Part shown: piece after piece, positions 1-64,000 of the stretch
How positions within the stretch are numbered: the stretch's first letter is position 1
Layout of the letters: every line of letters begins with the position of its first letter
NCBI GenBank assembly: GCA_965207445.1
Contig: CBDBLX010000002.1
Span: 1,495,849-1,559,848 of the forward strand
Source of the DNA: Nitrosopumilus sp.
Lineage (GTDB): Archaea; Thermoproteota; Nitrososphaeria; Nitrososphaerales; Nitrosopumilaceae
Reading direction: 5' to 3'
DNA length: 64,000 bases
Notes under the pieces: generated by a model
Told to the model about the DNA's origin: nothing
Databases searched by the model: none
Seen by the model: only the letters and a program-made list of their open reading frames with translations
Program-made: the position numbers and the translations under genes

Positions 1-1
1 T

Positions 2-3000
2 GGAAATGTACAGACCACACCAGATACTAGTAATGTGACCGTATCACTTGGTGTGGGTATGATTATAGTGCAGTGGAACGTCACGGATCCCTCAGATAAC
101 ATAGGTACTGCTCTCCAAATGGTGGACGTCACAGACACCACCCCGCCATCTGTTGTTATAGACAACATAACAATGGAAGCAACAGGTGCCACAACTAGTG
201 TCAACATTGGCTATCCAGAGATAACTGATGCATCAGGTGGCCCATATATCGTAACACACAACGCAACTGGAAATGTACAGACCACACCAGATACTAGTAA
301 TGTGACCGTATCACTTGGTGTGGGTATGATTATAGTGCAGTGGAGCGTCACGGATCCCTCAGATAACATAGGTACTGCGCTCCAAATGGTGGACGTCACA
401 GACACCACCCCGCCTACTATCACCCTGACTGGGTCGGCTTCTGTCACCGTGACGCTGGGCGGCACATATGAAGAAGAGGGGGCAGTCTGCTCTGATATTG
501 TGGATGCTGACAAGTCAGCCACTGTAGGGGGCGACACAGTTAACACTGACTCGACGGGTCAATACACTATACAGTATACCTGCACAGATACAGCAGGTAA
601 CGAGGCCACACCTGTAAGCCGCACCGTGACCGTCCATATGGCGCCCGATACCACCTCACCGTCTATTTCCATCAACGACGTAACAATGGAAGCAACAGGT
701 GCCACAACTAGTGTCAATATTGGTTATCCAGAGATAACTGATGCATCAGGTGGCCCATATACCGTAACACACAACGCAACTGGAAATGTACAGACCACAC
801 CAGATACTAGTAATGTGACCGTATCACTTGGTGTGGGTATGATTATAGTGCAGTGGAGCGTCACGGATCCCTCAGATAACATAGGTACTGCGCTCCAAAT
901 GGTGGACGTCACAGACACCACCCCGCCTACTATCACCCTGACTGGGTCGGCTTCTGTCACCGTGACGCTGGGCGGCACATATGAAGAAGAGGGGGCAGTC
1001 TGCTCTGATATTGTGGATGCTGACAAGTCAGCCACTGTAGGGGGCGACACAGTTAACACTGACTCGACGGGTCAATACACTATACAGTATACCTGCACAG
1101 ATACAGCAGGTAACGAGGCCACACCTGTAAGCCGCACCGTGACCGTCCATATGGCGCCCGATACCACCTCACCGTCTATTTCCATCAACGACGTAACAAT
1201 GGAAGCAACAGGTGCCACAACTAGTGTCAATATTGGTTATCCAGAGATAACTGATGCATCAGGTGGCCCATATACCGTAACACACAACGCAACTGGAAAT
1301 GTACAGACCACACCAGATACTAGTAATGTGACCGTATCACTTGGTGTGGGTATGATTATAGTGCAGTGGAACGTCACGGATCCCTCAAATAACATAGGTA
1401 CTGCTCTCCAAATGGTGGACGTCACAGACACCACCCCGCCTACTATCACCCTGACTGGGTCGGCTTCTGTCACAATAACCATAGGAAACTCATATGTGGA
1501 TGCAGGGGCCGTCTGTACAGACTTGGTGGACGGTGATATTGTTCCAGTTCAACTAGGTACGGTAAACGCATTTGCCATAGGTCAGTACACCATACAGTAC
1601 ACATGCACAGACGCAACAGGTAACGAGGCCACACCAGTAAACCGTACCGTGACTGTCAATATGGCGTCCGATACCACCTCACCGTCTATTTCCATTGACG
1701 ACGTAACAATGGAAGCAACAGGTGCCACAACTAGTGTCAATATTGGTTATCCAGAGATAACTGATGCATCAGGTGGCCCATATACCGTAACATATAACGC
1801 AACTGGAAATGTACAGACCACATCAGATGCTAGTAATGTGACCGTATCACTTGGTGTGGGTATGATTATAGTGCAGTGGAGCGTTATGGATCCCTCAAAT
1901 AACATAGGTACTGCGCTCCAAATGGTGGACGTCACAGACACCACCCCGCCTACTATCACCCTGACTGGGTCGGCTTCTGTCACCGTGACGTTTGGTGGCA
2001 CATATGAGGAACAGGGAGCCGTCTGTACAGACTTGGTGGACGGTGATATTGTTCCAGTTCAACTAGGTACGGTAAACGCATTTGACATAGGTCAGTACAC
2101 CATACAGTACACCTGTACAGACGCAGCAGGTAATGAGGCCACACCTGTAAGCCGCACCGTGACTGTCAATATGGCGTCCGATACCACCTCACCGTCTATT
2201 TCCATCAACGACGTAACAATGGAAGCAACAGGTGCCACAACTAGTGTCAATATTGGCTATCCAGAGATAACTGATGCATCAGGTGGCCCATATACCATAA
2301 CACACAACGCAACTGGAAATGTACAGACCACACCAGATACTAGTAATGTGACCGTATCACTTGGTGTTGGTAGGATTATAGTGCAGTGGAACGTCACGGA
2401 TCCCTCAAATAACATAGGTACTGCGCTCCAAATGGTGGACGTCACAGACACCACCCCGCCTACTATCACCCTGATTGGCTCGGCTTCTGTCACCGTGACG
2501 TTGGGCGACACATATGAAGAAGAGGGGGCAGTCTGCTCTGATATTGTGGATGCTGACAAGCCAGCCACTGTAGGGGGCGACACAGTTAACACTGACTCGA
2601 CTGGTCAATACACCATACAGTATACCTGCACAGATACAGCAGGTAATGAGGCCACACCTGTAAGCCGCACCGTGACCGTCCATATGGCGTCCGATACCAC
2701 CTCACCGTCTATTTCCATCAACGACGTAACAATGGAAGCAACAGGTGCCACAACTAGTGTCAATATTGGCTATCCAGAGATAACTGATGCATCAGGTGGC
2801 CCATATACCGTAACACATAACGCAACTGGAAATGTACAGACCACATCAGGTGCTAGTAATGTGACCGTATCACTTGGTGTTGGTAGTATTATAGTGCAGT
2901 GGAGCGTTATGGATCCCTCAAATAACATAGGTACTGCGCTCCAAATGGTGGACGTCACAGACACCACCCCGCCTACTATCACAATGATTGGCTCGGCTTC

Positions 3001-4261
3001 TGTCACCGTGACGTTTGGTGGCACATATGAGGAACAAGGAGCCATCTGTACAGACTTGGTGGACGGTGATATTGTTCCAGTTCAACTAGGTACGGTAAAC
3101 GCATTTGCCATAGGTCAGTACACCATACAGTATACCTGCACAGATACAGCAGGTAATGAGGCCACACCTGTAAGCCGCACCGTGACCGTCCATATGGCGT
3201 CCGATACCACCTCACCGTCTATTTCCATCAACGACGTAACAATGGAAGCAACAGGTGCCACAACTAGTGTCAATATTGGCTATCCAGAGATAACTGATGC
3301 ATCAGGTGGCCCATATACCGTAACACATAACGCAACTGGAAATGTACAGACCACATCAGGTGCTAGTAATGTGACCGTATCACTTGGTGTTGGTAGTATT
3401 ATAGTGCAGTGGATCGTTATGGATCCCTCAAATAACATAGGTACTGCGCTCCAAATGGTGGACGTCACAGACACCACCCCGCCTACTATCACCCTGACTG
3501 GTTCGGCCTCTGTCACAATAACCATAGGAAACTCATATGAAGAACAGGGAGCCGTCTGTACAGACTTGGTGGACGGTGATATTGTTCCAGTTCAACTAGG
3601 TACGGTAAACGCATTTGCCATAGGTCAGTACACCATACAGTACACCTGCACAGACACAGCAGGTAACGAGGCCACACCAGTAAACCGTACCGTGACTGTC
3701 CATATGGCGCCCGACACCACCTCACCGTCTATTTCCATTGACGACGTAACAATGGAAGCAACAGGTGCAACGACTAGGGCCAATATTGGCTATCCAGAGA
3801 TAACTGATGTATCAGGTGGCCCATATACCATAACACATAACGCTACTGGAAATGTACAGACCACATCAGATGCTAGTAATGTGACCGTATCACTTGGTGT
3901 TGGTAAGATGATCGTGCAGTGGATCGTTATGGATCCCTCAAATAACATAGGTACTGCGCTCCAAATGGTGGACGTCACAGACACCACCCCGCCTACTATC
4001 ACAATGATTGGCTCGGCTTCTGTCACAATAACCATAGGAAACTCATATGAAGAACAGGGAGCCGTCTGTACAGACTTGGTGGACGGTAATATTGTTCCAG
4101 TTCAACTAGGTACGGTAAACACATTTGCCATAGGTCAGTACACCATGAAGTACACATGCACAGACACAGCAGGTAATGAGGCCACACCTGTCGGCCGCAC
4201 CATGACTGTCCATATGGCGCCCGACACCACCTCACCGTCTAATTATTCACAATGCAGATAG
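2..4261 (+). CDS. Giant Ig-like repeat surface protein, 5'-truncated by the window edge (HYR-like + DUF5011-like pairs, 8 units of 170-171 aa)
   Basis: Frame open from the window start. 510/513-bp repeats with DTTPPTITLxG...YxExGA.C.D..D...GQYTIQYTCTDxAGNEA motifs. Paralog of 32540..44017. Confidence 0.85.
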   Translation, partial: GNVQTTPDTSNVTVSLGVGMIIVQWNVTDPSDNIGTALQMVDVTDTTPPSVVIDNITMEATGATTSVNIGYPEITDASGGPYIVTHNATGNVQTTPDTSNVTVSLGVGMIIVQWSVTDPSDNIGTALQMVDVTDTTPPTITLTGSASVTVTLGGTYEEEGAVCSDIVDADKSATVGGDTVNTDSTGQYTIQYTCTDTAGNEATPVSRTVTVHMAPDTTSPSISINDVTMEATGATTSVNIGYPEITDASGGPYTVTHNATGNVQTTPDTSNVTVSLGVGMIIVQWSVTDPSDNIGTALQMVDVTDTTPPTITLTGSASVTVTLGGTYEEEGAVCSDIVDADKSATVGGDTVNTDSTGQYTIQYTCTDTAGNEATPVSRTVTVHMAPDTTSPSISINDVTMEATGATTSVNIGYPEITDASGGPYTVTHNATGNVQTTPDTSNVTVSLGVGMIIVQWNVTDPSNNIGTALQMVDVTDTTPPTITLTGSASVTITIGNSYVDAGAVCTDLVDGDIVPVQLGTVNAFAIGQYTIQYTCTDATGNEATPVNRTVTVNMASDTTSPSISIDDVTMEATGATTSVNIGYPEITDASGGPYTVTYNATGNVQTTSDASNVTVSLGVGMIIVQWSVMDPSNNIGTALQMVDVTDTTPPTITLTGSASVTVTFGGTYEEQGAVCTDLVDGDIVPVQLGTVNAFDIGQYTIQYTCTDAAGNEATPVSRTVTVNMASDTTSPSISINDVTMEATGATTSVNIGYPEITDASGGPYTITHNATGNVQTTPDTSNVTVSLGVGRIIVQWNVTDPSNNIGTALQMVDVTDTTPPTITLIGSASVTVTLGDTYEEEGAVCSDIVDADKPATVGGDTVNTDSTGQYTIQYTCTDTAGNEATPVSRTVTVHMASDTTSPSISINDVTMEATGATTSVNIGYPEITDASGGPYTVTHNATGNVQTTSGASNVTVSLGVGSIIVQWSVMDPSNNIGTALQMVDVTDTTPPTITMIGSASVTVTFGGTYEEQGAICTDLVDGDIVPVQLGTVNAFAIGQYTIQYTCTDTAGNEATPVSRTVTVHMASDTTSPSISINDVTMEATGATTSVNIGYPEITDASGGPYTVTHNATGNVQTTSGASNVTVSLGVGSIIVQWIVMDPSNNIGTALQMVDVTDTTPPTITLTGSASVTITIGNSYEEQGAVCTDLVDGDIVPVQLGTVNAFAIGQYTIQYTCTDTAGNEATPVNRTVTVHMAPDTTSPSISIDDVTMEATGATTRANIGYPEITDVSGGPYTITHNATGNVQTTSDASNVTVSLGVGKMIVQWIVMDPSNNIGTALQMVDVTDTTPPTITMIGSASVTITIGNSYEEQGAVCTDLVDGNIVPVQLGTVNTFAIGQYTMKYTCTDTAGNEATPVGRTMTVHMAPDTTSPSNYSQCR

Positions 4262-4818
4262 CATCTCAGGATTTCAGTCGTAATTGAAATCATGATTTAT
4301 ACTCCTGCCGTGGTTACGGCTGTGTAATCTATAAAAACCATATGTGATATACATGGTACAACAAAACTGGAAATTAGGTGGTAAGAATCATGATGGTAAC
4401 TGTTAACTCCGTGCCTAGATTTTTGCACTATTTTTTGATCCTATCTTGAGTTTGTGCCTAAAAATGTCTATGATTTCAAAATTATGTTAGCTGTTAACCA
4501 TATGTGATAAGCGAAGCGCGGTAAAGTCGGAAATTAGATAGTATTAGTTGTGATTGGGCATAAACTCATCAAATTTTTAGCCATATGGCAACGACCCTAC
4601 CGCCACATTGACATTACATGTAGGGGACTAAACAAGACTATGTATTATGAGCGTTGTTGGGTTTTTGTTTTTTTGTATAAAGTTTCGTGATCTATATAAT
4701 CATTCAAAAATAACGCCTAGTCAAATGCAGCGCATGTACAATACTCTATACGAAAACAAAATGTGACCAAATATAAGTATGTGATTTTATTATTATGTCC
4801 AAAGAGCTTGATTCACAC
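4240..4818. repeat. Segmental duplication, copy 1 (giant-gene 3' end plus about 560 bp downstream)
   Basis: Near-identical to 43996..44575 up to cttgattcacac, then diverges abruptly. Confidence 0.9.
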
Positions 4819-4825
4819 AAAAAAT
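4690..4825. repeat. About 130-bp dispersed intergenic repeat
   Basis: atcattcaaaaa...tagtcaaatgcagcgcatgt...cttgattcacac; also seen at about 7325-7455 and 44450-44575. Confidence 0.7.
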
Positions 4826-4990
4826 ACGCGCTTTTCATATCAGTTGTAACCGTGCACCTATGTTAATCCCATGAGGCGTTGACAAGGCAACTATTTTGTC
4901 GTTACACTTTCATTTCATGCCTACGGATACGCAGAGTCGTTGATATCTTACGCTAGGAGTGTGTAAGATGCCAAGATCTAGGACTGCCAG

Positions 4991-6179
4991 TTATTGTTTC
5001 TGGCTTGTCTTTGCGATCTTGTCCAGCTTGCGTCGATACAGATCCTCGTTACGTGACTTGTACGGTTCCTACGTGATCAGGATGTGCCACATTATCGTGA
5101 CCGTCTTGTGTGACACGGTTATTATGCCAAGTGGATGTTTGCCTGCATGACGTCACTTGACTGACTCGTAGACAAGCTTCATCTTCGAGTCGTGCATCAC
5201 AGATATCTGCGCAGCATCGCGTATTGCCCAGTTGACTAGGTCGCAGGTGTTCTGCTTTTTGATGCGGCTCTTGTGCGATACGTCGCCTGATTCGCTTATC
5301 CTTGGGCAGAGACCCGTAATTGAGACCATTTTTTTGGATTCTTGAATCGCGCTACACCATCTATCTCAACTTGCAGCCATCAACAGTACGATAAATGCAC
5401 CAACATCGGGCATACTCATCAAAAGTATTGCATCCTTGTTCGGGTATGCTTTTTTTGTAAAATACCTGTCAGTATCTGCCAAGGACTATAAGATGCGGCA
5501 TATGTCTGACGTGCTTTTGTAGCACAAACGTCTCATGTGCAGTACCGAGCTTGATCCATTTTAACTGCTCAATTCCCTTGGCGCGAGTACATCTTTGTTG
5601 CATCGATGGTTAGTTCATACCCATCAAGAAGAGCATGAATGCGGTTTATCGCCTCTGTCCTTTTCTGGTCGCCTGAGATGGTTACCCACATATTACACAT
5701 GGCAGGCATGGATGCGGTTTATCTCCTCTGTTCTTTTCGGGGTCAGTCTGACATAATGTCGTATATGTTCTGATACTGCGTATGTATTCTTCTGGAACGT
5801 GGGTCTTGTGCATCATGCCAGCCAGGAGAAAGGTTGCCAGTTTGTACGCATCTTCCTTGTCGGTCTTTTTGGCGCTCTTTGTGATGTGCTAGTCTGTATG
5901 GATTTGTAAGAATAATTCGGATTCCCGTGTTATTGAATGCGTTGTGTGTGGAACGCCACATGTTAACAGTTGATTCGTAGACTGCTGCTGCAGCAGTTAA
6001 CATTTTTTGTACCGTACTTGCGTATCATGCCCTCTGCGATTTGTTTTGCATCATGTATTGTATTTGTATACTGTCCTTTTTTGAGGATGTTGCCATTATG
6101 TCCCAGTACACAATAGTCACACTTTTTTTTTGCTGATGTTGATTCCCATGTATGTGGTCGCTGTCACATATTTGTCCAT
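4991..6179 (-). pseudogene. IS110-family transposase pseudogene
   Basis: Fragments YMGINISKKK, VYESTVNMW...LTNPY, LLMSMPDVGAF and a C-terminal HKTVTIMWHIL...EPYKSRNEDLYRRKL, broken by frameshifts and stops. Confidence 0.75.
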
Positions 6180-6242
6180 TTTTTTATCATATCCTTTTGG
6201 ACGTTTGATGTTGACAGAACGAAAGCTGCAATCACCCATCAG

Positions 6243-6366
6243 GGCGCAAAGCCCAGTCATATAGCAGTTCTGATTCCCCCGTGTTATCAGAGTTGGTAAC
6301 AGCAGCAGTAGTAGTAGTAGTAGTAGGTGGAAGGCGCAAAGCCCAGTCATATAGCAGTTCTGATTC
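6243..6366. repeat. 34-bp perfect direct repeat pair separated by a 56-bp spacer containing a (cag/tag)n run
   Basis: ggcgcaaagcccagtcatatagcagttctgattc at 6243-6276 and 6333-6366. Confidence 0.95.
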
Positions 6367-6481
6367 GCCCATTTAACCCCAAGAGTGTACGAACTGATTA
6401 GAGTCCGTGTTCCATGAACGGCGAAGGATCGCTCCATCACCCTAGCTACGCCAGAGGGAGGAGAAATGGTGTGGTTATCAT

Positions 6482-6560
6482 GTATGCAACCCCTATGCCT
6501 GCTCCAGATGTTAGGCAACGAATCTGTGCCTAAATTTGAAAAAAAAAGTCAAAAGGTTAC
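6482..6560. mobile_element. Degenerate copy of the about 80-bp GTAAC-ended MITE
   Basis: gaatctgtgcctaaatttgaaaa...aaggttac matches the core of 19773-19851 and 28771-28851. Confidence 0.6.
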
Positions 6561-6609
6561 GCTATCATACACACAATACTTTAAAACGTCATACATATTA
6601 CAACATACA

Positions 6610-7035
6610 ATGAGTAAACAAAAATCAGTACCACGAAGCATAAAGATTCTTGTTGCAAAACTAGGTCTTGATGGACACGATAGAGGTGCACTTGTCTTGT
6701 GTAGAGCATTTAGAGATGCAGGGATGGAAGTCATATACTCTGGACTCTTTGCAACGCCACAAAGAATAGCACAGATTGCAGAAGATGAGGATGTGGATGC
6801 AGTTGCCATGAGTTTACTCAACGGAGCACATGGGACATTATTTCCAAGAGTTGTAAAAGAGATAAAGAAAAAAGGCATTAATGATGTACTAGTTGTAGGA
6901 GGGGGAGTAATCCCAGAGGCAGATCATGCAGATTTGCTAAAAGCAGGCATCAATCATGTGTTTGGTCCAGGTACCCCACTTCCAACCATCATAAGTCACA
7001 TAAATACAGGTGTGGGAAATCTTCGAAAGTTGTGA
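6610..7035 (+). CDS. Methylmalonyl-CoA mutase small (cobalamin-binding) subunit
   Basis: KLGLDGHDRGA (DxHxxG B12-binding motif), SLLNGAH, VVGGGVIP. Start reassigned to ATG 6610. Confidence 0.9.
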   Translation: MSKQKSVPRSIKILVAKLGLDGHDRGALVLCRAFRDAGMEVIYSGLFATPQRIAQIAEDEDVDAVAMSLLNGAHGTLFPRVVKEIKKKGINDVLVVGGGVIPEADHADLLKAGINHVFGPGTPLPTIISHINTGVGNLRKL

Positions 7036-7324
7036 TTTACATCAATACGCAATAGTATTTTACAAACGTTTTTTCAAAAATACAACTCTGCACAATTTAG
7101 ACATACATTATGTTGTTTTTCTTACAATAACAAGCAGTACATATTTTTCTAACAATACAATTATTAAAATAGTAGAGTTTGACACGATGTAATTTTTGGA
7201 AAAAGTATATGAAACTACAATCATGAACTTTTTATAATTATTTTAAAAATACAGATTATACATAATATCCATTGTATGTAAAATTGATTCAATAAAACGT
7301 GTAAAGTAAGTTCTATTACTGATA

Positions 7325-7455
7325 TGATCATTCAAAAACAGATCCTAGTCAAATGTAGCGCATGTGTGATACTCGATATGCAGACAAGAGTATGGCCAAA
7401 TACAACTATATGATTTCATTATTGTATCCAAAGAGTTTGGTTCACACAATAAAAC
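7325..7455. repeat. About 130-bp dispersed repeat, diverged copy
   Basis: atcattcaaaaacagatcctagtcaaatgtagcgcatgtg...ccaaagagtttggttcacac aligns to 4697-4818. Confidence 0.7.
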
Positions 7456-7554
7456 ACATCTAGTTTAATTCTGTGTATGATGAATGCCAAAGATCAATGA
7501 TTATTTCATATCAAAATAATCATGCTATAAATAGCAACAATATCATATACCAAT

Positions 7555-7704
7555 ATGCCAGTTGTTGATCCCGTATGCGGAATAGAACTTGATGATGACT
7601 TGGCACTACCACACGATTACAAAGGTACAACATACTATTTTTGTTGTAATGGATGTCGTAGAATATTTATCAAAAAACCACGCAAATATAAAAATAACGT
7701 CTAG
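7555..7704 (+). CDS. YHS-domain small protein (49 aa, below the ORF-track cutoff)
   Basis: Translated by hand: MPVVDPVCGIELDDDLALPHDYKGTTYYFCCNGCRRIFIKKPRKYKNNV; DPVCG...YYFC motif. Confidence 0.85.
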   Translation: MPVVDPVCGIELDDDLALPHDYKGTTYYFCCNGCRRIFIKKPRKYKNNV

Positions 7705-9056
7705 ATAGGAAATGCAGCACACATTCTACAAAAGCGAACATTGTCGGGTATTTTGATTTTACAAAAAGGACATAATCGATGTGCTGTTTTTGTTTTATTA
7801 GTTTTTGTTGTATTGTGTATATCATCACCATCACCATCATCATCATTATAATTATTATTATTATTATTATCATATAAAACACCCTGTGTAGAATCAGATA
7901 CATCATTGCAAGCATCATTGCAAGCATCACTATAACTATCAATCCCCTCAAAATCAAACTTTGCAGGTATACCATAAAGATCTCTGAATATTTCATAATA
8001 GTAAAGAGACTCTCTATTTCTAATTACAACACCATCATTATCTTTAATCTTGAGTATTTTTTCAACATATGATTCTTCATCTATACGCATAATTGAATTA
8101 AACATGTCTGTAAGCCCAACTGTACCAGAGCCGTCTTGCATTGCATATTTAGGTCTCCATGCAATTTTGTTATCCAAGACATCCTCAAAAGATTTACGAA
8201 GAATCCATTTACCATATCGAATATTTGTATTGTGATCATTGTTGTGATCATTGTTGTGATCATCATCATTATCAATACCATCACCACCACCATTATCACC
8301 ACCATTACCACTAATATCATCAACACCAACAGAATCAATTTCCTCAGCACACCTATCACTAGCACGATCGTTGAAAAAGTTAATTTGATTATATTTTACT
8401 TTAAGTTCGGGTGCAATCTTTTTTGCAAGTTCTAGTACATCAGAATCCAAAAATGGAGATATCGGTTCGATACCAAATGACTTGCATATTACATGAGATG
8501 GGAAATGCATAGAATCACATACACGTTGAATCTCATCAGACAATTTGTCAAGCGGCGTTTGTATTAGAAATTTGTATCCTGCAAACAGTTCATCTGCACC
8601 ATCACCAGTTGCCATAGACGTATACCCATTTTCAGAGGCCCATTTTGCTGCCAAATATATCACCACGCTGTTTCGAATCTCAATCTCATTGAAATTTCGA
8701 AGTATCTTTATCGTCTCTTTTGTTCCATCAAGAATATCATCAATAGACACATTCAATATCACAGGTGAAATACCGAGATTATTTGATGCTATTTGAGAGT
8801 ATACAAGATCCGGTGAGACAAAGTCATTTGCCACGACCGTAATTGCACTTACTTGTTTGCTTTGTTGTTGTGTAGCATACCATGCAACAATACTAGAGTC
8901 AAGTCCTCCCGAAAAAGCTACCAAGTCAATCTGGTGCTTTGAGCACGCAATACTCAAAGTGTACTTGAGATCATCGATCACATGTGAAATAGCATCACTT
9001 GTTAAATTGTTTGTGATAGATTTAGATGAAAATGTAGGTGATGATATTTCTGGCAA
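7701..9056 (-). CDS. Asparagine synthase C-terminal-domain protein with low-complexity inserts and a C-terminal zinc ribbon
   Basis: AFSGGLDSS PP-loop, TGDGADELFAGY, SPFLD, KWILRK, WRPK; terminal CPFC...CRMC. Confidence 0.85.
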   Translation of the reverse strand: MPEISSPTFSSKSITNNLTSDAISHVIDDLKYTLSIACSKHQIDLVAFSGGLDSSIVAWYATQQQSKQVSAITVVANDFVSPDLVYSQIASNNLGISPVILNVSIDDILDGTKETIKILRNFNEIEIRNSVVIYLAAKWASENGYTSMATGDGADELFAGYKFLIQTPLDKLSDEIQRVCDSMHFPSHVICKSFGIEPISPFLDSDVLELAKKIAPELKVKYNQINFFNDRASDRCAEEIDSVGVDDISGNGGDNGGGDGIDNDDDHNNDHNNDHNTNIRYGKWILRKSFEDVLDNKIAWRPKYAMQDGSGTVGLTDMFNSIMRIDEESYVEKILKIKDNDGVVIRNRESLYYYEIFRDLYGIPAKFDFEGIDSYSDACNDACNDVSDSTQGVLYDNNNNNNYNDDDGDGDDIHNTTKTNKTKTAHRLCPFCKIKIPDNVRFCRMCAAFPI

Positions 9057-9279
9057 TAATTTGTATGTGCAAGTCTACAAAATAAAGTAATTATTTGCAC
9101 ATTATAATATCACATAACAACTATTACAAACATAACTAATAAAAATAAACATATAAAATAATATTAGTTAAATATTTTATAAAATATATTGAGCGTTTTG
9201 ATGTAACACATCTAACCTAAATGTTCAAAAAAGAAATAAAAAATTACACATATTATATCAAATTGTATAAATGCATATC

Positions 9280-9420
9280 TTAACTGTCTATAAGCCAAGA
9301 TATTGTATTTAGATAAGTTTGATCATCCATACCACCTTCTGCCCAAAAACTTGCTACTCTAATCTAGTCTGGTATCTCTGCATATGCAATTCCTGTAGTT
9401 GACAGACGTGTAATTATCAT
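9280..9420 (-). pseudogene. Remnant of a thaumarchaeal secreted protein with an IPxW..A.WW..G.IDD-type motif
   Basis: Hand translation MIITRLSTTGIAYAEIPD*IRVASFWAEGGMDDQTYLNTISWLIDS; TAG sits at the expected Trp position. Confidence 0.55.
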
Positions 9421-9503
9421 AATACTTGTAAAAATTGTTATTGTTTGTTTATCCTTTATTACATAAGGGACAAATTTGATACTTTATGACTTTGATTTAC
9501 GTA

Positions 9504-10127
9504 TCATTTTTTACGCTTTTTGCCTTTCTTGCTCTTTTTACCGTTCACTGCTTTTAGTATACTATTGAGACATTCTTTTTGTGTTTGTAATGTTGTGCCT
9601 ACCGTATCCAGTCTACCATTCACATTTTCTAATGTTGTGCCTACCGTATCCAGTCTACCATTCACATCTTTTATTGCTGTGTCTACCGTATCCAGTCTAC
9701 CATTCACATTTTCTAATGTTGTGCCTACCGTATCCAGTCTACCATTCACATCTTTTATTGCTGTGTCTACCGTATCCAGTCTACCATTCACATCTTTTAT
9801 TGCTGTGTCTACCGTATCCAGTCTACCATTCACATCTTTTATTGCTGTGTCTACCGTATCCAGTCTACCATTCACATCTTTTATTGCTGTGTCTACCGTA
9901 TCCAGTCTACCATTCACATCTTTTATTGCTGTGTCTACCGTATCCAGTCTACCATTCACATTTTCTAATGTTGTATCTACCTTATCCAGTCTACCATTCA
10001 CATTTTCTAATGTTGTATCTACCTTATCCAGTCTACCATTCACATTTTCTAATGCATTTCTCATATAGTCTCTATCTTCTTTCCACTCACTATGCATAAC
10101 TGGTCTATCATCTTTTTCACGTACCAT
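9504..10127 (-). CDS. Coiled-coil protein with 11 x 14-aa (42-bp) repeats and a Lys/Arg tail
   Basis: VNGRLDTVDTAIKD / VNGRLDxVxTTLEN double heptads; ends KKSKKGKKRKK. Confidence 0.75.
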   Translation of the reverse strand: MVREKDDRPVMHSEWKEDRDYMRNALENVNGRLDKVDTTLENVNGRLDKVDTTLENVNGRLDTVDTAIKDVNGRLDTVDTAIKDVNGRLDTVDTAIKDVNGRLDTVDTAIKDVNGRLDTVDTAIKDVNGRLDTVGTTLENVNGRLDTVDTAIKDVNGRLDTVGTTLENVNGRLDTVGTTLQTQKECLNSILKAVNGKKSKKGKKRKK

Positions 10128-10166
10128 GTTTTATCTATATTATTTTGGTTATATAAGAGATTATAA

Positions 10167-10562
10167 TTATTGTGTCACTTCCAGTACGGGCTTTTCTGTA
10201 TCTGAAATTGCAGGTATTACATGATCTAGAACGGCATGTCTAACAAAGTTAGTCTTCTCGATTCCTTCCTTTTTTGCAAAATTATCGATCATGGTATATT
10301 CTGCATCTGTAACACGTATTGTAATTGAGCGTGTCTTTGGAATTGGTTTGTGGGTTACATTGTAATACATTTTTTCAACTCTATCAAGTCTGGATTTTGT
10401 CAACTCTTGTTCATACTTTATCTTTGTTAGTCAGTCTGTATCCTTGAGAGCATCTACTAGTACGTCTGTTAAAGTCATGTCTGCACGTTTGGCACGTGTT
10501 TTGAGATCGTCTATTACATCTGCATCAAGTCTGAAATTTACAACATCTTTTTTGTCATACAA
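10167..10562 (-). pseudogene. Tandem ribbon-helix-helix (CopG-like) regulator with an internal in-frame TGA at 10431-10433
   Basis: KKDVVNFRLDADVIDDLKTRAKRADMTLTDVLVDAL is in frame with RSITIRVTDAEYTMIDNFAKKEGIEKTNFVRHAV. Could instead be two separate small genes. Confidence 0.6.
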
Positions 10563-10621
10563 TGTCTTACAAAACTTTGTTTATAACGTGTATTACACTG
10601 TCTTACATTTTTTGTCTTACA
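10553..10621. promoter_or_regulatory. Five TGT(C/A)(T/A)TACA 9-mers, putative RHH operator array
   Basis: Copies at 10553, 10563, 10589, 10599 and 10613, overlapping the RHH start codon and flanking ttataa at 10581. Confidence 0.5.
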
Positions 10622-12110
10622 GTAGACCTTATACACAATCAATATATTATAAGAACAAATAAAAATCAAAGTAAATTTCAATAAAAAATCATATTTCTAT
10701 ATGATTTATTATAGATGGAAAATAATAATAAAAGCATGCCCGGGTAGAATGAATCTTTAATTACTGCTCAGAGATCAAACTTTAATTTTTTCTCTTTAGA
10801 ATCCCAAAGTATACGGTGGTTAACTAATCCGATATAATCTGCAAGTCACGGTCAAGACAATCATCAGATCTGATGTATATATTTCGCAGCACTGAAAAAT
10901 GTTTTAGTTTTCCTATTACATGCTCTACTTTGATTCGAATTTTACTGATGAATTTGTTGTATTTTCTCTCATCTTCTGCTAACTCTTCTTTTGATTGTTC
11001 TTTTTTCTTTCGAGGTTTTTTTATTGGCTGCATTAAAATTATTCAAGGATAAAAGTCATCAATACCCACATGTCCAAGATCCGACCAACTTTTGGGCTTG
11101 TCTTCATCTGCAGTCTGTGTTGATTTCATACGCTCAGATATAACACCCAAATCAGGATCATCTAAACGAAGCATAGCCATGTCATGTTTCTTGCCATTGT
11201 GGATATATCCTGCATAGATTATTAATCCATGTTTGTTTATAACGATCGTCGATTTTACAGTATGTCGTTTTTTCTTTCTTTCCAGAATAGTATTCTTTTT
11301 GTACGTCATTGTCGTGTGGACGTTTCATTGTAAACTCGGCGCTATCAATCATATGTTCATTATCAGGCATAAATTGATCAAGTGTGGTTGCATCTGCGTC
11401 TTTGATCTTTTGCTGTATAACATTGGCAGTAGGTAGTGCTTTGACAAGTATACAATCGATGTATTCGATTGCCCTTGAGATGGTACTTTGGTTTATGCCA
11501 AGCCACATCTCAAAGTCTACCTGTCTTGTGGCAGACTTTTTCGATAAAATTGACATGTGTATAGTCTGATTTCGTGACAGTTTGCATCTGTTGCCATGTC
11601 GAGGACTGCCATCTTTATAGTACAATGTCATCTTTACAAGATGACTTGGAAACTTTGAGACATACATCATTGAATCTTTCTTTTGACATTGAGATGGTAC
11701 ATCTTAATTAGACGCCCACCATTTATCATAGTCTCGATGTTGTGTTGAGCATGCATGAATTGTAAGTTCCCGCCACGTTTGAGAACATCAGAATTCCACA
11801 TAGATTCAAGTTCATTTATCGTTTTGGTGGCTTTTTCTATTGTCTTGTCTTTTTTCTGAATTGTGTCGTCTTTTACTTGTAACTGTATTTTTGTTTTTTA
11901 AAATTTTTTTCTTAAATCTCTTATAATTTGCTCTTGTTGTGCTGTCAAGTGTGTGACCTAAATGCGACCATATATTAAATGTTTGGATAAATTTTTATAA
12001 ATGATTATAAATAATTTTAAAACTAACTGATCAAAAATATTTAATATAATCTTTTAAACATAAAAAATAATACGTACTGATAAAATATTGATTATGGATA
12101 AAGTCTACTG
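10620..12110 (-). mobile_element. Decayed IS5-like (DDE_Tnp_4 type) element with a frameshifted transposase
   Basis: Imperfect 26-bp TIRs (cagtagaccttatacacaatcaatat / atattgattatggataaagtctactg). Fragments GINQSTISR, IDSAE, YYSGKK, HDM, DLGHVG, RIKVEHVIGKLK across three frames. Confidence 0.8.
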
Positions 12111-12205
12111 ATATTAAATATGATCAAACAACGAAATAAATACGCATTGTTGATGCAATAGGATTAGTTTTTATCATTTTTATAAAGAGTCAAATTACGT
12201 CATAT

Positions 12206-13069
12206 GTGAAAGAACAGACGCGACTTTTTCCTCAACCAAAACCATTTGTGAAATGGGCAGGAGGCAAGCGTCAACTATTACCAGTGTTATGCGATAACAT
12301 GCCTAAAATGTTTAACAAGTACTATGAGCCATTTTTAGGTGGTGGTGCGCTTTTTTTTAATATTGTAGGCAAGGGTCAACACTCTTACCATATATCTGAT
12401 CTTAATTGCAATATTGTGTTGGCATATACGACAATTCGAGATCATGCAGAAGAACTGATAGATGCTTTGATTACTCATAGCAAAGAATACAATGTGGACT
12501 CAAAATCATATTATTACCATGTACGAGATGATTATGATGATACAAATGCAGATGCAATTGAGACTGTCTCGAGGTTGATATTTTTAAACAAGACCTGTTT
12601 TAATGGGTTGTATCGTGTGAATAGTAGTGGCAAGTTTAATGTTCCAATTGGCAGATATGTGAATCCGACCATTGCAGACGCTCAAAATATACGCGCAGTC
12701 AGTGATGTGTTAAATCAGCATGACGTGCACATCAAATGTCAAGACTTTGGCCATATTATCAAGTATGCACAAAAAGGTGACTTTATCTACTTTGATCCGC
12801 CGTATCTGCCTGTCAGCAAAACTGCTAGTTTTACAATGTATACTGGAGTTGACTTTGATATTGATGATCAAAAAAAAATGGCAGAGTTGTGTGCGGCGTT
12901 GGATGAAAAGGACTGCCATGTGTTGGTATCAAATTCTGACTCTGATGTAATATCCGATATGTTTACTACACGTAATTGGACAATTGAGCATGTGGATGCA
13001 GTTCGCTGTATAAATTCTAATTCACGTAAACGGCATGGCCACCGCGAGTTGTTAATTAAAAATTATTAG
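12206..13069 (+). CDS. dam: Dam-family (D12 class) N6-adenine DNA methyltransferase, orphan
   Basis: KWAGGKRQL, EPFLGGGA, FNGLYRVN..G.FNVPIG, DPPY. Confidence 0.9.
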   Translation: MKEQTRLFPQPKPFVKWAGGKRQLLPVLCDNMPKMFNKYYEPFLGGGALFFNIVGKGQHSYHISDLNCNIVLAYTTIRDHAEELIDALITHSKEYNVDSKSYYYHVRDDYDDTNADAIETVSRLIFLNKTCFNGLYRVNSSGKFNVPIGRYVNPTIADAQNIRAVSDVLNQHDVHIKCQDFGHIIKYAQKGDFIYFDPPYLPVSKTASFTMYTGVDFDIDDQKKMAELCAALDEKDCHVLVSNSDSDVISDMFTTRNWTIEHVDAVRCINSNSRKRHGHRELLIKNY

Positions 13070-13384
13070 GCTTTAAATGGAATCTAAATATGAATTTTCT
13101 TGTAAACGCAGTTAATGTAAAGTTTATGATGTAAGTGTACATGTTAAAACCTTGAGTCCACTAGAATCTTGCCACATATTATGCTAAAAGATATACTTTA
13201 AGTTTTTTTAGATTTTCAAGAATCGGTTTTAAAATGTATATGAAGCTAGTATCACTTTACATCACGTGTGACACGTAATCCTAACCCGTGGTATTAGTTG
13301 AACACTTGTCAGTGACAGTTTGTCTGCATTTATTGATGCTGCCGGAAGTATATTTTAGAGAAATAAATGTAACCCATCATCACA

Positions 13385-13462
13385 GTACAGTTTAACCCTC
13401 ACGCCTGAGCCGGATTAGTCAATAAACTTGCATCTAAATTTGAGGGAGAGAATTAAACTTAC
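13385..13462. mobile_element. Degenerate copy of the about 80-bp GTAAC-ended MITE
   Basis: gtacagtttaaccctc...gattagtc...ctaaatttgagggagag...aaacttac resembles 19773-19851. Confidence 0.5.
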
Positions 13463-13522
13463 TAGCAATGCGTACTAGCAATACTTTGCAAGCTATAAAT
13501 TCTTGTAATTAAAAATACATAC

Positions 13523-13936
13523 ATGTTACTACCGGCTGAAATAGAGTCAAAAACTCTAATACCAGCGCTACGCGCAATTATTGCAAAGAAACTTGCAGTT
13601 GATTACAATATACGCGAAGATGTCATATCAAAGATGCTCGGAGTCACACAAGCGGCTATTAGCAACTACATACGAGGTGCACGTGGTGACCCTGTTCTGA
13701 TCGGCAAACTACTCTCACAAGAAAAGGTATCAGATATGATAGATGAGTTGTGTTATAATTTATCATCTGATATGGCATACACACCATCGAGTCTCTCAAA
13801 ATTTATCGGATTGTGTAACTATATCAAATCAAGTCTTTTGATATGTGAGATTCATCACAATATTGAAACTAACATTGATGAAGAAATATGCAAAGAGTGC
13901 GAGAATATGTTGTTAAAGGGACCAGGCGGGTTTTAA
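13523..13936 (+). CDS. Archaeal HTH transcriptional regulator
   Basis: LPAEIESKTLIPALRA, ISKMLGVTQAAISNY (HTH), C-terminal CxxH...CxxC. Confidence 0.8.
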   Translation: MLLPAEIESKTLIPALRAIIAKKLAVDYNIREDVISKMLGVTQAAISNYIRGARGDPVLIGKLLSQEKVSDMIDELCYNLSSDMAYTPSSLSKFIGLCNYIKSSLLICEIHHNIETNIDEEICKECENMLLKGPGGF

Positions 13937-13966
13937 CCACAACATCAATTACATTTATTTTTTCAG

Positions 13967-14329
13967 TCACTTTTTTTCCAATTGTATCTCTACTGTAGAT
14001 ATCATACGACCTATACCAGGTTCATCAGTAGTATCAAGCAGTATCTTTCGTACTCGAGATTCATTCTTCATTATCTCATAGGTGACCATATTTGCAACCG
14101 TAACTGCAATAGGTATATTTCTGCCTTTGGAGCGAAGCGTCACAGTACCAGTCTTTGATAGTGCAGAGATTGCATCCATTGCATAAGTATCAACACGATT
14201 ATGTTCAATATAGATTACAAAGGTATCCTGTACAGTAGTTGCGGCATTGTTCTCAACCATAATATCATCAGAATACGGTTCTTGTTCGTATATTTTATTC
14301 ATTTGTAATATTTCGAACACTATTAGCAA
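13967..14329 (-). CDS. Alba-like nucleic-acid-binding protein
   Basis: VTLRSKGRNIPIAVTVA...ISTVEIQLEK Alba-like pattern. True start probably downstream. Confidence 0.7.
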   Translation of the reverse strand: MLIVFEILQMNKIYEQEPYSDDIMVENNAATTVQDTFVIYIEHNRVDTYAMDAISALSKTGTVTLRSKGRNIPIAVTVANMVTYEIMKNESRVRKILLDTTDEPGIGRMISTVEIQLEKK

Positions 14330-14647
14330 TTGTATTAAGTTTTACCTGTTTTGATATAATTTTAGAAAATAATAAAATATACTAGTACCACAGAATGATT
14401 ATTATTTTTTCCTTTCAAAAACAAGAGATTCTGAGAGAGGCACTAATTTATTATACCAATTGCAAAAAAAAAAGATGATTTGCAGTGAGGTGTGTCCATC
14501 TCCAAAAGTCACATCTAATGATGGATAATTAATCACTAGAGGCAAATAGTCTTTGAGGGTTTTACAACAAATACTCAATAATCATCCACAACATGAACAA
14601 AGTGAAATACGGTCAATAAACCACTAAAAGAGAGAGAGGTGACTAGG

Positions 14648-15229
14648 TTATTTTTCAAAATAACTGATTGGTATATTTTGATAGTCACCGTTTGGGAGGA
14701 CACGGCGTATGGTAATTGGGATTGCACGTTGGTTGAGTTCCTCCATTGAGATATCAAGTGATATTCTAGCTGATTTTGGTATAGGTATGAAGGGAGGTGC
14801 GCCTTGCGATAATTGTAGTGCACGAGCGCCCATAATTCGTGCCTTTTCAAATCTTGTCAAAGTCGGTGGTCCTACTATATCTTTTTGACCCTCACAAGGC
14901 ATCTCAGTAGGTGTATGCTTGACAACATTTTCTACAACATCACGATTCTTTATAGCATCAAGTTGCGCCTCTAGCCGTTCCTTTTCCTCATCAGTGAGTT
15001 GTACATCACTACTTTTCTTTTCTACAAGTTTACGGTATGTATTGAGCGCCTTGTCAAGTCCAACATTTTCTTCATCTTCGCTAACAGTACGAGGGTTATC
15101 ATTATCAGGTGCAAATTCAGCGACAAATTCATCATCAAATGAATCAGATTTTACCTGATCACTATTATTTTCATTTTTAGTAGTGGGATTTTGAGAATTA
15201 TCTATCTCATTCTCTATAACATCTGACAA
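14648..15229 (-). CDS. rpo6: RNA polymerase subunit Rpo6 (K) with an acidic N-terminal extension
   Basis: LTRFEKARIMGARALQLSQGAP...IPITIRR. Confidence 0.92.
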   Translation of the reverse strand: MSDVIENEIDNSQNPTTKNENNSDQVKSDSFDDEFVAEFAPDNDNPRTVSEDEENVGLDKALNTYRKLVEKKSSDVQLTDEEKERLEAQLDAIKNRDVVENVVKHTPTEMPCEGQKDIVGPPTLTRFEKARIMGARALQLSQGAPPFIPIPKSARISLDISMEELNQRAIPITIRRVLPNGDYQNIPISYFEK

Positions 15230-15283
15230 TTAAAAACAAGCCCATTAAAACGTTATATATTCTATGCAATAGACATATTTGAG

Positions 15284-15676
15284 TTGAGTGAGACTGCATT
15301 GTCATCAGTATCACGAAAAAATCTCATACTAGAGATTGGATCAAAGGATAATCGTCTAGAGTGTGATTTACGTCGTCATTTATCACCACGAACAGTAGGT
15401 ATAATAATACGATCATTACCATTACAGGGAAATGCACATAAAATGAGTGAAAATATAGTATACATTGAAACGTCAATAGATTCAGGATTAGAACGAGCAC
15501 GAACAGAATTCAAAAAAGGAGATATTGCATTTTTGCCAGCAACAGAGAGTATATGCTTTTTTCTAGATGATGTAAATACTACAAAAAAGATGACACCAAT
15601 AGGACATCTAAGGGGTGATATGGATTTACTAAAATTAATAAAAACTGGCACAGTATTATCAATATTAGAAAATTGA
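15284..15676 (+). CDS. Cyclophilin-like fold protein
   Basis: SPRTVGIIIRSLPL...KKGDIAFLP...ICFF. Confidence 0.7.
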   Translation: MSETALSSVSRKNLILEIGSKDNRLECDLRRHLSPRTVGIIIRSLPLQGNAHKMSENIVYIETSIDSGLERARTEFKKGDIAFLPATESICFFLDDVNTTKKMTPIGHLRGDMDLLKLIKTGTVLSILEN

Positions 15677-15735
15677 TGTTGTAAAAATGATTTGGATGTG
15701 TGTTTGTAGAGTAAGCATACTTGTAAACAAAATTA

Positions 15736-17895
15736 GTAACGTGTCACCTCCCCCCACCGCATCGTGCCTAAATAAGTTCATACTAACACGAATATCATCT
15801 TAGTGAACATATATATTATCTGCGGAAAAACACATCTCACAGGAAATGTACCCGTCTACAACACTGTACGCGCATTATGATGTAACGTAATTTGAGATAT
15901 TACTAGTACTCTAAACAAGTGACAAACGTAAAGTTAACGTGGTTGGGCATTTACGTTTTCATTGTGGTGCATATACAGGGGGCATTTTATGGACATGTGG
16001 ATAAAGCCAACCTTGTGAGGTTTACATCGTGGTGCAATGACAACAAGTATAGTAGAAACTGCAACATGCGGATAAAACCAAACCTGTTAGGTTCTCATGT
16101 ATTATCGATTCATGCTGAAAAGAGTCGCAACAATTCTATATTTGGATCTTTGTCTTGAGCTTTCCATGTCATCAGAACACTTGCAATGACACAGTATCTT
16201 TTGGCCCCCTCCATCCCCCAAAACCAAAAACTCGAATTCCGTTTGAGTACAAATGGACGTATTCCTCGCTCTGCTATGTTATTTGTAAGTGACATCTCGG
16301 GGTATTGTACTGCAGTAAACAAGTGATCGGAGCAGTTGAATAAATATCTGCCAGATTTAGCTCCACGGTCTAGTAATTGTTCACCGATAGTTTTCACAAG
16401 TTTGATGAGTTTGTTTATTTTAGTTGTGGGTGTGTCTGGTGGCAGTGTTTTTGTGTAGTGGTATATGGCCATAACTATTCCATACAGGTATGTTGCAGTC
16501 GAATCCTTTAGCTTTACAGTGTTGTTTTTAATCTTGGTCTTTACATGCGCCCAGCATAATTGATACGTATCAAAGCAATTGTATGATGGTGCTGCATCAC
16601 GTGTCACTTTCAAGTGGGGATACGGATTGGCTTGTTTTACATCATCCATTGAGCGGGATGATAGGGCTTGATATTGAATCCATATTTTGTCACCGATTGT
16701 AATTCCTAGCCTGCCACTCTTTTTGCCAATCTTTACTGGTGTGTCATCAATATTTCCTGCTGCACTATTTCCGATCTCTTTGCCTATACGCTCGTACTCA
16801 GAAGTAAGCTTTGCAGCTGCTGCCTTTAGTCCTTTTCGTAAAGTATCATGAGCAAATCTTTTGTGATAGTGTATCTCGACATCATCAGCAAGTTGGTTCA
16901 TTGTGTGGACATTAAGTGATGCGCGCGTGAGTTTAACAAGAAAGTGTTGTCCAAATGAAGTATCGGGTATTATAGAATCGTGCATACAGTTTATGCTACC
17001 ACAATTCTCACACCAATATACGCGTGTGTGACACCATATCTCCTCTAGTTCATTATGATCGTCGAGTTCATGTAATGTCTTGTATTCTTCATAAGCTTGC
17101 TCTATTTCACAATCACATTCAGGGCATGTGTCTAGTTCAATATCAAATGTTTTGCCTGGATTAAATGGTCTAAATGATGGATCATGTTTTAAAGGCGGTC
17201 CCAGTTTGGCAGGTGGCTTGTCTTGTGCTGCTTTTTCTGCACGGTCTTGTTTCTCTTTTTGTATCTGTTTTTGTGTCACTGTTTTGTGAGATGTAGGCGT
17301 GGCGCCATCGTCATTTGCAGCATCTCTGCGCTCTAAATCTGCATTGTGTCGCTTGTATTCTTCTAGTTGTGCTAATAGTTCTTGATATTTGTCTGTAATA
17401 ATTTTGCATTCATTTCTCATCATGTCTCCATACTGTGCGGTAGATTTTGCCAAATCTTCAAGTATCAGCTCACGTGATGTATGCCTGCCAGTCTGCGCCA
17501 TAAATGCCAATTTCTGATTTAGTAGTATGATGTCAAGTTCCCTTCCACCTAATCTATCAAGCAACTCCATACACTTTTCCTTCCACATGTTTTTCTCTTT
17601 TCGGTCCTCTTTCATGGCCTTTCGTAAACTAGCATTTTCATTCAAAACTTGGGACATTGCCTCGTCATAGCTGATCGAATCTACATCGACTTTGTTAAAT
17701 AATTCATCTGTAACTATCTTTTGTTGCTGCATACATTTACTCATTTTTTCTCTATATGAGTAAATGGCAGTATACGTATTTAACTACCCGCATACTTTTT
17801 TTGCATTATCTTACAATTTCAGTGATTTGTGATGGTGGTGGTGTGCGTCCATGCCTAGTCCACGTGGTATAAAGAGGGGGGAGGTGACACGTTAC
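15736..17895 (-). mobile_element. Intact single-ORF IS66-family element
   Basis: Perfect 20-bp TIRs gtaacgtgtcacctcccccc; 8-bp TSD caaaatta at 15728-15735 and 17896-17903. Confidence 0.92.
16110..17744 (-). CDS. IS66-family transposase
   Basis: N-terminal coiled coil, CPEC...CENC zinc finger, IDDTP, QLCWAH, TNNIAERGIRPFVLKR. Confidence 0.9.
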   Translation of the reverse strand: MSKCMQQQKIVTDELFNKVDVDSISYDEAMSQVLNENASLRKAMKEDRKEKNMWKEKCMELLDRLGGRELDIILLNQKLAFMAQTGRHTSRELILEDLAKSTAQYGDMMRNECKIITDKYQELLAQLEEYKRHNADLERRDAANDDGATPTSHKTVTQKQIQKEKQDRAEKAAQDKPPAKLGPPLKHDPSFRPFNPGKTFDIELDTCPECDCEIEQAYEEYKTLHELDDHNELEEIWCHTRVYWCENCGSINCMHDSIIPDTSFGQHFLVKLTRASLNVHTMNQLADDVEIHYHKRFAHDTLRKGLKAAAAKLTSEYERIGKEIGNSAAGNIDDTPVKIGKKSGRLGITIGDKIWIQYQALSSRSMDDVKQANPYPHLKVTRDAAPSYNCFDTYQLCWAHVKTKIKNNTVKLKDSTATYLYGIVMAIYHYTKTLPPDTPTTKINKLIKLVKTIGEQLLDRGAKSGRYLFNCSDHLFTAVQYPEMSLTNNIAERGIRPFVLKRNSSFWFWGMEGAKRYCVIASVLMTWKAQDKDPNIELLRLFSA

Positions 17896-17949
17896 CAAAA
17901 TTAAACAAAGACTAAAAATTACATAGATTAAAAGTAGAAAAATAAAGTA

Positions 17950-18672
17950 CTAGATAGAAGAATTATCAGAATTTTGAGTAGAACTTTCAGGTGATGTTTG
18001 TGATTCAGAGTCATTTACAGAGGGTGTAGATGTTGTGATAGTGTCTTGAGTAGTATCTGTTGTGGTATTAGGGGTATTGTCTTGAGTAGTATCTGTTGTG
18101 GTATTAGGGGTATTGTCTTGAGTAGTATCTGTTGTGGTATTAGGGGTATTGTCTTGAGTAGTGTCTTGAGTAGTGTCTGTTGTGGTATTAGGGGTATTGT
18201 CTTGAGTAGTATCTGTTGTGGTATTAGGGGTATTGTCTTGAGTAGTATTATCTGTCTTTACAGCATCATTACCTTTGGAATCACTTTTTTGTTCGACTGA
18301 TGTTGTTTTTTTGCGTTTTGACTTTAAATCAGATTCACGTTTTTCTTTCTCTGCTTTGGCAAGTTCGGCATCTTGATACAGATAGTGACCAGAGTATCCA
18401 CCAATTACACTTACAGTGCCCTCTGATAATGCATTTTTGAGAAACTTGTTGGTAGCGGAGATCTTTACTCCAAGATGTCTTGCAAGATCTTGTGCAGTGA
18501 TTACCTTTGAATTTTTTACTATTTTGAGTGCTTGCTCACCATTAACTTTGACTACAATCTCTGCTTTTTTTGGACCAGACTCTTGTCCAGCATCTTTTTT
18601 GCCTTTTTTAGAGACCTTGGCAGAAGAAGATTTGTCTTTACTTGCAGCCGTAGGTTTTTTTGCGCCACCCAT
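17950..18672 (-). CDS. rps25e: 30S ribosomal protein S25e with a long Thr/Asp-rich repeat tail
   Basis: MGGAKKPT...KVITAQDLARHLGVKISA...GHYLY. Start reassigned to ATG 18672. Confidence 0.8.
   Translation of the reverse strand: MGGAKKPTAASKDKSSSAKVSKKGKKDAGQESGPKKAEIVVKVNGEQALKIVKNSKVITAQDLARHLGVKISATNKFLKNALSEGTVSVIGGYSGHYLYQDAELAKAEKEKRESDLKSKRKKTTSVEQKSDSKGNDAVKTDNTTQDNTPNTTTDTTQDNTPNTTTDTTQDTTQDNTPNTTTDTTQDNTPNTTTDTTQDNTPNTTTDTTQDTITTSTPSVNDSESQTSPESSTQNSDNSSI
18042..18247. repeat. 36-bp tandem repeat (five copies plus 12-bp sub-units) inside rps25e
   Basis: gtcttgagtagtatctgttgtggtattaggggtatt encodes TTQDNTPNTTTD on the minus strand. Confidence 0.9.
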
Positions 18673-19064
18673 ATACATAATCAAATATGCTCTATTTATA
18701 AACCAACAGTGATTAACTAAATCAGTCATTTTTAAAAAAAAGTATTGCATAGCATCATGATGTTAATTGTAATTTACACCATTGCTCAATGCCTCGTGTT
18801 CTCACATCACATGAAACCAACTCATATACACCCAGAGACTAGTCATCCAAATGCTCAACAAGTACATTGATGTCCGATGGTAGTTTGCCGGATTATTTTG
18901 TTTTAGTATTATTATTATTAGGATCTGCAATAGACACAGTACAACTCGGAAATTCTTTGATAAATCACATCTCATGCCATCATGTAATGAGCATATCAAT
19001 TATCAACTCTAGGAGAATTTTACCTGTCCATTTTACACTACATACTAAACAAAAGAGATTGTAG

Positions 19065-19559
19065 AGAATCTCTGCTCGCAATCAAGATGGTTCACCCACA
19101 GGCGCTCAATTAAGATAAACGATTTGGAAAAGATAAGAGGTGAAAATCACCGACTATCGAAATAACGACCAACTAAACTGTGCCATAACTCATCATTACA
19201 TCCTGCTGAAGATGAGTTTTGAAGTCTCTTTGATATACAAGATCTTTGAGACCGTAAACTCGCAAATCTACCGGTTCATTGCGCCAGTACAACCGGCCCA
19301 ACAAAGCCCAAGGAGCCTCACCATAGATAGTTCATGCCTAAAATGCAAGCACAAGCTTAAAGTTCAAACAAACCTAGAAAAGAACGGGCCACTGAGAGCC
19401 GACTCTATAGCATATCCTGTCTTGACTGACTCAGTTGAATGCCCAGAGTGCAGAGAAATGATAAACTTTGTATCGTGGCGCCAAAAAAGATTCACAGATG
19501 GAAAAAATGGAGGTCAGATAGGACAGATGACACGTTCAAGGAGATATTTGAGCAGATGA
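19065..19559 (+). pseudogene. C-terminal remnant resembling an SDH/Clp-fold serine proteinase with a zinc-ribbon tail
   Basis: QSRWFTHRRSIKINDLEKI, frameshift, KITDY...IYKIFET.NSQIYRF...CLKC...CPEC. No N-terminal part seen. Confidence 0.45.
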
Positions 19560-19772
19560 AAAAAGGAGAGTCGGAGCAAGGGCACTGGTGACGGAATATG
19601 AGAGATGCACTCAAACAAAGTAACGAGATAATGGAACTAATCAATCTCATCGAAGAGGCAACACCTGCCAACGATCCTATTCTTTATTCTGGCTCTTGAT
19701 GCATGTCCATTTGTAATAGTTAGGTTTGCCACACCCCAGTATTCAATTACAGACACGACACTAATTTACAAT

Positions 19773-19851
19773 GTAACTGTTCAATCCTCGCACCTACACC
19801 AGATTAGACGATGAATCTATGCCTAAATTTGAAAAGGGGTCGAACGGTTAC
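19773..19851. mobile_element. About 80-bp GTAAC-ended MITE
   Basis: gtaactgttcaatcc...ggggtcgaacggttac terminal inverted repeats; multiple copies in the window. Confidence 0.8.
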
Positions 19852-19901
19852 TATTACGATCTCAAAAACATAAATAAATACGATACATTCTACTCATATA
19901 C

Positions 19902-20114
19902 ATGGGCATTGTATCAAAAGGTGCAAAATGCGACGTAGATGGCTGTGACAAGGATGGCGTTCGATCAATTAACACTCTCAAAGTTCAAAGTGCAGGATTA
20001 CGTGTCAGTAGTGCCGGAAAAAAAGCTATTCTATGTAAAGAATGCTACAAAGAATGGAAGAAAGAGTCAAAAGAAGACCGCGACCTTGAAAGGGCAAGAT
20101 ATGATCGATTTTAA
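19902..20114 (+). CDS. Small Cys-containing (zinc-finger-like) archaeal protein
   Basis: KCDVDGC...LCKECYKEWKK. Confidence 0.7.
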   Translation: MGIVSKGAKCDVDGCDKDGVRSINTLKVQSAGLRVSSAGKKAILCKECYKEWKKESKEDRDLERARYDRF

Positions 20115-20137
20115 TCATATATGACATATTTACAAAA

Positions 20138-21202
20138 TCACTCTAAATAGTCTGATCTCAGTTTTTCATACATTGTATTTAATTTATCATATAGTCTCTT
20201 TGGTTTTTTAGATTTTTGATTCGATATTACATAAAGTGCCAAAAGTGGAAACGCAATAGTCGTGTCTGCATATACCGTAACGACTCCACTATGAGCATCT
20301 TGTATCTTTCCCCAACTCTTACCTTCTTGCAATGTAGCCCCCGACAGTCCACCAGTATCAGGACGTGCATCAGTTATCTGTATTATGTAATCATGACCAC
20401 CATCATTTCTTCGTAAAATTTGATCTAGTAATGGTCCTGTCTGTTGTGCAGTATTCTTTGGCACACCTCCACCAAGCTCAATTATTCCGGATTTATCAGA
20501 ATCATACAAGATCGCTGCCTGCTCTAAAATCTCACGTGTAAAATCAAGATTGTACTTTTTACCCTGTAGTCGATATGCTGCTAAATTGAGTGCTAGTGAC
20601 GAGTCTTTTATTGTCGATATGTACAAGGGCACACCACACCTGTATGCAGATGCAACAAAACTCTTTTCAGGATATGTAGCATGCTCAAAACTCGCCTTGC
20701 CCATTGCATTGCAAAACTCTGCAGTGGTAAATGATCTTTCTGTAAATTTACTATCTGTTGCAAACATCTTTTGGATAATTTGATCTTCTGCCTCTAGTGT
20801 CTCGTAAAATTTAATGTAAATGTCACGTATTCGTACAATCTCATTTTCATACAATTGCGCATCATCGACATTAAAACTTCCTTGTTTTATTGGCAGTCCC
20901 CATGCAAAATGATCTTCATGATACACATTAGCACCAGTCGATATTATCCAATCCACAAAACCACGCTCAATGAGTGTCTTTACAATACCACCCAACCCCA
21001 CAGGTGTAAGTGCACCAGATATGGTCAAACATATGATCGCATCATTATCAATCATTGTATTGTATAATTTGGCAGATTCACCTAGTGCTCTTGCATTATA
21101 TCCAGACCCCGCATAAAGTTCAATTAGATCAGATATGCTCATATTAGAATCTATATTCATATGCGATATATCCTTGCCACAAAATTTATGAGGATCATGC
21201 AT
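20138..21202 (-). CDS. dys: Deoxyhypusine synthase (DHS/homospermidine synthase family)
   Basis: SGALTP.G, STGAN.YH, LGGGVPKN, GGLSGATLQEGKSWGK. Confidence 0.88.
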   Translation of the reverse strand: MHDPHKFCGKDISHMNIDSNMSISDLIELYAGSGYNARALGESAKLYNTMIDNDAIICLTISGALTPVGLGGIVKTLIERGFVDWIISTGANVYHEDHFAWGLPIKQGSFNVDDAQLYENEIVRIRDIYIKFYETLEAEDQIIQKMFATDSKFTERSFTTAEFCNAMGKASFEHATYPEKSFVASAYRCGVPLYISTIKDSSLALNLAAYRLQGKKYNLDFTREILEQAAILYDSDKSGIIELGGGVPKNTAQQTGPLLDQILRRNDGGHDYIIQITDARPDTGGLSGATLQEGKSWGKIQDAHSGVVTVYADTTIAFPLLALYVISNQKSKKPKRLYDKLNTMYEKLRSDYLE

Positions 21203-21247
21203 GGAATTGAGTTTACATATATGTAATTATCCCTTGCGAATTTTCAA

Positions 21248-22574
21248 TGTGCTATCCTGTAAGTACTTCCACTTATGATTTGACATATGCATGACTCTCC
21301 ATTTCTTTTGCTGTTATGTCTTTTGGTGCTTGTTTGCGTTTATAGGCTTCTATAGGCGTTTCTTTACCGTCTTTTAGTGACATATGTGGGAGATTATTGT
21401 ACCAGTTGACGAGTCTTGTTATTGGGTCTGTTATACCCATAGTATGGAATGGATTCCCCACATGGTCACCGGGTTTGGAACCACGAACTGTATTACATGC
21501 AGACTCTTCTTCAAATGATTTTAGATGTTGTTCAATCTCAGAGTGGAATCGTTCTAATTTACCATTGGTTTGAGGGTGTTTTATACGTGCCATGACTTGT
21601 TTGATACCAAGCTCGACTAACTTGTTCTCAAATACTGCTACACCACGCTCAGAGTTCTTTTTCTCATTTGCATAGAACTGAGATCCATGATCCGTTAGTA
21701 TTTGGGCAGGTTTGCCATATTTCTTGATGGCACCTTCAAGCACCTTTATTGCATGATCACTTGTAGGTTCATTATACACTCCAAAGCCCATAATCATCCT
21801 AGATGCATCGTCCTGATAGGACACAAACCATCTACCATCGTAAATCTGCTTAAAATCAGTATGCCATAAAGAATTTGAGAATCTTCTCTCATACCTAACC
21901 CACTTTCGCTGCTTTGCTTTTTTTGGTTGGTTTTCTACTAACTCCTCATCTTTCAATATCTTATATATGATATTGTGAGAAATATGGATTCCTATTTCTT
22001 CTTCTATTATAGTCTCGAGTCTGACTGCCATACGTCTGTTCTGCTTGCAACAAGATATCACAGCAGAATGTTCTCGACGGCCTGGTAATCCATTAGAAGG
22101 ACGTCCCATCTTTGGAGGATATGTGATATCTTTTGGCTGTAAATGACCATATCGTGAGAACAATTCTCTAACCCATCGTGCAGACACACCCACTAATTTT
22201 GCAATCTGGGCGTCACTCATCTCATCATTGTGCTTTTGCTGAACTATCCACCGTACCTGTTCCTCATCAAGTTTATGTATTACACGAAGTTTTTTACCAT
22301 TTTTGAGCCTAGTTTTGATCTTTGTACGAGGATCATGATTGGACCCACACACCTTCATTTCCACTCCGCACGCGGATATATGAGGATCTACACCACTAGT
22401 AGCCAATTTTCTTTTCTCTCCAAGTGGGCTTAAAAGCTAAACTCATCATACGCTTCATATTAAATATGATTATATCTAGGCGTACACTCAAGGCGGAAGT
22501 ACTTACATTGACGATTATTCCTATGATCATATCTAGGCGTACACTCAAGGCGGAAGTACTTACAAGACAACTTA
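21248..22574 (-). mobile_element. IS481-family element with a 15-bp target duplication and a duplicated right end
   Basis: cttgcgaattttcaa at 21233-21247 and 22575-22589; inner IR tgtaagtacttcc/ggaagtacttaca; 43-bp end segment repeated at 22465-22507 and 22522-22564. Confidence 0.85.
21273..22406 (-). CDS. IS481-family (rve integrase core) transposase
   Basis: HTH, RYERRFSNSLWHTDFK, DDASR, LTDHGSQF, PQTNGKLERFH. Confidence 0.9.
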   Translation of the reverse strand: MATSGVDPHISACGVEMKVCGSNHDPRTKIKTRLKNGKKLRVIHKLDEEQVRWIVQQKHNDEMSDAQIAKLVGVSARWVRELFSRYGHLQPKDITYPPKMGRPSNGLPGRREHSAVISCCKQNRRMAVRLETIIEEEIGIHISHNIIYKILKDEELVENQPKKAKQRKWVRYERRFSNSLWHTDFKQIYDGRWFVSYQDDASRMIMGFGVYNEPTSDHAIKVLEGAIKKYGKPAQILTDHGSQFYANEKKNSERGVAVFENKLVELGIKQVMARIKHPQTNGKLERFHSEIEQHLKSFEEESACNTVRGSKPGDHVGNPFHTMGITDPITRLVNWYNNLPHMSLKDGKETPIEAYKRKQAPKDITAKEMESHAYVKS

Positions 22575-22623
22575 CTTGCGAATTTTCAAAGACATATCAA
22601 TAATATACAATACAACTAACATT

Positions 22624-23001
22624 ATGAGAATAATAGAGGTTCGAGATCAACGTGTGTTAAGTGACGGTCCCACAGATACATCAGTAATAATTAAACAAGG
22701 GCAGATCAAACAAGATGAATTCATCATTACGAGAATAGAGTTGCGACATTACATTGACAACAACAGCAATAACAGCAATAAAACACAACAACATAACAAG
22801 CCAGGGTACGATCTAAGGCAAAAAACATACTCTGTGATTACTGCATATGTAGAGACTAACAAGGGGTCAGTTGAGATGACATATGATGAGGGGTTTTTAG
22901 GCAACAGCCCACTAACAACAGCATCCAAACTCTTAACTGAAAATATAGGACTATCTGCACTAGTACTGCGATGTGTGATTGCAATCAAGAGTAAATTATG
23001 A
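22624..23001 (+). CDS. Hypothetical protein upstream of thrS
   Basis: Open frame from ATG 22624, co-oriented with thrS, with an N/Q-rich insert. Confidence 0.65.
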   Translation: MRIIEVRDQRVLSDGPTDTSVIIKQGQIKQDEFIITRIELRHYIDNNSNNSNKTQQHNKPGYDLRQKTYSVITAYVETNKGSVEMTYDEGFLGNSPLTTASKLLTENIGLSALVLRCVIAIKSKL

Positions 23002-23079
23002 CAAGAGGTAAAACACCAAAGAAGAAGAGGAAGATGATGATGGTAAACATTTAATTCAACTCTGATTTTTTTGTGCACT

Positions 23080-24980
<1,901 letters not shown>

Positions 24981-24981
<1 letters not shown>

Positions 24982-25913
24982 TGAGTTATGCAGAACTATA
25001 CTTGGGTGCAAGTGGCCCTCTGATATCAGGTGGAAAAAATGAATATACATCTGATGAAAATAGTAATGGAAACATACAACAAAATCAACAAGACTATACA
25101 TGCTCCATATTTGGCGTGCCATTTGATGCAACACACTCATACAAACCCGGCTGCAGGTTCGGCCCCGATGCCATCCGAACTGCATTTAACAACATTGAGG
25201 TATTTCATCCCGAATTAGGGGTAGACTTGGAGTCTGTTATAGTCAATGATATGGGAAACATACCACATACAGCATCATCTGCCAAGATGCTAGATATGAC
25301 AAAACATGTGACAAGTGATTTGATCAAAAGAGATAAACCAGTATTCATATTGGGAGGAGAACATCTTTTGACATATGCTACATATTTGGCATTTCCAAAA
25401 GATGTTGCGTATATAGTATTTGATGCTCATTATGACCTACGTGATGAATATGGAGATGTTGCGTATAATCATGCTACATATTTGAGACGGATAGTAGAAC
25501 AGCGAGATGCAAACAATATACTTCACATAGGAGCAAGAGCATTTGCAGCAGAAGAGTTGATATTTTTGAGGGATTCTAAGATTAATCATATAACAAATTC
25601 AGATATTGTACATCATTACGACAGAGTATCCAAAACGTTAAGGGATTTTGCATCAATGTATGATGCCATATATGTCAGTTATGACCTCGATGTTCTTGAT
25701 CCTGCATTTGCACCAGGTGTTGGTAATCCAGAAGCAGAAGGAATAACATCAAGAGAACTCTTTGATATGATACGTGTACTAGCAGATATAGACGCTCGTA
25801 TAGTAGGATCAGATATAGTAGAGATGAACCCTACATATGATACAGGTGCAACATCAGCACTAGCTGCCAAGATACTCTCAATGATGATAGCGATGACCAC
25901 TAATCAGCATTAA
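24981..25913 (+). CDS. speB: Agmatinase (ureohydrolase)
   Basis: GVPFD, GCRFGP.AIR, GGEH, FDAHYD, SYDLDVLDPAFAPGVGNPE. Confidence 0.92.
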
Positions 25914-26087
25914 CAATAACATAAACAACAACAGTAGCAGTAATAGTAGCAGTGGTGGTGGTGGCGGTAGCGGTGGCAACAACGAGAATAATATCTGCTG
26001 TAAGATGCAATTTTACTGTTTTTATGTCATGGCAAGATCAGTACACATTGACTACTTTATAATGATGAGCCACAATGTTATTTTATC

Positions 26088-26729
26088 ATGCTAAATAATT
26101 TACGTGAATCATTAAAACCAGTACTTGAAAAGATTGGCAGAGGTTTTGCTGCAACAAAACTCTCACCTAACTTTTGGACATGTGTTGGTTTGATATTTTC
26201 TATAGCGGCTGCCACATCATATGGGTTAGAGTCAATCATAATTGAAGAGATTACATTACAACAACAACAACAAACACCATTATTTGAGACAATACTACAA
26301 CACACACCTAGTTATGCATTGTTAGTAGGAGGGATACTATTACTGATATCAGGATTCTTTGATATTGTGGACGGACAGGTAGCACGAGTGACAAAAAAGA
26401 CATCACAAAAGGGCGCGTACCTTGATTCAGTATCAGATAAAATTGCAGAGTCTGCCATATTTGTAGGAATTGTAATAGGCGGATATGTAGAACCATGGCT
26501 AGTCATACTAGCAGCCACACTTTCATTGCTTGTAGGATATGCAAGAGCCAAATCCGATGCACTAAACATAAAGATGCAAGGTGTTGGAATTGGCGAGCGT
26601 GCAGAGCGACTTTTGATAATTGCCATAATTGGCATGGTAGGATTCATGCAGATTGCACTTTTGATCGTAATTATAATATCTGCAATCACACTAGTACAAC
26701 GAATGATCAGTACATCAAGACAACTATAA
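26088..26729 (+). CDS. CDP-alcohol phosphatidyltransferase
   Basis: DIVDGQVAR...GAYLDSVSD signature; hydrophobic segments. Confidence 0.92.
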   Translation: MLNNLRESLKPVLEKIGRGFAATKLSPNFWTCVGLIFSIAAATSYGLESIIIEEITLQQQQQTPLFETILQHTPSYALLVGGILLLISGFFDIVDGQVARVTKKTSQKGAYLDSVSDKIAESAIFVGIVIGGYVEPWLVILAATLSLLVGYARAKSDALNIKMQGVGIGERAERLLIIAIIGMVGFMQIALLIVIIISAITLVQRMISTSRQL

Positions 26730-26757
26730 ACAAGAGTTTGTAATTGATCATGTATAA

Positions 26758-27045
26758 TTATCGGAGTTTGCCGCGTTTGCGTCTGCTGTCTGCAGACCGT
26801 ATCTTTAAGATCTTAAAATGAATTGCACATGATACACAATACCACTTTAAGACAGTCGGAGATGCAATGTATGCGCCTTGTGCACGTAGTTCTTTTGCAA
26901 GGGTGTGCTCCACCAAATTGAGTCGTGATGTCACCTTTTTTGCTTTGTCTTTTGGCACAGTCTGGCCACAATTTGTACATTGGACCACACCAGAGTATCC
27001 CTTACCGCCCTTTGTGCGTCCACGACTAGCGCGTTTTAATGGCAT
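26758..27045 (-). CDS. rps26e: 30S ribosomal protein S26e
   Basis: MPLKRASRGR...VQCTNCG..VPKDKAKK...YCVSCAIH. Confidence 0.95.
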   Translation of the reverse strand: MPLKRASRGRTKGGKGYSGVVQCTNCGQTVPKDKAKKVTSRLNLVEHTLAKELRAQGAYIASPTVLKWYCVSCAIHFKILKIRSADSRRKRGKLR

Positions 27046-27089
27046 GTATTTTTGATATTGAACTTACTTATAATCTTGCGCATATGTCC

Positions 27090-28761
27090 GTGGTTGGTGC
27101 GTAATTCATCAAATCGCCATCTGCATCGTACTTGCAAAATCATCTGCAAATATCGCCAGAGTTTTATGTACATATATTTAATAAGCTCATATATAAAAGT
27201 ATATGCGCGCATACCAAAAGTTACTTATAGGGGCATCCCAAATGAATAATTGTAATGTCACCAAAGGGGATGCTAAACAACGTTGACTAGCCAATGTTAT
27301 CAACGTATCGTTTGTGAAGTGTGGTGGAACGACGACATATGGTGGGTTGCCACAACATGCTATACTACACAGAATGTCGCCCATTACAATGCATGGTTTG
27401 TGATGAATGTGGCGCCTGCTTGTTGTTTGTGTAAATTTAGTGTGTGGGTTTCAAATAAGAACAAATTATGGAGGCAGACCGTACAGTGACAGAGCAGCAC
27501 AAGCGACGCGAAGGTTACTGGCAGTATTACGAACAGGCACGCAAATCTGAGCCGGATTTTATGCGCAAGACCTTGCTGTCGGCGATACGAAAAAACCCAC
27601 ATCCGTGCAAGGAAAAGAAAACAAATAGAGGATGCAAGCCGGTACACTCTCGTGACAAGATGGATTTTTTGTGTCTTTTAAAAGTTGCAAAAAATATTCC
27701 TTTTCGTGACGTGGTAAATGATCTTGGACATATGCATGATGAAGGGGTTGACGAGCCGAAGCCTGATTATAGTTGGGTAACCAAACATATGCAAACAATT
27801 GATCTCGACTGGCTTGATTCTATTTTGGCATATACTGCCAATATGTGTCTAACTGAACTTGAAAAATCTGGGACAGATCCGGTACCGATAAAAGGTAAAG
27901 AGACCATACTTACGCACGGATCCGAGGATTTTGAGAGCGGTAAACAAGACGTAAAACAAGAACCTACAGCTCCAATTGGGATAGACAGTAGTGGGGTAGA
28001 GACTGACAGGTACGAAAAACAAGAAAGACCTAATCATGTACTACAAGACTTTGAGCCGACACGCATCAAGATGTACCTAAAATATCACATTACTGCGATA
28101 ACCGGACATCAGATCATACTTGCATCATACACAACTCCAAGCAATGTGAGTGACACGTCAATGCTTCCATATATGGTCAGCTTTCTCGTAAAAAACTATA
28201 CACAGATTGAAAAACGCTTATTCAACGGAGACAAGGGATATGACTCGGATCAAAACTGTGAGATAATATTCAATGCAAACATGAAACCGAACATAAAGCA
28301 GCGCAATCACACAGATGGCGCAGGTCATACAAACCGTGGCAAACCAAGTAGAAAAAAGGCAGCAGAGATCTTTGACCAAGATGCATACAAACAACGCGCA
28401 CTTATCGAGGCAATATTTGGAGCAGAAGAGACAAAGAATCACAGGCTACACTGTCGCATGCGTCTGGCCAAAAACCAAAAGCGGTTTGGCAAAATACTAT
28501 CAATTGCATGGAATATCAACGTCCTGAACAGATTTATCTGCGCTCATGAAAAAGGGCAAAAGATTCCATCATACCAATGATAGTGACTGCTATCCCACTT
28601 GCACGTTTCATGTTCTATAATCTGTCTGCTAAAACACACATGTATATTCAAAAACAAAACGCACTATAGATAGATTCCAGTCTTTTGTAGATTGAATGTG
28701 CAATAAGCCAAGCTCACAGAAGGGTCACAGGCAGGCCAAATGTCAATTACGCACCAACCTC
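27090..28761 (+). mobile_element. IS5-like element with 17-bp TIRs and a 9-bp TSD
   Basis: gtggttggtgcgtaatt / aattacgcaccaacctc (16/17 match); catatgtcc at 27081-27089 and 28762-28770. Confidence 0.85.
27468..28580 (+). CDS. IS5/IS4-superfamily DDE transposase
   Basis: IGIDSSG, YLKYH, GDKGYDS, YKQRALIEAIFG (YREK-like). Confidence 0.85.
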   Translation: MEADRTVTEQHKRREGYWQYYEQARKSEPDFMRKTLLSAIRKNPHPCKEKKTNRGCKPVHSRDKMDFLCLLKVAKNIPFRDVVNDLGHMHDEGVDEPKPDYSWVTKHMQTIDLDWLDSILAYTANMCLTELEKSGTDPVPIKGKETILTHGSEDFESGKQDVKQEPTAPIGIDSSGVETDRYEKQERPNHVLQDFEPTRIKMYLKYHITAITGHQIILASYTTPSNVSDTSMLPYMVSFLVKNYTQIEKRLFNGDKGYDSDQNCEIIFNANMKPNIKQRNHTDGAGHTNRGKPSRKKAAEIFDQDAYKQRALIEAIFGAEETKNHRLHCRMRLAKNQKRFGKILSIAWNINVLNRFICAHEKGQKIPSYQ

Positions 28762-28770
28762 CATATGTCC

Positions 28771-28851
28771 GTAACCGTTCAACCTCCGTACTTGCGCCAG
28801 ACATTAGACGGTGAATTTGTGCCTAAATTTGGGAAGGGGTTGAACGGTTAC
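28771..28851. mobile_element. About 80-bp GTAAC-ended MITE (best-preserved copy)
   Basis: Perfect 14-bp TIR gtaaccgttcaacc...ggttgaacggttac. Confidence 0.85.
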
Positions 28852-29023
28852 ATAGTCTATATTCAAAGTCACCACGGAGACTGTGCTCCTCCTCCTCTAC
28901 AATCACTTTATTTGAGAATGATTTCCACAGAATAGTGCTTGTGTAAGATTATAAAATATTAAGATTTTACCATCATTACTAATTAACAACAACTTTTATT
29001 AGCATTCAAGAATATTACTTGTT

Positions 29024-29182
29024 ATGAGCGACAGAGAATATGATGAGGAATTTGAACAAATACGAAAATCTACCATTTCTGCACTACAAGACATTTATAA
29101 CAGTCTACCTGATAGTGATGAACCGCTTACAGAGAACGAAGTGGCTGACTTTCAAAAACGGTGTGAAAATGCTGTGGGTTAA
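29024..29182 (+). CDS. Small acidic hypothetical protein (52 aa)
   Basis: Hand translation MSDREYDEEFEQIRKSTISALQDIYNSLPDSDEPLTENEVADFQKRCENAVG. Confidence 0.35.
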   Translation: MSDREYDEEFEQIRKSTISALQDIYNSLPDSDEPLTENEVADFQKRCENAVG

Positions 29183-29318
29183 GGTGAATACACTTGGACC
29201 GTGATGAGATTATAGAATTTTTACGAGAATCAATACGGAATAATTTTATTGCATATGGTTAAGTTGCAACTGTTGCAGTTTTAAAGATTGATTGGAACAA
29301 CTATAGAGGCGATTAAGA

Positions 29319-29747
29319 ATGCTTGAAAAATTATTAGAACTTGTCTGTATTAGTCTCGTTCTTATAGGAATCATTACATTACTTTTATTACCATTTGATT
29401 ATTATACTACACCACTACTTGTCATTATCGGACTCGGTGCAATGTTTTGGTTATCTCCACTTTTAACCTACAAAATGCAATTACCAATAAGATTAATTGA
29501 TGGATATTCCTTTACAAATGATGACCCGAGAACGCGCATATCTCGGATTTTTAATTTATGTGTGTGGAGTTGTGTTTTAATAGGAGTCAGTATTTTATGG
29601 ACGCTTGTAATGTTTGATGAGGTTGAAGCTGGAATAGATGAGTTTCCTAGTCTAATTCTTGGTATGATTGGCACATTGACATTATGCGTACGACTCGTGG
29701 TATTATATTATGAATACTTTAAGCAGACTAGTTTGCATTACCAGTAA
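29319..29747 (+). CDS. Hypothetical membrane protein (about 4 TM segments)
   Basis: Four hydrophobic stretches. Confidence 0.55.
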   Translation: MLEKLLELVCISLVLIGIITLLLLPFDYYTTPLLVIIGLGAMFWLSPLLTYKMQLPIRLIDGYSFTNDDPRTRISRIFNLCVWSCVLIGVSILWTLVMFDEVEAGIDEFPSLILGMIGTLTLCVRLVVLYYEYFKQTSLHYQ

Positions 29748-29902
29748 ACACCTACTAATATCTCCCGAGATCTCAAAGATAGTACCATAACGTGTCACCT
29801 CCCCTTCTTCTCTCTCTCTCTCGCTCTCTATCACGTGGGCTAGACATGTGCATACACTACTATCATCACAAATCACTGAAATTGTTAGATATTGCAAAAA
29901 AG

Positions 29903-29944
29903 GGGAATTGTATACTTGATTTACAAATATATGACTAATTAAAT
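29903..29944. mobile_element. Solo end of the IS1595-family element
   Basis: gggaattgtatacttgatttacaaatatatgactaattaaat has 4 mismatches to 51521-51562. Confidence 0.75.
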
Positions 29945-30068
29945 ACTTTGCAGGTGATACAGATTCAAATACAGATAGTCCAGATCCATGCACCCCTACA
30001 CAAAATAGGGTGCGTACACTAAAGCTGCGCGGATCATTTAACATAATCAACCATCGTTTTAACCGATT

Positions 30069-30250
30069 TCAGCCCACAATGACTTTGCCCGTTATCCGAG
30101 GATGTATCGCACAATACCAATCATGCTCTACCTTGTTTGGCATCGAGAAAGTGTGAGTTGATCCTGTCAATATAATGCAACTATCAAACACACCGTCGGG
30201 ACCCGTCTCAGTGGTGCCAGATGTCATAGTATGCGCCGCATCATCGTCGT
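30069..30250 (-). pseudogene. Plastocyanin/cupredoxin C-terminal fragment
   Basis: NDDDAAHTMTSGT...PDGVFDS...YCAIHPRITGKVIV. The Met ligand is missing and there is no N-terminus. Confidence 0.7.
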
Positions 30251-30300
30251 TTAACAATATCTGGTATTTACCCACTCCGATCCTCTTTATGGGTACTAAT

Positions 30301-30404
30301 ATGATTAAAGATCCGATATTTTGATTGATGTTCATCTCGAAGTTGAGCACAGATTATGAATACAAAATATTAGAAAACTATCGGATCTTTAATGAAACTA
30401 TTAT
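30301..30404. mobile_element. About 90-100-bp MITE-like repeat with attaaagatccgata inverted ends
   Basis: Reverse-complement copy at 51179-51284. Confidence 0.75.
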
Positions 30405-31349
30405 GGATTAGAGTCGTGTCGTACTAGTCCCGTGTATTTTGGCAAGAATTTTTTGAGAGGGGATATTGTTTTATCGTCAGTTATCTCTATTAAACAACAG
30501 TCGTCTCCGAGCGCAATTAAACCGCACGTATGTTTTTTGTTTGCTCCAGGCCAGTCAAACTCATCACAGCCTAACGTGTTTTTGCTTAAAATTTTTTGTT
30601 TGATCTCATCGTGTTTTTGTTTTTGTGCTTTGGCATGTGATATCTTGTCACGATATGCCGCTGATGGGGAGATCTCAACTTGCATGATATCCTTGCTAAA
30701 TTCTGCAGTCTTTACGTGTGATAGACCTTTCATGTTTAGTGTGACTGTGGTTACAGAATGTAGTCGAACGACGCGCAAAAGTCCTTACATTTGAAATGGG
30801 TTGCTGCATTTGTTTTTTGCATTTACTACACCGGCGACGTTTGACAACATCAAACTTGACATACTCTTTGATTATTGTAATGATTTGGACCACCACCCGG
30901 TCATACGCGCCTGTTGTGGTCGATGAGAGTGGGTTTTTGCATTGTGGGTACGTAGGGCCATCTATCACACCCCTCTGTTCTAGCTATGTTTACAGGGCGT
31001 TCGTTTTTGGTATCTTTTTGCCCCTTTGGTCTGCCTAGTTTTTGGTTTATTTTCTCCTGGTGTTTTGTCAGGTTTATCAGTAGCAGTGACTGCCTTGATG
31101 CCGTTTTTCTTGGCCCTTGACTCTGTTGATCTTTTGATATTTTTTATTGTCTTGGATTAATTCTTCATTCTGTGTCTTTAACGTGGTGGTATCTTGTAAC
31201 ATCTCAGACATACCATTAGTTGTTATTTTTATTTTTGAATTCGATGACTCTTGCAATATCTTGTCAATCGGTATTGTACAACCACCATTTGCAACAATCG
31301 CAATCATTTTTGAGACATGGTTTTTTTGCATGTTGTGTGTTTTTGTCAC
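30401..31349 (-). pseudogene. Fragmented IS66-like transposase, a different lineage from 16110-17744
   Basis: Coiled coil, PQCKNPL...RVVVQI...RRRCSKCKK, LGCDE, YTGLVRHD over several frames; truncated at the MITE. Confidence 0.65.
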
Positions 31350-31910
31350 GAGGTTTTGAGCAGTACAACTATGTTTCCCCCTCCTGCAATAATTGACACT
31401 TGTATTCAGTCACACTGATCGCTTAAATCATGTTTGCGCGATGAACTAATATCGTTCCTGTCTATCATTTTATTCATCCTTAATGATAGATGGAAGTGTT
31501 TTGATTTAACACCCTAACGCCAAATTATTCGAGTGTTTGATCAATTTTTTTAAACCAAAATTATCATGGTATGTAATCATAAGAATTTAAGTGTCTACTT
31601 CAAAAAGAAAAATAGTTACCAACCACGTTAACTTTACTTTTGTCACTTGTTTAGAGTACTAGTAATATCTCAAATTACGTACAACAGTGCCTCACACAGT
31701 ATTATCGACGCGTATGATTCTTGTGAGGTGTGTTCTTCCACAGACGACACATGTGTTCACTAAAATAATATTCTGGTTAGTATGATCTTATTTAGGCACA
31801 GTGCTGGGGGGGGGGGGGGGTGACATGCCACATATAAATGCCAATCAACTGCGTTTGCAAGAGAACCCTTACAAATTAACTTAATAATATATACAATACT
31901 GCAACTAATT

Positions 31911-32015
31911 ATGGTAAGATTAGAAGAGCTGACTGTCGGTGCATATGTTAACAGGTTATCATTTGATGGCCCTGTGGAAATCATAGCCGTCAAGTGGTTT
32001 GGAGACACTATAGAT
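31911..32015 (+). pseudogene. N-terminal remnant resembling the SNF2 helicase of DUF1156/DUF499-type defence operons
   Basis: MVRLEELTVGAYVNRLSFDGPVEIIAVKWFGD, followed by microsatellite and poly-G sequence. Confidence 0.5.
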
Positions 32016-32539
32016 ACTTGCAGAATAGCACAACATCAAAACCGACGTGCCTTATCCACGAGAATGTGTGCATGTATGTGTTGTGGGTTGTTGGTGGTAG
32101 TAGTAGTGGTAGTAGTGGTAGTAGTGGTAGTAGGGGGGGGGGGGGGTTGGGGGAAAGGATACGATTACGATTCGGTCCCAGATGTCAAGACTAGTCTTGA
32201 GCGCAAACGCGTATTGTACAAGACACCGCAACGTAACGGGCATCTTGGGATCGTCTCATCGAAGATTGGAGTTAATATACACATAACCTTCGGATCTGGA
32301 ATCGTTCAGAGTACGAGAAGATCATGTTGGGTGGATTTTTCGACTACAAAGCGAGTCTGCTCTGCTCAATTATCTGATAAATGGTGGCGAGTTGGCCGAG
32401 TTTGCGGCCAAATATGTGAGGACAACTCACGTCCGGCAGTGCCTCCATTTTACTCCAAAAAACCATCTCAATTGGGAAATGTGAATAGGAGCGCATCTCA
32501 CTTTGATCAGTCTTGTTTGATAAATGGACGTGAAATGCA

Positions 32540-35500
32540 ATGGTGAGAATAAACGCATGCGTGTGGAGAAAAATCACACCAAACTACAACAAACCACACC
32601 ACTACATTGCATTATTGTTCATAATTGTATTGTGTTCCTCACTTTATTTCACATCTACTTGTTTTGCACCATCAGATGAGTGTAAAATCATGCATGTTAT
32701 GGACAAATTTGTTTGGATGGATTCTGTTCTAAAATCCACTATACATGACATCCCTTATGCATACGGACAGACTCCAGATTTCTCAGATAAAACAGGGTTT
32801 GTGTATGTGACAGATACCATTGAGATAAACCATCTCAACGTGAGTGGTGGCTTGTCTGATTCTGATGCCTTTGGAAGATCTGTTACATCCGCAGGAGACT
32901 TAGACGGTGACGGTGTGCCTGATATTATAGTAGGCGCAAATCAACCCAATGTGAATAGAAATGAAGCTAGTGGCGACGTTTATGTTGTGTTTATGAACTC
33001 TGATGGCACTGTACGTAATGCACGTATAATGGAACAATTATCAACAAATACTCATACAGTCAACGCGATTCACCGTGGAACTTCTGTGGCCTCGCTAGGT
33101 GATCTTAACGGTGATGACATACCCGACATTGCCATCGGTGCCAGTGGCGATATCAATACAACTGATGACCACGGTGCAATCTACATATTGTTAATGAATC
33201 GTGATGGAACAACAGATCGAATTATTCCGATAACCCATAACACCCCAAACGGCCCGACCTTGGACACTGGAGATTTTTTTGGTAATTCGATAGCTCTTGT
33301 AGACGATCTTGATGGCAATAATGTGCCAGATATTGCCGTCGGTGCAATTGGTGATGATGCAGGAGGGGATAGTCGCGGTGCAATTCACATCCTACTCATG
33401 AATTCTGACCACACAATACGCAACACCATCGAAATAAACTCTACGACTCCACGCGGCCCAATTTTGAACGATAAGGGTTTCTTTGGGCAGTCCGTCGCAT
33501 CTACAGATCTCAACAATGACGGAACTCCTGATATCATAGCTGGTACATATTTAGACAGTAATAATGGATATAGCCGCGGCGCAGTTCACATAATGTTCAT
33601 GAATTCAGATGGGACCATTCAAAATACTGTAAGAATCGACGAGAGTACTACCAACGGACCGCGTCTCTCCAATGAGGCCCATTTTGGCGTTTCTGTGGCC
33701 TCTGCAGGTGATCTAGATAATGACGGAGTTGATGATGTTCTGGTGGGTTCTTATGAAAATAGGTCGAATACAGGATCAGTCTACATCATGCTTATGAATC
33801 CAGACGGTTCTATAAAGAGTACATCGAAGATAAACAGTTCTACTAGTGGCGGACCAGTTCTGTCTGCCGGGGATCGATTAGGCGTCTCGGTGACCCCAAT
33901 AGGAGATCTCAATGGTGACGGAATGCCCGATATTGTAGCAGGCGCGTATTGGGACGATGCAGGAGGTACAAACCGCGGTGCAGTTCATTTGATGCTACTA
34001 GATCCGATCAGGCCTGTACCCAATTATAAAGTTCATGATACTGCGAAAATAACCACCCAGGCGGTGCAAGGATCGGGATATAGCAACCAATTTCACTTTG
34101 GAACTGTGTCCTCGATAGGTGATATAGACTCCGATGGTACGCCGGATATTGCAGTGGGGGCCAGAGGTGATGTTGAAGGGGGCGCAAACCGCGGTGCAGT
34201 CTACATATTATTGATGAATAATGATGGAACAGTAAAGAGTGCCACTGCGATAAACGATGCTACCCCCAGAGGGCCTACCCTGGCTAACCATGATTTGTTT
34301 GGAACCTCTGTTACATCAATAGGTGACATCGACGAGGATGGTACGCCGGATATTGCAGTGGGGGCCGACGGTGATGATTCAGTAGGCGTAGACCGCGGTG
34401 CAGTCTACATATTATTGATGAATAATGATGGAACAGTAAAGAATACAGTTAAGATAAACGATGCTACCCCCAGAGGGCCTACTCTGTCTAACGGTGATGG
34501 TTTTGGAACCTCTGTTACATCAATAGGTGACATCGACGAGGATGGTACGCCGGATATTGCAGTGGGGGCCGACGATGATAATGGTTCAGGAGGAAGTCTC
34601 CGCGGTGCGGTCCACATATTATTTATGAGTAATGATGGAACCGTAAAAAGGACAGTTGAGATAAACTCTGCTACCCCCAGAGGGCCTACCCTGTCTAACA
34701 GTGATACTTTTGGAGCATCTATTGCATCAATAGGTGACATCAACGGGGATGGTACGCCGGACATTGCAGTGGGGGCCGACGGCGATAACTCAAACCGCGG
34801 TGCAGTCCACATATTATTTATGAATAATGATGGAACCGTAAAGAGTACAGTTGAGATAAACTCTACTACCCCCAGAGGGCCTACTCTGTCTCTCGGTGAT
34901 CGTTTTGGAGCATCTATTGCATCAATAGGTGACATCAACGGGGATGGTACGCCGGACATTGCAGTGGGTGCACGTGATGACAGCAAAATCAAAGCCCAAC
35001 AGGGTGCCTTTTACATACTGTTGTTAAATGACGATGGAGCAGTAAAGAGGTCAGTCAAGATAGATTCCAACACTACAAACATACCGGACATGTCCATTGG
35101 TGATCGTTTTGGATCATCTATTGCATCAGTAGGTGACATTAACGGGGATGGTACGCCGGACATTGCAGTGGGGGCTGACCAGGATGATTCAGGAGGCTCA
35201 AACCGCGGTGCAGTATACATCATATTCTTAGATAAAACTGTGGTGATACAGGGTGTTACATCTAGCGCAGATGATGGAAGACACACTCAAGGTCCAATTG
35301 ATATTGACGTATTGTTTTCTGAGCCAGTCGGTGTTGTCGGCTCCCCGTATCTGACTCTGGAGACTGGTCGGATTGACCGTAATGCAGTTTATGTCTCCGG
35401 TAACAATACTACAGTACTTACATTTCGTTATACCATACAAAAGCAAGATACTACACTTGATCTTAATTATCTGTCAAAATCCTCATTGTCGTTGAACAAC

Positions 35501-38500
35501 AGCAAGATATTTGCATCACAATCACCTCATGATCCTGCAGTACTTGAACTACCTATACCATCACTTCAAATAGAGGTTAATCCTAGCGGTATTTACGGGC
35601 CGCTTGCACTTAACAAGGAAATTCAAATAGAGGCACAGCTTCCACCAGACAAGCCAACCAATCTAATAGCTAATCCATTAAACAAACAAGTTATTCTGAA
35701 TTGGTCTGCACCGACTTATGTTTCTCCTCCTGTCATAGATTATACTGTACAGTATCGTGTCAATGACGGCGTAACGCATGCATGGGAGACATTCCCAGAC
35801 ACGTTTTTGAACACAACTGGTATAGTCACAGGTTTAACCAACGGAGTGCAGTATCAATTCAGGGTAAATGCCACAAATGCGGTAGGGACAGGACCTGCTT
35901 CTGATGTCGTCCCTGCCACACCACGTACAGTTCCAGAGGCTCCGTCTAATCTGACTGCCGATCCGGGCAACGAGCAAGTGGATTTATCATGGACTGCGCC
36001 TCATGATGGCGGCTCTCCGATAACAGGTTATATCGTAGAGTACACATCAAACAACGGCGCTTCGTGGAGTGAGTTTGCAGACATCACTGACACATATGCC
36101 AACGTCACGGGCCTAACAAACGGACAACAGTATCATTTCAGAGTAAATGCCACAAATGCGGTAGGGACAGGACCTGCTTCTGACATCGTCCCCGCCACTC
36201 CCGTGACTCTCCCAGGGGCTCCAGAAAATCTGATAGCGACAGTAAACGGCACCACCATAGAACTCACATGGGATCCGCCTGCAAACGATGGAGGCGCTAC
36301 AATTACATCATATACTGTCCAACAAAGTACGGATGGTATAACGTGGGATACGGTACCTGATTTGAACAGTGCAGATACCAAAGCAACTACACCCAACGTG
36401 CTACTTAACACAAAATACAGTTTCCGCGTGAATGCCACAAATGCGGTAGGGACAGGGCCTGCTTCTGACATTGTTATGTCACTTATTGACACTAAACCCT
36501 CCGTCAGGCTTTCAACGAATATTACAGGTCCCACATCTTTGGACTCTATACCTTTTACGATCTCCGTTAATGAACGCGTAACTGGGCTCGAAGCATCTGA
36601 GATTTCTACATCTTCTGGCATCGTAAAGAATCTTGTTTTAGGAAACTATACATTTGGTGGCGCGGGCAACGGCACCAGTGAGTTTAGTAGTCCGCTTGGA
36701 ATTGCCACAAATGGTACAGGATATGTGTATGTTGCCGATACATTTAACCACCGTGTCCAGATATTTGATGCAGCAGGCGCGTATTTGGGTGAGTTTGGTA
36801 GACAGGGTAGTAGTGACGGAGAGTTTAGCATCCCGTTTGGAATTGCCATAAATGGTACAGGACACGTGTATGTTACTGATTCAGGTAACCGCCGTGTCCA
36901 GATATTTGATGCAGTGGGCACGTACTTGGGTGAGTTTGGTAGACAGGGTAGTGGTAACGGAGAGTTTGTCAGCCCGTATGGAATTGCCATAAATGGTACA
37001 GGACACGTGTATGTTACTGACAATTTTAACCACCGCGTCCAGATATTTGATGCAGTGGGCGCGTACTTGGGTGAGTTTGGTAGTGGGGGCAGCGGCAACA
37101 GTGAGTTTAGTAGACCGAATGGAATTGCCATAAATGGTACAGGATATGTGTATGTTACTGATTCAGGTAACCACCGTGTCCAGATATTTGATGCAGCAGG
37201 CGCGTATTTGGGCGAGTTTGGTAGACATGGCAGCGACAACAGTGAGTTTAGAAACCCGAATGGAATTGCCATAAATGATGCAGGGCATGTGTATGTTGCC
37301 GATACAGTTAACGACCGTGTCCAGATATTTGATACAGCAGGCATGTATCTTGACAAGATCGTCAGTTCAGATTTGACACTTGATCTTGACAATCCAATTG
37401 CTGTAGCGATTCGTGGCACGTCTTTGTATATCATAGACTCGGATACTAGTCACGTTCATGTATTGCGCAACTTTTACACCTTTGAAGTACACAATCCTTC
37501 CGTTGGAACTCTTCAGGTCCATATACCTGCAGATGTGGTACAGGATGATGCAGGCAACAATAATACCGCATCCAATATAATCCGAATTTCAATCGTTACG
37601 GTTCCAGGTGTTCCGCAGAATTTGGTAGCTACGCCAGGTGATGCTACAGTCACCCTCGCATGGGACCAGCCTAGAAATGACGGTGGTGCTGCTATAATAT
37701 CATATATTGTACAGCAGAGTATTGACGGTGTTATATGGACTCTGGTGCCTGATTCAGATAATAGTGATACGACTGCAACAGCTATCGAATTGACAAATGA
37801 CAGTCAGTATCAATTTCGTGTTAATGCCACAAACATTGCCGGAACAGGTCCTGCATCTATCATCTCTGCCACCCCTACGGACACCACTCTGCCATCTGTT
37901 ACCATCAACGACGTAACAATGGAAGCAACAGGTGTCACAACTAGTGTTGATATTGGCTATCCAGAGATAACTGATGCATCAGGTGGCCCATATACCGTAA
38001 CATATAACGCAACTGGAAATGTACAGACCACATCAGGTGCTAGTAATGTGACCGTATCACTTGGTGTAGGTATGATTATAGTGCAGTGGAACGTCACGGA
38101 TCCCTCAAATAACATAGGTACTGCGCTCCAAATGGTGGACGTCACAGACACCACCCCGCCTACTATCACCCTGATTGGCTCGGCTTCTGTCACCGTGACG
38201 TTGGGCGGCACATATGAGGAACAAGGAGCAGTCTGCTCTGATATTGTGGATGCTGACAAGTCAGCCACTGTAGGGGGCGACACAGTTAACACTGACTCGA
38301 CTGGTCAATACACTGTGCAGTATACCTGTACAGATACAGCAGGTAATGAGGCCACACCTGTAGATCGTACCGTGACTGTCCATGATCCAACAGCTCCTTC
38401 TATTTCCATCAACGACATAACAATGGAAGCAACAGGTGCCACAACTAGTGTTGATATTGGCTATCCAGAGATAACTGATGCATCAGGTGGTCCATATACC

Positions 38501-41500
38501 GTAACATATAACGCAACTGGAAGTGTACAGACCACATCAGGTACTAGTAATGTGACCGTATCACTTGGTGTTGGTAGGATTATAGTGCAGTGGAGCGTCA
38601 CGGATCCCTCAGATAACACAGGTACTACGCTCCAAATGGTGGACGTCACAGACACCACCCCGCCTACTATCACCCTGAGTGGCTCGGCTTCTGTCACCGT
38701 GACGCTGGGCGACACATATGAAGAAGATGGAGCAGTCTGCTCTGATATTGTGGATGCTGACAAGTCAGCCACTGTAGGGGGCGACACAGTTAACACTGAC
38801 TCGACTGGTCAATACACTGTGCAGTATACCTGTACAGATACAGCAGGTAATGAGGCCACACCTGTAGATCGTACCGTGACTGTCCATGATCCGACATCTC
38901 CGTCTATTTCCATCAACGACGTAACAATGGAAGCAACAGGTGTCACAACTAGTGTTGATATTGGCTATCCAGAGATAACTGATGCATCAGGTGGTCCATA
39001 TACCGTAACATATAACGCAACTGGAAGTGTACAGACCACATCAGGTACTAGTAATGTGACCGTATCACTTGGTGTTGGTAGGATTATAGTGCAGTGGAGC
39101 GTCACGGATCCCTCAAATAATATGGGCACTGCGCTCCAAATGGTGGACGTCACAGACACCACCCCGCCTACTATCACCCTGACTGGGTCGGCTTCTGTCA
39201 CCGTGACGTTGGGCGGCACATATGAAGAAGATGGAGCAGTCTGCTCTGATATTGTGGATGCGGACAAGTCAGCCACTGTAGGGGGCGACACAGTTAACAC
39301 TGACTCGACTGGTCAATACACTGTGCAGTATACCTGTACAGATACAGCAGGTAATGAGGCCACACCTGTAGATCGTACCGTGACTGTCCATGATCCAACA
39401 GTTCCGTCTGTTGTTATAGACGACGTAACAATGGAAGCAACAGGTGCCACAACTAGTGTTGATATTGGCTATCCAGAGATAACTGATGCATCAGGTGGTC
39501 CATATACCGTAACATATAACGCAACTGGAAATGTACAGACCACATCAGGTACTAGTAATGTGACCGTATCACTTGGTGTGGGTATGATTATAGTGCAGTG
39601 GAGCGTCACGGATCCCTCAAATAATATGGGCACTGCGCTCCAAATGGTGGACGTCACAGACACCACCCCGCCTACTATCACCCTGACTGGGTCGGCTTCT
39701 GTCACCGTGACGCTGGGCGACACATATGAAGAAGAGGGGGCAGTCTGCTCTGATATTGTGGATGCGGACAAGTCAGCCACTGTAGGGGGCGACACAGTTA
39801 ACACTGACTCGACTGGTCAATACACTGTGCAGTATACCTGTACAGATACAGCAGGTAATGAGGCCACACCTGTAGATCGTACCGTGACCGTCCATGATCC
39901 AACAGTTCCGTCTGTTGTTATAGACGACGTAACAATGGAAGCAACAGGTGCCACAACTAGTGTTGATATTGGCTATCCAGAGATAACTGATGCATCAGGT
40001 GGTCCATATACCGTAACATATAACGCAACTGGAAATGTACAGACCACATCAGGTACTAGTAATGTGACCGTATCACTTGGTGTTGGTAGGATTATAGTGC
40101 AGTGGAGCGTCACGGATCCCTCAAATAACATAGGTACTGCGCTCCAAATGGTGGACGTCACAGACACCACCCCGCCTACTATCACCCTGACTGGGTCGGC
40201 TTCTGTCACCGTGACGCTGGGCGGCACATATGAAGAAGATGGAGCAATCTGCTCTGATATTGTGGATGCGGACAAGTCAGCCACTGTAGGGGGCGACACA
40301 GTTAACACTGACTCGACTGGTCAATACACTGTGCAGTATACCTGTACAGATACAGCAGGTAATGAGGCCACACCTGTAGATCGTACCGTGATTGTCCATA
40401 TGGCGTCTGACACCACCTCACCGTCTATTTCCATCAACGACGTAACAATGGAAGCAACAGGTGCCACAACTAGTGTTGATATTGGCTATCCAGAGATAAC
40501 TGATGCATCAGGTGGTCCATATACCGTAACATATAACGCAACTGGAAATGTACAGACCACATCAGGTACTAGTAATGTGACCGTATCACTTGGTGTTGGT
40601 AGGATTATAGTGCAGTGGAACGTCACGGATCCCTCAAATAATATGGGCACTGCGCTCCAAATGGTGGACGTCACAGACACCACCCCGCCTACTATTACCC
40701 TGATTGGCTCGGCTTCTGTCACCGTGACGTTGGGCAGCACATATGAGGAACAGGGAGCCGTCTGTACAGACTTGGTGGACGGTAATATTGTTCCAGTTCA
40801 ACTAGGTACGGTAGACGCATTTACCCTAGGTCAGTACACCATACAGTACACCTGCACAGATACAGCAGGTAATGAGGCCACACCTGTAGATCGTACCGTG
40901 ATTGTCCATATGGCGTCTGACACCACCTCACCGTCTATTTCCATCGACGACGTAACAATGGAAGCAACAGGTGCCACAACTAGTGTTGATATTGGCTATC
41001 CAGAGATAACTGATGCATCAGGTGGTCCATATACCATAACATATAACGCAACTGGAAATGTACAGACCACATCAGGTACTAGTAATGTGACCGTATCACT
41101 TGGTGTCGGTAGGATTATAGTGCAGTGGAACGTCACGGATCCCTCAAATAATATGGGCACTGCGCTCCAAATGGTGGACGTCACAGACACCACCCCGCCT
41201 ACTATTACCCTGACTGGCTCTTCTTCTGTCACAATAACCATAGGAAACTCATATGTGGATGCAGGAGCCGTCTGTACAGACTTGGTGGACGGCAATATTG
41301 TTCCAGTTCAACTAGGTACGGTAGACGCATTTACCCTAGGTCAGTACACCATACAGTACACATGCACAGACGCAGCAGGTAATGAGGCCACACCTATAAG
41401 CCGCACCGTGACCGTCCATATGGCGTCTGACACCACCTCACCGTCTATTTCCATCAACGACGTAACAATGGAAGCAACAGGTGCCACAACTAGTGTTGAT

Positions 41501-44017
41501 ATTGGCTATCCAGAGATAACTGATGCATCAGGTGGTCCATATACCGTAACATATAACGCAACTGGAAATGTACAGACCACATCAGGTACTAGTAATGTGA
41601 CCGTATCACTTGGTGTTGGTAGGATTATAGTGCAGTGGAACGTCACGGATCCCTCAAATAATATGGGCACTGCGCTCCAAATGGTGGACGTCACAGACAC
41701 CACCCCGCCTACTATTACCCTGACTGGCTCTTCTTCTGTCACAATAACCATAGGAAACTCATATGTGGATGCAGGAGCCGTCTGTACAGACTTGGTGGAC
41801 GGTAATATTGTTCCAGTTCAACTAGGTACGGTAGACGCATTTACCCTAGGTCAGTACACCATACAGTACACCTGCACAGATACAGCAGGTAACGAGGCCA
41901 CACCTATAAGCCGCACCGTGACCGTCCATATGGCGTCTGACACCACCTCACCGTCTATTTCCATCAACGACGTAACAATGGAAGCAACAGGTGCCACAAC
42001 TAGTGTTGATATTGGCTATCCAGAGATAACTGATGCATCAGGTGGTCCATATACCGTAACATATAACGCAACTGGAAATGTACAGACCACATCAGGTACT
42101 AGTAATGTGACCGTATCACTTGGTGTTGGTAGGATTATAGTGCAGTGGAACGTCACGGATCCCTCAAATAATATGGGCACTGCGCTCCAAATGGTGGACG
42201 TCACAGACACCACCCCGCCTACTATTACCCTGATTGGCTCGGCTTCTGTCACCGTGACGTTGGGCAGCACATATGAGGAACAGGGAGCCGTCTGTACAGA
42301 CTTGGTGGACGGTAATATTGTTCCAGTTCAACTAGGTACGGTAGACGCATTTACCCTAGGCCAGTACACCATACAGTACACATGCACAGACGCAGCAGGT
42401 AATGAGGCCACACCTGTAGATCGTACCGTGATTGTCCATATGGCGTCTGACACCACCTCACCGTCTATTTCCATCAACGACGTAACAATGGAAGCAACAG
42501 GTGCCACAACTAGTGTTGATATTGGCTATCCAGAGATAACTGATGCATCAGGTGGTCCATATACCGTAACATATAACGCAACTGGAAATGTACAGACCAC
42601 ATCAGGTACTAGTAATGTGACCGTATCACTTGGTGTTGGTAGGATTATAGTGCAGTGGAACGTCACGGATCCCTCAAATAACATAGGTACTGCGCTCCAA
42701 ATGGTGGACGTCACAGACACCACCCCGCCTACTATCACCCTGATTGGTTCGGCTTCTGTCACCGTGACGTTGGGCAGCACATATGAGGAACAGGGAGCCG
42801 TCTGTACAGACTTGGTGGACGGTAATATTGTTCCAGTTCAACTAGGTACGGTAGACGCATTTACCCTAGGTCAGTACACCATACAGTACACATGCACAGA
42901 CGCAGCAGGTAATGAGGCCACACCTGTAGATCGTACCGTGATTGTCCATATGGCGTCCGACACCACCTCACCGTCTATTTCCATCGACGACGTAACAATG
43001 GAAGCAACAGGTGCCACAACTAGTGTTGATATTGGCTATCCAGAGATAACTGATGCATCAGGTGGTCCATATACCGTAACATATAACGCAACTGGAAATG
43101 TACAGACCACATCAGGTACTAGTAATGTGACCGTATCACTTGGTGTTGGTAGGATTATAGTGCAGTGGAACGTCACGGATCCCTCAAATAACATAGGTAC
43201 TGCGCTCCAAATGGTGGACGTCACAGACACCACCCCGCCTACTATCACCCTGATTGGTTCGGCTTCTGTCACCGTGACGTTGGGCAGCACATATGAGGAA
43301 CAGGGAGCCGTCTGTACAGACTTGGTGGACGGTAATATTGTTCCAGTTCAACTAGGTACGGTAGACGCATTTACCCTAGGCCAGTACACCATACAGTACA
43401 CATGCACAGACGCAGCAGGTAATGAGGCCACACCTGTAGATCGTACCGTGATTGTCCATATGGCGTCTGACACCACCTCACCGTCTATTTCCATCGACGA
43501 CGTAACAATGGAAGCAACAGGTGCCACAACTAGTGTTGATATTGGCTATCCAGAGATAACTGATGCATCAGGTGGTCCATATACCGTAACATATAACGCA
43601 ACTGGAAATGTACAGACCACATCAGGTACTAGTAATGTGACCGTATCACTTGGTGTTGGTAGGATTATAGTGCAGTGGAACGTCACGGATCCCTCAAATA
43701 ACATAGGTACTGCGCTCCAAATGGTGGACGTCACAGACACCACCCCGCCTACTATCACCCTGATTGGTTCGGCTTCTGTCACCGTGACGTTGGGCAGCAC
43801 ATATGAGGAACAGGGAGCCGTCTGTACAGACTTGGTGGACGGTAATATTGTTCCAGTTCAACTAGGTACGGTAGACGCATTTACCCTAGGTCAGTACACC
43901 ATACAGTACACATGCACAGACGCAGCAGGTAATGAGGCCACACCTATAAGCCGCACCGTGACTGTCCATATGGCGTCCGACACCACCTCACTGTCTAATT
44001 ATTCACAATGCAGATAG
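32540..44017 (+). CDS. 3825-aa secreted adhesin-like protein: signal/TM, FG-GAP repeats, Ig-like, 3x FN3, Ig with inserted NHL repeats, FN3, 12x (HYR-like + DUF5011-like)
   Basis: Hydrophobic N-terminus; FGxSVxxxGDxxGDGxPDIAVGA repeats (about 32840-35230); FN3 W..P...Y...YxFRVNA.N..G.G; NHL P.GIA.NG.G.VYV.D..N.RVQIFD (about 36640-37470); 504/513/510-bp repeats (about 37880-43990). Confidence 0.9.
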   Translation: MVRINACVWRKITPNYNKPHHYIALLFIIVLCSSLYFTSTCFAPSDECKIMHVMDKFVWMDSVLKSTIHDIPYAYGQTPDFSDKTGFVYVTDTIEINHLNVSGGLSDSDAFGRSVTSAGDLDGDGVPDIIVGANQPNVNRNEASGDVYVVFMNSDGTVRNARIMEQLSTNTHTVNAIHRGTSVASLGDLNGDDIPDIAIGASGDINTTDDHGAIYILLMNRDGTTDRIIPITHNTPNGPTLDTGDFFGNSIALVDDLDGNNVPDIAVGAIGDDAGGDSRGAIHILLMNSDHTIRNTIEINSTTPRGPILNDKGFFGQSVASTDLNNDGTPDIIAGTYLDSNNGYSRGAVHIMFMNSDGTIQNTVRIDESTTNGPRLSNEAHFGVSVASAGDLDNDGVDDVLVGSYENRSNTGSVYIMLMNPDGSIKSTSKINSSTSGGPVLSAGDRLGVSVTPIGDLNGDGMPDIVAGAYWDDAGGTNRGAVHLMLLDPIRPVPNYKVHDTAKITTQAVQGSGYSNQFHFGTVSSIGDIDSDGTPDIAVGARGDVEGGANRGAVYILLMNNDGTVKSATAINDATPRGPTLANHDLFGTSVTSIGDIDEDGTPDIAVGADGDDSVGVDRGAVYILLMNNDGTVKNTVKINDATPRGPTLSNGDGFGTSVTSIGDIDEDGTPDIAVGADDDNGSGGSLRGAVHILFMSNDGTVKRTVEINSATPRGPTLSNSDTFGASIASIGDINGDGTPDIAVGADGDNSNRGAVHILFMNNDGTVKSTVEINSTTPRGPTLSLGDRFGASIASIGDINGDGTPDIAVGARDDSKIKAQQGAFYILLLNDDGAVKRSVKIDSNTTNIPDMSIGDRFGSSIASVGDINGDGTPDIAVGADQDDSGGSNRGAVYIIFLDKTVVIQGVTSSADDGRHTQGPIDIDVLFSEPVGVVGSPYLTLETGRIDRNAVYVSGNNTTVLTFRYTIQKQDTTLDLNYLSKSSLSLNNSKIFASQSPHDPAVLELPIPSLQIEVNPSGIYGPLALNKEIQIEAQLPPDKPTNLIANPLNKQVILNWSAPTYVSPPVIDYTVQYRVNDGVTHAWETFPDTFLNTTGIVTGLTNGVQYQFRVNATNAVGTGPASDVVPATPRTVPEAPSNLTADPGNEQVDLSWTAPHDGGSPITGYIVEYTSNNGASWSEFADITDTYANVTGLTNGQQYHFRVNATNAVGTGPASDIVPATPVTLPGAPENLIATVNGTTIELTWDPPANDGGATITSYTVQQSTDGITWDTVPDLNSADTKATTPNVLLNTKYSFRVNATNAVGTGPASDIVMSLIDTKPSVRLSTNITGPTSLDSIPFTISVNERVTGLEASEISTSSGIVKNLVLGNYTFGGAGNGTSEFSSPLGIATNGTGYVYVADTFNHRVQIFDAAGAYLGEFGRQGSSDGEFSIPFGIAINGTGHVYVTDSGNRRVQIFDAVGTYLGEFGRQGSGNGEFVSPYGIAINGTGHVYVTDNFNHRVQIFDAVGAYLGEFGSGGSGNSEFSRPNGIAINGTGYVYVTDSGNHRVQIFDAAGAYLGEFGRHGSDNSEFRNPNGIAINDAGHVYVADTVNDRVQIFDTAGMYLDKIVSSDLTLDLDNPIAVAIRGTSLYIIDSDTSHVHVLRNFYTFEVHNPSVGTLQVHIPADVVQDDAGNNNTASNIIRISIVTVPGVPQNLVATPGDATVTLAWDQPRNDGGAAIISYIVQQSIDGVIWTLVPDSDNSDTTATAIELTNDSQYQFRVNATNIAGTGPASIISATPTDTTLPSVTINDVTMEATGVTTSVDIGYPEITDASGGPYTVTYNATGNVQTTSGASNVTVSLGVGMIIVQWNVTDPSNNIGTALQMVDVTDTTPPTITLIGSASVTVTLGGTYEEQGAVCSDIVDADKSATVGGDTVNTDSTGQYTVQYTCTDTAGNEATPVDRTVTVHDPTAPSISINDITMEATGATTSVDIGYPEITDASGGPYTVTYNATGSVQTTSGTSNVTVSLGVGRIIVQWSVTDPSDNTGTTLQMVDVTDTTPPTITLSGSASVTVTLGDTYEEDGAVCSDIVDADKSATVGGDTVNTDSTGQYTVQYTCTDTAGNEATPVDRTVTVHDPTSPSISINDVTMEATGVTTSVDIGYPEITDASGGPYTVTYNATGSVQTTSGTSNVTVSLGVGRIIVQWSVTDPSNNMGTALQMVDVTDTTPPTITLTGSASVTVTLGGTYEEDGAVCSDIVDADKSATVGGDTVNTDSTGQYTVQYTCTDTAGNEATPVDRTVTVHDPTVPSVVIDDVTMEATGATTSVDIGYPEITDASGGPYTVTYNATGNVQTTSGTSNVTVSLGVGMIIVQWSVTDPSNNMGTALQMVDVTDTTPPTITLTGSASVTVTLGDTYEEEGAVCSDIVDADKSATVGGDTVNTDSTGQYTVQYTCTDTAGNEATPVDRTVTVHDPTVPSVVIDDVTMEATGATTSVDIGYPEITDASGGPYTVTYNATGNVQTTSGTSNVTVSLGVGRIIVQWSVTDPSNNIGTALQMVDVTDTTPPTITLTGSASVTVTLGGTYEEDGAICSDIVDADKSATVGGDTVNTDSTGQYTVQYTCTDTAGNEATPVDRTVIVHMASDTTSPSISINDVTMEATGATTSVDIGYPEITDASGGPYTVTYNATGNVQTTSGTSNVTVSLGVGRIIVQWNVTDPSNNMGTALQMVDVTDTTPPTITLIGSASVTVTLGSTYEEQGAVCTDLVDGNIVPVQLGTVDAFTLGQYTIQYTCTDTAGNEATPVDRTVIVHMASDTTSPSISIDDVTMEATGATTSVDIGYPEITDASGGPYTITYNATGNVQTTSGTSNVTVSLGVGRIIVQWNVTDPSNNMGTALQMVDVTDTTPPTITLTGSSSVTITIGNSYVDAGAVCTDLVDGNIVPVQLGTVDAFTLGQYTIQYTCTDAAGNEATPISRTVTVHMASDTTSPSISINDVTMEATGATTSVDIGYPEITDASGGPYTVTYNATGNVQTTSGTSNVTVSLGVGRIIVQWNVTDPSNNMGTALQMVDVTDTTPPTITLTGSSSVTITIGNSYVDAGAVCTDLVDGNIVPVQLGTVDAFTLGQYTIQYTCTDTAGNEATPISRTVTVHMASDTTSPSISINDVTMEATGATTSVDIGYPEITDASGGPYTVTYNATGNVQTTSGTSNVTVSLGVGRIIVQWNVTDPSNNMGTALQMVDVTDTTPPTITLIGSASVTVTLGSTYEEQGAVCTDLVDGNIVPVQLGTVDAFTLGQYTIQYTCTDAAGNEATPVDRTVIVHMASDTTSPSISINDVTMEATGATTSVDIGYPEITDASGGPYTVTYNATGNVQTTSGTSNVTVSLGVGRIIVQWNVTDPSNNIGTALQMVDVTDTTPPTITLIGSASVTVTLGSTYEEQGAVCTDLVDGNIVPVQLGTVDAFTLGQYTIQYTCTDAAGNEATPVDRTVIVHMASDTTSPSISIDDVTMEATGATTSVDIGYPEITDASGGPYTVTYNATGNVQTTSGTSNVTVSLGVGRIIVQWNVTDPSNNIGTALQMVDVTDTTPPTITLIGSASVTVTLGSTYEEQGAVCTDLVDGNIVPVQLGTVDAFTLGQYTIQYTCTDAAGNEATPVDRTVIVHMASDTTSPSISIDDVTMEATGATTSVDIGYPEITDASGGPYTVTYNATGNVQTTSGTSNVTVSLGVGRIIVQWNVTDPSNNIGTALQMVDVTDTTPPTITLIGSASVTVTLGSTYEEQGAVCTDLVDGNIVPVQLGTVDAFTLGQYTIQYTCTDAAGNEATPISRTVTVHMASDTTSLSNYSQCR

Positions 44018-44575
44018 CATCTCAGGATTTCAGTCGTAATTCAAATCATAATTTATACTCCTGCCATGGTTACGGCTGTGTAATCTATAAAAACAACATG
44101 TGGCAAACATGATACAACAAAACTGGAAATTAGATGGCAAGAATCATGATGGTAACTGTTAACTCTGTGCCTAGATTTTTGCACTATTTTTTGATCCTAT
44201 CTTGAGTTTGTGCCTAAAAATGTCTATGATTTCAAAATTATGTTAGTTGTTAACCATATGCGATAAGCGAAGCGCGGTAAAGTCAGAAATTAGATAGTAT
44301 TAGTTGTGATCGGGTATAAACTCATCAAATTTTTAGCCATATGACAACGACCCTACCGCCACATTGACATTACATGTAGGGGACTAAACAAGACTATGTA
44401 TTATGAGCGTTGTTGGGTTTTTGTTTTTTTTGTATAAAGTTTCGTGATCTATATAATCATTCAAAAATAACTCCGAGCCAAATGCAGCGCATGTACAATA
44501 CTCCATATGAAAACAAAATGTGACCAAATATAAGTATGTGATTTTATTATTATGTACAAAGATCTTGATTCACAC
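43996..44575. repeat. Segmental duplication, copy 2
   Basis: Matches 4240-4818. Confidence 0.9.
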
Positions 44576-44576
44576 C

Positions 44577-44927
44577 AAAGATCCAAATATAGAATTGTTG
44601 TGACTCTTTTCAACATGAATTATAATACATGTAAACCTCACAGGGTTGGTTTTATCCGCATGTCCATAAAAATATCCCCCCTCTTGTATAGACGCCACAA
44701 TAAAAACACGAATGCCCAACCACATTAACTTTGCTTTTGCCATTTGTTTAGAGTACTAGTAATATTTCAAATTACGTTACAGCATAATGCCTCGCACAGT
44801 ATTATCGACGCGTATGATTCCCATGAGATGTGTTTTTACACAGATGACACATATGTCACTAAGATGATATTCGTATTAGTGTGACCTTATTTAGGCGCAG
44901 TGCTGCAGAGTGGAGGTGACATGTTAC
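44577..44927 (+). mobile_element. IS66 3'-end remnant (last transposase codons plus terminal region)
   Basis: aaagatccaaatatagaattgttg (KDPNIELL) through ggaggtgacatgttac; reverse complement of about 15736-16150 with an internal deletion. Confidence 0.8.
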
Positions 44928-45135
44928 TTCAAATGAGAATATCTGTCATGAAGTGTGGTTTACACACATTGTTTGGTGTAAATACCATTGATGTATTTGC
45001 GCAAAATAACGAATTTGTGTTAAAGCGGTGATGGGTTTGAAACCAAATTTTGTTTTTTAATCACAAGATCTTAATCATAAATTTCAAACACAAACAGATG
45101 CAAAAAACTAAATCACATGAGAGCAAAGAATAAAC

Positions 45136-46038
45136 ATGAAAAAAATGGTAGTTTATGGACATTGTACAGTTGATCAAATTCAATTAGGTTCAGATGCATA
45201 CAACCAAATAGGAGGTTCGGCATGCTATGCTGCTGCAATGGCACGACAGTTCGGATTTTCTGCACGCATGGTTACACGATTTGGACCAGATTTTCCAAAA
45301 CAGTACTTTGGTGATCAAGGTATAGAGTATGCAAGTAATGCATTATCAGAATCAATGACTACAAAATTTGTACTAAATATAGTAGGCTCAGAACGCACAC
45401 TACAACTAGAGCATGTTTGTGAGGACATATCGTATGAAAGTGTACCAGATGCAGATTGTACAATTGTTAGTCCATTGTATGGTGAGATTACAAAAGAGAC
45501 ATATTCACAAATTAAAAAAAATACAGTCGGGTTTTTGCTCGTAGACCCACAAGGATTTTTAAGAATTCAAAATGACAATGACACAAATGATAGTAAAGGT
45601 AACATATCATTACATAAAACAACACTAGATCTAACAGATGTACAAGCAATAAAGACAAGCGCTGAAGAGGCATATAATTTGACTGATGGTGAATCAGGTG
45701 AAAAGGCAATGATTGCATTACAAAAGCAAGGAGTCGAGAATGTGTTGTATACGGATAAAACTGAGATATCTCTTTTAAATAAAGATAAAATATACACAAT
45801 CACACTACCAAACAAAAATATACATGATACTACAGGAGTCGGCGATATATTTTGTGCAGCATTTTGCTGCACAATGATAAAGGAGAGAGATATTTTATGG
45901 GCATTGTGTTTTGCAGGGGGTGCTGCACAAGCTGCTCTAGACTCAAAGCACATAGGAGTACAAAAGATTCCACGCAAAAGTCAAGTCCAAGTAAACGCAT
46001 CATATTTTTATAATATGATAAAGTTCAAGACAGTATGA
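45136..46038 (+). CDS. PfkB-family carbohydrate kinase
   Basis: GGSACYAA, VDPQGFLR, DTTGVGDIF. Confidence 0.88.
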   Translation: MKKMVVYGHCTVDQIQLGSDAYNQIGGSACYAAAMARQFGFSARMVTRFGPDFPKQYFGDQGIEYASNALSESMTTKFVLNIVGSERTLQLEHVCEDISYESVPDADCTIVSPLYGEITKETYSQIKKNTVGFLLVDPQGFLRIQNDNDTNDSKGNISLHKTTLDLTDVQAIKTSAEEAYNLTDGESGEKAMIALQKQGVENVLYTDKTEISLLNKDKIYTITLPNKNIHDTTGVGDIFCAAFCCTMIKERDILWALCFAGGAAQAALDSKHIGVQKIPRKSQVQVNASYFYNMIKFKTV

Positions 46039-46831
46039 TATAGTTTAGTTATTTGCACGCATTGTTTTTTGTAATTAATATTAATATACAAAAAAAGTAT
46101 CAATCTTTACAAGTCACATATCTACAAGATGTATCATACATCATTTTTGCTTTAATTTATTTGGTAAATGTAGTACGGTACTTTATTAACCATTTTTGCA
46201 AAGTAATCATATTTTATAAAATTATACAGTAGATAAATTTATTTAAATATATAAATTAAAAAACAACTTGTTATTTTTTGTCTAATTTTTAAAAAATACT
46301 GTGTATGTATTGTACATTGTTTGACTTGTCATTAAAATTTACTAATATGAATATATGACGGTATAACAACTGAGTTCACAAGAGAAATGTGTAGGTAGGT
46401 ATCAGATATGTGTAAAAGTGAAAAGGTAGAATGTGTAAGATAAAATGTGCTTGCGCACTACTATCCATACGCCACTAGCACATTGGCTATCAGGGGTTCA
46501 GTAGACTGCTATATTTCTGAGTTTTTTTGCCTCAGTCGCTGTCATTGGATTGTTGTATTTGGTTTTATCAAAAACATCTAGCACACGAGTCTAACAGTCG
46601 ACGTGTACATGATTAATGTATCTAGAACGCAAGTTCTCTGATATTACTGATCAGTGTCTAATCTATGGCTTATTCTACAAGTTCACCCTTACAAGCTATA
46701 GATGTAACCCTTCAAATCGCTGATCAATATATGATCTAGGGTTTGTTCTACTGTATATTCTAGATCTTACTAGACATGTTGATCTGTTTCAGAATATATG
46801 CTCAATTTTTCCAGCACATATCACTTGCTAT

Positions 46832-46877
46832 CATTATTATTATTATAATAATAATAATAATTATAATTATAATTATA
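46832..46877. repeat. (att)n/(aat)n self-complementary microsatellite just after the egsA stop
   Basis: cattattattattataataataataataattataattataattata. Confidence 0.8.
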
Positions 46878-46895
46878 AACTTATTTTACACCAAA

Positions 46896-48005
46896 TCAAA
46901 TAACACCAGTACTCTTTGCTAAACTTGTAGCTTTTTTGTGAGTCATATCATGTTTGGCAAGTATTGTGTATCTTTCTGGTCTGAGTCCCTGTGCCATACA
47001 TAAAGCTTCTATGACATGTTCAGAGTCAAGTCCTATCTGAGCTGCAGTTGTAGGTGCCCCGACGTCGTTGAGTGTATTTACAATATGACGCCAGTCTTGA
47101 CCATGTAATTTACTCATCATTATTGAACCAATACCACACTTTTCACCATGCAACCCCACACCAGGTACAAGCGCATCTAGTGCATGTGAGAACAGATGTT
47201 CAGCACCAGAACATGGCCTACTGCTTCCTGCAATGCACGATGCAACACCTGCACTGATCAATCCCTCGACTATTAATCGTGCATCGATGCCTTTTTTAGC
47301 AAATTCTGATGAATTTTCAATTACCGTTGTAGCGCTCAGTATAGCAAGATCAGCGGCATATCTGCCATAATATTCACCTGTTTGTTTGTGCCCCAACTGC
47401 CAGTCTTGCACTGCAACAATATTTGCAATAAGATCACCGCATCCGCTTGCAAGCAGACGTGAAGGTGCATTTTTGATTATATTAATATCAACAAAGACGC
47501 CAAGTGGTGTTGATGCCACTATAGAGTGAGGTTTATCACTCTTAATAGATACAAATGGACTTGCCATCCCATCATGTGATGCAGCAGTTGGAACGCTGAT
47601 AAATGGTCTATTCATGTTATACGAGATCATTTTAGCAGTATCAACTGATCTGCCACCGCCAATACCAACGATCACATTAGGGGTGACATCTTGTTCAATT
47701 TTCGATTGGATCTCATGGAGTGAATCAAAGTCGTTTTTACCTGTTTCATACCATTGAGAGGAATTGCAGACATTATTGATGGATTTTTCTATTTTTTGGC
47801 GTAGTATACGTTGAACATTCAAACCAGATACTAGTGCAACTTTATTGATGTTTTTTTGAGTGTTTTGTATTTTTTGATCTTTTTTGTGCACAGTGCCATT
47901 TAGTACACGATAAAGAAACTTGCCAAATTTCTCAATGTTGCACTCACCAATCTCAATTAGACGTGGAAGCTCCATAGTGTGAGAGTTGATCATCAACATG
48001 TGCAA
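46896..48005 (-). CDS. egsA: sn-glycerol-1-phosphate dehydrogenase
   Basis: GIGGGRSVDTAK, VPTAASHDGMASP, SSRPCSGAEHLFSH, HGEKCG, RPERYTIL. Confidence 0.95.
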   Translation of the reverse strand: MHMLMINSHTMELPRLIEIGECNIEKFGKFLYRVLNGTVHKKDQKIQNTQKNINKVALVSGLNVQRILRQKIEKSINNVCNSSQWYETGKNDFDSLHEIQSKIEQDVTPNVIVGIGGGRSVDTAKMISYNMNRPFISVPTAASHDGMASPFVSIKSDKPHSIVASTPLGVFVDINIIKNAPSRLLASGCGDLIANIVAVQDWQLGHKQTGEYYGRYAADLAILSATTVIENSSEFAKKGIDARLIVEGLISAGVASCIAGSSRPCSGAEHLFSHALDALVPGVGLHGEKCGIGSIMMSKLHGQDWRHIVNTLNDVGAPTTAAQIGLDSEHVIEALCMAQGLRPERYTILAKHDMTHKKATSLAKSTGVI

Positions 48006-48141
48006 GTTTAATTATGTATTTATGATGTTTCATTAATCGCAGATGAATTGACTTTTGGGCAATGCACATATGTATTTCTTAACTCAAATCTTTGGGTGAA
48101 TCAACTAATTCTTTTTATTATCATCTGTATAATTTTACACT

Positions 48142-49236
48142 ATGCATGTTGGAATATACAAACAATCATCATCAGACAAGCATCTACAAGAGATAAAAAA
48201 GATGTTAGATGATGCAGGTATGAAAACATCAATAGTGTCACGGTCATCAGTATCATCATCAGTATCATCATCATCAGTATCATCATCATCAGTATCATCA
48301 TCAGTATCATCATCATCAGTATCATCAAAATCAGTCAAAATGCTAGATTGCATGATTGTACTTGGAGGTGACAAAGGAACACGTAACTATTTTCACAATA
48401 TGAAAGAGCCATCTATTCCAGTACTAGGGGTCAGTGAGGGCGAGAGTGGAGGGTTTCTTACACAAATCGAGTATAGAGAGTTTTCTGCATGTATAGATAC
48501 ACTAAAGCATCAAAATTACACCATAGAAGAACTTCCACGACTATGCGTAAAGATTGATGGTAAAAATACGCATGTGGTGTTAAATGACGCAGCCATATTC
48601 TCATCAAAGAGTGCAATGTTAATGGAACATACACTAAAGGTGAATAATGACGAGGTCTGGCACGATAGTAGTGACGGTATAATCATATCAACACCCATAG
48701 GATCATCGGCTTATTCAATGTCAGCAGGTGGTCCTGTAGTATTTCAAGATGCAAAAGTCTTTGAGATAATGTCAGTTAATTCCCTTGATGTCACACGCAG
48801 GCCAATAATAGTATCTAATAACAGTACGATCAAAGTTGAGGACATATCATCAAAACATCACTGCGAGGTTATTTTAGATGGTGGATTGGACAGACAAAAG
48901 GTTCGAAAAGAGATCGAATGTACACAATTTATTCCACCTGCACGAATAGTACAACTGACAAAATCATCTACGGCAATTACAGCATTGACGAAAAAGGTAC
49001 ATCTAGCAGAAGATCTCTTGCGCATGCCACCAAGCTCAAAATTAATTCTAAAGACACTCGAATATGAAGGTGAGCTTGCACACAAAGATCTTACATCAAA
49101 AACATTATTGCCTAGTAGAACAGTTAGATTAGCACTAAGTACATTGATAAAAAAAGGATATGTTAAGAAAAAAGTATCTGCAAGAGATGCACGACAAAAG
49201 ATCTATATGATCTCAAGTAATATCAACGAAAAATGA
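48142..49236 (+). CDS. nadK: NAD kinase with a C-terminal winged-HTH domain
   Basis: LGGD, LND, DGIIISTPIGSSAYSMSAGGP; C-terminal MPPSSKLILKTLEYEG...TVRLAL...DARQKIY. Confidence 0.85.
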   Translation: MHVGIYKQSSSDKHLQEIKKMLDDAGMKTSIVSRSSVSSSVSSSSVSSSSVSSSVSSSSVSSKSVKMLDCMIVLGGDKGTRNYFHNMKEPSIPVLGVSEGESGGFLTQIEYREFSACIDTLKHQNYTIEELPRLCVKIDGKNTHVVLNDAAIFSSKSAMLMEHTLKVNNDEVWHDSSDGIIISTPIGSSAYSMSAGGPVVFQDAKVFEIMSVNSLDVTRRPIIVSNNSTIKVEDISSKHHCEVILDGGLDRQKVRKEIECTQFIPPARIVQLTKSSTAITALTKKVHLAEDLLRMPPSSKLILKTLEYEGELAHKDLTSKTLLPSRTVRLALSTLIKKGYVKKKVSARDARQKIYMISSNINEK

Positions 49237-49321
49237 TCAAAGCATATTATAAAAAGTAAATAGATTTCCAACCAAGAAATAAAATGAGACAAACAGATGT
49301 ATTATTGATTTACAAGTGGTA

Positions 49322-51142
49322 TTATTTACTAGCAGCGGTTTTAATGAATGCAGCAAACGATGCCTCAGGAAATCCTGGCCTACTGTTGAATTCGGGGTGA
49401 AATTGCACACCCATGTAAAACTTGTGAGATGGAATCTCAAGTATCTCCATACGCTTTCCAGAGTCACTTTGTGCTGAAAACACTAGTCCTTTTTCTCTCA
49501 TCTGAGGTATGAATTTGCGATTTATCTCATATCTGTGACGGTGTCTTTTTGTTATTGTGTTTAGGTTGTATATATTATGGGCCAACGTATTATTAAATAT
49601 GTCCACATCATGCGCACCAAGCCTAAGTGAGCCACCCATATCAGAAACATTTTGTTGCTCAGGTAATATGTCAACTATTGGATATTTGGTGTCTGGTGTA
49701 ATTTCAGTCGAGTTTGCATCATCCATTTCAAGTACGCTTCTACAAAATGCAATAGATGCAAGCTGAAATCCAAAACATATTCCAAGATAGGGTATGTTAT
49801 TTTCTCGTGCAAAAGTTGCAACAGATATAATTCCCTCAGAGCCACGTGTCCCAAAACCACCAGGTACTAGTATGCCATCATATGATGATAGACGTGAAAT
49901 GTCGTTGCTTGTGTTAGTGTTGTTGTTGCTGCTACTACAGTTGTTGTTGTTGTTGCTACTAAGATTATTAAACATGGCATCATCACCATTACTAACACCA
50001 CGCACAGTATCATTATGATTACTACTATTATTACCATCATGCATATCATTGCTATTACCACCACCACTATTATCACCAGTACACATATCACCACCACCAC
50101 CACAGATAGTCTCAGAATCAATCCAATCAATATTTACACGACTAGATATTGCAGCACCTGCATGTTTGAGTGCATGATTCACACTGACATAGCTGTCAGC
50201 CAACGTCACATATTTTCCCACCATTGCAATGTTTATGGTATCACCAGTAGGATTTGCAATATTCTCAACTATCGAATTCCACGCATTCCATCTTGAGGAT
50301 GTATTTAGCATTCCAAATATTCCAAATCGAGTGTAAATTGAATCCAATATTCCTTGTTCGTATAAAACTTGGGGCACTTGAAATATAGATGACACATCGT
50401 GACATGATAGTACGTCTTTTGATGTCACATTTGTAAACATTGCAATCTTTTGCTTTGTCTTTTCACCAAGTGGGCTAGTGCAACGTACTGCCAAAAAGTC
50501 AGGCTGTATTCCAATTCTTCGTAGTTCCTGGGCGCTATGCTGTGTAGGTTTTGTCTTTTGTTCACCCACCACATCAAGTTCAGGGGCCAACGTAACGTGT
50601 ACAAACAGTACATTTTGATGTCCGTGTTCTACGCGCATCTGCCTGAGTGCTTCTAAAAATGGGAGAGACTCTATATCACCTACAGTTCCACCACACTCGA
50701 CGATTAAAAAGTCAGGTTTTGTTTCGGGATTTTGTGCACTGCCACTAGCAATGGCACGTATACGTCTCTTTATCTCATCTGTTACATGTGGAATTATCTG
50801 AACACAAGCACCCAAATATTTACCACTGCGTTCTGCTTCAATAACAGATGCATATACTTGTGCAGTAGTTATATTGTGACTCTTTGTCAGATTCTGATTC
50901 AAAAATCTCTCATAGTTTCCAATATCCATATCACACTCACCACCATCCTCTGTGACAAATACTTCTCCATGAGCAATAGGGTTCATTGTACCTGCATCAT
51001 AATTCAGATAAGGGTCAATCTTTACACATGATACCTTTTGGTCTGCTAGCTGTAAGAGTTTGGCAATTGATGATGCAGTCACACCTTTTCCAAGACCGGA
51101 CATTACCCCACCTGTAACAAAAATGAATTTACATGTCTGCAC
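49322..51142 (-). CDS. pyrG: CTP synthase
   Basis: KFIFVTGGVMSGLGKG, KIDPYLNYDAGTMNP, PGGFG, GICFGFQ, RHRHRYE, QFHPEF. Start reassigned to GTG 51142 because the longer ORF runs into a MITE. Confidence 0.96.
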   Translation of the reverse strand: MQTCKFIFVTGGVMSGLGKGVTASSIAKLLQLADQKVSCVKIDPYLNYDAGTMNPIAHGEVFVTEDGGECDMDIGNYERFLNQNLTKSHNITTAQVYASVIEAERSGKYLGACVQIIPHVTDEIKRRIRAIASGSAQNPETKPDFLIVECGGTVGDIESLPFLEALRQMRVEHGHQNVLFVHVTLAPELDVVGEQKTKPTQHSAQELRRIGIQPDFLAVRCTSPLGEKTKQKIAMFTNVTSKDVLSCHDVSSIFQVPQVLYEQGILDSIYTRFGIFGMLNTSSRWNAWNSIVENIANPTGDTINIAMVGKYVTLADSYVSVNHALKHAGAAISSRVNIDWIDSETICGGGGDMCTGDNSGGGNSNDMHDGNNSSNHNDTVRGVSNGDDAMFNNLSSNNNNNCSSSNNNTNTSNDISRLSSYDGILVPGGFGTRGSEGIISVATFARENNIPYLGICFGFQLASIAFCRSVLEMDDANSTEITPDTKYPIVDILPEQQNVSDMGGSLRLGAHDVDIFNNTLAHNIYNLNTITKRHRHRYEINRKFIPQMREKGLVFSAQSDSGKRMEILEIPSHKFYMGVQFHPEFNSRPGFPEASFAAFIKTAASK

Positions 51143-51178
51143 ATTTGTAAAAACAGATAGTAGCTTTTGTATGTTTTG

Positions 51179-51284
51179 CATAATAGTTTCATTAAAGATC
51201 CGATAGTTTTCTAATATTTTGTATTCATAATATGTACTCAACTTCGAGATGAATATCAATCAAAATATCGGATCTTTAATCATA
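51179..51284. mobile_element. About 90-100-bp MITE-like repeat upstream of pyrG
   Basis: attaaagatccgata...tatcggatctttaat; second copy at 30301-30404. Confidence 0.75.
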
Positions 51285-51315
51285 TCAGTATGCATCAAGG
51301 CATGCTAAAGTTGTC

Positions 51316-51396
51316 GTAACCGTTCAACTCATTCTCAAGTTTAGACACAGATTCATCGACTAACTTTTAGTGCAGGCACGGGGGTTGAACGGTTAC
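51316..51396. mobile_element. About 80-bp GTAAC-ended MITE (reverse orientation); an extra solo TIR lies at 51496-51511
   Basis: gtaaccgttcaac...gttgaacggttac. Confidence 0.8.
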
Positions 51397-51879
51397 GACC
51401 TTGCGATCTGATCTAGAGTACCAGTACACGTAATGTGTGGGCAGATAATCAAGTCAAAGCCGCATCTGTGCTACTCTGGGCAAGGGGGGTGTTGGGGGGT
51501 TGAACGGTTACCGCTAAACTGGGAATTATATACTTGATTCACAAATATATGCCTAGTTAAATGCCTGCCTAGGCCGCATGCAGCCATACACAGCCATACA
51601 CAGCCATGCAGCACGCCAGATCCTTAAACCAAGAATGTGTGGATGGCAATACCAATAACAATGCCCGCGATTCAGACATTTTTGATGGATGAAGGCGGGG
51701 GTGAGCGCCAAGTGGATGTGTGTTGTAGCATATGTGAATGTAATATTATACACTTGTAACTTATCATGGATAGCAATCATATCATGTTCCGGGTAGTCCC
51801 CATCCAGCACCCAATCCGTAGCCTATGGCGCCTGATATGAGACTGCAAAAGGCTGCAAAGCTAAGGCTTACTGATATTC

Positions 51880-54800
51880 TCATTTCTTGGTTTGCTCCGT
51901 GGAAAACTTCTCAAGTCCCGTCTTTGCAGGTTTCCAATTTTTGGGCTCAAACTCCTTTGGTAGGTTGGCTATGAGGCGGTCTGACTCCACTCCAACATAC
52001 ACCAACCGCTCTATGAGGGCAATGATATCGATGTCTTTACCGTCAAGTGTTTTTGTAGCGTCGTTTATGATGTCACTGTCCTTGTCAGTGCGAACCTTAT
52101 ATCGGTCGACTGCCCATGCAAGAGGAGTTCGTCCATTTACCTTGTAGTCGATTTTAGGTATGTTGTCAAAGACCACAATGCCGTTTATTTTCAATGTGAT
52201 GAAACCATCTGTTTGCTTTTTGCCCTTAACATCACTTGCTTTTTTCGTGTCAAACGCCATCTTTTCATATTTACCAAATGGAGCCTTTGGCTTGCCCAGT
52301 TTGTATCGTTTGCAGGTTTCCCAAAATAGATGAAGGTCGGCAAGCTGTTTGCCTGTTTTTGAGAATGCCCAAAAGTCGGGCGCCATGGGAATGTGGGGTA
52401 ATTCACGTGAAAGATTGTTTGCATATTTTTTTCGATAGTCAGGGTGATGCAACAAACCATAGACATAGTAGAATATATCTTCCTTGGATATCGTCTTGTC
52501 GCCGTAGTGTTCACAATATTCTTCTTGTGTATAATCTGTGATATTATCTTGTCTACTGTTATTGTAATACGTGTATAATGGAAAACATTGTGTTGGTGAT
52601 GGACTCATTATATTTAGATCTGGAACACTATCCACAATATACGTGCCAAATATTTTCATGTCTGGGCGAAATCCACAAACAATCAATGAATTTTTAGAGT
52701 CGTTTTTTGGAAAGAAATTTAAAATTAATGCCTGCATCGCATTAAATACATTATCAAAATACATATTTTGTTTAAAAAATGGTCTATATAATGAAATTCT
52801 GATCTTATTTTTTGAAAATTTCTGCATGCCTAATCGTTTTAAACGAATTAAGGACTCACGATCCCATTTAGCTTTTTTAGGATTTGTTATTGGGTTATCT
52901 AAATTTTGAGAGTTACAATAACTAATATGACGTTCCATATTTTTAACCAACTCGTCTTTAGATGAATTATAGATCCACGCATCACGACCTGTTGTCACAC
53001 CTCCAGAATACATTTTAAATACTGCATTCCCCTTACCTTTCTTTGCATCCTTACTTCCGATCGGTAGATATTCAGAAAATTTACTACTTCTTTGCCCCAG
53101 CCAGTCGTGATGTTTGTCAGGCTTTATGATCTTCCAATCCAGTGATTTAATTGAACCTATCGTCTTGATGGTATTTAATTTGGTCTCGCGGTCGTGATAA
53201 TCGCCAATGTCGCGATAATATATGGTGCCGGGTGTCGTTTTTTTGGGATTTTTTACAAGAATGATAATGGCAACGGGTGCCCTGGAACCTGATCCAAATA
53301 TTTTCCCACCTTCCTTTCTGGATATTTCATCCCGTGTTCTTTGATTTCCCCTTAGGTCGAATATCCATACGTCTGTAAACTCTTGCTGTAGACAGGCGCG
53401 TATACCTGCCGCTACATCAGTTCTGATAAAACTAGCGTTTGTTACGAATCCAATAATACCTGATTTTCCTATGCGGTCCGAAGCCCAACGGATGGAACGA
53501 ATGTAAGAATCGTATAAAAGACCAACATGAGTTGCATTGGTATTGATAATTTTCGTCTTTTTTAAATAGGTGTCTTTGATTCTTTTGTCCATATCGTCAT
53601 ATTGGATATTCTGATTTTGGTCGTTGTAGTTGGACTGTCCTGCCGAGTACGGTGGATTTCCCACTATGACGGTGATGTTTGTCTGGCGTTGCCGTCTGAT
53701 GCGCCTTTTTACATTTGCCATGATGTCTCCAGTATGTTCATCTAATTTACCGGGGCTGAACGTGTCAGTCAGTGAGATGCCTTCAAACTGTTCAAACTTT
53801 CCTGCGCGTTGCGCGTACACAGACTCACAGTTTACGAGTGCTATGTAATAAGCCAGTAGGACAATCTCATTTGCAAATAATTCGTTATGATACTTGTACA
53901 CCAGGTCCTCTTTCCTGATCATACCAAGGTCTTCGGACATCAGTCTTGTAAGAAACGTGCCAGCCCCTGTAAACGGATCTATAATGTTGACATTCTTGTC
54001 AGTCACGCCGCGCCCAAAGTTCTCGCGTGATACGTGGTCGACGGACCTGAGGATAAAGTCGACTACCTCCTGTGGTGTGTAGACGATACCCAGACGTTCG
54101 GACATCTTCGGGAACGCCTGTTTGAAGAATGTCCCATACAGTTCACTTATGACGGGCTGCCTCGCGTCGTGCGTGTCAAGCTTTGAGACGCGATTCTCAA
54201 TACTCTTGTAAAAACTCTCTAATTTATCCATCTCCACATCAAGTCCATGCAGGAATAGTTCGTCGATTATGGCGTCCAGTGTGACGGAGACCGGATTCTT
54301 TTTTGCAAATTCATCAGTGTCAAATATTGCGTTGAATATCCTCCGCGTCACCATGTGTTGAGCCAACATGTCTATGCCGTCCTGTTCTGTCACCGAGTCA
54401 CTCATTATCTCGCGTAATCCGGACATGTAAGAGTCGAACATCTTTCTGGCGCCACTGCCGCCGCTGCTGGACTTCTTTCCATCTCCTATCACAGTCAGAA
54501 TGCGCTCCTGCAATCTTGCAACCACATCTGCAACATCCTTGGACCAATACTCAAAGTAACGGCGGTCTCCAACCTCATCCACTATTTTTGAATAGATCAG
54601 ATTAGATGGGACGTCAAGTTCACCAATAGGTATCGTATCGCCGCTAGGGTCGTGTTGCCGTATTCTGCCATCGCGGTCAACACCGAATATACTTACACGC
54701 TTTGGCAGTTCTTTTCTGAGATCTGCCGTATTACATTCGATACTCATTCGTTCATCATGTGAGCGCAGCGCCTGCAGTATCTTCCAGACTGTTTCAAACA

Positions 54801-56646
54801 CTTTGTTATTGTCCAATATCTGGTTTGCGTCTTGGTTGGGCGGTACTCCTATGGGTAGTATCACATACCCAGTTGATTTTTTCTCCGATTTTCGCATTAC
54901 GCGCCCTACTGCTTGCACAATTTCCACCATTGATTCCTTTGGATTCATAAATGCAATTGAGTCAAGTGCAGGTACATCAACCCCTTCTGAGAGACATCTG
55001 GCATTTGAGAGTATGCGGCATTCATCGGGGGCAACAGAGGAGCTTTCCCGTAACCATTGTATTGCATCGGCCCTTTCTGTAGCATTTTGTGTTCCATCCA
55101 CATGACGTGAGTCACAACTAAATCGTTTTCCATCAGTTTCACGTGTGAGTTTATCAAACGTCCGTGCAAATGTCTTTGAGTCCACCACTCTGTTAGTATA
55201 CACAATACACGTCTGCATGGCCCGCATGTCTTCATTATCACTGTCTGGATTCTGAAGCGCTTTGTACAATCCCAGCATTCTTGCTGCATCAGTCAGCTTC
55301 AAATCACCGGCTTCTGTAGTTACATCTACCAAATTTTGCAGGTATTTTGCCCCGTATCTTTCATCAATAGCCAATACAGCTACCTTGTAATCGGAAAGTT
55401 GTTTGGCATCAATTGCATCTGAAAAACTCAATTCATGCAACGTTTTTCCATATACGGCCGTATCATCCATTGAATACAATGGAATGCCAAGGTTGGATGT
55501 CTTTGTCTTTATTTTGGCTTGGAATATTTTTGGAGTCGCCGTCATGTATATTCTCTTGTTAGCATCAATTGACGTGTGTACAAGTTGTGCGCCCCATTCA
55601 TTTCCCTTGTCAGCTCCAGTAGTACGATGCGCCTCGTCACATAATACAAGATCAAACGGCCTGCCTACCTCTTTCTGTGCGTCCACTACGGCTTTCATAC
55701 TCTGATATGTCGAAAACACAACAGTCATCTTTTTTTTGTCTGTTTTTTTTAATGCAGATGCTATCCGTTTTGGGTTTGTAGTCACACGAATCTCCATCTC
55801 AATTATTGGTATGTCAGCAGCCTCATCACCATGACTTACTTTGGGATCTGAACATACACCCACATACCCATGTGGGATTGTCTTTTGTTCGGACCAATAT
55901 CTAATGGATTGATGCATCAGTGAGATTGAAGGTACTGCATATAGTACCAGTCCGCCAACACCAACCATCGATTCTGCAATCCTGAGAGATACTAGTGTCT
56001 TACCTGTCCCACATGCCATTATCAGTTTACCGCGGTCTGTTTCTGCAAGACCACTGGATACATCCACAAGTGCCTTTTTCTGATAATCGCGCAATTTGTA
56101 TGGATCGCGCCGTGTTATTTTAGTAAGTCCGGCAGCCAAGTCGGGCCAATTAACATTGCTCGTTGACAATGATTTGAAATTCAGTGCTGTGCAACCATGT
56201 CCTTTGAGTGCATCTTCTACATTCTTTCCATAACTACTACCCGTGTATACTAACATCATATGTGAGAATGTACTACGTGAACCTGCTTCTAGAAAGCTAT
56301 CTATGTGCTTTTTTTGAATAGTGGTTTTATCGTAAAATTTACACTGGATGGCACACAATGAACCATCACTTTTTTCCTTTGCTACAAGATCCGCACCAAT
56401 ATCGTGACTCTTGTTACGTTCTGGATATTCATCCCAGAGCCAAACTGATTCAAAACGATCTTTGTATATTGGATCCACACTTAGAAATGACTTGACAACT
56501 TTTTCAAACAATTTGCCTTTTGTGTGTCCATCACCATCTGCTCTCTGACGTAATTGTTCTAACATCTTGTTAAATCCAGTATTGTTTCCTGTAACAGTAG
56601 CGTGCGGTTTATTGCCACCGTTTGGTTTGCCGGCTGGAGGAGTCAT
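51880..56646 (-). CDS. Type ISP (LlaGI/LlaBIII-like) single-polypeptide restriction-modification enzyme
   Basis: Mrr-like nuclease (LFE...DIGADLV...AIQCKFY), SF2 helicase (MACGTGKT, DEAH, SEGVDVP, QAVGRVMR), MTase (DPFTGAGTF, GNPPY), C-terminal TRD. Start is ATG 56646 or 56661. Confidence 0.92.
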   Translation of the reverse strand: MTPPAGKPNGGNKPHATVTGNNTGFNKMLEQLRQRADGDGHTKGKLFEKVVKSFLSVDPIYKDRFESVWLWDEYPERNKSHDIGADLVAKEKSDGSLCAIQCKFYDKTTIQKKHIDSFLEAGSRSTFSHMMLVYTGSSYGKNVEDALKGHGCTALNFKSLSTSNVNWPDLAAGLTKITRRDPYKLRDYQKKALVDVSSGLAETDRGKLIMACGTGKTLVSLRIAESMVGVGGLVLYAVPSISLMHQSIRYWSEQKTIPHGYVGVCSDPKVSHGDEAADIPIIEMEIRVTTNPKRIASALKKTDKKKMTVVFSTYQSMKAVVDAQKEVGRPFDLVLCDEAHRTTGADKGNEWGAQLVHTSIDANKRIYMTATPKIFQAKIKTKTSNLGIPLYSMDDTAVYGKTLHELSFSDAIDAKQLSDYKVAVLAIDERYGAKYLQNLVDVTTEAGDLKLTDAARMLGLYKALQNPDSDNEDMRAMQTCIVYTNRVVDSKTFARTFDKLTRETDGKRFSCDSRHVDGTQNATERADAIQWLRESSSVAPDECRILSNARCLSEGVDVPALDSIAFMNPKESMVEIVQAVGRVMRKSEKKSTGYVILPIGVPPNQDANQILDNNKVFETVWKILQALRSHDERMSIECNTADLRKELPKRVSIFGVDRDGRIRQHDPSGDTIPIGELDVPSNLIYSKIVDEVGDRRYFEYWSKDVADVVARLQERILTVIGDGKKSSSGGSGARKMFDSYMSGLREIMSDSVTEQDGIDMLAQHMVTRRIFNAIFDTDEFAKKNPVSVTLDAIIDELFLHGLDVEMDKLESFYKSIENRVSKLDTHDARQPVISELYGTFFKQAFPKMSERLGIVYTPQEVVDFILRSVDHVSRENFGRGVTDKNVNIIDPFTGAGTFLTRLMSEDLGMIRKEDLVYKYHNELFANEIVLLAYYIALVNCESVYAQRAGKFEQFEGISLTDTFSPGKLDEHTGDIMANVKRRIRRQRQTNITVIVGNPPYSAGQSNYNDQNQNIQYDDMDKRIKDTYLKKTKIINTNATHVGLLYDSYIRSIRWASDRIGKSGIIGFVTNASFIRTDVAAGIRACLQQEFTDVWIFDLRGNQRTRDEISRKEGGKIFGSGSRAPVAIIILVKNPKKTTPGTIYYRDIGDYHDRETKLNTIKTIGSIKSLDWKIIKPDKHHDWLGQRSSKFSEYLPIGSKDAKKGKGNAVFKMYSGGVTTGRDAWIYNSSKDELVKNMERHISYCNSQNLDNPITNPKKAKWDRESLIRLKRLGMQKFSKNKIRISLYRPFFKQNMYFDNVFNAMQALILNFFPKNDSKNSLIVCGFRPDMKIFGTYIVDSVPDLNIMSPSPTQCFPLYTYYNNSRQDNITDYTQEEYCEHYGDKTISKEDIFYYVYGLLHHPDYRKKYANNLSRELPHIPMAPDFWAFSKTGKQLADLHLFWETCKRYKLGKPKAPFGKYEKMAFDTKKASDVKGKKQTDGFITLKINGIVVFDNIPKIDYKVNGRTPLAWAVDRYKVRTDKDSDIINDATKTLDGKDIDIIALIERLVYVGVESDRLIANLPKEFEPKNWKPAKTGLEKFSTEQTKK

Positions 56647-56774
56647 GGTGAAACACCCCATTTAAATAACTGACTACAAAAATTAAGATTACATATAAAA
56701 CACCATACCTCAAAAATAGAGTATGGTGATCGCGTCCCACATCTAATTAATCGCGGTGTGTCCCACACTGCACT

Positions 56775-56962
56775 GCACTGCACGGTGTGTGCACTGCACG
56801 GTGTGTGCACTGCACGGTGTGTGCACTGCACGGTGTGTGCACTGCACGGTGTGTGCACTGCACGGTGTGTGCACTGCACGGTGTGTGCACTGCACGGTGT
56901 GTGCACTGCACGGTGTGTGCACTGCACGGTGTGTGCACTGCACGGTGTGTGCACTGCACGGT
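56775..56962. repeat. Perfect 16-bp tandem array (11 full units plus 12 bp)
   Basis: gcactgcacggtgtgt repeated; GTGCAC palindrome at each junction. Confidence 0.97.
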
Positions 56963-57045
56963 ACCTATGGAATCATATGGGTGCATGTCCGTCATTTTTA
57001 TCTGCTCATATAGAGTCATTGCATCTTCCTCCACACCCTAAACTC

Positions 57046-57642
57046 TCAATCATACTTCACAGAACCACCTGTCATATCTACAATAGCGCCTTCATCTAAC
57101 CTTATAACCCTAGCCTTCTCACCCTTTGCTATCTGCCGCTCCCCTATATGCGCTCTTACAATCATGCCCACTATTTCTGCAAACTCTAGCGCATGATTCA
57201 CAAAGGCCACTGACACATCTGAATACACACCCAAGGGAGGCGCACCCACGACTGCATACCTCTTGTCATCCGTTGGAACCCACGTCAAAAACTCTTGCCT
57301 CTTTACACTAGGATGCTGCGGCAGTATGTCCATTGCCACGGTATCTACAGGCAAAACCTCTAGGAACGAGCCGCGCCCTGCAGACGGATCGACATACATG
57401 TATGCGTCTGGGCTCAAGCCAACATCGCGCATTGCATCTTGCATTACCTGCACACACTTTTCAGCGGCCTCTTTAGTTGTAGTATACAAGTCCATACTCT
57501 TTGTCAGATTGATGTCAACAGACTTCCAAGCCTTGTCACGGTACCGGGTAGCATCCATTATCTCTTTCACAGATGGCCCATTTGCCATCTCATGCACCAG
57601 TGACCTGGCGGCATGATGCATATGTCCTGTTATATTGGACAT
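57046..57642 (-). CDS. SAM-dependent DNA methyltransferase-like protein with a variant catalytic motif
   Basis: DLYTT, YVDPSAGRGSFL (motif I), VVGAPPLG in place of GNPP(F/Y)G. Start overlaps the transposase end. Confidence 0.7.
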   Translation of the reverse strand: MSNITGHMHHAARSLVHEMANGPSVKEIMDATRYRDKAWKSVDINLTKSMDLYTTTKEAAEKCVQVMQDAMRDVGLSPDAYMYVDPSAGRGSFLEVLPVDTVAMDILPQHPSVKRQEFLTWVPTDDKRYAVVGAPPLGVYSDVSVAFVNHALEFAEIVGMIVRAHIGERQIAKGEKARVIRLDEGAIVDMTGGSVKYD

Positions 57643-58628
57643 CTCATTAACTCCTTTAGGCGATTCTCATATGCGCCATCCTTTATCAGAATCTTGTACA
57701 TTAGGCGCTTGTCTGACATGCCTTCAGTTATCTCAGACATTATTTCATGAGTGTCTTGTGGCCTTATGTTATGTCTGCCTGCAAACTCATTTACACATCT
57801 GTGCAAGTACTCTTTTGAGATGTGATGGAACGTTCCATCGTACCCGCGGCGCATCATTGACCAGAATGACTCCATACCGTTTGTATGTGCCTTGCCCCTT
57901 ACGTACTCACCTACTGAATGATTTACAGATTCGTGGTTTTCGAGTCCACCATAGGAGGAATTTTCATCCGTGTATTTTTTGGCCTCTGATTTAACGTTGT
58001 TTTCAATAAAGTCCTCTAGTCTGGCTTTGGTAGTTTCAGGCACGGGTTTTGCCACAATCGTTTTCGTTAAGCGGTCCCTTACGCCCACCACAGCAGTCTT
58101 CTTTCCCTTGCCTTTTTTATCTAGGTGCTTGTTTGATTCAGAGCCACCCAAATACACTTCGTCTATCTCCACCGGCCCCGCCATCTTTTCATCACCTGCC
58201 AAATTAACCCAGGCCTCTCGTATGCGCTGCACCATAAACCATGCAGACTTTTGAGTTATGTGTAGTTCGCGGTGCATCTTCATGCTGCTTATACCTTTGA
58301 GACTTGTAGCGAACATGTAGACTGCAATGGCCCATTTCTGATAACCAATTTTAGAACGGTGCATTACAGTGCCTGTTTTGACTGAAAAGTGACTGTGACA
58401 GATATTGCACCTATAAGGGACGCTTGGTTTACTTCCTTCATTGCCAGTGTCAGGGCTGCCACAATAGGGACACGGCCTTCCATCCTTCCACAAGATGGAT
58501 TCGAACCATTTCTCTGCCGCTTTATTGTCAGGGAGCATTTCAAAGAGTTCGATGATTGAGATGCCTACGCGATTACTCCTGCATGGGGCTGATGCACTCG
58601 TTAATGCCTCTTCGAGTATGTCTTTCAT
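57630..58628 (-). CDS. IS1595-family transposase
   Basis: CPYC...CNIC zinc ribbon, FSVKTGTVM, KGISS, VEIDEVYLGG, YTDE, VNHSVGEYV...HTNGMESFWS. Confidence 0.95.
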   Translation of the reverse strand: MKDILEEALTSASAPCRSNRVGISIIELFEMLPDNKAAEKWFESILWKDGRPCPYCGSPDTGNEGSKPSVPYRCNICHSHFSVKTGTVMHRSKIGYQKWAIAVYMFATSLKGISSMKMHRELHITQKSAWFMVQRIREAWVNLAGDEKMAGPVEIDEVYLGGSESNKHLDKKGKGKKTAVVGVRDRLTKTIVAKPVPETTKARLEDFIENNVKSEAKKYTDENSSYGGLENHESVNHSVGEYVRGKAHTNGMESFWSMMRRGYDGTFHHISKEYLHRCVNEFAGRHNIRPQDTHEIMSEITEGMSDKRLMYKILIKDGAYENRLKELMRCPI

Positions 58629-58772
58629 ACAGGGGGTTGAAAAGAGGGTTTAGTGAAAGTTTGTGCTGTTGTATATAGATTATATGTGATTATTTAGTTG
58701 TGAATCAAGTATATAATCCCCGCTAAACTCTCCAGTTTTCTTATATACGAGATGCACTAGTATTCTTAGATA

Positions 58773-59417
58773 ATGAAGGGTAACAACTTGGATGATTCAA
58801 CGTCCGCGTTCACCTGTTGTGACAAGGCGTTTGATGCAGGTGGCAAAACCGTGTCCGTGCGCGACGCACTTGTACTTATCAATCAGACACTGGATGAAAT
58901 ACTAATAGAACAAGAGGGGAGTGAGTTTGATGCCGATACTAGGTGGGCCTTGGCATGGTTTGAACAGTACAAATTTGACAACGGTGACTTTGGAGTGGCC
59001 GAAACACTTTCCAAGACGAAGAATACCAGTGTACATGGTATGGTGGATGCAGGTATATTGAAATCCAGTAGAGGTAAGGTGCGACTGTTCTCACCAAACG
59101 AGCTTCCAAAAGACTGGAATCTAAAAAAAGACAAAGGATTTACCATATGGGAAGCTACACATCATATGGTACGTTTGCTTGATACAAGTGAATTAGATGC
59201 AGCAAAAATCATGTCAAAACTTGGCTCTGCGGCCGAGCCTGCAAGAAAATTGACTTGTCGGTTTTATCATATATGTGAGCAAAAAAAATATACCAAAAAA
59301 GCACAAGACTATAATGCGTTGGTACAAAGCTGGCCAGAAATTTCTCATCTTGCAAAAAATGTTTTGGCGCTACGTACGTCACCGTCTAAAGGAATGAATT
59401 CATATGATGACCGCTGA
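58773..59417 (+). pseudogene. C-terminal remnant resembling a DUF1156-type adenine methylase
   Basis: SVRDALVLINQTLDE.L.EQEG.EFDADTRWALAWFEQY...AETLSK.KNTSV...YNALVQSWPEI. The catalytic N-terminal part is absent. Confidence 0.65.
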
Positions 59418-59721
59418 CATGCTTGACACCATGGTAAACCGTATTGTGAAACAATTAGATCCTGACGGTATCTTACTGTTTGGCTCTAGGGCGCGAGGCG
59501 ATGCAAGAGAGTGGAGTGATGTGGATCTTATGATTATAATGAATACGGTGTTGGACAAACGCAAAACAGCAATTGATACCCAGATGCTGTTAAAAGACCT
59601 GTTTATCAGTAAGGACATAATAGTAGTCACCAAGGACGAGATTCATCGTAAGCGTAACATAGTGGGCACTTTAATTCATGCGGCGCTTCAAGACGGGAGG
59701 ATGTTATATGAGCGATCATGA
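59404..59721 (+). CDS. Minimal nucleotidyltransferase (MNT antitoxin)
   Basis: LFGSRARGDA...SDVDLMII. Confidence 0.9.
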   Translation: MMTADMLDTMVNRIVKQLDPDGILLFGSRARGDAREWSDVDLMIIMNTVLDKRKTAIDTQMLLKDLFISKDIIVVTKDEIHRKRNIVGTLIHAALQDGRMLYERS

Positions 59722-60124
59722 TGCAGAGATACAGTCAGAGGCATTACAGTAGTTGAGATTTGCCAAGGACGATCATAACACGGCTATACAATTGATGAAC
59801 ATTGAATGTTTTTCACCACGACAAGTTTGTTGGCTCAGTCAACAGACTGCCGAAAAAGCACTCAAGGCTGCACTATTGTTAGATGCGGTCAAGTTTCCAC
59901 ACGTACACGACTTGAATATTCTAAGAGAACTACTTCCCAAGGGTTGGAATGTGTTGGACACGCACAGAGAACTATTCAATCTTACGGAATGGGCAGTGGA
60001 AGCACGTTATCCAGGTGACTGGCCGGAGCCTACAAACACAGATGCGAAATATGTAGAATCTACGGCACGTTTGATCTATGATTCTGTAGCCGTCGAGTTT
60101 AGACGTCGCGGCATACTTATTTGA
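59708..60124 (+). pseudogene. HEPN-domain toxin with an in-frame TAG at codon 15
   Basis: MSDHDAEIQSEALQ*LRFAKDD...QQTAEKALKA...HDL..L...EARYPG; overlaps the MNT end. Confidence 0.8.
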
Positions 60125-60575
60125 TCGAAATTTGTCATATAATCATGACTGCAACTCATAGTGATCTTATAGGTGACACTCTGGACATACTCCAATTATG
60201 GTAACTGTTTTGTACTTTACAGTTACAAGCAGGGTTTAAAGGGCATGCGCAGCCTTCCTGACCATCGTGGTTGCCTCGCGTAATGGGCCTGCCAGCAAAA
60301 AATGAATAGCAGATATGCAGTAGTGTGGGAGGAATGGCAGCCGTATGTATGGTCGCTTGTGCCATCAGACGGGCATGATCGTAATGCTATTGAAACATAT
60401 CAACTGTCGCTTGCAACATTGCATAAAATGTCGTAAAAGTTCTGACCTCTGACCTTGCGGATTATTCAAATAAAATCATATAAAACACATTGCGAACTAC
60501 TGACATGTAAACAAACTCACAAGCAATGATGACTATGATGGCAATCAAAACATATGATACCATCAATTGCAATAC

Positions 60576-60654
60576 AGTATAATCATACATAGTATAATCA
60601 TATATAGTATAATTATATATAGTATAATCATATATAGTATAATCATACATAGTA
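60576..60654. repeat. 15-bp tandem repeat (5 copies) downstream of trpA
   Basis: agtataatcata(c/t)at units. Confidence 0.9.
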
Positions 60655-60671
60655 CCACCACAAAACAAGTG

Positions 60672-61625
60672 TCAATGACGAGTAGCACTCTTTAGTCGTT
60701 TTGTGAATGTATGTACATGAGACTCTATCAAATGATCTGATGCAAGGGCTTTTTTGATTACATCAATGTATGCACTACCGACAATAACAGCATCTGCACC
60801 GGCCTCTACATACTTTTTTACATCAGCAGGTTTTGAGACCCCAAATCCCACTCCAATAGGCAAAAAGTCTGTTTTTTTAGATAGAGACGTTGCAATGCGT
60901 AATGCATCAAGGGTATAATTAGCAATTGCAGTGTTTTTCCCCCCAACACTCTTTTTTTTAATGCCAGTAGTACCATACACTGCCACCATATACAAGAATC
61001 CAGATGACAATTCCAATAGTCTTTTGAGTCTAGTGCGCGATGTGTTAGGTGATGCTAAAAATATAGTATCAATGTTATATTTACGAGCAGTCAGAACATA
61101 TAATTTAGATTCATCAAGGGACATATCAGGTAGTATTAACCCATCAATACCAGCATCAAATATCATATGTAATGCTTTATCATAACCTATACTATACAGG
61201 ATATTTGTATATGTCATTAATACAAGAGGAGTGGTAGGATTATCATATCGTATTTCCTTTACCATATCTAAAAATCCTTCAAATGTAGTTCCATGACCCA
61301 AAGATATGGTGCTTGCCTCTTGTATTGCAGGTCCATCTGCAAGCGGATCTGAGAATGGAAATCCAATCTCCACAATATCAGCACCACCACTTATCATACC
61401 TTTAATTGCAGATAATGACTGTTCAGGGGATGGAAATCCCGCCATTGCATATGTGATCAATGCTTTCTGATTTTTAGCACGCAAGTCTACAAACTTTGCA
61501 GCAATTCGTCTGGGTTTATCATTAGATTTGCTGTCATCATCATCATTATTATTATTATGAGACTGTTTGTCAGCCTCAAAATAAACACAATCTGTATATT
61601 TCTTTTTTCCATCAATGGTTTGCAA
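60672..61625 (-). CDS. trpA: Tryptophan synthase alpha chain
   Basis: [38 protein letters not shown]. Confidence 0.96.
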
Positions 61626-62792
61626 GATATCGTTGAACCTCCTCTACATCTTTGTCACCTCTGCCAGATAACGTCACTGTAATGCACTCTGATCTCTTCA
61701 TAGTAGGCGCAATCTCAACTGCCTTTGCAATTGCATGTGACGACTCCAATGCAGGTATAATTCCCTCTGTTTTGGTAAGTAGTAAGAATGCATCCACTGC
61801 TTGTTTGTCAGTCACAGACACATATTTTACATCACCGGACTCTTTGTAGTACGCATGCTCCGGACCTACACCAGGATAATCAAGTCCAGCAGAGACACTG
61901 TGTGTCTTAGATACTTGACCATCTTTGTCTTGTAGTAGAAATGTCATCATACCATGAAGTACACCCTTTTTTCCTGCACTAATGGTAGCAGAGTGTAGTC
62001 CAGTATCCAAGCCTTTACCTGCCGCTTCTACTCCGATCAGAGATGTACTTGTATTTGTAAGGGGATAAAATGTCCCTATTGCATTTGAACCACCCCCGAC
62101 ACATGCAATTGCAACATCGGCATTGCGCCCTTTGTTTAATCGTTTGATCTGTCTTTTTATCTCATTACCGATGACTTTTTGAAAGTCCCTTACCATTACA
62201 GGGTAGGGATGTGGACCTACTGCAGAACCAAGTAGATAATACGTGTCATTAACATTTGCAATCCAATCTCGAATCGCCTCATTTATCGCATCTTTTAGGG
62301 TACATGAACCAGAGTCAACAGCCTTCATTGTAGCACCGAGCATCTGCATCCGTAGTACGTTCGGTTTTTGCCGTGCCATATCAACAGAGCCCATATATAC
62401 CTCAGATTTCATATTTAATGCTGCACATGCCATGGCAGTTGCAACGCCGTGCTGTCCTGCACCCGTTTCGGCTATAATGCGACGCTTTTTCATGCGTTTT
62501 GCAAGGAGTGCTTGTCCTAGAGTATTGTTTATTTTGTGAGCGCCACCATGTAAAAGATCCTCACGTTTGAGATATATTTTAGCACCGCCAATATGATCTG
62601 AGAGATTTTGTGCAAAGTATAATGGTGTGGGTCGTCCCGCATACTCTTTAAGATACATATCAAGCTCAGATACAAATATAGGATCATTGCAGAATTTCAG
62701 GTAATTTGCTTCAAGTTCTTCAATAGGGGGTATTAGTGTTTCTGGAATGTATTTGCCACCAAAGTCACCGAACTTGCCGTCTTTTGGGTATC

Positions 62793-62796
<4 letters not shown>
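61612..62796 (-). CDS. trpB: Tryptophan synthase beta chain
   Basis: [47 protein letters not shown]. Confidence 0.98.
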
Positions 62797-63873
<1,077 letters not shown>

Positions 63874-63884
<11 letters not shown>

Positions 63885-64000
63885 ATTCTCTGATCGCCTC
63901 CAATTTCATCACATCACCTGCATTACTAACAAACGCATCTAATTTTTTTGATGCAGTACCACTTGCAATTGATTCTTTACATACATCAACTGCATACGCG
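63874..64000 (-). CDS. trpD: Anthranilate phosphoribosyltransferase, C-terminal part
   Basis: Hand translation AYAVDVCKESIASGTASKKLDAFV...*; overlaps the trpC start, consistent with operon order. Confidence 0.7.

Follow-up and report, generated by a model that had tools for sequence, protein, structure and literature searches.

Transporter insertion sequences (tIS) of the IS1595 family, such as MTnSag1 and tISCpe8, combine one transposase, ends of ~25 bp and an 8-bp target duplication with passenger genes (PMC5704250; 10.1101/2021.05.26.445724). The family is defined by a single transposase with a DDE_Tnp_IS1595 domain, and a zinc ribbon is present at the N-terminus in every IS1595 group except IS1016 (PMC8101967). 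Restriction–modification (RM) genes lying within inverted repeats and an 8-bp duplication were described by Furuta, Abe and Kobayashi in 2010, including a Neisseria unit whose 26-bp ends enclose a Type IIG gene together with a transposase-like gene of COG3677 (PMC2853133); the supplements to that paper may contain further cases. Sponge-associated thaumarchaea are described as enriched both in RM systems and in transposases (PMC7848895), and a literature search found no vehicle that links the two in thaumarchaea.

The window analysed here, a 64,000-nucleotide stretch of DNA from Nitrosopumilus sp., an ammonia-oxidising archaeon, contains an IS1595-type element of 7,201 bp (51521–58721), all genes of which lie on the minus strand. 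It shares the layout of MTnSag1 and tISCpe8, but whereas these carry a resistance gene (PMC5704250), the present element is archaeal, 7.2 kb long and has a 4.8-kb Type ISP passenger. For the Neisseria unit, that paper describes a probably inactive transposase and a truncated RM gene, whereas both are intact here; the element further differs from the units of that account in its Type ISP enzyme, its archaeal host and a visible family with a swappable slot (PMC2853133). The initial annotation took the combination to be probably undescribed, which holds only in part: both IS1595 passengers and RM units bounded by inverted repeats and 8-bp duplications have been published (PMC2853133), and within the sources covered none was found for IS1595 with Type ISP. 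The literature search likewise returned no archaeal RM-carrying tIS, although Siguier 2009 and ISfinder may list such elements. Transposons with RM cargo are already known, and it is this archaeal family together with a likely switch for which the search found no precedent. The locus is probably an IS1595 tIS with an intact transposase; its passenger, an intact Type ISP gene, likely serves in defence against foreign DNA, and a 16-bp repeat in the leader is predicted to switch it on and off.

Ends and Target Duplication

51513–51520, no strand: target-site duplication, left copy (GCTAAACT), exact match to 58722–58729
58722–58729, no strand: target-site duplication, right copy (GCTAAACT), exact match to the left copy
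51521–51550, no strand: terminal inverted repeat, cargo side (GGGAATTATATACTTGATTCACAA...), 27/30 complementary to 58692–58721
58692–58721, no strand: terminal inverted repeat, transposase side, pairing with 51521–51550

The 23/24-bp terminal inverted repeats and exact 8-bp duplication that had been proposed to enclose genes of a single strand are borne out by coordinates and alignment. The inverted arms are identical at 23/24 positions over the first 24 nt and complementary at 27/30 overall, and they form the longest-scoring inverted pair among the 124 found in 9 kb. When the ends were sought across the whole 2.6-Mb genome by a profile scan, 17 end-like matches were obtained, among which an 8/8 duplication joins only the pair at 51521 and 58721. 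The ends resemble the consensus of the ISNwi1 group, to which the element may belong. The right copy of the duplication runs into repeated upstream sequence, three paralogues of which are present in the genome.

It is extremely improbable that a small IS merely came to lie next to an unrelated RM gene by chance, or was placed there by an assembly artefact. Most Type ISP genes of this family do lie outside such elements, but it is only beyond the RM gene that the second end and its copy of the 8-bp duplication are reached, in a pair unique in the genome scan, and the layout recurs in two sister elements, L001 in the same genome and L018 in another thaumarchaeon. Both junctions are also bridged by short-read contigs from four runs, which rules out a misjoin; all four derive from one sample, probably the source itself, so they provide no independent support. 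The end scan, the comparison with L018 and the bridging contigs together contradict this explanation.

Transposase and Mobility

57630–58628, minus strand: IS1595-family DDE transposase, 332 aa, uninterrupted, with an N-terminal zinc ribbon (NF033547, PF12762)

The assignment to a single-transposase IS1595 element in an archaeon also stood. The one transposase encoded scores 166 bits for NF033547 (IS1595; cut-off 75) and 112 bits for PF12762 (DDE_Tnp_IS1595; cut-off 27), and it is accompanied by the inverted ends (23/24) and 8-bp target duplication (8/8) of the family. The zinc-ribbon profile PF12760 scores 17 bits, under its cut-off of 25.4; a zinc ribbon is recognised from two CxxC pairs that, like the IDE, TDE and NG.ES blocks, are retained when the protein is aligned with five relatives. 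COG3677, the group of the transposase-like gene in the Neisseria unit, covers IS1/IS1595-type transposases. Cargo is enclosed by the ends, as in a transporter IS, in the form of the RM gene and a methyltransferase-like ORF. The transposase would act on both ends, mobilise the whole 7.2 kb and duplicate 8 bp of target.

No RM gene was found at the pyrG locus of nine relatives (0/9), as expected if the RM gene does not occur at this site without the inverted repeats or the transposase, and the pyrG–trpA spacing is 32–1,052 bp in 6/9 of them. The initial annotation had further regarded the insertion as recent, a claim that we do not retain. The element is present in a single copy, and a search of the genome found neither a second copy nor an empty site. 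No empty-site joint is listed in the contigs from four runs of one sample, which is no evidence of absence because contigs drop rare variants. The perfect duplication is rejected as proof of recent insertion, since two sister elements with wrecked transposases keep perfect 8-bp duplications. The element could instead be an old, immobile remnant, with ends and duplication left from a past insertion and transposition lost, which we consider somewhat unlikely. Its single copy, the duplications kept by decayed sisters and the shortened methyltransferase-like ORF are compatible with such a history, and so are about nine unpaired same-family ends scattered in the genome, for which no partner with a duplication was found within 40 kb. 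Against it, the motifs of the transposase are conserved and the protein is not shortened, while the two ends match each other at 23/24 positions and are shared by a sister in another species.

Sister Elements and the Cargo Slot

Three further elements of the same family are present in this genome, each with a single-chain RM gene: L001 (6.3 kb) encodes a 1643-aa Type ISP enzyme and L007 (6.1 kb) a 938-aa Type IIG-like enzyme, both within an 8-bp duplication, and L006 (4.1 kb) encodes a 960-aa Type IIG-like enzyme and has no duplication. The transposases of all three are broken. L018 has 22/22 end bases in common with the present element, and its transposase and its counterpart of the methyltransferase-like ORF match at 76% and 56%, respectively; it carries a 1443-aa RM cargo of a different kind and occupies another target site. 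The cargo slot behind the transposase is swappable across relatives, which share the chassis and carry other RM cargo.

Among related loci, inverted ends bracket 27/45, with an 8/8 duplication in 22 of these 27, and RM genes are carried by 6/19 distinct elements; in Nitrosopumilaceae, 17/40 loci are bracketed and 7/17 contain RM genes. No other identified cargo is as common in the transposon family as RM genes. One element with MT-A70 and BglII occurs in six copies in a single genome, each with a distinct duplication, which indicates that the family moves with RM cargo. None (0/40) of the Type ISP loci fetched from relatives lies within this chassis, which makes Type ISP an infrequent passenger, and the slot may have taken up a member of the Type ISP clade that these archaea harbour. 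Among candidate phage carriers in viral contigs, 0/17 were positive; 0/11 metagenome loci, several of them too short, were bracketed by ends; and plasmids yielded only distant IS1595 transposases, all below 60% identity. With four RM-carrying elements in one genome and a slot swapped among relatives, the family provides a vehicle of the kind that would link RM systems with transposases in thaumarchaea, and with it the cargo range of IS1595 comes to include an archaeal ATP-dependent enzyme of 4.8 kb.

The Type ISP Enzyme

51880–56646/56661, minus strand: Type ISP RM gene, 1588 aa (ATG 56646) or 1593 aa (ATG 56661), from Pfam and LlaBIII/LlaGI alignment

The RM gene had been called a complete Type ISP gene of ~1590 aa, and all domains and catalytic motifs are indeed present. 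Pfam identifies Mrr_cat_2, ResIII, Helicase_C, ISP_coupler, N6_Mtase and Type_ISP_C, which correspond to an Mrr nuclease, an SF2 helicase, a coupler, a gamma-class N6A methyltransferase and a target-recognition domain (TRD) in one chain. This six-domain order is common to LlaGI and LlaBIII (PDB 5ffj, 4xqk), both of which match at full length; the alignment to LlaBIII covers residues 30–1572 and scores 930 bits. The nuclease motif (D..D..QxK), Walker A/B, DEAH, SAM motif I (DPFTGAG) and NPPY are intact, and the catalytic and base-flipping residues described for these enzymes are conserved (PMC3553950, PMC4872093), including the intercalating arginines as numbered in PMC4872093. LlaGI and LlaBIII are plasmid-borne enzymes of Lactococcus, whereas the archaeal enzyme is chromosomal, lies within a tIS and has other recognition loops. 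Another allele of the enzyme is near-identical in its N-terminal half and strongly diverged in its methyltransferase–TRD half (81% overall). The recognition site is tentatively predicted to be asymmetric, of 6–7 bp, with the form CTnA..G. Long-read data behind such genomes often include methylation signals.

By homology to LlaGI and LlaBIII, the enzyme would methylate one adenine of its asymmetric site, and would translocate along DNA by ATP hydrolysis and cut where enzymes from two unmodified head-to-head sites collide. The initial annotation had also raised addiction, in which the enzyme would kill cells that lose the transposon, and this appears quite improbable. RM genes are the family's commonest identified cargo, and certain Type II systems are known to kill cells after segregational loss (PMC2853133), but cutting and marking reside here on one chain and decay together, and cleavage by enzymes of this type requires two unmodified head-to-head sites (PMC3553950). 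Three other sites in the same genome hold broken Type ISP paralogues or fragments, which indicates that loss of function is tolerated.

The Repeat Array and Its Leader Frame

56774–56962, no strand: perfect tandem array, 16 bp x 11.8 (TGCACTGCACGGTGTG), candidate phase-variation tract
56747–57019, minus strand: leader ORF reading through the array, with ATGs at 57019, 56995 and 56986 (open reading frames)
56643–56773, minus strand: 128-nt open frame from the array to TGA, a candidate translational-coupling tail by inferred function (reading frames)

The 16-bp array had been placed between the methyltransferase-like ORF and the RM gene, where it is found, and its unit is absent from the rest of the contig. 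As 16 is not a multiple of 3, the array constitutes a non-triplet repeat inside the leader ORF. At the sequenced copy number, the leader ORF ends at 56749–56747, ~100 nt ahead of the RM start, whereas the TGA of the 128-nt frame overlaps the RM start codon (ATGA, 56646–56643); with one array unit added or two removed, the leader would terminate at the RM start codon. This layout suggests a phase-variation switch that would be uncoupled in the sequenced allele. Repeat slippage would set the frame of the leader ORF, one in three copy numbers would deliver ribosomes to the RM start, and the sequenced allele would express the RM gene at a low level or not at all. The pil1 locus of Streptococcus gallolyticus likewise has a leader ORF upstream, and a non-triplet repeat within it changes the position of the leader stop; transcription attenuation of the pilus genes is proven there, whereas start-codon coupling at the archaeal RM gene is a prediction only (PMC3894217).

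A realistic alternative is that the transposon and its cargo are as described, while the array reflects neutral slippage and the RM gene is transcribed from its own promoter. The genome holds 809 TRF arrays, 17 of which have a period of 10–30 and at least 8 copies, and the nine closest Type ISP relatives (L148–L156) have no array. The TATA-like TTTTATAT, a candidate element between the array and the RM start, about 35–50 nt upstream of the start codons, could supply the RM gene with its own transcript; a sigma-70 promoter scan was uninformative, its model being ill-suited to archaea. Against neutrality, arrays precede 15/40 archaeal Type ISP genes, compared with 13/280 and 31/599 control starts (about 5%), an enrichment of about eightfold, and their units are many, unrelated and non-triplet. 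A frame ending at the RM start is found in 17/20 array loci compared with 39% of control genes by chance in a lenient test, and an abutting frame in 16/17 Type ISP array loci, counts that overstate independence because the array loci are kin. The Type IIG-like sisters L006 and L007 have arrays and failed the frame test. At the present locus, the frame stays open for 128 nt and closes in the ATGA overlap.

Arrays also precede Type ISP genes outside such elements, which ties the array to the RM gene and weakens its interpretation as a transposon feature. Its interpretation as a cluster of the enzyme's own recognition sites is rejected, as the predicted CTnA..G is absent from the array and identical units occur with different recognition loops (L159/L160, L167/L168, L163/L169). 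Repeat copy number varies among sister loci elsewhere, and the array is collapsed in the short-read contigs of this sample.

If the predicted switch gates translation, it would represent a case of repeat-driven phase variation in an archaeal defence gene, and a possible answer to the problem of a lethal nuclease that arrives by transposon in an unmethylated genome. A more far-reaching proposal, which we regard as unlikely, is that of a mobile, phase-variable archaeal restriction cassette that travels with its safety on, making only enough enzyme to methylate the new host until slippage yields a restricting subpopulation, in an IS1595 clade that shuffles RM modules through one slot to give phasevarion-like switchable methylomes. 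Were this so, the leader would be uncoupled in two of three repeat phases, an entered cell would merely have its own DNA methylated, and symbiotic ammonia oxidisers would gain switchable, phasevarion-like methylomes on a transposon.

The Methyltransferase-like ORF

57046–57642, minus strand: methyltransferase-fold ORF, 198 aa (PADLOC Type II MTase profile, E 1e-19)

This ORF, which overlaps the stop of the transposase gene, had been noted as a methyltransferase-like gene; the profile match supports the resemblance, while its activity is doubtful because APPL replaces NPPF. A Pfam search gave no match, a fold search returned nothing at E <= 0.001, and the fold comparison yielded a weak match to M.TaqI (E 0.03). 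The ORF stops right ahead of the final conserved motif of its family and has no recognition domain. Its SAM-binding motif is kept, whereas APPL departs from the catalytic (D/N/S)PP(Y/F/W) pattern, and the chassis probably carries the ORF as a passenger without catalytic activity. APPL recurs in 8/9 homologues and APPF is found in the ninth, so that alanine occupies this position in 9/9; NPPF is present in L056, a longer relative.

The Type ISP-Carrying Transposon and Its Host

The 7,201-bp element at 51521–58721 is a real, intact IS1595-family transporter IS (tIS) with a restriction–modification (RM) enzyme of Type ISP as cargo; its value lies in an archaeal transposon family and a testable candidate switch. 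The initial annotation described its arms, duplication, gene order and Type ISP domains correctly:

51521–51550 and 58692–58721: inverted arms, 23 of the first 24 bases identical
GCTAAACT, adjoining both arms: target duplication, exact (8/8)
Inside the ends, minus strand: IS1595 transposase, 198-aa ORF, 16-bp × 11.8 array, Type ISP gene (1588 or 1593 aa)

Both junctions are spanned by contigs (four runs, one sample), and among 17 end-like matches in a whole-genome scan, these ends form the sole pair with an 8/8 duplication. The element is predicted to transpose as a unit. The host genome comprises 2.6 Mb in two contigs, with the window on contig C2. As most related records come from taxa typical of sponge microbiomes, the archaeon may be a symbiont; PMC7848895 describes sponge thaumarchaea as enriched in RM domains and some of them in transposases.

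The tIS category is defined for IS1595 and IS66 in the TnCentral preprint (10.1101/2021.05.26.445724), and MTnSag1 and tISCpe8 are described with 25-bp ends and 8-bp duplications (PMC5704250). Furuta 2010 (PMC2853133) describes RM units that have inverted ends and 8-bp duplications, and one of these units includes a transposase-like gene. The literature searched, with Siguier 2009 and ISfinder outside its scope, contained no publication that pairs IS1595 with Type ISP or describes an archaeal RM-carrying tIS.

The 198-aa ORF has nine homologues, conserved at 39–61%, all of which keep a SAM-binding motif; because their catalytic Asn is replaced by Ala, the methyltransferase-like product is probably inactive. 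The window copy ends just before the last motif of the family, and strong matches occur in only 2 of 401 Nitrosopumilaceae genomes, both behind the same transposase.

Flanking Sequences and Target Site

The left flank is a pile of miniature repeats with tens to more than 100 genome copies, and 1 bp separates the transposon end from one of the three stacked repeats:

51177–51294: miniature repeat, 118-bp type, about 60 copies
51316–51396: miniature repeat, 81–87-bp type with GTAACCGTTCAAC ends, more than 100 copies
51397–51511: miniature repeat, composite extension, about 10 copies
58773–60124 (right flank): HmaB-like adenine methylase gene remnant, then an MNT-HEPN toxin–antitoxin-like pair

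The three-part cassette on the right has some six paralogues in the genome, either as copies or as fragments, and since paralogues have a similar sequence at the position of the duplication, the duplicated 8-mer is assigned by sequence comparison to the target. A locus search in 24 genomes of the genus gave matches almost all to pyrG. In six of the nine fetched relative loci, trpA lies 32–1,052 bp from pyrG, and it is missing from the other three, two of which are at contig ends. An RM gene at this locus without terminal inverted repeats or transposase would count against a transposon; as none of the nine pyrG loci has one, the transposon reading is not refuted.

A Transposon Family with Exchangeable Cargo

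The same genome contains about nine unpaired ends of this family and three further elements whose ends are related and whose transposases, members of this family too, are broken.

Sister elements in the host genome
L001: 6.3 kb; second Type ISP enzyme, only 36% identical; 8-bp duplication, one end decayed
L007: 6.1 kb; Type IIG-like; 8-bp duplication, carries an IS630-type insertion
L006: 4.1 kb; Type IIG-like; without duplication

The transposase query against species genomes returned 45 loci, 27 of which are bracketed by inverted ends (8/8 duplication in 22) and collapse to 19 distinct elements. RM genes were found in six of the 19, as judged from 91 of their 187 ORFs, with ORFs over the transposase, and many shadow frames as well, left out. 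The cargo consists of an Mrr–helicase–MTase, MTase–HNH fusions (three elements), MT-A70 with BglII, and Mom with a PvuII-like enzyme. One bacterial genome has six copies of the MT-A70 and BglII element, each flanked by a different duplication; relatives of the window element thus move in multiple copies with RM cargo. The cargo variants that had been sought between related ends do occur, RM cargo types differing among distinct elements, and cargo is exchanged in the slot behind the transposase.

The closest sister, L018 from another thaumarchaeon, shares 22/22 end bases, the transposase (76%) and a copy of the 198-aa ORF (56%), and its 1443-aa RM cargo matches the window enzyme in the first 640 residues only. 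L018 additionally contains a GHKL-ATPase gene, encoded on the other strand, and an HNH fragment after its RM gene (L018:7921–9477).

Within Nitrosopumilaceae, the transposase is present in 20 of 401 genomes; 17 of 40 fetched loci are bracketed, including one with different ends and one probably spurious, and seven of the 17 carry RM genes. The transposase tree (49 rows: the window and 48 of 51 loci, after removal of short alignments; rooted at the midpoint solely for display) places the 29 archaeal transposases in a single group (100/99), separate from the bacterial ones, with RM cargo types scattered inside it. The commonest cargo in archaea and bacteria is an N6/N4 methyltransferase–HNH fusion (loci L021, L041, L047, L113, L114, L121 and L125). 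A second, cargo-less 1.0-kb IS with GGTAATACGTAAC ends and a distantly related transposase (~26%) lies on host contig G000:C2 at about 20900–21900, 2180500–2181500 and at least three more places, with 8-bp duplications in two copies.

The Type ISP Enzyme and Its Origin

The RM gene encodes all Type ISP domains, aligns over its full length with LlaBIII and LlaGI, and has all catalytic motifs intact; the enzyme is predicted to be active and likely serves in defence. A database allele is nearly identical in the nuclease–helicase half and strongly diverged in the MTase–TRD, the same pattern as that described for LlaGI and LlaBIII in PMC3553950; a variant of the N-terminal half (~95%) is also found in the sequenced sample. 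Mapping by hand on the scheme of PMC4872093 assigns C at −1 to Q1118/K1131, A at +3 to N1368 and G at +6 to R1286. The predicted site, CTnA..G, is tentative because the authors of that scheme emphasise that no simple code applies.

Type ISP genes occur in 31 of 401 Nitrosopumilaceae genomes, and none of 40 fetched loci, several with short flanks, lies in the chassis of the window element. One (L152:5210–11153) is a broken gene enclosed by other inverted ends (GGCGCTGTTAAGAAGT...) and an 8-bp duplication; the locus gave no match to the window-element transposase family and is likely a non-autonomous RM transposon. The host also has a 59% identical paralogue outside any IS1595 bracket (L002:5768–10713; G000:C2 about 1753767–1758712), which is split into two ORFs and contains an in-frame repeat of 12 bp together with a recognition-loop segment duplicated in the TRD. 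Given these genes outside the chassis in relatives and in the host itself, a Type ISP clade resident in archaea is the likely source from which the cargo was captured.

The initial annotation also considered an addiction unit, which is unlikely because both enzyme activities reside on one chain and broken Type ISP paralogues persist.

The Tandem Array as a Candidate Switch

The host genome is prone to repeats, with 17 long arrays. Perfect arrays within 400 bp upstream are nevertheless enriched before Type ISP genes (15/40, versus 13/280 neighbouring ORFs and 31/599 own-genome ORFs), and this control tied arrays to Type ISP genes instead of to the transposon. Arrays as recognition sites were ruled out. 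Their units measure 7–19 bp, with no length divisible by 3, and sister loci have unequal copy numbers (17.9 versus 8.9; 17.4 versus 10.4; 8.1 versus 11).

At 17 of the 20 array loci (L018 and 16 of the 17 Type ISP loci; L006, L007 and L162 fail), a frame extends from the array and reaches its stop codon between −4 and +1 nt of an RM start, compared with 39% of controls under the same lenient test (160/408 and 3,291/8,466), a contrast that is overstated since kin loci are not independent. In the window, the array-derived frame continues without a stop for 128 nt and closes with an ATGA overlap at 56646. At present the three leader ATGs (57019, 56995 and 56986) are in another frame, which stops about 100 nt short of the RM start; one unit more or two fewer would couple the leader to that start. 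At 4 of the 17 abutting loci the leader already has the coupled frame, near the one third expected of a random switch; the array may switch coupling on and off. The main counter-argument is that a TATA-like box, from which the enzyme could be expressed independently of the leader, lies between the array and the gene.

Under such a coupling switch, a low enzyme state would mark DNA and a high state would restrict it, which would fit the report in PMC3553950 of Type ISP translocation at 10 nM enzyme and cleavage only above 100 nM. In five array-less Type ISP genes (L149, L152, L154, L172 and L176), a long frame upstream still abuts the start codon and may be this leader in a form whose repeat has not expanded.

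Other Features of the Window

Within 46896–63884, CTP synthase and other housekeeping proteins (NAD kinase-like, TrpA and TrpC-like) contain long low-complexity insertions of Asn, Ser or Asp/His. Two large surface-type proteins (1408 and 3825 aa; 35–4261 and 32540–44017) lie in GC-richer DNA, with Ig-like, FG-GAP, fibronectin III, NHL and HYR repeats. Further genes are:

12206–13069: Dam-like (D12 class) methyltransferase
16110–17744: IS66 transposase
27468–28580: DDE_Tnp_1 transposase

Follow-up and report, generated by a model that had tools for sequence, protein, structure and literature searches.

Leader repeats and coupled translation in described systems

In the open-access literature, the closest known case is the leader-repeat attenuation of S. 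gallolyticus pil1. Danne et al. (2014; PMC3894217) describe for pil1/pil3 a leader ORF whose non-triplet repeats shift its stop; expression is ON in one phase of three and the regulated genes are untouched, all of which is shared with the locus described here. What pil1/pil3 switches is anti-termination at a stem-loop terminator; in the ON phase its leader need only reach the hairpin. Also shared are the -4 overlaps, 0/+1 gaps, Shine-Dalgarno (SD) motif in the upstream frame and steep distance dependence described in the available parts of PMC6728339 and PMC10666635 for termination-reinitiation (TeRe) coupling in Haloferax volcanii and E. coli. In these same texts, H. volcanii reinitiation depends on an overlap or a very short gap and has vanished by 22-23 nt (PMC10666635), and premature upstream stops leave downstream genes untranslated (PMC6728339); the experiments are from Haloferax and E. 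coli, and the host here belongs to the Nitrososphaerota. The delivery of ribosomes by a uORF, as outlined in PMC12548453, is a comparable case. Restriction-modification (RM) systems with phase-variable simple sequence repeats (SSR), such as the Type III mod genes of Haemophilus, Neisseria and Helicobacter and their phasevarions, show slipped-strand ON/OFF switching of the MTase or RM gene in the portions available of PMC13076061 and PMC3711429. The only case of repeat-driven switching in archaea found in the open-access literature is viral, as far as the accessible text of PMC12199143 goes.

An IS1595-family element containing a Type ISP gene

The window is a 64,000-nt stretch of Nitrosopumilus sp. 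DNA, and it contains an IS1595-family element of 7201 bp. The cargo of this element is an MTase-like gene, a leader with its VNTR and an RM gene of 4.8 kb:

58722..58729, minus strand: left 8-bp target-site duplication (TSD), AGTTTAGC
58698..58721, minus strand: left terminal inverted repeat (TIR), beginning with GGGGATTATATA and pairing with the right end with one mismatch
57630..58628, minus strand: IS1595 transposase, 332 aa, uninterrupted, with two CxxC and DDE-block motifs (PF12762, E 3e-32; NF033547, 166 bits, cut-off 75 bits)
57046..57642, minus strand: MTase-like passenger, 198 aa, from alignment to homologs
51880..56646, minus strand: uninterrupted Type ISP restriction-modification enzyme of 1588 aa, with an alternative start at 56661, from domain profiles and the LlaBIII match
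51521..51544, minus strand: right terminal inverted repeat
51513..51520, minus strand: right 8-bp target-site duplication, AGTTTAGC

The DDE_Tnp_IS1595 transposase with its zinc finger, the TIRs and the 8-bp TSD place the element in the IS1595 family, possibly in its ISNwi group, and both ends of the element are intact. A DNA search with the whole element in 41 relatives gave short pieces only, in 4 of the 40 other genomes. Among 56 loci of IS1595 relatives in genomes and metagenomes, most contain other cargo and the full layout is found in L029 alone, so the VNTR is not general among these elements.

The MTase-like passenger retains a SAM-binding-like DPSAGRGSF, and its motif IV reads GAPPLG, where two homologs show GNPPFG; the combination of motif I and a motif IV NPPF/Y that marks an active methyltransferase is thus absent from the 198-aa protein. 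It has no Pfam or NCBIfam match, PF26055 is an Atlas lead on 23% of one cluster, and a search of 401 genomes of the order gave a sole match (G000). Its C-terminus looks cut: the TGA at 57048 looks premature because the orthologous MTase-like protein continues EMEFRVW beyond it, and the ancestral end was probably the TGA at 57018-57016. This second in-frame stop overlaps the leader ATG at 57019, as the preliminary description had proposed, and the ortholog supports that reading. The present stop is 26 nt upstream of the leader ATG, which is outside the reinitiation range and counts against the switch proposed below.

The RM enzyme shows Mrr_cat_2, ResIII, Helicase_C, ISP_coupler, N6_Mtase and Type_ISP_C domains, that is, the Mrr nuclease, SF2 helicase, coupler, adenine MTase and TRD of a single-chain Type ISP enzyme, and it matches LlaBIII (4XQK) over residues 25-1567 (E 1.5e-278). 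The motifs DIGADLV (82), AIQCKFY (99), MACGTGKT (210), DEAH (337), DPFTGAGTF (890) and GNPPY (996) provide the D..QxK, Walker A, DEAH, motif I and NPPY signatures, and there is no internal stop; on this basis the enzyme is shown, as encoded, to be intact.

Leader ORF, array and junction

Between the MTase-like and the RM genes, the following features were found:

57028..57032, minus strand: Shine-Dalgarno-like GGAGG, 8 nt ahead of the leader ATG, from sequence
56747..57019, minus strand: leader ORF of 90 codons, now in an uncoupled phase, from ATG 57019 to TAA 56749-56747
56774..56962, minus strand: VNTR with unit ACCGTGCAGTGCACAC, 11.8 copies, 100% identical, period 16
56750..56773, minus strand: degenerate array tail, absent from the second allele of the same sample
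56643..56773, minus strand: coupled frame of the leader, open past the array as far as the TGA that overlaps the RM start
56692..56699, minus strand: TATA-like box TTTATATG, a possible leader-independent promoter (score 7.4-7.5)
56654..56659, minus strand: Shine-Dalgarno-like GGGGTG within the coupled frame, 7 nt ahead of ATG 56646, from sequence
56643..56646, minus strand: ATGA stop/start overlap (-4), ATAA in the second allele

The geometry given in the preliminary description was confirmed: the leader runs from ATG 57019 through about 11.8 perfect 16-bp units to a stop at 56747, some 100 nt ahead of the RM start (ATG 56646), and a second frame through the array ends at TGA 56645-56643, which overlaps that start as ATGA. 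The unit length of 16 is 1 mod 3, the ACCGTGCAGTGCACAC array is stop-free in all frames, and the unit has no second occurrence anywhere in the genome. Simulated changes of -8, -5, -2, +1 and +4 units bring the leader into the ATGA-ending frame, which includes the +1 and -2 units proposed earlier, and every other simulated change leaves the leader stop 97 or 101 nt short of the RM start. In the +1/-2 phase the stop and start lie within the TeRe range of about -8..+6, with an internal SD. A G-rich motif is found by eye in the same zone at 17 of the 17 loci examined, and SD motifs in this genome peak at -15..-11. The RM frame contains six stops between array and start (56745, 56712, 56691, 56685, 56676 and 56664), so a leader-enzyme fusion is impossible, and the repeat lies outside the RM reading frame, within which a classic SSR would be placed. 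The leader peptides of the window and L029 match no Pfam family. Contig depth at the collapsed array loop is compatible with about 11-15 units. The assembled allele is in the uncoupled phase, for which OFF or low expression is the best reading.

We propose slipped-strand phase variation that acts on translation through termination-reinitiation and leaves the enzyme unchanged, and we assign this reading a probability of roughly 70%. Ribosomes would start at the leader ATG 57019 with its own SD and traverse the 16-bp array, the leader peptide being disposable. In one phase of three the leader would end in ATGA, and the terminating ribosome would reinitiate on the Type ISP gene; in the remaining two phases it would end about 100 nt early, beyond the reinitiation distance. 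Gain or loss of units would flip the phase with the enzyme unaltered, giving a mixed population of restricting and methylating cells and of non-restricting cells. For this, the leader would have to be co-transcribed with the RM gene and translated, reinitiation would be the main route to the RM start, and units would slip within a population; the purpose may be bet-hedging on defence and methylation. A promoter in the spacer may contribute leader-independent basal expression at this locus.

Spacer and second allele

The possibility of an own promoter of the RM gene, raised in the preliminary description, was kept with a change of box. Near 56662 the sequence is TTTAAATG in place of the TTTAAATA given earlier, and this box begins just 20 nt ahead of ATG 56646, whereas TATA boxes in this genome peak at -30..-26; TTTATATG at 56699 is the better candidate. 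With a transcript start near 56672 and the SD GGGGTG, the latter could drive the gene whatever the unit count, and the leader geometry would then be the decaying remnant of a switch working elsewhere, which we consider unlikely. The box is in the top 9% (7.5 at -53, the best spacer TATA score among 17 loci), but 8.5% of random intergenic windows reach this score. The 11-mer TTTTATATGTA is also found at a similar distance upstream of another IS-borne RM gene of the genome, and the upstream MTase-like gene is prematurely stopped, both of which fit an own promoter; the array, however, remains perfect. SD motifs are enriched also before isolated genes (41/348), as an own promoter would allow, but none of the 22 isolated SD-bearing genes shows a TATA score >=5 between -60 and -10. 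At the leaderless position the proximal leader ATGs lack a TATA, which weighs against the switch. A sigma-70 promoter scan is ill-suited to an archaeal host.

The second allele of the same sample bears on both readings. It shows ATA in place of ATG 56646, so its start is either the alternative in-frame ATG at 56661 (19-nt overlap) or a non-canonical codon. TTTATATG has no listed change there although ATG 56646 is lost, in line with an own promoter, but the seven substitutions spare the coupled frame, which is still open over 56615-56687, and its stop (TGA to TAA), in line with coupling. This allele has a different array end: among the contig sets of four runs on the sample, two contain the joint 56749/56926 and a third shows a loose end, and the k-mer contigs give no unit count. 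After the 176-nt skip, 37 nt of the array are left, exactly the length of the shortest path through a collapsed 31-mer loop; the skip was therefore rejected as evidence of a coupled-phase allele.

The leader could also govern transcription, untranslated U-rich RNA in the uncoupled phases leading to termination by aCPSF1/FttA or an intrinsic terminator, as in pil1-like attenuation or polarity; we rate this slightly below the own promoter. The stretch covered by the coupled phase alone contains T5 runs at 56716 and 56682, and a hairpin is predicted there as well. There is the S. gallolyticus precedent (PMC3894217, in its available text), and exclusion between ribosome and aCPSF1 is put forward as speculation in the accessible part of PMC8116511. 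Against it, a bacterial-type scan called no terminator-like site on the minus strand of 56650-56780; the non-triplet leader repeats of a pil1-type system are thus present here, and the intrinsic terminator between leader and gene was not found by that scan. Transcription control moreover needs coverage alone; it does not call for a stop no more than 5 nt away from the start codon, yet 18 of 20 loci show one. In L101, L103, L110, L102, L118 and L195, the present uncoupled frame spans the entire spacer and ends 46-100 nt into the RM gene, so that no RNA is left uncovered there. Transcription control may supplement reinitiation control, not replace it.

Recurrence at other loci

The genome contains 64 perfect intergenic repeats, of which 44 have non-triplet units, so a perfect VNTR by itself is not beyond chance. 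Any ATG followed by A yields a TGA, and shuffling of the spacer at this locus gives an open frame ending on the start codon with a modest p=0.034. A neutral VNTR in a repeat-rich genome, with open frame and ATGA arising by chance, would account for these points; recurrence at other loci is the strong evidence, above the single-locus p=0.034. Scoring of 54 archaeal Type ISP loci gave an upstream VNTR at 20 and none at 34, the latter including all eight others of the window's enzyme clade. In the 20 VNTR-bearing loci, the unit length is never a multiple of 3, an ATG is open into the array at all 20, the sense-strand units are stop-free at 19 (L213 has TAG in the unit), and one post-array frame shows its first stop at -4..+1 of the start codon at 18, with about 3 expected. 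At the two misses, L104 and L197, the codon next to the stop is CTG or GTA, at a distance of +1 or -4 and preceded by an SD-like motif. In the first set, the junction falls at a canonical start in 13 of 15 loci against 2.3 expected from spacer shuffles (P=2e-10), in 8 of 9 with one locus per unit family (P=2e-7), and with P=1e-4 when the null is tightened so that the last in-frame stop is preserved; the prediction was fixed before the held-out set was scored, and all five distinct VNTR loci of that set agree with it (P=3e-5; 6e-4 without L217). All these values are too strong because the loci share kinship. In this genome, of 30 comparable non-triplet repeats that have a gene no more than 600 nt away, two show the junction, both ahead of RM genes. 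A neutral origin is very improbable for this array and strongly disfavoured at the family level by these comparisons.

The junctions are of several types (ATGA, TTGA, TGA-ATG, TAG-ATG, TAA-TTG, TGA-GTG and TGA-N-GTG) and fall in three different frames, which rules out a fusion by stop-codon readthrough. Leader DNA is alike only inside three small groups, the window's leader being outside all of them, and the VNTR loci are dispersed on the enzyme tree, with at least eight changes forced by well-supported branches of a quick tree. Paralogous copies differ in unit count (10.4, 17.4 and 22.4 in G141; 8.1 and 11.0 in G161), as do G207 and G527 (17.9 and 8.9). Eight of 17 loci have a spacer of just 17-33 nt without a scorable TATA, and there the array must belong to the RM transcript. 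In the first set, one of 15 units has stops in sense and 10 of 15 in antisense; this asymmetry was not replicated in the held-out set (antisense stop-free, 5/5).

The preliminary description offered the array also as a binding, methylation or decoy site. If the array acted through DNA or RNA structure, as a site bound by protein, a decoy for methylation or a series of GTGCAC palindromes or hairpins, its unit number would work by dosage or spacing. The window transcript is predicted to fold into repeated hairpins (z=-3.85). The units at other loci, such as TATCCAT, ACAG and TTCCAATTCCTTC, are however unrelated and mostly non-palindromic, which led us to reject the GTGCAC decoy; the LlaGI recognition site is asymmetric in the available text of PMC2790903; and a structural role predicts neither non-triplet units nor stop/start junctions. 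We give it the least credence of all.

The layout is also present at two N6/N4 methyltransferase genes, and among non-ISP methyltransferases of five related genomes it was found at 1 of 53 scorable loci (L168), 7 of the 60 having their 5' end outside the locus. Two IS1595-RM loci of this genome with a VNTR fail the strict junction test: one has a stop within the unit and a 13-nt overlap, and the other has no canonical start at the junction. Thirteen of 14 bacterial Type ISP loci show no upstream VNTR; the bacterial L239, with a 25-nt repeat about 550 nt from the conserved N-terminus, was left out of scoring. The earlier claim that unit number mod 3 decides whether the leader stops on the RM start, and so would tune RM expression, is strongly supported by the recurrence of the junction geometry at 18 of 20 VNTR-bearing archaeal Type ISP loci with unrelated units and leaders and at the two methyltransferase genes. 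Its corollary, an easier establishment in an unmethylated host, is not supported: tblastn and TIR checks found no IS1595 at most switch loci, and resident copies are at present in the coupled phase at 6 of 20.

The ammonia-oxidising archaea of this family may thus have repeatedly built VNTR leaders that gate reinitiation from unrelated sequence, for RM genes of the Type ISP, Type III-like mod and possibly IIG kinds, an extension that we hold to be evenly balanced. Several of these genes have only weak starts (TTG, GTG, CTG, GTA, ATA) and would depend wholly on coupling. IS1595 would move cassettes of switch plus enzyme between genomes, giving mosaic restriction barriers and methylomes.

Implications

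If the proposed switch is true, it is phase variation by conditional ribosome reinitiation with the regulated protein untouched, and repeat-driven switching of chromosomal archaeal genes; the unit count mod 3 should then predict, per molecule, methylation of the enzyme's motif. We found no description of VNTR-gated reinitiation as phase variation in the open-access literature, outside which surveys of RM repeats could hold precedent; surveys for repeats within RM genes would overlook such leader switches. The arrangement bears on the tolerance of a one-chain restriction enzyme carried by a transposon, and it is a potential compact, portable toggle for archaeal genetics.

Comparison with known systems

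TeRe is known for fixed gene pairs in the text available to us, and here the coupling is conditional on a VNTR; the words 'phase variation', 'repeat' and 'restriction' are absent from the available text of a 2025 TeRe review. In SSR phase-variable RM systems the tract is usually within the coding sequence and frameshifts the enzyme (PMC13076061, PMC3711429, available portions), whereas here it lies upstream of the RM frame. LlaBIII and LlaGI (PDB 4XQK, 5FFJ; PMC2790903) share the full order of domains and the catalytic motifs with residues 25-1567 of the enzyme here, which is archaeal and IS-borne, and the accessible text of PMC2790903 contains no leader switch for either. With the IS1595 family, as the available part of PMC8101967 describes it, the element shares the DDE_Tnp_IS1595 transposase, N-terminal CxxC pairs, GG-ended TIRs and 8-bp TSD, and it differs from IS1595 elements with other passenger genes in its MTase-like gene, VNTR leader and 4.8-kb RM gene. 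The locus here departs from pil1/pil3 in its ON stop, which falls on the start codon, in the lack of a terminator call by the bacterial-type scan, in its target, an RM enzyme, and in its archaeal host.

Leader, array and junction at the window locus

The region upstream of the restriction-modification (RM) gene of Type ISP shows a leader ORF crossing a variable-number tandem repeat (VNTR), within an IS1595-family element:

51521-58721, minus-strand cargo: complete IS1595-family element with matching terminal inverted repeats and an 8-bp target duplication
ATG 57019 to TAA 56749-56747, minus strand: leader ORF in its present phase, 90 codons, crossing the array
56774-56962, minus strand: VNTR, 11.8 perfect copies of a 16-bp unit
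TGA 56645-56643 overlapping ATG 56646, minus strand: stop/start junction of a second frame, open from the array onward

The arithmetic of the preliminary description (ATG 57019, stop at 56747, TGA overlapping ATG 56646, shift of +1 or -2 units) was reproduced in full: in simulated counts the leader enters the junction frame after +1 or -2 units, and the remaining phases end 97 or 101 nt early. Since the RM frame has six stops between the array and the start codon, a leader-enzyme fusion is impossible at any unit count. The loop depth of k-mer contigs is compatible with about 11-15 units, the contigs giving no exact count. The presence of a VNTR is by itself ordinary for this genome, which contains 64 perfect intergenic repeats, 44 of them with non-triplet units.

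On the element, the transposase is accompanied by an MTase-like gene of 198 aa, by the leader and by an intact Type ISP enzyme of 1588 aa. The nearest transposases (62-76% identity) are in thaumarchaeotal records, which points to an ammonia-oxidising archaeon as host. The MTase-like protein shows motif I and is probably not catalytic, because GAPPLG replaces GNPPFG. Its ortholog runs on with EMEFRVW past the first TGA of the window, so the TGA overlapping the leader ATG is probably the ancestral stop, in agreement with the overlap proposed earlier between this ATG and the second in-frame TGA. The former link is broken, as 26 nt now separate the MTase-like stop from the leader ATG, and leader translation would today depend on its own Shine-Dalgarno (SD)-like GGAGG, 8 nt upstream of ATG 57019. 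The orthologous element L029 (one stretch with L119, counted once; 76% identity in the transposase and 56% in the MTase-like protein) shows a different repeat, CATCCCGTAT x5.5, within a 136-codon ORF, and its leader TGA lies one base upstream of the GTG of an ISP-like gene, which is the coupled phase.

Three other regions of the window were recorded. The stretch 51167-51590, on the element's right end, contains three short dispersed-repeat families (about 120, 82 and 115 bp), each with tens to >100 copies genome-wide. On the element's left side, 58773-60124 (plus strand) contains a 214-aa ORF, an MntA-like nucleotidyltransferase and a HEPN gene, with a 71% identical copy at 1263372-1264731 of the same contig (C2). 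At 32540-44017 (plus strand) there is a 3825-aa protein with numerous long internal repeats.

Distribution among Type ISP loci

Within the genus, 151 genomes gave 28 Type ISP loci, and 401 genomes of the order added 16 more; after removal of four without an N-terminus, 40 of the 44 were scored. A VNTR was a perfect repeat of at least three copies and 24 nt, at most 500 nt upstream of the RM start, and a fit was one post-array frame with its first stop at -4 to +1 of an ATG, GTG or TTG start. Fifteen of the 40 loci show a VNTR and 13 of these 15 fit, against 2.3 expected from dinucleotide shuffles of the spacer between array and RM start. By the Poisson-binomial test this gives P=2e-10; counting one locus per unit family it is 2e-7, and a stricter null brings it to 1e-4. 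These values overstate the case, since related loci are not independent. In the two non-fitting loci, L104 and L197, a CTG or GTA codon preceded by an SD-like motif has the stop at its +1 or -4 position. A held-out set, for which the fit was predicted beforehand, contained 20 further loci (four bacterial, two duplicates and 14 distinct archaeal); five of the 14 show a VNTR and all five fit (P=3e-5).

In total, 20 of 54 archaeal Type ISP loci have a VNTR, with a strict fit in 18. The unit length is non-triplet in all 20, and the unit is free of sense-strand stops in 19 (L213 is the exception). Six of the 20, including two with non-canonical starts, are presently in the coupled phase, the proportion expected if a switch with three phases flips freely. 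Repeat number varies among copies in the related genomes G141 (10.4, 17.4 and 22.4) and G161 (8.1 and 11.0), and between G207 and G527 (17.9 vs 8.9). Leader DNA similarity is confined to three small groups, none containing the window leader. On a quick enzyme tree the VNTR label requires 12 changes, at least eight forced by well-supported branches, and none of the eight other members of the window enzyme's clade has a VNTR. Judged from sequence, the leader-repeat layout very probably works as a device across the family.

Several loci without a VNTR (L190, L187, L111, L193 and others) have a frame, 11-121 codons long and opened by an ATG, that ends at the Type ISP start; these may be fixed-ON leaders or chance.

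Other repeats and RM genes

Among 30 non-triplet repeat/strand cases of the same genome with a gene within 600 nt, the junction is found in two, the window locus and the following:

C2:2124689-2124741, minus strand: second leader switch (L198), 11-bp unit x4.8, ATG 13 nt upstream

In L198 the overlap with the gene of a 793-aa N6/N4 methyltransferase reads TTGA; a long frame weakly similar to Res comes after that gene, and the present phase is uncoupled. Non-ISP methyltransferases of five related genomes show the layout in one of 53 scorable loci (L168, a mod gene ahead of a res gene), and 13 of 14 bacterial Type ISP loci have no upstream VNTR. The same genome (G000) also has further IS1595 elements that carry RM genes and have a broken transposase:

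C2:119514-125603, C2:1424224-1428366 and C2:1136057-1142360: 8-bp target-site duplication kept in two of three; a tandem repeat separates transposase from RM gene in each, 11 x11.1, 11 x4 and 19 x2.1

Two IS1595-RM elements of this genome, apart from that of the window, with an 11-bp VNTR and a broken transposase, have an ATG immediately after the transposase stop and fail the strict test: one has a TAA within the unit and a 13-nt overlap, and in the other the TGA of the open frame abuts 976 open codons without a canonical start.

Classic in-gene switches were also seen. At C2:1754544-1754623 (L001), (GCCA)20 in the specificity region divides a Type ISP paralog into 1430 + 218 codons. In a SAR202 record (L066:8954-9058, also L023 and L024), an N6/N4 methyltransferase-HNH gene directly after an IS1595 transposase has an 8-bp unit x13 inside its 5' end, with an upstream ATG out of frame. 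Apart from these, at L032:10575-10636, a 7-bp repeat beside an assembly gap is just upstream of a methyltransferase-like passenger, in an IS1595 element with target-site duplication.

Reinitiation, attenuation and a possible spacer promoter

In Haloferax volcanii, reinitiation drops by 40-60% at 13-14 nt and is gone at 22-23 nt (PMC10666635), and the downstream gene is no longer translated when the upstream one stops prematurely (PMC6728339). For these reasons, a leader stop 100 nt early would be OFF and the ATGA would be ON, provided that this lineage behaves like H. volcanii. SD motifs are more frequent at tightly packed genes (20/50) than at isolated genes (41/348) of the genome, as reinitiation predicts, and the spacer is too short for a promoter in 8 of 17 loci. 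Attenuation, for which the pil1 leader of S. gallolyticus is the precedent (PMC3894217), leaves two points unexplained: it needs coverage only, whereas Type ISP loci place the leader stop on the start codon, and six loci have an uncoupled frame that spans the entire spacer. aCPSF1 polarity (PMC8116511) may add to the reinitiation effect at the window locus, where the spacer has T5 runs.

The window copy may leak from a spacer promoter instead of being fully leader-gated. TTTATATG, at -53, has the top TATA score of 17 loci, within the top 9% of intergenic windows, and this 11-mer also precedes another IS-borne RM gene; however, none of 22 isolated SD-bearing genes shows a TATA (score >=5) between -60 and -10. 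The promoter candidate previously placed near 56662 is too near the start, since the TATA peak of the genome is at -30 to -26.

In contigs drawn from one sample (four runs), a second allele changes ATG 56646 to ATA and TGA to TAA, with six additional substitutions; the coupled frame is still open and the degenerate array tail is absent. This allele, with its stop preserved and the canonical start gone, is consistent with initiation at 56661 or with a non-canonical, coupling-dependent start as in L104 and L197. Apparent non-canonical starts lie exactly at the leader stop, each preceded by an SD-like motif: CTG/GTA in these loci and ATA in this allele. The second allele covers the 5' half of the ISP gene (54491-56926, about 94-100% identical); in the same contigs no such variant was found in the 3' half or the transposase region.

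The unit-count geometry of the proposed switch and its recurrence stand, and complete gating of the window copy is rivalled by the spacer TATA. The feature itself is real; to its reading as a phase switch acting by reinitiation we give a probability of about 0.7, with the window copy either fully gated or leaking from a spacer promoter.

Purpose and comparison with known systems

Type ISP cleavage needs two unmethylated head-to-head sites engaged (PMC2790903), so low expression upon arrival would favour methylation over cutting. Easier establishment, the purpose first suggested, is not supported: no IS1595 transposase or inverted-repeat match was found in the examined flanks of most switch loci, and the ON phase is not enriched among resident copies. 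Compared with establishment alone, bet-hedging on defence, DNA uptake and methylation is the better fit. RM enrichment has been reported in sponge-associated Thaumarchaeota (PMC7848895).

No VNTR-gated reinitiation switch was found in the open-access literature searched, which for archaea gave only a viral repeat expansion (PMC12199143), and a 2025 review on translational coupling does not mention phase variation or repeats. The ingredients are each known: RM genes switched by simple sequence repeats (PMC13076061, PMC3711429), repeat-tuned leader peptides such as that of pil1, and reinitiation.
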